From contig CAVOIE010000006.1 of the NCBI GenBank assembly GCA_963696055.1, positions 531,431-563,430 of the forward strand: 32,000 nucleotides of DNA. The letters run 5' to 3'. Positions 1-32,000 of the stretch are shown one piece after another. Under the pieces are notes generated by a model that was not told the DNA's origin, made no database searches, and saw only the letters and a program-made list of their open reading frames with translations. A program made the translations under genes and the position numbers. The stretch is from an uncultured Actinomycetota bacterium. Lineage in GTDB: Bacteria; Actinomycetota; Actinomycetes; Actinomycetales; Micrococcaceae. Every line of letters starts with the position of its first letter. The stretch's first letter is position 1.

Positions 1-37
1 CGCCTTGCATGCTTTTGCCTAGGATCAGGCTTGAAGG

Positions 38-1843
38 TTACTTAACCTTCCACTCCCAGAAGTTCCAGAAGACGCCTGTCTGGTTCGGCTGGTACTTCAC
101 GCCCTCGATGCGGTCGCTGTTGTACGCATCAAGGCCCACGGACTGGAACAGCGGGAGTCCGTAGAAGGAATCCCAGACATGCTTGTCGATCTGGGTAACG
201 AGCTTGTCCTGTTCCGCCGCGTCGGTGGTCACGATCAACTCGTCCATCAGCTTGTCGGCTGCCGGCTCCGAGAAGCCATTGAAGTTGGAGCCCGCGTCGG
301 TCTTGAAGATCTGCGGAACGCCGGAGACGCCCACGCCAGGCGAGGTCCAGCCGAAGATCGTCGCGTCGTAGGTTCCGTTGCCCAACGCAGCACCCCAGTC
401 GGAGGCGCCCAAACCGCCGTCGACAATCTTGAAGCCTGCCTTCTCGGCGGATTCCTGGATCAGCGCGTAGGCGTCGGCGCGGTTGGGGTTGTCCTTGTTG
501 TACATGATCCGGACTTCCGGCTTGGCGCCGGCCAGGAGCTTCTTGGCGCCCTCGATGTCCGCTTCGGTGTAGTTCCCGGAGCCGTTGCTGGCTGCGGAGG
601 CCTCGTAGGCGTCCTGGGCCGGGACGAAGAACTGCGAGTCCAGCGGTGCGGCGTCCGCCTTGAGCGGCTTCACGATGCGGTCAACGATCGCCTGGCGGGG
701 AATGGCCTTCATGAAGGCCTCGCGGACGCTGGCTTCCTTGAACACACCCTTGTAGTTCAAGTCGATGTGGTCATAGGCGAGCTGGTCCTCGACGTCCACG
801 GTGACGCCGGCGATGCCTTGCAGCAGTTCCACGGTGTCCGCCGAGGGCTGCGGGGCGATGATGTCCACCTCGCCGTTCTTCAGGGCGCTGACCTGGTCCG
901 GGGCGGCACCGATGAAGCGGATGGTCACTTCATCAACCGACGGCTGCGGTCCGAAGGTGTAGGACTCATTGCGAACCAGGGTGATCGACTGATCCGGAGT
1001 AATCGAATCAACGACGAACGGGCCGCTGGAGAGGTAGAGCGACTCATCGGTGGGCAGCGACTTGGTATCGAAGCCCGTATTCCAGAAATCCGCGACGGCC
1101 TTCAGATCCTTGTTCTCCTTGGCCGGATCATCCGGGTTTCCGCGCTTCAAGCCCTGGATGAGGTCGACGAGGGCCTGCTCGTCGGCCAAGCCGGCCTTCT
1201 CGGCCAGTACGTGGGCCGGCAGTCCGATGCCGCCGTCATTGAGGCCGCCGAAAGCGATCTCCCAGTCAGCGAACGGCTTGGAGTAGGTCAGGGTGATCGA
1301 ACGGCCGTCATCGCCGACCTCGGGCATCTCGGTCAGTCCCAGCCCGCTGGTGTCGCCGGCGAAGTCGAAGTAGCTGGTTCCGCTGGTGACGTTGCCTTCT
1401 TCGTCCGTCTTGGCGTCGTTGGCATAGCCTGATTCGACCAGCCAGTTCAGCAGCAGGTCGCCGGCGTCAACGGCATTGCCGTCCGACCATTTCGCGCCTT
1501 CGTTCACGGTGTACTTCACCACGAGCGGGTCATCGGAGACCTTCTCGTACTTTCCGAATTCTTCGTTCCGGACCACCTTGAGCTGATTGTCAACGTAGTA
1601 GAAACCGCCGTGCGTCATGTAGGCGATTTTGCCGTTGATGTCGACATTGCCCGTGGCGGAATCCGAGTTGAATGAGCTAAAAGCGTTGGTCTCAGCGACG
1701 CTGATTGAACCGCCGGCTGCGGCCGCGGTGGACTCGCCCGTGCCCTCGGGGGAATTTCCGCCACCCGAAGTCGCACAGGCGCTCAGGGCCAGGGCTGCAA
1801 CAGCCGCGACACCGATAGCTTTGGAAGTACGTCCGAAACGCAT
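38..1843 (-). CDS. ABC transporter substrate-binding lipoprotein, family 5 (DppA/OppA/NikA-type peptide/nickel/opine binding protein); substrate not assignable
   Basis: ORF 38..1948(-) trimmed to the Met at 1843 (cat at 1841-1843). That Met is preceded by GGAGG (revcomp of cctcc at 1848-1852). The N-terminus MRFGRTSKAIGVAAVAALALSACATSGG is a signal peptide plus lipobox (LSAC). The length of about 600 aa and the overall sequence resemble family-5 solute-binding proteins. Stop is TAA at 38-40. Confidence 0.85.
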   Translation of the reverse strand: MRFGRTSKAIGVAAVAALALSACATSGGGNSPEGTGESTAAAAGGSISVAETNAFSSFNSDSATGNVDINGKIAYMTHGGFYYVDNQLKVVRNEEFGKYEKVSDDPLVVKYTVNEGAKWSDGNAVDAGDLLLNWLVESGYANDAKTDEEGNVTSGTSYFDFAGDTSGLGLTEMPEVGDDGRSITLTYSKPFADWEIAFGGLNDGGIGLPAHVLAEKAGLADEQALVDLIQGLKRGNPDDPAKENKDLKAVADFWNTGFDTKSLPTDESLYLSSGPFVVDSITPDQSITLVRNESYTFGPQPSVDEVTIRFIGAAPDQVSALKNGEVDIIAPQPSADTVELLQGIAGVTVDVEDQLAYDHIDLNYKGVFKEASVREAFMKAIPRQAIVDRIVKPLKADAAPLDSQFFVPAQDAYEASAASNGSGNYTEADIEGAKKLLAGAKPEVRIMYNKDNPNRADAYALIQESAEKAGFKIVDGGLGASDWGAALGNGTYDATIFGWTSPGVGVSGVPQIFKTDAGSNFNGFSEPAADKLMDELIVTTDAAEQDKLVTQIDKHVWDSFYGLPLFQSVGLDAYNSDRIEGVKYQPNQTGVFWNFWEWKVK

Positions 1844-2234
1844 TCCGCCTCCTTGTTTCTGTCTCTGAAAGGTCCCCGGCAGTGCTGCAGAGGACGGACA
1901 TACACCCCGTCGCCTGAAGTTCAACGAGCTTCCCGCCGAACGTGGCATGTCTCACACGCATTAGAGCGTAAACCGGAACCCCCCGCGTTGGGTATAAAAA
2001 CTTCGCTTCAGATCCGGTTGTTATCGAGATGCAACCTTATGGCCACGGCCCGTCTCCGCCGGAAACATGGCCGTCATAGTGGCGCAACAACGGAAACGGC
2101 CCGGAAACACGGGGAACCGGGCGCTTCGACCCGTGCCGCCGAAACCAGAAGACAGTTGCCTGAGACAAACTTTAGTTATCGGCTGCTAACTGAACCGTAC
2201 CGGTTGCCGACGCCTTCGATTGGCGGTAATCGGC

Positions 2235-4037
2235 CTATTCCTCAGCCGGACGGAGGAGGGTGCGGTGGCCGGAGTCGAGGCGCCGGGTCCACCCCAGCTC
2301 ATCGAGGTGTTCCAGCAGCGGGACGGCAACACGTCTGGTGGTGTCCAGACTCTGGCGGGCCTCACTGGTCGTGAAGGGCTGCGGCAGGCGGGCCAATGCA
2401 CGCATGGCCATCGCCGGCGCTTGGGGAAGCAGGACCACGCCGCCCGCCAGCCGCAGCAGCCGGCCGCTGCGGCTGGCTGCGGCAAGTTCGCGGTCGCCCA
2501 GCCCCAGGTCCTTCAGGTCGTGGGCCTCCGGCGCGGCGAATGGCCGGGAGCTCAGGCCTCTCTCCACCGCGCGCACGGCCGCCTCCGCGGGTCCGAGGTC
2601 GCCGCGGGATCCCGGGAGGCGGATGAAGCCGCCGTCGTGCTCCAGACCCGCCTCGCGCACCACCGCGTCCAGCAATGCTGCGCCTTCGGGTCCCAGCAAC
2701 TCCCGGGCAGCCCCGCGGGACAGGCCGGCCGACAGTGGGTCCGTCTCCGCAAGCTCCTGGACCGAGAGCCGCAGCCGCCGCTGCCAGGCTTCGAAGACCG
2801 GCTGATGCACCCACCAATCACCAAATGCCTGGACCTGGCCGGGGACCTTTCCGAGGGAAGCAACCCCCATCCGCCGCAAGTGGCTCACGCGGACCGCACC
2901 GCGGCGGACCACTTCGATCAGCGGGTCTCCATCGGGAGACATTACCGCGAGGTTTTGCGCCCGCTTGGCGCTGTCGCCCCGGCGTTTGAGGGCCGGCGGG
3001 TCGACGTCGAGGATTTGCACCCCCGCCAACACCGACCTGCTGTCCGTTGTCCGAAGCACCAATCGGTCCCCGAGCTCAAGCGGCAGTTGCCGATCGAAGG
3101 CGAGCCGGGCATGGTCGCCGTCGAACGAACGCAGCCGGCACGGCACGGCGGCGGTGCCGATATGAGCGACCAGCTCACGCGGCGCCTCGCCGAACGGCGT
3201 ACCCATGGTCCGGCGCACGTCGATCGTGTCCACAACCGGCCAACTGTCCTCGGAGAGAAGGACGTCGCCGCGGTGCACGGCATCGGCGGGTACACCGGAG
3301 CGCAGATTGACTGCCACCCGGCTGGTTGGACCAGCCGAGGGAACCGCTTGATTGCGGCTGTGCAGGGCCCGAACAGACACCGTCCTGAGGTCGTGAGGGC
3401 CATACATCTGCAAACGGTCGCCACGGGTCAGGGTGCCCGCCGCCAGGGTCCCGGTGACCACTGTCCCGGCACCGCTGATGCTGAACGAACGGTCAATCCA
3501 TAAGCGCACCCGCGCCGTGGGGTCGGGCCGCGGTACAGATTCCACCATCTGGTCCAGTACACGGCGCAGCTCATCGAGCCCGGTCCCGGCAACCGCGGAC
3601 ACGGTGACCGCCGGCGCGTTGTGCAGCCCGGTGCCGGCCAACTCGGCGCGCACCCGTGCGAGAACTTCGGCGGCCCGCTCCGGCGCGCGGTCGCTGCGGG
3701 TCAGCACCACTACCCCGTGGCTGATGCCAAACGCGGCGATGGCGTCGCGATGGTCGCTGGATTGTGCCTGCCACCCCTCGTCGACGGCGACGACGAAACA
3801 CACCGCAGGGACGGGCCCGAGGCCGGCCAGCATGTTTCCTAGGAACCGCTCGTGACCCGGCACATCCACGAATGAAACGTCCCTGCCGGATGGAAGCCGG
3901 GTCCAGGCGAAGCCGAGGTCGATGGTCAGGCCCCGCCGCCTTTCTTCAGCCCAACGGTCGGGCTCCATTCCGGTGAGAGCCCGCACGAGGGTGCTCTTAC
4001 CGTGGTCGACGTGTCCGGCGGTGGCCATCACGAACAT
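2235..4037 (-). CDS. selB: Selenocysteine-specific translation elongation factor SelB
   Basis: The GTPase N-terminus MFVMATAGHVDHGKSTLVRALTG...RGLTIDLGFAW...DVPGHERF closely matches the SelB start (E. coli MIIATAGHVDHGKT). A long C-terminal extension is consistent with SECIS-binding winged-helix domains. The gene lies directly after selA: the selA stop is at 4039-4041 and the ATG at 4037. Start is uncertain, with alternative in-frame ATGs at 4067/4064 and 4028. Confidence 0.9.
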   Translation of the reverse strand: MFVMATAGHVDHGKSTLVRALTGMEPDRWAEERRRGLTIDLGFAWTRLPSGRDVSFVDVPGHERFLGNMLAGLGPVPAVCFVVAVDEGWQAQSSDHRDAIAAFGISHGVVVLTRSDRAPERAAEVLARVRAELAGTGLHNAPAVTVSAVAGTGLDELRRVLDQMVESVPRPDPTARVRLWIDRSFSISGAGTVVTGTLAAGTLTRGDRLQMYGPHDLRTVSVRALHSRNQAVPSAGPTSRVAVNLRSGVPADAVHRGDVLLSEDSWPVVDTIDVRRTMGTPFGEAPRELVAHIGTAAVPCRLRSFDGDHARLAFDRQLPLELGDRLVLRTTDSRSVLAGVQILDVDPPALKRRGDSAKRAQNLAVMSPDGDPLIEVVRRGAVRVSHLRRMGVASLGKVPGQVQAFGDWWVHQPVFEAWQRRLRLSVQELAETDPLSAGLSRGAARELLGPEGAALLDAVVREAGLEHDGGFIRLPGSRGDLGPAEAAVRAVERGLSSRPFAAPEAHDLKDLGLGDRELAAASRSGRLLRLAGGVVLLPQAPAMAMRALARLPQPFTTSEARQSLDTTRRVAVPLLEHLDELGWTRRLDSGHRTLLRPAEE

Positions 4038-4038
4038 C

Positions 4039-5370
4039 TCAGGAGCCTGCGGCTCTCGGCCCATCATGGACGTGCGCAAGTGCAGAACGAACGGCGGCAG
4101 CCAGCCGCTCGTCGTCGGCCTCCGGCACACAACGCAGGTCAATCAGGCAGGCGCCGCCGTGGACCCGTGGCAACACCACCGGGTCCCCCGTGCGCAGCGG
4201 GCGGGCGACCGGTTCGGGCAATTGGACAGCCCAGCCCGGCAGCGGGACCCCGGGCGCTCCCCCGCCGCCGACCCTTCCGTCATGCTCGACCACGCGGCCC
4301 CCGGCGGCGGCCGCCAAGCGTTCCGCACGCTCGCGCAGCCGGACCGGGTCGGCGTGCAGCGCAGCTGTCACCGGCGGTTGTTCCCCGATGACGGTCGCTT
4401 CCAAGGCGGCCAGCGTCAGCTTGTCCGCGCGCACCGCCCGCGCCAAGGGATGGCGGGTCAGCCGGGCCATCACTTCGGCACGGCCCAAGGCCAGTCCGGC
4501 TTGCGGGCCGCCCAGGAGTTTGTCCCCGCTGGCGATGACGACGTCGGCGCCAGCGGCCAGCGCGGTGGAGATGTCCGGTTCCGCAGGCAGCATCGGGTCC
4601 GGTGCGAGCAGGCCGCTGCCCAGATCCACAACCAGGGGGACCCGATGTTCGTCGGCCAGCGAGCGGAGCTGGCCGATGCCGACGCCCGAGGTAAAGCCGC
4701 TGACCCGGAAATTGCTGGGATGCACCTTGAGCAGGCAACCGGTTTGCGTGCCGATCGCCGCAGCGTAATCCGCCAGGTGCGTCCGGTTGGTGGTCCCCAC
4801 TTCACGCAAGCGGGCGCCGGTCGATTCAATCAGCTCGGGAAGCCTGAACCCGGCCCCGATCTCGACGAGCTCACCGCGGCTGATCACCACTTCGCCGGCA
4901 CCGGCGAGCGCGGTAGTGGCCAGCACCAAGGCCGCGGCGCCGTTGTTCACCACCAGTGCTTCTTCGGCAGCCGGACAGGCGTCCAGCAAAGCCTGCCGCG
5001 CACCGGCCCCGCGCCGTGATCGCCCACCGGTGGCCAAGTCCATTTCGACGTCGACATAACCGGCCGCCGCCAGCAACGCTTGACGGGCGGCGCCGGAGAG
5101 CGGAGCGCGTCCCAGATTCGTGTGGACGATGACGCCGGTGGCGTTGAGTACGGGCCTGAGCGAGGAGGCTGTGCGGGAAGCTACCGCGGCCAGGACCATC
5201 GCTTCGACGTCTGCCGGGGCAAGGTCGCCACGGCGCGCCTGTTCCTGCACGGCCCGCACGGTGGAACGGATCACGTCGTCGCCGAGCCGGCTGCGTGCAT
5301 CGCGAACCTCTGGATGGGCGAGCAGTTGGTCGGTGCGCGGAATCTGCCGGCGCGGGTCCTCCTGGCCCAC
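4039..5370 (-). CDS. selA: L-seryl-tRNA(Sec) selenium transferase SelA
   Basis: 443-aa ORF with HTNLGRAPLS, VVNNGAAALVLA and the PLP-lysine motif ASGDKLLGGPQAG typical of SelA. GTG start at 5370 is preceded by GGAAGGAGGG (revcomp of 5372-5385). The gene sits 38 nt downstream of tRNA-Sec on the same strand. Confidence 0.93.
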   Translation of the reverse strand: MGQEDPRRQIPRTDQLLAHPEVRDARSRLGDDVIRSTVRAVQEQARRGDLAPADVEAMVLAAVASRTASSLRPVLNATGVIVHTNLGRAPLSGAARQALLAAAGYVDVEMDLATGGRSRRGAGARQALLDACPAAEEALVVNNGAAALVLATTALAGAGEVVISRGELVEIGAGFRLPELIESTGARLREVGTTNRTHLADYAAAIGTQTGCLLKVHPSNFRVSGFTSGVGIGQLRSLADEHRVPLVVDLGSGLLAPDPMLPAEPDISTALAAGADVVIASGDKLLGGPQAGLALGRAEVMARLTRHPLARAVRADKLTLAALEATVIGEQPPVTAALHADPVRLRERAERLAAAAGGRVVEHDGRVGGGGAPGVPLPGWAVQLPEPVARPLRTGDPVVLPRVHGGACLIDLRCVPEADDERLAAAVRSALAHVHDGPRAAGS

Positions 5371-5408
5371 AGACCCTCCTTCCCCGCGTCACCATCAACT
5401 GCAGCGGC

Positions 5409-5503
5409 TGGCGGAAGCGGACGGGAATCGAACCCGCCAGACCGAGGTACTCGGTCTCACCGGTTTTGAAGACCGGGGGGCCCACCAGGACCCGGACGCC
5501 TCC
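5409..5503 (-). tRNA. selC: tRNA-Sec (anticodon UCA, decodes UGA), CCA encoded
   Basis: Minus-strand read: GGAGGCGT-CC-GGGTCC-TGGT-GGGCCC-C-CCGGT-CTTCAAA-ACCGG-TG-AGACCGAG-TAC-CTCGGTCT-G-GCGGG-TTCGATT-CCCGT-CCGCTTCC-G-CCA, 95 nt in total. The D stem is 6 bp with a 4-nt loop. The anticodon loop is CU-UCA-AA. The variable arm is long (8 bp). The acceptor and T helices together total 13 bp. These are all hallmarks of bacterial tRNA-Sec. Confidence 0.92.
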
Positions 5504-5544
5504 ATGAGCATGCTAACACCGCCCGTCGCTCCTATGCTGGACCC

Positions 5545-6558
5545 ATGAAACCGATCACTGGCGTGATGGAAGAACCCGCGGAGGCCGTCCGGCTCACCAC
5601 CTACGCGCACGGCGGAGGCTGTGCCTGCAAGATTCCGCCCGGTGAGCTCGAGGACGTTGTCCGCGGCTTGACCGGACAGGCCGGCCCCGGCGTCCTGGTT
5701 GGGCTCGACGATGGCGATGATGCGTCCGCCGTGCAGGTGGGTAAGGATCTCGCGGTGCTTTCGACGGCGGACTTCTTCACTCCAGTGGTGGACGATGCCT
5801 ATGACTGGGGCCGGATTGCGGCGGCGAACGCCCTCTCCGATATCTATGCCATGGGCGGGCGTCCGATCAGCGCGATCAACCTGGTCGGTTGGCCCCGCGG
5901 CGTCCTGCCGATGGAACTGCTGACCGAAGTGCTGCGAGGCGGGCTGGATGTGGCCTCGGAGGCAGCGTGTCCGGTGACCGGCGGGCACTCGGTCGACGAC
6001 CCCGAACCGAAGTACGGGATGGCGGTGACCGGCATCGCCGCGCCCGGGCAACTCATGCGCAATGACGCGGCCGAGCCGGGGCTGCCGATCACGCTCACCA
6101 AGCCGATTGGCCTGGGTCTGCTCAACAACCGGCACAAGCAGACCGGTGAGGTCTTCGACGAGGCGATCGCCGTGATGACCCAGTTGAACCGGGATGCCGC
6201 GGACGCAGCGTTGCGCAGTGGCGTCCGCGCAGCCACCGACGTCACCGGTTTCGGTTTACTCGGCCACCTCTACAAGATGTGCCGTGCGTCCCGGGTGGGT
6301 GCGGTGATCCACAGCGATGCGGTTCCCCTCATCGCCGGCGCACGGGAAGCGCTCCGGGATGGTTACATCTCCGGGGGCACCCGGCGCAACCTCGACTGGG
6401 TGCGCCCGCACCTGCGCGCGGGAGCAGGCATCACGGAAGATGACCTGCTGGTGCTCGCCGATGCGCAGACGTCGGGCGGCCTGCTCGTGGTCGGCGAGCT
6501 GCCGGGACACCCTGTCGTCGGGCAGACCGTTGCCGGGTCGGGGATTGAAGTGCTCTAG
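5545..6558 (+). CDS. selD: Selenide, water dikinase (selenophosphate synthetase) SelD, Cys-type
   Basis: 337-aa ORF. The N-terminal Gly-rich catalytic loop is YAHGGGCACKIPPGELE (Cys rather than Sec at the reactive position). It has AIR-synthase-like motifs (DDGDDASAV, STADFFTPVVDD). It is divergent from selC-selA-selB. Confidence 0.93.
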   Translation: MKPITGVMEEPAEAVRLTTYAHGGGCACKIPPGELEDVVRGLTGQAGPGVLVGLDDGDDASAVQVGKDLAVLSTADFFTPVVDDAYDWGRIAAANALSDIYAMGGRPISAINLVGWPRGVLPMELLTEVLRGGLDVASEAACPVTGGHSVDDPEPKYGMAVTGIAAPGQLMRNDAAEPGLPITLTKPIGLGLLNNRHKQTGEVFDEAIAVMTQLNRDAADAALRSGVRAATDVTGFGLLGHLYKMCRASRVGAVIHSDAVPLIAGAREALRDGYISGGTRRNLDWVRPHLRAGAGITEDDLLVLADAQTSGGLLVVGELPGHPVVGQTVAGSGIEVL

Positions 6559-6570
6559 CCGGGCACCGGC

Positions 6571-7653
6571 TTATCCGGCGGTCGTGATCGAATCGTCGAC
6601 GATGCCGGCTTTCCGCCGCGCCGCGAGCCGCCGCTTCTGCGGTTCGATCGTGTACCGGGGGTCCTCGGTCGAGCGGATGCCGGCGCGCAGGATTCCGAAC
6701 CGGGTCAGCGCCGAGGCGGTCAGCAGTGCCAGGCCGCAGGCCACCGCCACCGGCCGGTGCCGGCCGCCGGCCAGGACCCCGATGCCGCCGGCCAGGGCCA
6801 GCCGCTGACTCCACCTGAGCATTCGCCCGGGGGCACCCTCGCGGAGGGGTTCGGCAGCCACCGGATCCATGCGCTGCTCCATCACCCGCATGGCGATCAC
6901 ATCAGCGGATACGCCCAGTGCCGCGAGCGCGCGGGCGGGCCCGGCTTCCTGGGCGGGCGTGGTGATCATGGCAAGACCGGCCGCGGCGAGGCTGGCGGAA
7001 CCCACGAAGACGAAGGGCAGATCTTCGCGCGCCGCGTTCCAGGTCGGGTTGGCGGTGTCCGACAACAGAACGGCGGTGTAGGCGGAGAGCGGGGTTGCGA
7101 ACAGGGCCGCCTCCACCCCGGCCGGCCCCTCCATCACGCGCAACATCCGGCGCAGCGGCCCCAGCGGGAGCCGTGATCCGGTCAGGCGGTCAAGCTCGGA
7201 CGCGGCCGTGATTCCGACCCCGGCGCTGAACGCGGCGAGGATCCAGGAGCCAAGGCTCATCGGAGACGTGGGCTTGATGGTGCGCAGCATGTTGAGGAAT
7301 CGTTCCGGCCGGCCCAGATCGGCCACCAGCGCAGCGGCACCGATCCCCACCGAGGCCAGGGCGGCCAGCCGGCTGTTGCGGCACAGCGTCGGCCTGCCCG
7401 TGAGCTGCCCGCCGAGTCCCAGCAGCGCCGAGCCGCCGGCCACGCCGCCCAGGAAGAGGTAAGCGCCGATCGGGTCGCCCCACGGCGGCGGTTTGACCAC
7501 GGGCCGGCCGTAGTAGGAGGCGAATTCCGGTTCCGGCACCATCGGCATTTCGCCGGAGCCGTCCCCCGTTCCGGCGCGCCGCCGCTTGCCTCCCCGCCTG
7601 GACCGGCGGGGCGGTTCGGGCGGGCGGTAGTTGTCGAAGTCGGAGACGGTCAA
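6571..7653 (-). CDS. NrfD/PsrC-like polytopic membrane subunit associated with the formate dehydrogenase
   Basis: The protein is rich in Gly/Ala/Leu with many predicted TM segments (GAYLFLGGVAGGSALLGLGG, LAALASVGIGAAALVADL and others). Its TTG start at 7653 overlaps the stop of the upstream 4Fe-4S gene (TTGA at 7650-7653). Position and composition fit NrfD-type quinone-interacting subunits. Start is uncertain, with in-frame ATGs at 7548 and 7542. Confidence 0.7.
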   Translation of the reverse strand: MTVSDFDNYRPPEPPRRSRRGGKRRRAGTGDGSGEMPMVPEPEFASYYGRPVVKPPPWGDPIGAYLFLGGVAGGSALLGLGGQLTGRPTLCRNSRLAALASVGIGAAALVADLGRPERFLNMLRTIKPTSPMSLGSWILAAFSAGVGITAASELDRLTGSRLPLGPLRRMLRVMEGPAGVEAALFATPLSAYTAVLLSDTANPTWNAAREDLPFVFVGSASLAAAGLAMITTPAQEAGPARALAALGVSADVIAMRVMEQRMDPVAAEPLREGAPGRMLRWSQRLALAGGIGVLAGGRHRPVAVACGLALLTASALTRFGILRAGIRSTEDPRYTIEPQKRRLAARRKAGIVDDSITTAG

Positions 7654-8648
7654 CGGCGGCCTCCAGCCAAGAAGGCCGCGGCGGTGGCCGCCAGCATGCC
7701 GGCCGCAGCGAGTCCCGCCCGCTTGAACATCCGCGGCAGGTCGGCGGTGGGCACGCGCGGATCCGGCGGCAGACCGTACACCTCGGGCTCATCCAGCAGC
7801 AGGAACACGGAGCCGGTGCCACCGACCCCGTCGCCGTCGTTGGCCCCGTAGAGGCGCGCCTCCGTCAGCCCCTGCGAATGCAGTTCGGCCACCCGCTGTT
7901 TCGCAGCGCCCACCATCTCCTCGCGCTCGCCGTACTTGATCGACGTCGTCGGGCAGGCCTGGGCACAAGCTGGCGTCTGGCCATCAACCATCCGGTCGTA
8001 ACACAGCGTGCATTTCTGGGCGACGCCTACGTTGCGGGTCGGCGCCTGCTCCCCCGGGGTGAAGTCACGTTGTGCCTTCACCCCCGCCGTGCCATCGCTG
8101 CGCCGCTCGATGACGCCGAACGGGCAGCCTGCCACGCAGGTGCCGCACCCGTTGCAGACATCGTCCTGCACCACAACGGTGCCGTGCTCGGTGCGGAACA
8201 GTGCACCGGTCGGGCACACGTCGAGGCACCCGGCGTTGGTGCAGTGTTTGCACACATCGGAGGACATCAGCCACCTGAAATCGGGCGTTTCCGGCGGTGC
8301 CGTATCCGCGGCGGACGGCTCCCCCGCGGCGCCGGGGTTTCCCGGCGGCCCGATGCCAGGCATGCCGAGGCTGACGAGCGCCCGTCCGGAGTCGCGTGCC
8401 TTTTCGATGTGCTCGCGGTCCTGCTCGATGAAGGCGACATGGCGCCACGTGTCGGCTCCCAAGGCGCCGGTGTTGTCGTAGGAGGACTCGAGCAGTTCGT
8501 ACTCCGAGTCGTGGGGGTTGCGGTTCCATTCCTTGCAGGCCACTTCACACGCTTTGCAGCCGATGCAAATCGAGGTGTCGGTGAAAAAGCCCTTGCGCGG
8601 GTGTCCCGTGTGCGGAATGTGGCCGGGAGCTTCGGTCAGCTTGTTCAT
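7650..8648 (-). CDS. Formate dehydrogenase iron-sulfur (beta, FdnH/HybA-like) subunit, 4x[4Fe-4S] ferredoxin-type
   Basis: Four ferredoxin-type Cys clusters are present: CIGCKACEVACKEWN, CKHCTNAGCLDVCP, CNGCGTCVAGCP and CTLCYDR...CAQACP. There is a C-terminal hydrophobic anchor (AGLAAAGMLAATAAAFLAGG). The ATG at 8648 immediately follows the TAA (8649-8651) of the alpha gene, with AGGGAAGG upstream. Confidence 0.87.
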   Translation of the reverse strand: MNKLTEAPGHIPHTGHPRKGFFTDTSICIGCKACEVACKEWNRNPHDSEYELLESSYDNTGALGADTWRHVAFIEQDREHIEKARDSGRALVSLGMPGIGPPGNPGAAGEPSAADTAPPETPDFRWLMSSDVCKHCTNAGCLDVCPTGALFRTEHGTVVVQDDVCNGCGTCVAGCPFGVIERRSDGTAGVKAQRDFTPGEQAPTRNVGVAQKCTLCYDRMVDGQTPACAQACPTTSIKYGEREEMVGAAKQRVAELHSQGLTEARLYGANDGDGVGGTGSVFLLLDEPEVYGLPPDPRVPTADLPRMFKRAGLAAAGMLAATAAAFLAGGRR

Positions 8649-16672: not shown

Positions 16673-17795
16673 TGAACTGCTGATAGTCGGCGGATTGGCG
16701 GTTCTGCTCGGTCCAGAGGATCCGATCGAGGTCCGCGTTGGTGGGCCGGTAGTTGTAGAGCATCCGGTAGTAGTTGGTCATCTTGCGGCGCAACCTGGAC
16801 TGCTCCTGCGGGAAGGCGATATCGCTCAGCCAGTGCCACATGAGCGGCGATTCCTGACCCGGTGGATCCCAGCGGTAGCCGCCGAGCGGTACCTTGTAGA
16901 CCCGCCGGGACCGGACCGCGGCGATGTTCTTCCAGACCGGATCGTCGTACACGTCCTGCGGCATGGCGGCGTCGAAATTACCCAGCAGGATGACCTCCGG
17001 ATCCCAGTTCAGGACCTGCTCCACGTCCAGTCCCACCATCCCGGTCCCAGGCAGCGCCTCCGGTCCGGTGGCCGGATTGCTGCCGCCTACCAGCTTGATG
17101 TAGAAGTCGTTGTAGGTCTTGGCGGCCGCCGCCTTGAGCCCGCCCACAAATCGGTTGAAGTACAGGATGCTCGGCCCGGGCCCGCTACGTCCGGCCGCGA
17201 GTTCCTTGACCTCCGAGAGTTCTCGGTCACTGTGGCCCTTGATCTCCGTGGCGCGTTCCGGCTTCCCGAGCATGGCGGAAAACATGGCGATCCACGCGTC
17301 CACGTCCTCCTGCTTGCCGTTGTTGACCAGGCCGATCACTTTCAGCCCGGCGTTTTCCAAGGGGGCCACCAGCTGGGCATCGCTCCATTGGATGACGACG
17401 TCGGGGTTCAGCGCCCGGATGCTCTCGACGTTGGGCGTGAAATCCTGTGTGGCGATCTCGTGCGGAAGCTCCAGTGCCCGGGGGAAGATGGTGCCGAGGA
17501 TGCCGTCGCGCATCGCCACCCATGATGCGTTGTGCATAGCGGCCAGGTGATCTGCGCTGCCGTCCACTGCCACCAGCAGCGAGGCCGCCGGCATGGGAAT
17601 GGTCACGACACTGGTGACCGGCCGGTCGAAGGTGATGGTCCGGCCCTGCTGATCACGGAAGCTGATGCCTGCAGGCGTGCTGCCTTCGGTCTGTGACGGC
17701 GCGGTGCGGCCGGCACTGCATCCGGCCAGTAAGGCGACGCCGCCGCCCAGCCCGATGACCTGCAGGATTGACCGGCGGTTGAACTCAGCGGTCAT
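16662..17795 (-). CDS. Periplasmic-binding-protein type 2 (FecB/BtuF-like) substrate-binding lipoprotein with Tat-type signal
   Basis: ORF 16662..17837(-) trimmed to the ATG at 17795, which has GGGAG 8 nt upstream. The leader MTAEFNRRSILQVIGLGGGVALLAGCSAG combines a twin-arginine motif with a lipobox. The body resembles siderophore/cobalamin-type SBPs. It is the first gene of an SBP-permease-ATPase operon. Confidence 0.85.
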   Translation of the reverse strand: MTAEFNRRSILQVIGLGGGVALLAGCSAGRTAPSQTEGSTPAGISFRDQQGRTITFDRPVTSVVTIPMPAASLLVAVDGSADHLAAMHNASWVAMRDGILGTIFPRALELPHEIATQDFTPNVESIRALNPDVVIQWSDAQLVAPLENAGLKVIGLVNNGKQEDVDAWIAMFSAMLGKPERATEIKGHSDRELSEVKELAAGRSGPGPSILYFNRFVGGLKAAAAKTYNDFYIKLVGGSNPATGPEALPGTGMVGLDVEQVLNWDPEVILLGNFDAAMPQDVYDDPVWKNIAAVRSRRVYKVPLGGYRWDPPGQESPLMWHWLSDIAFPQEQSRLRRKMTNYYRMLYNYRPTNADLDRILWTEQNRQSADYQQFNAG

Positions 17796-17989
17796 GGGCA
17801 CGCTCCCGGATGCTGTGGCATTGCGCCGTTGCGGCATCAGGGACGCTGAGGCCGCGGTGCTTCAGTGTAAACAGCATTGTCCTCGGGGTCAGGCCTGTCA
17901 ACGACTCGGCGAGAGCCGCCCATGTTCCTTGCCGGTGTCTCATGCCCGGTGCTACCGTCGAAGCACGCATTAGCGGAAGGTGGCACATC

Positions 17990-18763
17990 ATGGTCATCGA
18001 CGGCGCCCAGTTGTTTGTCCGTTATGCCTACCCGCCCAACGCCCGCGGCAGCTGCGGGCCGCTGGACAGCGACGCGCTGCTCCACTACGGACAGACCGGA
18101 GTCACCGACAAGGGGCTCCGCGAACTCGCCAAGGGTTTCGCCGGCGCCTACCCGTATCTGGAGCTGATCGCCGGGGCGACCGGCATCCCGGATCCGTTGG
18201 ACCATCGCGTCGTGGAGGCCTACTGGGTGGGCAATAGCCTGTTGGATTCCGTGGGGATCCGGAACATGGGCAATTCCATGGAGGACCGCTTCCGCGCTCG
18301 GACCGGCCAGCAGTTCCCGCACCTCGTGGAAGGGGTCCTGGCAGGCGGCGTTCCGCACCACAGCTTCCATGTCTTCGAGATTTACCCCTGGCTGGGCCTA
18401 CTGCGCGATGAGCGGCGGTACGCCACGGCGCTCACCGTGCTCGACCGCTGCAGGATCCGCTGGGGACAGGTCCGCGCCATTGCCGGTGACGAGGCAGTGG
18501 TCAGCTCGCCCCAGCTGGTCTGGGACGGCACGTTTCTCTCCGTCGGGGAGCCGGTTGTCGAGACCGCGAAATTCGCCGTGGCGGGAACGGGGTTCGTGGA
18601 GAAGCTCAACGTCGGGGATGTGGTCTCTCTCCATTGGGACTGGGTGTGTGATGTCCTGACCCCGCATGCTCTGCGGCAGCTGCAGCACTTCACCGCCCGG
18701 CACCTGGAGATCGCCAACAAGGGCGTCGAGCATCGCGGCGCGGCGATCGCGCTGGAACGTTAG
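17990..18763 (+). CDS. Conserved hypothetical protein (257 aa), convergent with the hydrogenase operon
   Basis: ORF 17810..18763(+) trimmed to the ATG at 17990, which is preceded by GGAAGGTGG. The sequence MVIDGAQLFVRYAYPPNARGSCGP...VEAYWVGNSLLD...HHSFHVFEIYPW... has coding-like composition and no motif I can assign. From memory, similar proteins are annotated as a DUF next to actinobacterial hyp/hhy genes. This is unverified. Confidence 0.7.
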   Translation: MVIDGAQLFVRYAYPPNARGSCGPLDSDALLHYGQTGVTDKGLRELAKGFAGAYPYLELIAGATGIPDPLDHRVVEAYWVGNSLLDSVGIRNMGNSMEDRFRARTGQQFPHLVEGVLAGGVPHHSFHVFEIYPWLGLLRDERRYATALTVLDRCRIRWGQVRAIAGDEAVVSSPQLVWDGTFLSVGEPVVETAKFAVAGTGFVEKLNVGDVVSLHWDWVCDVLTPHALRQLQHFTARHLEIANKGVEHRGAAIALER

Positions 18764-18793
18764 CCCGCGAACCCTTTAGCCCCGGGAACGTCA

Positions 18794-18816
18794 CCCTTGG
18801 AACATTGGCCCAAGGG
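18794..18816. terminator. Candidate bidirectional terminator hairpin between convergent genes
   Basis: CCCTTGG (18794-18800) pairs with CCAAGGG (18810-18816), giving a 7-bp perfect stem with a 9-nt loop. It lies in the 67-nt gap between the stops at 18763 (+) and 18831 (-). There is no U-tract. Confidence 0.35.
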
Positions 18817-18830
18817 CGGGCAACCACGCG

Positions 18831-19187
18831 CTACGGTGCCTGCGGAGCAGCCTCCCCCGATGCCTCGTCGGTGCCGACGTCGGTGGAATCGCGGGTCGTC
18901 GAAGTGCCCGTGGGACGCCCGGACGGCCCCTTGGTCCCGGTGTCCTCCCGGCCAGGCTCCTTGCCGTCCTGCCCGGCCACTTCCTCGCCGCCGCGGGTCA
19001 TGCTCTCGCCGACCCCTTCCGGAGCCATCCTGGCGTCGGCCGGAGTCTCCTCCTGCCCGGGGTGCTCCGGTTCTTTCGCCGGAGGTTCGCTGCCCCAGGC
19101 GCGCGCGGTGCCTTTGTTACCGGTGCCCTCCCCGCCGGTCTCGGGTTCGCGCTGTTCACCGGACACTGACGGTTGTTCCTCGGACAT
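18831..19187 (-). CDS. Small acidic, Gly/Glu/Pro/Thr-rich intrinsically disordered protein (118 aa), last gene of the hydrogenase operon
   Basis: The ATG at 19187 is preceded by a strong GAGGAGG (revcomp of 19191-19197) and lies 47 nt after the hypC stop. The sequence is MSEEQPSVSGEQREPETGGEGTGNKG...DEASGEAAPQAP. It has G/C-rich third positions and no hydrophobic core. The longer ORF-track version (to 19490) overlaps hypC and is rejected. Confidence 0.5.
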   Translation of the reverse strand: MSEEQPSVSGEQREPETGGEGTGNKGTARAWGSEPPAKEPEHPGQEETPADARMAPEGVGESMTRGGEEVAGQDGKEPGREDTGTKGPSGRPTGTSTTRDSTDVGTDEASGEAAPQAP

Positions 19188-19234
19188 GGTTTCCTCCTCG
19201 CTAGAAGTGCTGTTCGATTTCCGGCATGCGCGGC

Positions 19235-19492
19235 CTAGGGCAATTCGCCCCCGGATTCCCGCTCTTGCCCCATCAATTCGAGGCCGGTCATCGCCTCCTC
19301 CGCACCCTCTGCGTCCACCCGCTGCAAGGCGAAGCCCATATGGATCAGGATCCAGCTGCCGGCTTCCGGCGGGCCGTCGTCGAGCAGGCCGATGTTGATT
19401 TTCCGCTCCGCCCCGGCAACATCCACGAGGGCGAGCTGGCCGCCGTAACCCTCGACGAGCTCGATGACCCGCCCCGGTATTCCCAGGCACAT
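19235..19492 (-). CDS. hypC: Hydrogenase maturation chaperone HypC/HybG/HupF
   Basis: 85 aa with the invariant N-terminus MCLGIPGRV (Cys2) and a small OB-fold-sized protein. AAGGAGG lies upstream and overlaps the TAA of the protease gene. Confidence 0.93.
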   Translation of the reverse strand: MCLGIPGRVIELVEGYGGQLALVDVAGAERKINIGLLDDGPPEAGSWILIHMGFALQRVDAEGAEEAMTGLELMGQERESGGELP

Positions 19493-19504
19493 GGCGGTAC
19501 CTCC

Positions 19505-20047
19505 TTAGCTGCGATGGGAAAGGTTTTCTTCCAAGAGGGTGACGACGGCGGCGATCGCCTTCGGGACGGCGGCCGCCACCGCCGGAGAGAGCCCGATGCC
19601 TTCCGTCGTATCGGCCGGCACGCAGCCAACGACGTAGGTTGGCGGCAGTGTGCCGCCCAGAGAACGTAGCCGGTTCAACACCGCGGCCGGATCCATGCCA
19701 TGTGGATCCAACGGCCCTGCGTCCGCGAGGTCTTCGGCACCGACGCGCAGGATCCGGATGCTGCCCGGTTCTGCATCGGGCGCAGCGGGAGGGACGGTGT
19801 CGACCAGGACCAGCGCTTCCACGCCGGCCAGCAGGTCGTACGCCAGATGCATTCCCCGGATTCCATAGTCGATTACTTGCAGTCCGGGTCGTTGGCCGGC
19901 CCCGGCTGCGGTCAGTCGCTGTGCCACTTCCGGGCCGAAGCCGTCATCGCGCAGGAACATGTTGCCGACGCCGGCCACCAAGGTACGTCCGGTGAAATCC
20001 GCGGCCGTATCACCGGCGGCTGTGCGTGGTTGGTTCCTGGTGTTCAC
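19505..20047 (-). CDS. [NiFe]-hydrogenase maturation endopeptidase (HybD/HupD/HyaD family)
   Basis: TLVAGVGNMFLRDDGFGPEVAQRL...DYGIRGMHLAYDLL...LVLVDTV...DPHGMDP matches the GxGNxxxxDDGxG and Dx(H) motifs of the family. The start is assigned to the GTG at 20047, which overlaps the stop of the upstream micro-ORF (GTGA). The ORF-track extension to 20389 is Arg/Pro-rich and overlaps the upstream gene. Confidence 0.85.
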   Translation of the reverse strand: MNTRNQPRTAAGDTAADFTGRTLVAGVGNMFLRDDGFGPEVAQRLTAAGAGQRPGLQVIDYGIRGMHLAYDLLAGVEALVLVDTVPPAAPDAEPGSIRILRVGAEDLADAGPLDPHGMDPAAVLNRLRSLGGTLPPTYVVGCVPADTTEGIGLSPAVAAAVPKAIAAVVTLLEENLSHRS

Positions 20048-20163
20048 ATCCGGCTCAGCTTCAAGTAGCGCCGGATGTCCGGGAGCGACCGCAGCCCGGC
20101 GTAGAGGAGGCCGAGCGCGACGGCGGAAAGCATGCCGGTGGCCACCATGCCTACTGCTCTCAT
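20044..20163 (-). CDS. 39-aa single-TM micro-protein (not in the ORF track), translationally coupled on both sides
   Basis: Hand translation of the minus strand gives MRAVGMVATGMLSAVALGLLYAGLRSLPDIRRYLKLSRM*. Its ATG (20161-20163) overlaps the TGA of the 482-aa gene (ATGA). Its TGA (20044-20046) overlaps the GTG of the protease (GTGA). It has a hydrophobic helix followed by a basic tail. It fills an otherwise unexplained 113-nt gap in a tightly packed operon. Confidence 0.55.
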   Translation of the reverse strand: MRAVGMVATGMLSAVALGLLYAGLRSLPDIRRYLKLSRM

Positions 20164-21608
20164 GATTGGTTTTCCCTTCCGTGCTGGGTTTCGGACTGTC
20201 CGCCGGACGGGGCAGGATCAAGAGGCTCCAGTTCGTCCGGCGCGTAGTAGAAGGATCGGCCGTAGCCCTCGTGCAGGTCGGCCGCGGGGTCCTCTTCGAA
20301 GACCAGGCCGACGTGCGTGCTGCCGTCGACGTCGAAATGGACGCTGGTGACCCTTGCAGCCTGGCCCGCGAAAAAGAGGTCCTGGGCATCTGCCCGCCGG
20401 CCCGGTTTCACACGTACCCGGCTGCCGCGGGCCACCGTAACGTTTCCGATCAGCACGGCGTCCTCGTCGGGATGCACGCTGGCGTCCGCCGCGGGATCCC
20501 ACCACGGAAGACTCTCGGATCCGCTGCTGCCCCCGGATCCAGCCGCCGGCTCTTCGGTGAGCGTTGGGAAGGCCGGGGCGTGGGGATCGCGCAGGACGCC
20601 GTGCAGCCGCTGCAGTTCCTCGGGTGACATCGCGGCGCAGCGATCGATCACCGCCGCCGCCCGCGGATCGGTGGCCCGTGCCTCCGCCTTTTCCTCTTCC
20701 GTCAGGGTCAGCACCCGGAGGGTGAGGATCTCGTCGATCTCCGTCGAGTCGTACAGCTCCACCGAGCTTTCCGGGGCGACGGCGGGATGGTCGTAGAGGA
20801 TGATGGGCGAGATGAGCAGCACGTCGGTCTGGCCTTCGGGTCCGGCGAGCACCGGCCAGCACCGGTGCTGGGTGCAGGACCGCGCCGCGGCTGCTGCCGC
20901 TTCCGGCGGCTCGAGCAGGGAGAGGAAATCCCCGTCCTGCAGGGTCAGCAGAGCGTGGGTTCCGATGAACGACAAGGCGATGGCGTCCTGCTTGTCTGCG
21001 GCTCCGGGCTCGTCCGCAGCGGGACCGAGGTTCTTCGCGGTGACATGCAGCCGCATCACTCCGTCGTCGTGTGGCGTCGCGGTCAGCCTGACCTCTCCGC
21101 GGAGCCGGCGACGGCGGCGCACCAGCCGCCCCGCAATCTGCCCTACGCTGTCGATGAGCAACTCGCTGTCCCGGCCGGCCTGCACCTCGACCGGCAGCGC
21201 CAGCCCGTCCCCCTGCCCGCCGGCCAGGTCAGCCAGCGCAAACGGACCCAGGGCGATCTCCTGCTCCACGGCTTCGTCCCAGGTCAGCCACCGGTCGGCA
21301 CCCAGCGTGAGCTGCCCGACGGACCTGAACGCCCCGTCGTCGCACTTTTCCTCCACGGTCCGGGTCTGCAGCTGGAGGAAGCGCAGGTGCACCTCCAGCG
21401 CTGCGTTCGGGCCAGCGGTGAGCAGGCAGTCCGCGGACAGGTAGGGTTCCTCACCGAGCCCCGCCGCCGCGGCGCCGGGCGGGCCGAGGATACCGAACTG
21501 CCAGCGTGCCTGGTTCTTCCGGGACGACGCCCGGTACGGGTAGAGCAGGTACCCCTCGTAGAGGACAGCATCGGCGACGGCGCGGGCCAGGCTCAGTCCC
21601 ATGTTCAT
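20160..21608 (-). CDS. Conserved hypothetical protein, 482 aa, hydrogenase-operon encoded
   Basis: Long ORF with coding-like composition (MNMGLSLARAVADAVLYEGYLLYPYRASSRKNQARWQFGILGP...). The ATG at 21608 overlaps the upstream stop (ATGA), and its stop overlaps the downstream micro-ORF start. I can see no recognisable catalytic or cofactor motif. Confidence 0.8.
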   Translation of the reverse strand: MNMGLSLARAVADAVLYEGYLLYPYRASSRKNQARWQFGILGPPGAAAAGLGEEPYLSADCLLTAGPNAALEVHLRFLQLQTRTVEEKCDDGAFRSVGQLTLGADRWLTWDEAVEQEIALGPFALADLAGGQGDGLALPVEVQAGRDSELLIDSVGQIAGRLVRRRRRLRGEVRLTATPHDDGVMRLHVTAKNLGPAADEPGAADKQDAIALSFIGTHALLTLQDGDFLSLLEPPEAAAAAARSCTQHRCWPVLAGPEGQTDVLLISPIILYDHPAVAPESSVELYDSTEIDEILTLRVLTLTEEEKAEARATDPRAAAVIDRCAAMSPEELQRLHGVLRDPHAPAFPTLTEEPAAGSGGSSGSESLPWWDPAADASVHPDEDAVLIGNVTVARGSRVRVKPGRRADAQDLFFAGQAARVTSVHFDVDGSTHVGLVFEEDPAADLHEGYGRSFYYAPDELEPLDPAPSGGQSETQHGRENQS

Positions 21609-22261
21609 TGCGGCGGCTCACCCACAACGTTTGCGGCGGCACCGGCCAGCAGCGCCTCCATGGTTGCCTCCCAAGAGGTGAGCCCCCGGACCGCCTTGAA
21701 GCGGGCCAACGATGCGAGCACCTCGCGGTCCAGCCGGAGCCAGCCGGTGTTGGGGAAGTGCAGGTCCATGAGCCGGCGCCACGCCTCCACCGGCAGCTGA
21801 TAGGAAGCCTCGAGGTCCCACGGCACCTGTTCCACCGTGAACCCGGTCTGGCCTCTGGTGAAGACGGTGCCGGAGAACAGCAGTTCCAGCGGGACCGTGC
21901 CCTCGTGCAGGGCGTTCAGGTACTTGGCCGCCGCCACGTCGAAATCGAAGGTACAGGGTAGCGGCAGATCCACCTCGGTGCTGCCGGTAAACCCCTGGAC
22001 CAGGGCGCTGCACTGCAGCCAGAGGAAGGACTTCAGCGTCGAGGGCCAGCGGCCGCGCTCACCGAAAAGATCCAGCAGCCCCGGTTCCTCGTCCGGGCCA
22101 TAGCCGCGCCGCTGCGGCAGGATGCGGACCTGGCAGCGCAGCGCGATCGCATGGACGACGGCGGCGCTGGACTCGGTCACGCGCAGCCGGGCAGTCAGCT
22201 GGGGAGCCGCCGCGTAGGGCTCGGGCTGGATGTCGAGGACAGTGAAGGACAAGTCGGTCAC
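21605..22261 (-). CDS. Conserved hypothetical protein, 218 aa, hydrogenase-operon encoded
   Basis: ORF 21605..22387(-) trimmed to the GTG at 22261, which overlaps the upstream stop (GTGA at 22258-22261). The sequence is VTDLSFTVLDIQPEPYAAAPQLTARLRVTESS...FSGTVFTRGQTGFTVEQVPWDLEASYQLPVEAWRRLMD. No motif could be assigned. Confidence 0.72.
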   Translation of the reverse strand: MTDLSFTVLDIQPEPYAAAPQLTARLRVTESSAAVVHAIALRCQVRILPQRRGYGPDEEPGLLDLFGERGRWPSTLKSFLWLQCSALVQGFTGSTEVDLPLPCTFDFDVAAAKYLNALHEGTVPLELLFSGTVFTRGQTGFTVEQVPWDLEASYQLPVEAWRRLMDLHFPNTGWLRLDREVLASLARFKAVRGLTSWEATMEALLAGAAANVVGEPPQ

Positions 22262-22914
22262 GGCACATCCTCCGGCCCGGCGCTGCTCCGGTCGTCCTCG
22301 CGCACCGGCCGGCACCGGCCCTGGACCTGGTTGAAGAACATCCGGAGTTGCTCGCGGGACTGCTGTCCGCCGTCGAACCCGCGCCACACACGGCGCAGCT
22401 GGCCCACCAGTTCGTAGCAGGCGTCCACCGGGACCAAGTAGCAGTCCGCCTGGGCCCGTTCGGGTCCCGGACCACGGATCAGCAGCGCCTCGGTATCAGC
22501 GGCGGCAACGGACAGGCTCGGATTGCGCGCCACCACCGCTCCCCACGCCTCCAGCGAAAGTTCGGATTCGGTGGCTCCCGCGGGGCCCGGATAGAAGGCG
22601 ACCGTGCGCTCCAACTTGGAACTGTGGAAGAAGAAGGCCAGGCCTACCGGAATCTCGAGTTCCTCCCACTGGCCCGGGCCGAGCTCGAAGTCGGGGAAGG
22701 AGAGGTAGCGGTCCGGGACGGCGCGGTAGCGGAGCCAGGCGGAGGCGTCCGTGAAGAGCAGGTAGCACGGCCGGCAGGTGCAGAGCATGCCGCGGCTTTC
22801 CACATCGACCACGTGCTGGTGTTGCTCCGCGATGGGCTCGCCGCACATCTCGCAGCGCGCACCGGTCTCGGTCCGCTTGGTGGCCGCGATCTTGCGCAGC
22901 AGCGCAATATCCAT
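22258..22914 (-). CDS. Conserved hypothetical Cys-motif protein, 218 aa (CxxC ... CxCxxC), hydrogenase-operon encoded
   Basis: MDIALLRKIAATKRTETGARCEMCGEPIAEQHQHVVDVESRGMLCTCRPCYLLF... carries five clustered cysteines resembling a zinc-ribbon/rubredoxin-like metal site. The ATG at 22914 lies 1 nt after the TGA of the preceding gene (22916-22918). Confidence 0.8.
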   Translation of the reverse strand: MDIALLRKIAATKRTETGARCEMCGEPIAEQHQHVVDVESRGMLCTCRPCYLLFTDASAWLRYRAVPDRYLSFPDFELGPGQWEELEIPVGLAFFFHSSKLERTVAFYPGPAGATESELSLEAWGAVVARNPSLSVAAADTEALLIRGPGPERAQADCYLVPVDACYELVGQLRRVWRGFDGGQQSREQLRMFFNQVQGRCRPVREDDRSSAGPEDVP

Positions 22915-22915
22915 C

Positions 22916-23851
22916 TCAGCCTCCGTGCCCGGCGGACACCGGGACGGCCACGCACATCACGCCGCCACGGCTGAGCAGGGGCAGCGGATCCAGATGCATG
23001 GCCTTGTCCTCCAGACAGGCACCGGCCTGCCGCACGTCGAAGTGGCTGCGGCAGGACAGGCAACGCAACAGGCCGCCGCCGGCCGGTGCCGCGAGTGCCC
23101 GCTGCAGCGTCGCGCCTTCCAGCGAGCGGGTGCAGCGCGGGCAGTAGTCACGGTAGGCATACACGTCCTGCCCGGTCCGGCAGGCCAGGATGGAATAGCC
23201 GCCGCCGACCAAGAAGCCCGCGACTTCCCCGGGTTCCAGCTCGGCGAGCTGGGGCAGCGGCTCCCACGAGCCTGTTGACTGGTCCCCGGAGCCATCGGGC
23301 TCCCTGTTCAGCCGGACCAGCAGCGCGTCCACGGGTATCACGGCCGGCGAGGCGGCGGCCCTTTCGGCCTCGACAACCTCGATGGCCGCCACTTCCGGGG
23401 CCGCTGTTTCAATCGCTTCCTCCACCGCGTACTTGAGGGTAACGGACGACGACGGGCACCCCTGGCAGGTGCCCAACAAGCGCAGCCGCACCACGCCGTC
23501 GTCGTTGATTTCCAGCAGTTCCACGTCGCCACCGTGCGAGCCAAGGTAGGGGCGGACGCTGTCCAGCGCGGCGGCAACCCTAGTCTGCAGGTCCTGCGGG
23601 TGCAGCCCGTGGATGAGCAGCACGGCGGACACCAGCTCGTCCGCGGTCAGTGCCTGCATCGTGGCGGGATCCAGCACGCCGCGGTCCTTGAGGATTTCCA
23701 GCAGCCGTTCCAGTCCCGCTCCATACAGATCGGCCACCTCGCGGACCAGATCTTCCGCGCGTCCCCGGGCGACGGCGCCGCCGGCCCCGAGCGCGTCCAG
23801 CAGCGTGCCGATGCGGTCACCGATCTGGCGTGGCTGATCCCCGGCTGGCAT
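22916..23851 (-). CDS. hhyE: NifU-like / Rieske-like fusion iron-sulfur protein (HhyE-type putative electron-transfer partner of group 1h hydrogenase)
   Basis: The central NifU C-terminal-type domain reads VRPYLGSHGGDVELLEINDDGVVRLRLLGTCQGCPSSSVTLKYAVEEAI. The C-terminal Rieske-like segment has paired Cys motifs (ACRTGQDVYAYRDYCPRC ... LRCLSCRSHF). It starts 6 nt after the hhyL stop. In mycobacteria, the equivalent gene beside hhyL is known as HhyE. Confidence 0.78.
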   Translation of the reverse strand: MPAGDQPRQIGDRIGTLLDALGAGGAVARGRAEDLVREVADLYGAGLERLLEILKDRGVLDPATMQALTADELVSAVLLIHGLHPQDLQTRVAAALDSVRPYLGSHGGDVELLEINDDGVVRLRLLGTCQGCPSSSVTLKYAVEEAIETAAPEVAAIEVVEAERAAASPAVIPVDALLVRLNREPDGSGDQSTGSWEPLPQLAELEPGEVAGFLVGGGYSILACRTGQDVYAYRDYCPRCTRSLEGATLQRALAAPAGGGLLRCLSCRSHFDVRQAGACLEDKAMHLDPLPLLSRGGVMCVAVPVSAGHGG

Positions 23852-23857
23852 GGCAGT

Positions 23858-25651
23858 TCACTCGCCGGTCATCGTCTGGGTCGGAGAGTGCAGCTTGTCC
23901 AGGGTCTGCCCCTTGCCCAGGTACATGTGGACGCCGCACGGCAGGCAGGGGTCGAAGCTGCGCACCGTGCGCATGATGTCGATCCCCTTGAAATGCTCGC
24001 GGTCGTTCTCCTCGAAGATGGGCTGTCCCTGGACCGCGTCCTCATACGGCCCCGAGATGCCCTGGGAATCCGTCGGGCTAGCGTTCCACGGGGTCGGCGG
24101 GTACGGGTGGTAGTTGGCAATCTTGCCGTCGCGGATCACCATGTGGTGCGACAGCACGCCGCGCACGGCCTCGGTGAAGCCGCAGCTGAAGGCCTCGTCG
24201 GGGACCTCGAAGGTTTCCCAGGTCTTGGTCCGTCCGGCCCGTATCTCTTCGAGCGCCTGCTCGGCAAAGTGCAGCGCGGCCGCGGCGGCGTAGGCCTGGA
24301 AGTACGTGCGGGCCCGGTTGCGCTCCAGCGTGTTGCTCCATTGCGGGGTGTGCCATTCGAAGGAGACCGGCCCCTTCAGCGCGGTCTTGGGCAGGTTGAT
24401 CTGCACGCTGTGGCCGGTGGCCTTGATGTAGCCGATGTCGACCAGCCCTGCCAGCGCCGTCGACCAGAGCCGGGCCAGCGGGCCGCCGCCGGTGTCCAGG
24501 GCGAGGTTGTCCGTGCCGTCGAACCAGCGCGGCGACATCACCCAGCTGTACTTCTCCGCCAAATCGCGCTTCTGCGGCTTCGGGTTGGTGTGCTGGTTCC
24601 ACGGATGACGGCGGTCCACCGGATTGCCCAGCGGATCCCGCGTCACGAACATTTCCTGGTCCTCCCAGTCCTCGTAGTACGAGGAACCGAGCATGATTCG
24701 TATCCCGAGGTTGATCCGCACCAGGTCGGTGGTCACCAGTTTTCCGTCCACCACGACGCCGGGAGTCACGAACATCTTCCGGCCCCAGTCCGTCATGTCC
24801 TTGTACTCGAAATTGCAGAACTCCGGATCCTGGAAGGCACCCCAGCAGCCGAGCAGCGTGCGCCGCAGGCCCACCTGCTCGTAGCCCGGAAGGGCCTCGT
24901 AGAAGAAGTCGAAGAGGTCGTCGTGCATGGGCACAACCTTCTTCATGAACTCGACGTAGCGCATCAGCCGGGTGATGTAGTCGGTCATGAGTTGGATGGT
25001 CGCCACCGTGCCCACGCCACCCGGGTACAGCGTAGACGGGTGGACGTGGCGTCCCTCCATCAGGCAGAACATCTCACGCGTGAGGCGGCTGACCTGCAAA
25101 GCCTCCCGGTAAAACTCGCCGGTGAACGGGTTCAGCGAGCGCATGATGTCCGCGATCGTGCGGTAGCCGTGGTCGGCCTCGTGCGGGGCGCGCGTGTTCT
25201 CCGCCTTCGCCAGTACGCCGGGGTTGGTTTCGGAGACCATCTTCTCGCAGTAGTCCACGCCGACGAGGTTCTCCTGGAAGATGTTGTGATCGAACATGTA
25301 CTCGGCCGCTTCGCCGAGGTTCACGATCCACTCGCCCAGATTCGGCGGCTTCACGCCGTAGGCCATGTTCTGGGCATAGCAGGAGCAGGTGGCATGGTTG
25401 TCGCCGCAGATGCCGCAGATCCGGCTGGTGATGAAGTGGGCGTCGCGGGGATCCTTTCCCTTCATGAACAAGGAGTAGCCGCGGAAGATCGAGGACGTGC
25501 TGCGGCACTCAACAACCTGGTTGTTCTCGAAGTCGATCTTGGTGTAGATGCCGAGGCTGCCGACGATCCGGGTGATGGGGTCCCACGCCATCTCCACAAG
25601 GTTGCTGCCGCCTGTGCTGCTCTGGGAAGGCGTTGGAATTGTGGAGGTCAT
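23858..25651 (-). CDS. hhyL: [NiFe]-hydrogenase large subunit, group 1h/5 (high-affinity, Hhy-type)
   Basis: 597 aa. The N-terminal NiFe-ligand motif is HFITSRICGICGDNHATCS. The C-terminal motif is SFDPCLPCGVH, followed by a 22-aa tail (MYLGKGQTLDKLHSPTQTMTGE) that would be removed by the endopeptidase. The TSRICGICGDNH form of L1 is characteristic of the actinobacterial group 1h/5 enzymes. Confidence 0.95.
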   Translation of the reverse strand: MTSTIPTPSQSSTGGSNLVEMAWDPITRIVGSLGIYTKIDFENNQVVECRSTSSIFRGYSLFMKGKDPRDAHFITSRICGICGDNHATCSCYAQNMAYGVKPPNLGEWIVNLGEAAEYMFDHNIFQENLVGVDYCEKMVSETNPGVLAKAENTRAPHEADHGYRTIADIMRSLNPFTGEFYREALQVSRLTREMFCLMEGRHVHPSTLYPGGVGTVATIQLMTDYITRLMRYVEFMKKVVPMHDDLFDFFYEALPGYEQVGLRRTLLGCWGAFQDPEFCNFEYKDMTDWGRKMFVTPGVVVDGKLVTTDLVRINLGIRIMLGSSYYEDWEDQEMFVTRDPLGNPVDRRHPWNQHTNPKPQKRDLAEKYSWVMSPRWFDGTDNLALDTGGGPLARLWSTALAGLVDIGYIKATGHSVQINLPKTALKGPVSFEWHTPQWSNTLERNRARTYFQAYAAAAALHFAEQALEEIRAGRTKTWETFEVPDEAFSCGFTEAVRGVLSHHMVIRDGKIANYHPYPPTPWNASPTDSQGISGPYEDAVQGQPIFEENDREHFKGIDIMRTVRSFDPCLPCGVHMYLGKGQTLDKLHSPTQTMTGE

Positions 25652-25684
25652 TGTGTTTCGCCTTGTCTGGAAGTAGCCGGTGGG

Positions 25685-26743
25685 TTACCAGGTGCGCCGG
25701 GCACCGGTCAGAAGTTCACGTCCGGGCCGGCGCCACTTGGGTTCCTTGTCCAGCGTGTTGGCCGTGATGCCGCGCAACGCCTTGATGGCCGCACCGTAGG
25801 GGCGGACGGCATTGGTGGACAGCTTGCCGCCGGGCGGCTCGTCCATGAAAGGCATGAACTTGTCCGGGAATCCCGGCATGGTGCATCCGATGCAGATACC
25901 GCCGACGTTGGGGCAGCCGCCCAGACCATTCATCCATCCGCGTTTGGGGACATTGCACTTGACCACGGGGCCCCAGCAGCCGAGTTTGACGATGCACTTG
26001 GGCGACCCGTATTCGGTGGCGAAATCGGCCTGCTCGTAGTAACCGGCGCGGTCGCAGCCTTCATGGACCGTCTTGCCGAACAGCCAGGTGGGGCGCAGCG
26101 ACTCGTCCAACGGAATCGGCGGCGCCTGTCCGGTCGCTTGGTAGAGCAGATACGTGATGGTCTCCGAGAGGTTGTCCGGCTGGATGGGACAGCCCGGGAC
26201 GCAGACGATCGGAATGCCTGCCTTGGATTTCCAGTCGTACCCCAGATAATCGGGCACACCCATGGCACCGGTCGGATTGCCGGCCATCGCATGGATGCCG
26301 CCGTAGGTGGCGCAGGTACCGGCCGCGATGATCGCGGTGGCTTTCGGCGCCAGCCGGTCCAGCCATTCGCTGGTGGTGATCGGCTGTCCGGTCTCCAGAT
26401 CATTGCCGAAGCCGCACCAGTAGCCGCCCGGTTCATGGAGTTGCTCGTTCGGGATGGAGCCCTCGACCACCAGGACGAACGGCTCCAGTTCGCCGCGGTC
26501 CGCCTTGCGGAACCACTCGAGGAAGTCGTCGGCCCCTTCCTGGGGCCCGCACTCAAAGTCGATCAGCGGCCAGTGCATTGCGATCCTGGGCAAGCCGGGC
26601 AGCGCGCCGAGCGCGATCTCCTCGACGCTGGGCTGGGTGGCCGCCGTCAGCGCGACCGAATCTCCGTCGCAACTGAGCCCCGCGTTGATCCACAGCACGT
26701 GGATGAGGGCTTCTTCGGCCTGTAAGGAAGTTTCGGTAGGCAT
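25685..26743 (-). CDS. hhyS: [NiFe]-hydrogenase small subunit, group 1h/5, no Tat signal
   Basis: ORF 25685..26839(-) trimmed to the ATG at 26743, which is preceded by GGAGG. MPTETSLQAEEALIHVLWINAGLSCDGDSVALT runs straight into the conserved small-subunit core without an RRxF leader, as expected for group 1h. It has multiple Cys ligands (GTCATYGG, CVPGCP, GCDRAGYY, CIVKLGCWGP, CPNVGGICIGCTMP). Confidence 0.93.
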   Translation of the reverse strand: MPTETSLQAEEALIHVLWINAGLSCDGDSVALTAATQPSVEEIALGALPGLPRIAMHWPLIDFECGPQEGADDFLEWFRKADRGELEPFVLVVEGSIPNEQLHEPGGYWCGFGNDLETGQPITTSEWLDRLAPKATAIIAAGTCATYGGIHAMAGNPTGAMGVPDYLGYDWKSKAGIPIVCVPGCPIQPDNLSETITYLLYQATGQAPPIPLDESLRPTWLFGKTVHEGCDRAGYYEQADFATEYGSPKCIVKLGCWGPVVKCNVPKRGWMNGLGGCPNVGGICIGCTMPGFPDKFMPFMDEPPGGKLSTNAVRPYGAAIKALRGITANTLDKEPKWRRPGRELLTGARRTW

Positions 26744-26772
26744 CGGTGCCTCCTTCAGAGCCCTTGAAGGAC

Positions 26773-27627
26773 TCAGTGAGCGTCGGTAGTCAGTGACCCG
26801 GTCAGGGTTTCCGGCTCGGGTGAGTCGCCTTCGAGCCACTCATACCAGCGGGGCAGCCCCTCGCCGGTGGTGGCCGAAACGACCAGGAATTCGGTCCGCG
26901 GATTAATCTGGCGGATGCGCTCCAGGCACGCGTTGGTGTCGAATTCCACGTAGGGCAGCAAGTCCGACTTATTGACGATCACCAAGTCGGCCGCCCTGAA
27001 CATGTGCGGGTACTTCTGGGGTTTATCATCACCTTCCGTCACCGAAATGATCACCACTTTGGCGGCTTCGCCGAGGTCGAAGAGCGCCGGACAGACCAGG
27101 TTGCCGACGTTCTCGATGAACACCGTCGAATCTGTGGCTGGGTCCAGAGCATCGAGTCCTCGGCGGAGCATGTCGGCATCGAGGTGGCAGCCGGCCCCCG
27201 TGTTGATCTGGATGACTGGCCGTCCCAGCGCGCGGATGCGGTCGGCATCCAGCGACGTTTCCTGGTCGCCTTCGATAACGCCTGCCTGCAGCCGGTCGCC
27301 GAGTTCCTGAAGCGTGCGGACCAGCAGCGTGGTCTTGCCGGCGCCGGGCGAGCTCATCACGTTGAGGGCGCGGATGCTCCGGCCCTCCAGCCAGCCGCGG
27401 TTCCGGGCGGCCAACAGGTCGTTTTTGGCGAGCAGATCCTGCTCAAGCACTATGGTTTGCGGGCCGCTGGCGGCATGCCCGTGGTCGTGTCCGTGGTCGT
27501 GCTCGTGTTCATGTGCATGATCATGGGGATGGCTGTGGGGATGTGGATGGTCGTGGCCGGCCGGCGCAATCTCGACGCCGGACACCCGCGTGTTTTCGGC
27601 GTCTCCACAGCCACAGGTAGTGCACAT
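26773..27627 (-). CDS. hypB: Hydrogenase nickel-incorporation GTPase HypB with His-rich tract
   Basis: The N-terminal high-affinity metal motif is MCTTCGCG. A perfect alternating tract HDHPHPHSHPHDHAHEHEHDHGHDHGH follows. It has the P-loop MSSPGAGKTTLL and a G3E-family GTPase body. The ATG at 27627 abuts the hypA TAG (27628-27630). Confidence 0.95.
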   Translation of the reverse strand: MCTTCGCGDAENTRVSGVEIAPAGHDHPHPHSHPHDHAHEHEHDHGHDHGHAASGPQTIVLEQDLLAKNDLLAARNRGWLEGRSIRALNVMSSPGAGKTTLLVRTLQELGDRLQAGVIEGDQETSLDADRIRALGRPVIQINTGAGCHLDADMLRRGLDALDPATDSTVFIENVGNLVCPALFDLGEAAKVVIISVTEGDDKPQKYPHMFRAADLVIVNKSDLLPYVEFDTNACLERIRQINPRTEFLVVSATTGEGLPRWYEWLEGDSPEPETLTGSLTTDAH

Positions 27628-27957
27628 CTATGCCACCTCCACCGAGGTCACCATCAGTTCACGGCCGCCGAGGACTTCCACGTCGGCGCTGCCGCAGGGG
27701 CACAACAGAATCAGGTCTTCCAGCACGAAATCCCTCTTGCAGTTGCGGCACCGGCCCAGACCGCGGGGCTCATCGATAGTGAGCCGGGCCCCGGCCAGCG
27801 CTGTACCGGCGGAGGCGACTTCAAAGCAGAAGCGCATGGCCTCCGGCAGCACACCTGAGAGCGCCCCAATGCGGAGATTCACGAGGGTAACCTGCCGATC
27901 ACCTGTTCGGTCCAGGACGGCGTCGATAAGGCTTTCCGTAAGTGAGAGCTCATGCAT
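27628..27957 (-). CDS. hypA: Hydrogenase nickel metallochaperone HypA
   Basis: ORF trimmed to the ATG at 27957, which is preceded by GAGGTGG. It has the MHELSL N-terminal nickel-binding motif (MHE). The zinc site is CRNCKRDF...CPCGS (CxxC...CxC). The protein is 109 aa. Confidence 0.9.
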   Translation of the reverse strand: MHELSLTESLIDAVLDRTGDRQVTLVNLRIGALSGVLPEAMRFCFEVASAGTALAGARLTIDEPRGLGRCRNCKRDFVLEDLILLCPCGSADVEVLGGRELMVTSVEVA

Positions 27958-27979
27958 GGTCTGCCACCTCGTGATCTCC

Positions 27980-28020
27980 AAGATAGGCGCGTGGGGGACA
28001 ATGCGCAACCATCCGCATTG
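27980..28020 (-). promoter_or_regulatory. Candidate internal promoter (TTGCGC-17 nt-TATCTT) with overlapping inverted repeat CAATGCG-N8-CGCATTG upstream of hypA
   Basis: On the minus strand, -35 TTGCGC is the revcomp of 28003-28008. The spacer is 17 nt. The -10 TATCTT is the revcomp of 27980-27985 and lies about 22 nt upstream of the hypA ATG. The plus strand at 27999-28020 reads caatgcg-caaccatc-cgcattg, with 7-bp perfect arms overlapping the -35. This is a by-eye pattern match only. Confidence 0.3.
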
Positions 28021-28099
28021 ACGCCCGAAAGAAGCCCGCCCAGGTGCCATCGGAGAATCGCTGCGTCAGGCGCTCAGCGCCGCTCCGGGTTGCAGGCAG

Positions 28100-29194
28100 T
28101 CATTCCGGCAGCGAATAGCGGGCCTCGACTTTGCCCAGCTTCCAGTAGGCGACCGCTGCCAGCCACGTTGCCGCAAACAGCCCGCAGATCAGGAAGCCGA
28201 AGTTCTCCAGGTTCACGGAAGCGACCCAGGCAACGGGGCCGCTATCTACCTGCATCCTCTCGGCCAGCAGCCCCAACAGTCCCACTCCTCCGACGAGGAA
28301 AGCCACGATGACGGACGTGCCGGTGACCATGAGGTTGTAGTACACCTTCCGGACCGGGCGCGCGAAGGCCCATTGATAGGCCCGGTTCATGAAGATGCCA
28401 TCGAGTGTGTCAAACAAAGTCATGCCCGCGGTGAACAAGACCGGCAGGACAAGAACCACGTACCAGGGTGCGGTCAGGGCGGCACTGCCGCCGATCACAA
28501 ACAACCCAATCGTCGTCGCCGTATCGAACCCCAACCCGAACAACACACCGATCGGATACATCTTCCAAGGCCGGTCGACCTGTCGGGCCAACGGTGCCAA
28601 CACCCGGTTGAGCAGGCCGCGGTTTTGCAGCAGGTCCTCGATTTCGGCTTCGTTGTATTCGCCGCTCCTGAGCTGGCGGAATACGCGGGCGATCCCGATG
28701 AGCGAATACAGGTTCAGGGTACCGATCAGTAGCAGGAACAGTCCGGAGACGACGACACCCCAAACTCCGGTTATGGAAGCGAGTAACGAATCGCCGTCGG
28801 AAATCTGGTCGGCCAACCTATTCAGCCCCGCAGCCAGCAGAGTGACAGCGACTATCACCACGGTCGAATGCCCCAAGGCGAACCAGAATCCTACGGACAC
28901 GGGACGGCTGCCCTCCCCCACCAGCTTGCGTGTTGTGTTGTCCACCGCCGCAATGTGGTCGGCGTCAAACGCGTGGCGCGCCCCCAGGATGAAAGCCGTA
29001 AACGCCAGTCCGAGGCCGAAAGGCGCCCGGTCGGCCACTTCGTACTGTCCCGGCACTACGACGGCGAAGAACATCCCCCACCCGACGAGCAACAGGAACG
29101 CAATCGCCGAGGCCATGCCCATGATGCTGCGCCGGCTACCTGCCGCGCGTCTTTGGAGGTGACGTTTCACGGTTTCCTGCCACTCTGGCCGCAT
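28100..29194 (-). CDS. HoxN/HupN/NixA-family nickel/cobalt permease (NiCoT)
   Basis: 364-aa polytopic protein with the family signature in TM2 (GARHAFDADHIAAVDNTTRKL) and the GLGFDTATTIG motif. It is the first gene upstream of hypA-hypB-hhySL on the same strand. Confidence 0.92.
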   Translation of the reverse strand: MRPEWQETVKRHLQRRAAGSRRSIMGMASAIAFLLLVGWGMFFAVVVPGQYEVADRAPFGLGLAFTAFILGARHAFDADHIAAVDNTTRKLVGEGSRPVSVGFWFALGHSTVVIVAVTLLAAGLNRLADQISDGDSLLASITGVWGVVVSGLFLLLIGTLNLYSLIGIARVFRQLRSGEYNEAEIEDLLQNRGLLNRVLAPLARQVDRPWKMYPIGVLFGLGFDTATTIGLFVIGGSAALTAPWYVVLVLPVLFTAGMTLFDTLDGIFMNRAYQWAFARPVRKVYYNLMVTGTSVIVAFLVGGVGLLGLLAERMQVDSGPVAWVASVNLENFGFLICGLFAATWLAAVAYWKLGKVEARYSLPE

Positions 29195-29235
29195 GCCTGC
29201 TTCGCCTGTGGAATATCAATGGAGCACCTCCGCCC

Positions 29236-29265
29236 AGAATGCAGAGCACGCATCTGCCGTGTCAA
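29236..29265 (-). promoter_or_regulatory. Candidate promoter for the NiCoT/hydrogenase operon (TTGACA-18 nt-CATTCT)
   Basis: On the minus strand, TTGACA is the revcomp of 29260-29265 and CATTCT is the revcomp of 29236-29241. The spacer is 18 nt. The element lies about 42 nt upstream of the ATG at 29194. The -10 is weak. This is a pattern match only. Confidence 0.25.
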
Positions 29266-29383
29266 GAGCCCGCGTCGACTCAGCGAAGACCCCGTCCGCC
29301 CGCCGCCGCTGCACTCCCCCAGCCGGTGATCGACGCGCTACGGCTCGATCCATCAATCTGAACGCGGGTGCCCCAAATTCTCC

Positions 29384-29411
29384 TTGACGAGCTCAAAGGT
29401 TCCAGTATCGT
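29384..29411 (+). promoter_or_regulatory. Candidate sigma-70-like promoter (TTGACG-16 nt-TATCGT) for the DHFR-like gene
   Basis: TTGACG is at 29384-29389 and TATCGT at 29406-29411. The predicted transcription start near 29418 favours the ATG at 29449 (GGAG 5 nt upstream) over 29413. Confidence 0.35.
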
Positions 29412-29448
29412 GATGGCAACCTACAAGCACTCACGACTCGGAGTACCG

Positions 29449-30093
29449 ATGGCCGTTCGCGTTGACCTCAACATCTCGCTCGACGGATTCGCGACGACGG
29501 AGGATCAGACCCCCGACAACCCGATGGGCGAAGACTGGTCTCGCCTGGTCGACGCGTATGTCGCTACCAAGACCTTCCGCGAACGCGTCTTACACGACGC
29601 CTCGGGCAAGGGCACCACCGGGGTGGACGACGAGTATGCGCAGGCGTACTTCGCCGAGCTCGGCGCAGAGATCATGGGCGCGGGGATGTTCGGCCTGCAC
29701 CACTTCCCCAACGACCCGGACTGGCGAGGATGGTGGGGCGACGAGCCCCCGTTCCGGGTCCCGGTTTTCGTGCTCACGCACGGCGCCCCACGCCCGTCGA
29801 TCGAGATGAGCGGCGGCACCACATTCCACTTCCTCGCCGCGACGCCGCAGGAGGCGCTCGACCACGCACAAAGAGCCGCCGGAGGCAAGGACGTCCGTGT
29901 CGGCGGCGGAGCGACGGTAGTGCGCGACTTCCTGAAGGCCGGGCTCGTCGACCAACTCCACGTGGCCATCGCTCCGATCATCCTCGGCAGGGGTATCCGC
30001 CTCTGGGACGACCTGCGCGGCCTGGAGTCCGACTACGATGTCACCGCCGAGACGGCCGAGAGCGGCACGGTCCACCTGACTTTCCGGCGCTAG
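29449..30093 (+). CDS. Dihydrofolate-reductase-like (RibD C-terminal domain) family protein
   Basis: MAVRVDLNISLDGFATTEDQTPDNPMGEDW...GRKTFRE-like...VFVLTHGAP...VRVGGGATVVRDFLKAGLVDQLHVAIAPIILGRGIRLWD matches the bacterial bifunctional-deaminase-reductase C-terminal/DHFR-like family. Alternative in-frame start at 29413. Confidence 0.8.
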   Translation: MAVRVDLNISLDGFATTEDQTPDNPMGEDWSRLVDAYVATKTFRERVLHDASGKGTTGVDDEYAQAYFAELGAEIMGAGMFGLHHFPNDPDWRGWWGDEPPFRVPVFVLTHGAPRPSIEMSGGTTFHFLAATPQEALDHAQRAAGGKDVRVGGGATVVRDFLKAGLVDQLHVAIAPIILGRGIRLWDDLRGLESDYDVTAETAESGTVHLTFRR

Positions 30094-30194
30094 GACACGA
30101 CCTGCCGCACCGGCGTTCGCGATCCGACCTGACGAAGCCTGCGCCGCACGAGCATGGATCCGATGGCCCGGCCCTATGCCGCTTCCGACATGAG

Positions 30195-30650
30195 CTAGGG
30201 GGCTTCGGTCGGCGCCACTGCCAGGGCCCACATACCCTTGGTCTCGGCACCTTCGACTGCAATCATGACCCTGCTGGCGGGCAGTTCCATGGTGGTTGTC
30301 ACTTCGGATCCGCAATCGGCGCTTCCGGTGCCGAGTACATCGCCGCTCGCTGCGGCCGTTACAGTGATGGAGCTTGCGCCCTCGCACGCCATCCCGATGA
30401 GGTACCAGCCTGCCATCGACGGTGTGAACTCCAGTCCTGTTTCGCTGCCAGGGCCGCCGATGCCGCCTCCCGCACGATGGACGCCTGGCAGCCCCCACTT
30501 CGCTTCGCTGAACTGCTGGTTCTCCCACTCAGCCGGGTCACGCTGGACTTGAGTACCCTCCGCCTCCAGACTCACCCCAAGGGGGCCACAAGCCGTCACC
30601 GAGAGGAGCAGGACGGCCGCCGAGGCGCCGAGAGCTGGACGTAGAGTCAT
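30195..30650 (-). CDS. Hypothetical secreted lipoprotein (151 aa)
   Basis: MTLRPALGASAAVLLLSVTACGPLG is a signal peptide plus lipobox (LSVTAC). The remainder has coding-like composition with two further Cys pairs. No family could be assigned. Confidence 0.65.
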   Translation of the reverse strand: MTLRPALGASAAVLLLSVTACGPLGVSLEAEGTQVQRDPAEWENQQFSEAKWGLPGVHRAGGGIGGPGSETGLEFTPSMAGWYLIGMACEGASSITVTAAASGDVLGTGSADCGSEVTTTMELPASRVMIAVEGAETKGMWALAVAPTEAP

Positions 30651-30736
30651 GCCCGCAGCCTACCCGAGGGGACCGAGCAGCCTAGGAAGCAGACCGACGT
30701 GTTGGACCGACGGGCCGCAACGAGGCCGATGAGCGG

Positions 30737-31183
30737 TCAGTTCTTCTTCAGTTCCTCAGCGAGCATGACGATGATGCCACTGGGACCGCGGACGTACGTG
30801 AGCCTGTAGACGTCCTCATAAGTCGCCACCGCGCGGAGCGGACGGCAGCCGTGTTTCGCGGCTATCTCAAGGGCCTTGTCCAAATCATCAACCGAGAATG
30901 CGACACGGTGCATGCCAATCTCGTTGGGGCGAGTGGGCGGGGTCTCGATCGCTTCGGGGTGGATGTACTCAAAGAGCTCGAGTCGACCGTGACCGTCCGG
31001 GGTCTGGAGCATCGCGATCTTGGCATGGTTGCCATCAAGTCCGACGGCGGTGTCGGTCCACTCACCGCTGACCGTGTCGCGGCCAACGACCGTCAGACCG
31101 AGGTCGGTGAAAAAGGCGATCGTTGCTTCGAGGTCGCGGACGGCGATACCGACGTTCTCAAGTTTGATGGCCATGCGCGACAT
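30737..31183 (-). CDS. VOC (glyoxalase/bleomycin-resistance/dioxygenase) family protein
   Basis: MSRMAIKLENVGIAVRDLEATIAFFTDLGLTVVGRD...HRVAFSVDDLDKALEIAAKHG is a typical betaalphabetabetabeta VOC module with His/Glu metal ligands. The start is either 31183 or 31174. The ORF-track extension to 31285 is rejected. Confidence 0.83.
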   Translation of the reverse strand: MSRMAIKLENVGIAVRDLEATIAFFTDLGLTVVGRDTVSGEWTDTAVGLDGNHAKIAMLQTPDGHGRLELFEYIHPEAIETPPTRPNEIGMHRVAFSVDDLDKALEIAAKHGCRPLRAVATYEDVYRLTYVRGPSGIIVMLAEELKKN

Positions 31184-31292
31184 GCTAGCGGGGCGAGCGT
31201 GAAGAAAAGAAGCCCCAAACCGCCACCCGCCCGGCTGCTTCCGCCCAGTACTGATCGCGGCAACCGCCTCGGAGTTGCGGCACAATGATCAT

Positions 31293-31733
31293 GTGGACGA
31301 CCTGCTTGTGCCCCCGGGACCCGGCGCGCCCGGTGGCCTCCGGATACCGGCGGGAGAGCTGGTCGAGCAGTTCTCCCGAGCCTCAGGCCCTGGCGGCCAG
31401 AGCGTCAACACCGCCGACTCACGTGTGCAACTCAGTCTCGACCTAGGCACGACAACAGCGCTGAGCGAGGTCCAACGCGATCGCGCCATCGATCGGCTCT
31501 CCGAGAGGATCTCGGGCACGGTGCTGACCGTCAGCGCCTCCGAGCACCGCTCCCAACGGCAAAACAGGATTGCGGCGAGGCAACGTCTCGTGGCAGTCCT
31601 GCGAGACGCAGTGGCTCCCCCTGTCGTCCGGCGACCAAGCCGGCCGACGAGTGGCTCGCGGCGTCGTCGGCTCGAAGGAAAACGGTTGCGCTCCGAGACC
31701 AAGCGCAACCGCCGGCGCCCAGAACCAGAATGA
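31293..31733 (+). CDS. arfB: Alternative ribosome-rescue factor ArfB (peptidyl-tRNA hydrolase, RF-1 domain, GGQ motif)
   Basis: It has the GPGGQSVNTADSRVQL (GGQ) motif, SEHRSQRQNR, and a strongly basic C-terminal tail (RRRRLEGKRLRSETKRNRRRP) that is characteristic of ArfB/YaeJ. Start is uncertain: GTG at 31293 or TTG at 31275. Confidence 0.85.
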   Translation: MDDLLVPPGPGAPGGLRIPAGELVEQFSRASGPGGQSVNTADSRVQLSLDLGTTTALSEVQRDRAIDRLSERISGTVLTVSASEHRSQRQNRIAARQRLVAVLRDAVAPPVVRRPSRPTSGSRRRRLEGKRLRSETKRNRRRPEPE

Positions 31734-31784
31734 CCTCCTGCTTGCCGCCGATCGCTGGGCTCTACCTCTTGGACACGCTCAAAC

Positions 31785-32000
31785 CTATCTGGACAGCGTC
31801 TGCCAGCCATCACGGTCCACGGCGACCACGTCGGCGGCCAGCACCCTCACGGTGGTGTGGTCCCTGAAAAGCGTGACCTCGATCCCCTTGTCCCCGAGCT
31901 CCAGCGCACCGGTCACCCCGGCCAGCCCGCCTCCGCACCTCGTCAGTGCAGTCAGGTACGGACGACGCCGGGGCCCCCGTCGGGCTCGTCCTCGCCGCCT
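31785..32000 (-). CDS. Possible 3' end of a hypothetical gene running off the right edge
   Basis: Hand translation of the minus strand in the frame open from 32000 gives ...YLTALTRCGGGLAGVTGALELGDKGIEVTLFRDHTTVRVLAADVVAVDRDGWQTLSR*, with TAG at 31785-31787. The last 40 or so residues look protein-like. The start is outside the window and no family is recognised. Confidence 0.3.
   Translation of the reverse strand, partial: RRRGRARRGPRRRPYLTALTRCGGGLAGVTGALELGDKGIEVTLFRDHTTVRVLAADVVAVDRDGWQTLSR

Follow-up and report, generated by a model that had tools for sequence, protein, structure and literature searches.

Five accessory genes between hhyL and hupD in an Arthrobacter group 1h [NiFe]-hydrogenase locus

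Group 1h [NiFe]-hydrogenases allow bacteria to take up trace hydrogen from the air. The group 1h locus in the window (the whole 32,000-nucleotide stretch analysed here) raises the question of what the five genes between the large-subunit gene hhyL and the endopeptidase gene hupD do, and whether they act together. All five minus-strand ORFs that the initial annotation placed in this gap are present (g1-g5, Table 1), and the flanking genes, encoding HhyL, HhyS, a HupD-type protease and HypC, are likewise as it had described them. Every junction that had been read as touching or overlapping was recovered: TGA-g-ATG at 22912-22918, GTGA at 22258-22261, ATGA at 21605-21608, ATGA at 20160-20163 and GTGA at 20044-20047, where the GTG start of hupD overlaps the stop codon of g5. 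The g1-g5 ORFs have a coding-type composition, with a GC3 of 0.81-0.86 and a GC2 of about 0.50.

Table 1. Features of the hydrogenase locus in the window
Feature	Position	Strand	Length	Match	Remark
HypC	19235..19492	-		Pfam HupF_HypC, E 2e-20	context
HupD-type maturation endopeptidase	19505..20047	-		TIGR00072, E 4e-32; Pfam HycI	context
g5, DUF6893 peptide	20044..20163	-	39 aa	Pfam PF21833, 41.8 bits (cutoff 24.6)	
g4, 482-aa protein	20160..21608	-	482 aa	without Pfam family	orthologue of C. necator PHG069
g3, DUF6084 protein	21605..22261	-	218 aa	Pfam PF19562, 312 bits	
g2, DUF5947 protein	22258..22914	-	218 aa	Pfam PF19372, 243.6 bits	
g1, HhyE	22916..23851	-	311 aa	Pfam NifU, E 4e-23	
HhyL, group 1h [NiFe]-hydrogenase large subunit	23858..25651	-		Pfam NiFeSe_Hases	context
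HhyS, small subunit	25685..26746	-		Pfam Oxidored_q6 and NiFe_hyd_SSU_C	context

HhyL carries the group 1h L1 and L2 motifs (TSRICGICGDNH and SFDPCLPCGVH) and is 78% identical to C. necator HofG. HhyS has no Tat leader and, aligned with homologues of 334-359 aa, likely starts at ATG 26746, giving 353 aa. An alternative, longer ORF of 260 aa starts at GTG 22387 for g3, but alignment of the DUF6084 profile from residue 1 and a homologue length of 213-218 aa support the 218-aa start. Profile searches placed three of the five proteins in Pfam DUF families and left g4 without one, while the 39-aa ORF, which scores above the DUF6893 cutoff, proved to be a real gene.

Gene order and distribution of the block

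Contrary to the earlier suggestion of an undescribed system, the five genes represent, in Arthrobacter, a group 1h accessory set, comprising HhyE, DUF5947, DUF6084, a PHG069-like 480-aa protein and DUF6893, which earlier papers mention without explaining its function. Its first four members are PHG066-069 of the C. necator 'actinobacterial hydrogenase' (AH) cluster, where they were described as four ORFs of unknown function (PMC4377017), and the HhyE and 'hhaABC conserved hypothetical proteins' of group 1h operons (PMC6776052; PMC5900883; PMC13332983), with hhaABC in the same place after hhyL in T. roseum and Acidobacteria. On pHG1 of C. necator H16, the AH (hofKG) genes run in the order small subunit, large subunit, NifU-like, DUF5947, DUF6084, ~476-aa protein and protease, likewise with overlapping junctions throughout, and are 40% (NifU-like region), 41% (g2), 43% (g3) and 37% (g4) identical to the window; the C. 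necator DUF6893 gene lies after the protease and is unannotated, whereas the window copy precedes the protease. In M. smegmatis, HhyE (MSMEG_2718) and MSMEG_2717-2715 occupy the same position after hhyL, and mycobacterial loci carry an orthologous set in identical gene order at 50-60% identity, with no apparent functional difference from the window set. To these descriptions we add the order across 80 genomes, the plasmid co-occurrence, the gene fusions, the predicted folds, a survey of cysteines and the unannotated pHG1 DUF6893.

All 80 related genome loci share the order HypB-HhyS-HhyL-g1-g2-g3-g4-g5-HupD-HypC, with genes missing only where contigs end, an arrangement far outside what chance would give. 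C. necator pHG1 and Methylocystis also have this block, with its overlapping junctions, and in the loci examined it always lies between hhyL and hupD, hypC or hypA. A search of 72,556 plasmids returned group 1h HhyL in 13 records; g2 and g4 occur in exactly the same 13 and g3 in 11 of them, and no case of g2, g3 or g4 beside another hydrogenase group was found. Co-occurrence is thus near-perfect with group 1h HhyL and, together with the invariant order, bears out the earlier view that these genes are a dedicated group-1h-specific set. Our results show that g1-g5, hhySL and hupD are passed on together as a single block. The idea that they are unrelated passengers or chance ORFs in the hhyL-hupD gap has nothing in its favour beyond the missing annotation of g4, and is already refuted by the constancy of order, which extends across two phyla, by the exclusive plasmid co-occurrence, and by the large conserved families and coding-type composition; we give it virtually no weight. 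Since hhyE is undetectable by BLAST in Methylacidiphilum strains that possess a 1h enzyme, the accessory set is not indispensable for every 1h enzyme.

We also surveyed the junctions across related loci, using estimated downstream start sites. A 4-nt overlap joins g3 to g4 in 71 of 81 loci, and overlaps were found at g2>g3 in 56 of 78 and at g4>g5 in 50 of 78; the gap between hhyS and hhyL exceeds 20 nt in 57 of 68. Four-base gene overlaps are common in high-GC operons. Unbroken coupling had been taken to mean co-production at fixed stoichiometry: co-transcription is established and coupled translation is probable, but fixed stoichiometry is not implied by four-base overlaps.

Domains, motifs and fusions of the accessory proteins

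HhyE consists of a helical N-domain (residues ~1-90, with an LLIHGLHP motif), an Nfu/NifU-type domain with C129-x2-C132, aligned at residues 90-164 to Nfu homologues in the PDB, and a C-terminal domain with a Rieske-like fold. The proposed label 'NifU/Rieske fusion' calls for qualification: the C-terminal domain has two CxxC pairs (C237/C240 and C264/C267, from cysteine conservation in 73 sequences) and no Rieske CxH...CxxH, and its matches to Pfam Rieske and Rieske_2 fall below threshold (E 0.05-0.07). This layout, a NifU CxxC plus two C-terminal CxxC, has been published (PMC6883350) and is shared by M. smegmatis HhyE. HucE, the HhyE homologue of the group 2a enzyme Huc, is likewise required for activity and has a true Rieske motif where HhyE has the two CxxC (PMC6883350). 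As the initial annotation held, HhyE is the only one of the five genes linked experimentally to activity by a genetic test, its deletion phenocopying loss of the hydrogenase structural subunits (PMC6883350). The Fe-S motifs are missing from HhyE in proteobacterial and some metagenomic lineages, and other lineages lack the C-terminal domain and even the NifU CxxC; C. necator PHG066, unlike the window protein, has 192 aa and a single Cys, with neither a CxxC nor the C-terminal 4-Cys domain. Because the Nfu CxxC is missing in C. necator, Methylocystis and several metagenomic lineages, Fe-S donation is not a universal role of HhyE.

The DUF5947 protein g2, orthologue of PHG067 and 40.9% identical to the pHG1 DUF5947 gene, has an N-terminal knuckle region, C-x2-C-x7-H-x-H-x10-C-x-C-x2-C, plus C166. 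Residues C21, C24, H32, H34, C45, C47, C50 and C166 are invariant in 78 loci and in both Actinomycetota and Pseudomonadota, and this Cys6His2 set is retained wherever the gene occurs; in one lineage (L089/L090) DUF5947 was not found across 19 kb of the locus.

For g3 and g4, AF2 models of moderate confidence were obtained (pLDDT 80 and 72, respectively). The g3 family, with 1793 clusters at 50% identity among 1.84 billion proteins, is predicted to adopt an Ig-like/FnIII-type beta-sandwich followed by C-terminal helices, with Foldseek matches to ApaG (1xq4), GH3 FnIII domains, a Kir Ig domain, TMEM106B, Spo0M and ASF1. No Pfam or NCBIfam match was found for g4, even with 8 diverse members, although it has at least 7994 homologues; among the matches listed, all 120 with a name are called 'hypothetical'. 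Its sequence combines an invariant N-terminal motif, YEGYxLYPYRxxxxKNxxRWxFG, with an invariant segment, SPIILYDHP...TEIDEILTLR...ATDPRA, and a variable linker, and its model has a confident beta-rich core (~40-270) and a C-terminal SH3-like domain (~380-465). This last domain resembles PetP (7r0w_V, TM 0.77), the nitrile hydratase beta C-terminal domain and BAH; it superposes on PetP with TM 0.65-0.77 normalised to PetP and an rmsd of 2.5-4.4 Å, a likeness at fold level only (E 0.04-0.05, 16-18% identity, ~75 of 482 residues). In g4, model confidence for the isolated protein is lowest where the sequence is most invariant, as expected of segments that fold on a partner, which hints at interface motifs. 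Neither protein has universally conserved cofactor ligands, nor was a universally conserved metal-ligand set found in g3, and the ApaG/ASF1/Spo0M-type sandwich of g3 and the beta core plus SH3-like domain of g4 are predicted to be non-catalytic, adaptor-type folds.

The DUF6893 peptide has a single hydrophobic helix (~4-24) followed by a basic C-terminal tail, with a predicted N-out/C-in orientation. Its tail, with the motif P-D-x-x-R-Y-x5-M, is invariant and its helix variable. Among HhyS, HhyL and g1-g5 it is the only membrane-spanning product (19-residue hydropathy 1.83, threshold > 1.6). The g5 profile matched 83 of the 91 sequences searched, C. necator pHG1 included, and did not detect DUF6893 in Methylocystis, L088 and L089.

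Several accessory genes are naturally fused in other lineages. A DUF6084::480-aa (g3::g4) fusion recurs in a 28-member cluster, mostly of 765 aa (JGI, NCBI, ENA, Logan), and on two contigs of the same lineage it directly follows a 375-aa HhyE::DUF5947 fusion gene; a fusion of the HhyE N-domain to DUF6084 recurs with 5 members. Such fusions argue for one physical complex, and give independent evidence for the physical association implied by the earlier proposal of a multi-subunit accessory complex.

Candidate roles at the membrane

We tentatively favour, at somewhat less than an even chance, a membrane-anchored assembly and docking platform for HhySL over an electron-exit module. The accessory proteins would form one complex at the cytoplasmic membrane face, held there by the single-pass DUF6893 peptide via its invariant basic tail, on which HhyS/HhyL would be assembled and docked. 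DUF6084, the 480-aa protein and the HhyE N-domain would make up a scaffold or chaperone core, while DUF5947 (Cys6His2) may supply or hold metal or Fe-S centres during maturation under air, a role that the HhyE Nfu and 4-Cys domains may share in Actinomycetota. The platform would act at about the stage of HupD cleavage and leave the completed enzyme bound to the membrane. In support of this view, the block adjoins maturation genes, HhyE contains a domain of the Nfu family of known Fe-S carriers, and HucE is required for Huc activity yet absent from purified Huc, which contains three subunits only; in a 2023 review, the genetic work on HucE/HhyE is referenced under additional proteins of assembly and maturation. 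In M. smegmatis, Hhy occurs in the membrane fraction only and resists 5% cholate, a strong and unexplained association for an enzyme without a transmembrane segment (10.1101/769216), and the membrane link is supported because g5 is the sole transmembrane product. Against the platform, a transmembrane peptide is not an obvious requirement of a maturation factor, and the HhyE Nfu CxxC, DUF5947 and DUF6893 are each, judged by sequence, absent from some lineages.

In group 1d operons, a cytochrome b gene (HoxZ/HyaC) lies between the large subunit and hupD, the very position that g1-g5 occupy in the window. There, cytochrome b and the C-terminal anchor helix of the small subunit address the same problem of membrane attachment and electron exit; the window cluster, unlike group 1d, has no multi-helix haem protein, and its only hydrophobic helix, in the 39-aa peptide, is without His. 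The accessory proteins might be permanent structural subunits that replace the missing cytochrome b, tethering HhySL via DUF6893 and passing electrons from the distal cluster to menaquinone, which we regard as rather unlikely; similarly doubtful is the DUF5947 metal centre, plus the HhyE clusters where present, as the carrier. The strong membrane association of Hhy, the conserved cytoplasmic tail of DUF6893 and the resemblance of g4 to PetP, a peripheral subunit of cytochrome b6f, all speak for such a module, as does the fact that T. roseum carries hhaABC with the structural genes and has a separate maturation operon (PMC6776052). PHG067/MSMEG_2717 has already been proposed as an electron acceptor, and HhyE is reported, in work cited there, to co-migrate with HhySL on native gels (PMC6883350), which better fits a stable subunit than a transient assembly factor. 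Against electron exit stands the lack of universally conserved cofactor ligands in both g3 and g4; DUF5947, which holds the sole universal metal site, does not occur in the L089 lineage, HhyE is without Fe-S ligands in Pseudomonadota, DUF6893 is not universal and purified Huc is without HucE. The C. necator enzyme was reportedly purified and crystallised as HofK/HofG only, which also counts against it. Moreover, that enzyme is described as cytoplasmic, with two subunit genes (PMC4377017), and Hhy activity migrates as a low-molecular-weight species on native gels (10.1101/769216).

That functional 1h enzymes of at least one group (Methylacidiphilum) occur without the set suggests an auxiliary role, in which neither assembly nor electron transfer would depend on the accessory proteins. 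Instead, these proteins could stabilise Hhy, or store it, in dormant cells exposed to air, return oxidised enzyme to activity or regulate its oligomeric state, in keeping with Hhy being a persistence-phase enzyme (10.1101/769216) and with the likeness of the g3 fold to chaperone or adaptor sandwiches. We consider this improbable: the HhyE deletion phenotype (PMC6883350) is stronger than expected of a protective factor, and Pfam/NCBIfam searches found no domain typical of redox repair.

To return to the assembly and docking platform, a role of the sort suggested for g3, g4 and g5 has a parallel in Huc: HucM, a non-catalytic scaffold, connects Huc to the membrane and to quinone. Solved structures of Huc exist; comparison of g2, g3, g4 and the HhyE N-domain with solved chains, a set in which the inclusion of HucM is unconfirmed, gave no sequence relationship. 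The two attachments differ in that cholate releases Huc from the membrane but not Hhy (10.1101/769216).

The group 1h hydrogenase island and its accessory genes

The window (GC ~67%, Arthrobacter-like, with best protein matches to Arthrobacter sp. at 92-94% identity) carries a complete group 1h [NiFe]-hydrogenase (Hhy) island on its minus strand. The large subunit HhyL contains both the L1 motif TSRICGICGDNH and the L2 motif SFDPCLPCGVH, as defined for group 1h (PMC5364354), and is 78% identical to C. necator HofG and 27% identical to E. coli HyaB. The small subunit HhyS begins with MPTETSLQAEE and has neither a twin-arginine nor a hydrophobic leader, that is, no Tat leader. RefSeq names the group 1h small subunits of C. 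necator (L081:4208-5263, plasmid pHG1) and Methylocystis (L082:4305-5384) 'hydrogenase expression protein HypE'; this label is a propagated misannotation, and misannotation of the small subunit has also been remarked on for R. equi (PMC13332983).

Five open reading frames separate hhyL from the gene for a HupD-type protease. They encode HhyE, a DUF5947 protein, a DUF6084 protein, a protein of ~480 aa related to PHG069 of C. necator, and a DUF6893 peptide. Both the reading frames and all five junction sequences match the initial annotation exactly, and GC content by codon position is coding-typical for the organism. None of the five matched HypA-F or other curated hydrogenase-maturation families in Pfam and NCBIfam, and HypA, HypB, HypC and HupD are encoded by separate genes in the window.

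Genes of the hydrogenase island, with an unannotated peptide ORF of C. necator plasmid pHG1 (L081)
Feature	Position	Strand	Remark
NicO	28100-29194	-	
HypA	27628-28050	-	
HypB	26773-27627	-	
HhyS	25685-26746	-	
HhyL	23858-25651	-	L1 and L2 group 1h motifs
Five accessory ORFs	between HhyL and HupD-type protease	-	
HupD-type protease	19505-20047	-	
HypC	19235-19492	-	
pHG1 DUF6893 ORF	L081:10999-11100 (NC_005241.1, ~66753-66854)		between protease gene and hypF, AH cluster

A one-genome-per-species scan with conserved peptides of the 480-aa protein returned 593 confirmed loci. Throughout the best 80 of these 593, all from Actinomycetota except one bin labelled Sericytochromatia, the order HypB-HhyS-HhyL-HhyE-DUF5947-DUF6084-480-aa protein-DUF6893-HupD-HypC was invariant, with gaps at contig ends only. 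Among 72,556 plasmid records collected without bias, HhyL (counted at ≥73% identity) was present in 13; the 480-aa protein and DUF5947 occurred in exactly the same 13, and DUF6084 in 11 of them. The two remaining records are both copies of the Streptantibioticus cattleyicolor megaplasmid (L083, pSCAT 556000-574000), on which the gene for the 480-aa protein has moved into the interval between hypB and hhyS, upstream of the latter, and DUF6084 is not detectable. None of these three proteins was found on plasmids of this collection that carry other [NiFe] hydrogenases. Because gene order is invariant in the 80 loci and co-occurrence on plasmids exclusive, these surveys give no sign that homologues often occur outside group 1h loci, which supports the initial proposal that the genes are dedicated to this enzyme. 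The block is retained with overlapping junctions in C. necator and Methylocystis, and the accessory genes conserve tight junctions more strongly than the hhyS-hhyL pair does.

The initial annotation had also put the genes forward as its best candidate for an undescribed system, which the literature contradicts. They appear as 'conserved hypothetical proteins hhaABC' in T. roseum (PMC6776052) and Acidobacteria (PMC5900883), Rhodococcus equi, M. smegmatis and C. necator have been reported to share a conserved cluster that contains the set (PMC13332983), and HhyE, MSMEG_2717 and neighbouring genes are known from M. smegmatis, MSMEG_2717/PHG067 having been suggested before as an electron acceptor (PMC6883350). 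The window contributes a new orthologous copy to a gene set that is already known and functionally uncharacterised. Our literature search turned up nothing on DUF5947 or DUF6893 and, for DUF6084, an incidental mention only.

The accessory proteins and their fusions

HhyE is the sole gene of the set deleted so far, and the genetic evidence that Hhy activity requires it comes from M. smegmatis only (PMC6883350). The initial description of its product as a NifU/Rieske fusion calls for some qualification. The NifU/Nfu domain is clear (PF01106, E 4e-23) and carries a CxxC, whose C129 and C132 are invariant in 73 aligned loci, actinobacterial apart from S. cattleyicolor. The C-terminal domain resembles Rieske folds weakly, and matches to Rieske (13.4 bits, cutoff 20.3) and Rieske_2 (14 bits, cutoff 27) are sub-threshold; it lacks CxH...CxxH, and its ligands would be the four cysteines of two CxxC pairs, C237/C240 and C264/C267. 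A published definition likewise sets two C-terminal CxxC in HhyE against the Rieske CxH...CxxC of HucE, its homologue in the group 2a system Huc (PMC6883350).

Even these motifs are dispensable in other lineages. C. necator PHG066 has one cysteine and no CxxC, the Methylocystis protein has no CxxC, and several metagenomic HhyE consist of a Cys-less Nfu-like domain or of the helical N-domain alone, so that, judged by sequence, not every HhyE is an Fe-S protein. The portion that is universally kept is the N-domain with its L-x-H-x-L motif. The absence of Fe-S ligands from these HhyE weakens the two popular readings of the protein, Fe-S electron acceptor and Fe-S donor, as general explanations, and puts DUF5947 and the scaffold proteins in the foreground. 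A profile of the N-domain matched TAL effectors and designed helical repeats in the PDB at E values down to 8e-10; we do not regard these matches as homology, since every single repeat had an independent E > 6, and the score reflects the summed compositional similarity of helical hairpins.

The second product is a DUF5947 protein (PF19372, 243.6 bits against a gathering score of 25, profile positions 1-176 of 177). Its residues C21, C24, H32, H34, C45, C47, C50 and C166 are kept in all sequences examined, across phyla, and constitute a putative metal-ligand set of two-site or cluster type; DUF5947 is the sole bearer of such a set conserved across phyla. Comparison of HhyS from lineages with and without DUF5947 gave no informative difference.

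The DUF6084 protein (PF19562, 312.2 bits against a gathering score of 25) was modelled by AF2 as an Ig-like beta-sandwich with a helical tail (pLDDT 80). Foldseek matched the model to ApaG, GH3 FnIII domains, Kir Ig domains, TMEM106B, Spo0M and ASF1, all of them sandwiches of the adaptor or chaperone type rather than enzymes. Searches of the PDB returned nothing significant with single sequences of DUF5947, DUF6084 and the 480-aa protein, or with profiles of DUF5947 and the 480-aa protein. By profile-profile comparison, DUF6084 and the 480-aa protein are not paralogues (probability 1%).

No Pfam or NCBIfam family covers the 480-aa protein, which has at least 7994 homologues; the 120 named ones among the matches listed are all 'hypothetical'. 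It is 37% identical to its pHG1 counterpart across 94% of its length, and its position between DUF6084 and the protease is unchanged in the 80 loci. The AF2 model (pLDDT 72) has a confident beta core at residues ~40-270, and a C-terminal SH3-like domain that, in Foldseek searches with the model, resembles PetP (cytochrome b6f), the C-terminal domain of nitrile hydratase beta and BAH domains. The most invariant segments, an N-terminal YEGYxLYPYR..KN..RWxFG and SPIILYDHP...TEIDEILTLR...ATDPRA (residues 14-43 and 265-317), have the lowest model confidence; they probably bind a partner, with a shallow alignment as an alternative cause of the low confidence. The protein has no universally conserved cysteine: C245/C250 looks like a metal site in Actinomycetota and is not kept in other lineages. 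Other leads were rejected, namely a sub-threshold phage tail-assembly-chaperone match (E 0.009), the only one from Pfam searches with eight diverse homologues; a top Foldseek match of the whole model to DrmA (E 7e-6, TM 0.2, rmsd 20 Å); and matches to T3SS and herpesvirus gB, which are long-strand artefacts.

The last product belongs to DUF6893 (PF21833, 41.8 bits against a gathering score of 24.6) and is alone among the cluster products in having a transmembrane-grade hydrophobic stretch. The sequence of this helix is variable, and the C-terminal tail (PDxxRY and a final Met) is invariant and net positive, a combination that predicts a cytoplasmic tail binding a partner. On pHG1 we identified an unannotated 33-aa DUF6893 ORF, MKGFLKYLVLPALVVALLANIKDIRRYIRIRSM (38.9 bits), downstream of the protease gene, and two metagenomic lineages also have the peptide after the protease. 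It was not detected in Methylocystis or in two further contigs (L088, L089). S. cattleyicolor has a 60-aa ORF after DUF5947 with a DUF6893-like helix and the tail IREIRIWRM, below the Pfam threshold. This transmembrane peptide, overlooked even on a model plasmid, is a concrete candidate for a membrane anchor.

In addition, a search of 1.84 billion representatives with the DUF6084 profile yielded 1793 clusters, in which two types of fusion recur in independent assemblies. The first joins DUF6084 to the 480-aa protein (765 aa; a 28-member cluster, mostly full length, from JGI, NCBI, ENA and Logan), and the second joins the HhyE N-domain to DUF6084 (334 aa, 5 members). One lineage has the order HhyS-HhyL-(HhyE::DUF5947, 375 aa)-(DUF6084::480-aa protein, 765 aa)-protease-DUF6893, the 375-aa fusion being seen only in the two contigs read. 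The other has HhyS-HhyL-(HhyE-N::DUF6084)-480-aa protein-protease-HypA, with no DUF5947 or NifU domain within 19 kb. Five longer matches (P0368, P0373, P0311, P0343 and P0308) were read-throughs in a wrong frame with many Arg, Pro and Ala residues, and a single DUF5947::DUF6084 fusion (P0272) was discounted as an assembly indel because hhyL and DUF6390 are also split on its contig.

Fusions of HhyE to DUF5947, of HhyE to DUF6084 and of DUF6084 to the 480-aa protein are a classical sign that these proteins act in contact with one another. The multi-subunit complex suggested initially is likely; the fixed stoichiometry proposed with it is not readable from overlapping junctions. Our analysis shows that the five genes encode a dedicated, co-inherited, physically linked, non-catalytic and group 1h-specific protein set with one membrane peptide. 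Its universal core is the HhyE N-domain, DUF6084 and the 480-aa protein, not the Fe-S motifs of HhyE.

A possible assembly platform or membrane tether

Atmospheric H2 has one of its main biological sinks in group 1h hydrogenases, and the five genes, whose existence is known to the field, are obvious candidates for building these enzymes in air, fixing them to the membrane and wiring them to the respiratory chain. The genes will not surprise a specialist; the fusions, the dispensable Fe-S motifs of HhyE and the overlooked peptide sharpen the real question.

Of two models that fit, we tentatively prefer, as a possible reading, that the products would form an assembly and docking platform. Several observations favour it. 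The immediate neighbour of the block is always hupD, hypC or hypA, and Nfu domains form a family of cluster carriers. Huc depends on HucE, the paralogue of HhyE, but once purified it consists of three subunits that do not include HucE. A review from 2023 refers to the HucE/HhyE study in connection with additional proteins of assembly and maturation. The C. necator enzyme is described as two-subunit and cytoplasmic (PMC4377017).

The M. smegmatis enzyme is exclusively membrane-bound and cholate-resistant and has no transmembrane segment (10.1101/769216), as might be expected if the five products instead formed a lasting tether to the membrane and an exit for electrons. HhyE reportedly co-migrates with HhySL, as cited in PMC6883350, the cluster does encode a transmembrane peptide, and the block sits in the operon's cytochrome-b slot; we consider a permanent tether somewhat less likely than the platform. 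Searches of the cluster genes revealed no cytochrome b family, nor was a HoxZ/HyaC-type anchor with multiple helices and haem-ligating histidines; the island's single hydrophobic helix, in the 39-aa peptide, lacks histidine. Against both the platform and the tether as universal necessities stands Methylacidiphilum, which has a working 1h enzyme (PMC5364354) and no hhyE detectable by BLAST.

A more specific proposal, which we judge unlikely, is that the set is a previously unrecognised hydrogenase membrane module that replaces cytochrome b, holds HhySL on the membrane and passes electrons to menaquinone via the Cys6His2 set of DUF5947. It would combine the single-pass DUF6893 peptide (33-39 residues) with a beta-sandwich/SH3 scaffold of DUF6084, the 480-aa protein and the HhyE N-domain. 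Were it true, it would account for the way Hhy stays on membranes in cholate and reveal the long-sought physiological electron acceptor.

Other genes in the window

A DUF6390 gene (17810-18763, plus strand, E 2e-88) is convergent with the hhy cluster. Homologues lie <10 kb from the cluster in 62 of the 80 loci, and directly after hypC in the compared contig L091, and DUF6390 may itself belong to the island as another uncharacterised gene. Adjoining the island is a siderophore-type ABC importer (Peripla_BP_2, FecCD, ABC_tran; 14827-17837, minus strand), a neighbour common to 13 of the 80 loci (Micrococcaceae, Cryobacterium, Aeromicrobium) and L091; its linkage to the island is thus lineage-restricted, and it may serve metal supply. 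Just downstream of hypC, an acidic low-complexity ORF of ~118 aa (MSEEQPSVSGEQREPETGG...; ~18831-19187, minus strand), without a Pfam match, is conserved in five close Arthrobacter loci only.

Elsewhere in the window, a formate-dehydrogenase-N-type molybdopterin subunit (8649-11962, minus strand) contains an in-frame TGA at 11396-11398, inside LENQARI*HSATVP, at the selenocysteine position of FdnG/FdoG-type enzymes. The perfect hairpin GGTTCCC-AGTTT-GGGAACC (11366-11384), ~11 nt after this TGA, looks like a SECIS element. The frame breaks near 9650, and another frame encodes the C-terminal Molydop_binding domain (ORF 8649-9416), which points to a frameshifted gene, a pseudogene or a misassembly. 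The gene is followed by those for a 4Fe-4S subunit (7650-8648) and an NrfD-like subunit (6571-7653).

Follow-up and report, generated by a model that had tools for sequence, protein, structure and literature searches.

Organization of the Hydrogenase Cluster

The window analyzed here, a stretch of 32,000 nucleotides from an uncultured Actinomycetota bacterium, carries a minus-strand group 1h [NiFe]-hydrogenase operon with the gene order hhyS-hhyL-HhyE-DUF5947-DUF6084-482-aa gene-micro-ORF-protease-hypC. The genes on either side of the micro-ORF are the following.

25685..26839, minus strand: HhyS small subunit (PF14720 and PF01058); start probably M32
23858..25651, minus strand: HhyL, the group 1h large subunit (PF00374)
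21605..23851, minus strand: accessory genes for HhyE (NifU-like, 22916-23851), DUF5947 and DUF6084, identified by Pfam and lying between hhyL and the 482-aa gene
20160..21608, minus strand: 482-aa Hhy accessory protein without a match to any Pfam or NCBIfam family, with 509 relatives in genome contigs
19505..20047, minus strand: hydrogenase maturation endopeptidase with a GTG start (PF01750 and TIGR00072, E 4e-32, match from residue 23)
19235..19492, minus strand: hypC (MCLGIPG...), from the ORF list

The translation of HhyS contains neither a Tat signal nor a C-terminal membrane helix, and the Hhy enzyme is therefore cytoplasmic. The best solved relative of HhyL, and the only one from group 1h, is HofG of the Cupriavidus necator 'actinobacterial' hydrogenase (AH; PDB 5AA5), with a score of 1069.7 bits. 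HhyL carries a C-terminal extension after ...DPCLPCGVH, so that the protein ends with ...CGVH followed by MYLGKGQTLDKLHSPTQTMTGE. The idea that the tail of the micro-protein mimics this protease-removed extension was dropped, as the two show no resemblance. For DUF6084, the longest ORF (21605-22387, minus strand, 260 aa, GTG start) overlaps DUF5947 by 130 nt. As the Pfam match begins at residue 44, the true start probably lies near 22261, which would yield about 218 aa and an ATGA-type junction.

The 482-aa protein had no relative in a profile search of PDB sequences. Its AF2 model (pLDDT 75.9) begins with an N-terminal helix and a large beta-sandwich (residues 56-270); a helical bundle follows at 290-340, and a disordered linker leads to a C-terminal SH3-like barrel. 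The barrel resembles the cytochrome b6f subunit PetP (7r0w_V, TM 0.77 on target). Otherwise the fold search returned very low TM-scores, no convincing analogue and nothing firm on a peptide-binding site.

An acidic disordered protein is encoded after the micro-ORF in several clusters from Nocardioidaceae, Streptomyces and Nocardia (loci L083, L085, L093, L097, L099, L100, L104 and L108). Its conserved stretch is EEPQxERGxPGSRDTGSDEPxGGPxDRPAGT, and a related stretch, GKEPGREDTGTKGPSGRPTGTS, occurs in the terminal acidic ORF of the window (18831-19187, minus strand). The acidic protein appears to be a further conserved hhy accessory product, encoded at varying positions in the cluster.

The Micro-ORF and Its Junctions

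The short ORF between the 482-aa gene and the protease gene has the following features.

20174..20180, minus strand: Shine-Dalgarno-like GGAAGGG, 10 nt before the micro-ORF ATG and within the 3' end of the 482-aa gene; read from the sequence
20044..20163, minus strand: DUF6893 micro-protein gene, 39 codons plus TGA; based on the ORF list, translation, Pfam PF21833 and comparative data
20092..20157, minus strand: predicted transmembrane helix, codons 3-24 (AVGMVATGMLSAVALGLLYAGL); Kyte-Doolittle and AF2
20047..20091, minus strand: conserved cationic tail, codons 25-39 (RSLPDIRRYLKLSRM), net charge +4, with invariant R32, Y33 and M39; alignments A1 and A3

Translation of 20044..20163 on the minus strand from its ATG yields a peptide of 39 aa, MRAVGMVATGMLSAVALGLLYAGLRSLPDIRRYLKLSRM. 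The ATG (20163-20161) overlaps the TGA (20162-20160) of the 482-aa ORF (20160-21608) in an ATGA junction. At the other end, the TGA of the micro-ORF (20046-20044) overlaps a GTG (20047-20045) in a GTGA junction, and this GTG is the start of the 180-aa HycI-type protease, which extends to 19505. An earlier note on this DNA had described the same ORF and peptide, with which the ORF list and translation agree exactly, and both of the overlaps that it proposed were confirmed from the coordinates. Orthologues have GGAAAGGAA or GAGAGGAG at the position of the GGAAGGG site, and nearly all copies of the micro-ORF possess a Shine-Dalgarno site of their own. As read from its junctions, the micro-ORF is translationally coupled here to both the 482-aa gene and the protease.

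Evidence for a Protein-Coding Gene

Short open frames are common in G+C-rich DNA, and one of 39 codons is unremarkable by itself. In this genome the protease frame is also open upstream to 20389. Both features favor the view that the micro-ORF encodes no functional protein and is instead a chance frame, a coupling spacer for the protease, or the 5' end of a longer protease. Comparative data speak strongly against each of these forms.

The peptide matches the Pfam family PF21833 (DUF6893) with 41.8 bits (E 1.1e-10) over profile positions 2-32 of 32; the gathering threshold is 24.6 bits. The same ORF scored 39.9 bits in a six-frame search of the genome with the DUF6893 model. An unbiased sample of 80 hhy clusters was chosen by the 482-aa protein alone from among its 509 relatives in genome contigs. 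The nearest relatives, from Arthrobacter sulfonylureivorans and Arthrobacter sp. NPDC089319, show 92-93% identity. A micro-ORF on the same strand follows the 482-aa gene directly in 79 of the 80 clusters and the 80th contig ends there, so that all 79 testable orthologous clusters contain it. The earlier note had called for such a comparison, and both the frame and the PDIRRY-like tail prove to be conserved.

Conservation acts on the amino acid sequence. The peptide has exactly 39 codons in 75 copies, among which G5, P28, D29, R32, Y33 and M39 are invariant. A per-codon table of these 75 copies reveals synonymous codon variation at the invariant positions, including P28, D29, R32 and Y33. M1, R32, Y33 and the C-terminal Met are invariant in all alignment sets, with M39 checked in sets of 28, 55 and 75 sequences, and the invariance of R32, Y33 and M39 extends across phyla. 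Within the frame pN/pS is 0.53 (0.68 in the helix and 0.31 in the tail), as compared with 0.99 and 1.24 in the other two frames; the earlier note had suggested looking for synonymous-only substitutions, and the bias toward synonymous change is strongest in the tail. The terminal Met is retained ahead of TGA, TAG and TAA alike. Since any of the three stop codons may come next, this Met belongs to the protein itself and does not stem from an overlapping start codon.

The genomic context is equally stable. The DUF6893 family was found in 37 of 401 genomes from this phylum that were searched in six frames, and all 30 loci fetched have the micro-ORF beside a 482-aa homologue and the protease. The order is either 482-micro-protease, as in the window, or 482-protease-micro; the micro-ORF is therefore not an artefact of the 5' end of the protease. 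Conservation of the peptide at the amino acid level spans three bacterial classes as well as both gene orders.

The start of the protease bears on the same question. Orthologous proteases open with the same GTG, within ATGTGA, or with an ATG a few nucleotides later. Where it runs over the micro-ORF, the protease frame has a pN/pS of 1.24, which indicates no coding constraint, and a stop within the micro-ORF interrupts it in 27 of 68 orthologous clusters. Protease family models match only from residue 23 of the 180-aa form. Given the 27 closed frames and the position of the model match, the protease does not start upstream of 20047; an upstream start, which the earlier note had named among the findings that would count against its proposal, was checked and is not what the data indicate. 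In this genome the protease frame remains open for 114 codons above the GTG, producing a spurious ORF of 294 aa (19505-20389, minus strand) that a gene caller could choose, thereby masking the micro-ORF.

Together, the Pfam match, the presence in 79 of 79 clusters and the frame-specific pattern of substitution are, on comparative grounds, far beyond chance. The ORF is almost certainly a translated gene for a 39-residue member of DUF6893, which specifically accompanies group 1h (Hhy/AH-type) [NiFe]-hydrogenase clusters. With a sequence conserved over three classes and two gene orders, synonymous variation at invariant codons, off-frame pN/pS values of about 1.0-1.2 and a ribosome-binding site for nearly every copy, the absence of a functional protein is a scarcely credible alternative that the comparative data effectively refute.

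Membership in the DUF6893 Family

The micro-protein had been presented as unannotated, which is correct for this genome: the exact 39-aa peptide was not found in a collection of 15 billion proteins. It does not extend to sister Arthrobacter species, whose orthologues are annotated by RefSeq, and the copy described here is 90% identical to that of its nearest sequenced relatives. Nor is the micro-protein novel. The family is recorded as DUF6893 in Pfam, as 'DUF6893 family small protein' in RefSeq, and as PHG071 on the C. necator plasmid pHG1, so the missing annotation is a local omission and not the sign of a new family. RefSeq applies the name in Arthrobacter, Mycobacterium and Mycolicibacterium, with members such as WP_422387498.1 (A. 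sulfonylureivorans), WP_085929192.1 (A. globiformis) and WP_095794469.1 (Mycobacterium avium).

Searched with the profile, 1.84 billion cluster representatives yielded at least 2000 matches (50%-identity clusters), nearly all of 32-39 aa, and the matches in this library end at the last residue of their proteins. The peptide of the window shares these traits. It has 39 aa (the family has about 32-40), its match runs to the C-terminus, its final residue is Met, and the tail motif P/S-D/E-x-x-R-Y appears as P28-D29-I-R-R32-Y33. It also lies in a hydrogenase cluster beside the 482-aa gene and protease, an empirical trait that is not part of the Pfam definition. The PF21833 and RefSeq members resemble it in HMM score, length, the motif P-D-x-x-R-Y...M-stop and position by the 482-aa gene and group 1h protease, and no difference in kind was seen. 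By these sequence traits, the peptide is a new member of a catalogued family. One 74-aa protein (P0033) contains two DUF6893-like units in tandem, with the ends ...RYLKMREM and ...RRYVNMRRL, and may represent a duplication or read-through.

Copies are also found in Proteobacteria. An HMM built from alignment A1 was used to scan the gaps adjoining the protease, and this located a copy between the protease and hypF on pHG1 of C. necator H16, recorded as hypothetical protein PHG071 (AAP85824.1 / WP_011153993.1), as well as another on a plasmid of Methylocystis parvus, where it sits between the protease and hypC. A tblastn search of plasmids with the peptide gave insignificant matches only. In Mycobacterium smegmatis, MSMEG_2714 ('hypothetical protein'), between the protease MSMEG_2713 and MSMEG_2715, is a candidate copy by position and label only. 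No mention of DUF6893 or PHG071 was found in the literature searched. A profile search of PDB chains with DUF6893 had a best E of 0.33, and none of the chains came from a hydrogenase.

Distribution and a Lineage Without the Gene

Among the 401 Actinomycetota genomes, DUF6084, a marker of the hhy cluster, occurs in 45 and DUF6893 in 37, with both present in 33. One further genome has a weak copy of DUF6893 detected by the dedicated HMM, which raises the number with both to 34. Four genomes have DUF6893 only. Two of them are accounted for by sub-threshold or spurious matches in long frames and a third by a decayed cluster, and in the remaining one the order is protease-micro-HypF, with the other hhy genes not nearby. 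The decayed cluster (L126, G243:C1:2940000-2953000), in a mycobacterium-like genome, contains NicO, HypB, a remnant of the 482-aa gene, an intact DUF6893, the protease and HypF, and has lost the structural genes.

The twelve genomes with DUF6084 only consist of the one with the weak copy, two whose contigs end too early, one with a truncated cluster, and eight with complete clusters (G018, G045, G092, G158, G210, G236, G252 and G380; loci L115-L125 and L128-L131). The sampled Actinomycetota have about 42 group 1h clusters that could be tested; these eight among them encode HhyS, HhyL, HhyE, DUF5947, DUF6084, a shorter homologue of the 482-aa protein and the protease. In them hypA-hypB follow directly after the protease with no small hydrophobic ORF there, and whole-genome searches of five of the eight found no copy anywhere. 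By this distribution, the gene belongs to group 1h clusters only, but some of these clusters lack it. Those that have it always carry it at their maturation end, adjacent to the protease, hypC or hypF.

The DUF6893-free lineage differs in its proteins as well. HhyL identity is 63-66% in this lineage versus 75-76%, and its 482-aa protein is missing two blocks, at approximately residues 84-110 and 147-175 of the protein in the window. Indels that track the presence of the peptide were sought in HhyS, HhyL, HhyE and DUF5947 and none were found; the 482-aa protein alone has them. This co-variation is weak evidence for a connection, because HhyL is also more divergent there and the pattern may reflect one deep split between lineages.

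Peptide Anatomy and Predicted Topology

One hydrophobic helix and a basic tail with a PDIRRY motif had been proposed from the sequence of the peptide, and hydropathy and alignments bear this out. The helix has a 19-residue Kyte-Doolittle maximum of 1.83, and the uncharged run averages about 22 residues in the 79 orthologues, ranging from 18 to 26 in Arthrobacter-type members. Some distant family members have just 12-14 uncharged residues flanked on each side by Arg or Lys, a short length for crossing a bilayer. An AF2 model from 55 sequences (mean pLDDT 90) has a helix at residues 2-25 (pLDDT 94-98), a break at S26-P28 and a second helix at 27-38. The peptide contains no His or Cys.

Across the 79 orthologues, the charge is about +0.9 on the N-terminal side of the helix versus +3.9 on the C-terminal side, and because of this bias an N-out, C-in topology is predicted under the positive-inside rule. 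The peptide is accordingly predicted to form a single membrane helix with its conserved cationic tail in the cytoplasm. The tail is the main target of selection, as the pN/pS values given above indicate, which suggests a specific protein contact and not lipid binding alone.

Possible Roles of the Peptide

Papers from 2014 to 2020 describe the group 1h enzyme as firmly membrane-bound, with subunits that lack a membrane segment, and membrane association seems to matter for high affinity. The M. smegmatis Hhy occurs in the membrane fraction only, resists extraction with 5% cholate and lacks any predicted transmembrane region; its structural operon is given as MSMEG_2722-2718. No cytochrome b gene was found in the hhy operon. 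Methylacidiphilum presents the same membrane puzzle, and there membrane association goes with higher affinity. AH of C. necator is described as cytoplasmic. The premise of the earlier note, that group 1h hydrogenases have no obvious membrane anchor, agrees with this literature, in which Hhy is membrane-bound and HhyS and HhyL have no transmembrane segment.

The most economical reading of these observations is a single-pass peptide with a tail that tethers some cytoplasmic part of the Hhy system to the membrane. Residues 3-24 would form a single membrane-spanning helix with the short N-terminus facing outward. Beyond a kink at S26-P28, the tail, R-S-x-P-D-I-x-R-Y-L-K-x-R-x-M-COOH, would form a short helix on the cytoplasmic side of the membrane. 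There it may serve as a docking motif that holds the enzyme, HhyE or the 482-aa accessory protein at the membrane. The peptide would thus provide in trans what other uptake hydrogenases have as a C-terminal helix of the small subunit or as a cytochrome b. The gene, its family, its hydrogenase-specific setting and its conservation pattern are demonstrated; insertion, topology, partner and anchoring role are inferred, and the proposal as a whole is put forward as plausible but tentative. The membrane-tether idea is nonetheless reasonable and, in the literature searched, unpublished. A stronger version is conceivable, if rather doubtful: DUF6893 would be the missing anchor of group 1h, and docking of the Hhy complex through the cytoplasmic R-Y...M tail would contribute to the high apparent H2 affinity, which is observed in membrane-associated preparations only.

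Several observations count against an anchor. A sub-lineage of group 1h has no DUF6893, C. necator possesses PHG071 even though AH is reported as cytoplasmic, the uncharged stretch falls to 12-14 residues in distant members, and the gene is situated among maturation genes. The last of these points to a maturation or assembly factor, absent from the finished enzyme, that would place or time a late step of Hhy biogenesis at the membrane. Candidate steps are C-terminal processing of HhyL by the adjacent protease and the action of the 482-aa, DUF6084 or DUF5947 proteins. The gene always adjoins the maturation protease, on either side, and hypC or hypF, and it is coupled here to the 482-aa gene and the protease. 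The decayed mycobacterial cluster has kept DUF6893 with the protease and hypF after losing its structural genes, the DUF6893-free sub-lineage has a shortened and more divergent 482-aa protein, and the region of interest in M. smegmatis lies outside the structural operon. However, gene order alone is weak evidence, and the co-variation with the 482-aa protein may again be a single deep split. In the Hyp pathway, [NiFe] maturation as known takes place in the cytoplasm without membrane factors. A maturation role also leaves the cross-phylum conservation of the tail unexplained, except by binding to one of these proteins. Such a factor is the main alternative to an anchor, possible but rather less likely.

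The short uncharged stretches flanked by Arg or Lys, together with the cytoplasmic location reported for AH, would also fit a small subunit whose helix is buried in a soluble Hhy or accessory complex and never spans the bilayer. This is improbable. Arthrobacter-type members have uncharged runs of 18-26 residues, hydropathy above the usual threshold for transmembrane segments and a clear positive-inside bias. The helix is poorly conserved (pN/pS 0.68), which is typical of lipid-facing rather than buried helices. Moreover, the entry for the AH structure, 5AA5, names HofG as its large subunit, and the DUF6893 profile has no match among PDB chains.

Relation to Known Anchors and Small Membrane Proteins

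The docking role proposed here for the single-pass peptide, that of holding an uptake hydrogenase at the membrane, is shared with the C-terminal helix of Escherichia coli HyaA and HybO and with the cytochrome b anchors HyaC and HoxZ. These known anchors act in cis or are four-helix heme proteins that also carry electrons, whereas DUF6893 is a separate 39-aa peptide, and it cannot carry electrons because it has no His or Cys ligands. An anchor of the HyaC/HoxZ type has four helices and heme-ligating His; the peptide has one helix and no His, and no such Pfam match was obtained. The enzymes served by HyaA/HybO and HyaC/HoxZ face the periplasm, whereas Hhy is cytoplasmic, and their anchors have no sequence relation to DUF6893.

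Small operon-encoded membrane peptides are known from other complexes. CydX of cytochrome bd, KdpF, and PetG, PetL, PetM and PetN of cytochrome b6f have 30-40 aa and one helix, are encoded in the operon of their complex and have often been overlooked. DUF6893 is similar to them in size, in its single helix and in being operon-encoded, and has no sequence similarity to them. They differ in their partners: CydX, KdpF and the Pet peptides pack on integral membrane subunits, whereas the hhy cluster encodes no integral membrane partner.

Much of the atmospheric H2 that organisms take up is attributed to group 1h hydrogenases. Another oxidizer of atmospheric H2 without a classical anchor is the group 2a hydrogenase Huc of M. 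smegmatis, in which the HucM stalk is likewise an accessory protein that explains membrane association (PMC10017518). HucM is much larger, forms a lipid-extracting tube and is unrelated in sequence to DUF6893. When the DUF6893 profile was compared with the PDB, no chain of the Huc structures matched even at E values up to 10.

If DUF6893 were indeed the missing anchor, enzymes that lack it after purification, for example C. necator AH, would act as soluble forms of lower affinity, and the DUF6893-free sub-lineage would use another attachment or be soluble. A predicted single-helix peptide in most group 1h clusters, in Actinomycetota as well as Alpha- and Betaproteobacteria, offers a concrete hypothesis that can be tested cheaply. 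Should the anchor idea be wrong, the peptide would still be a conserved, unstudied accessory factor of group 1h enzymes.
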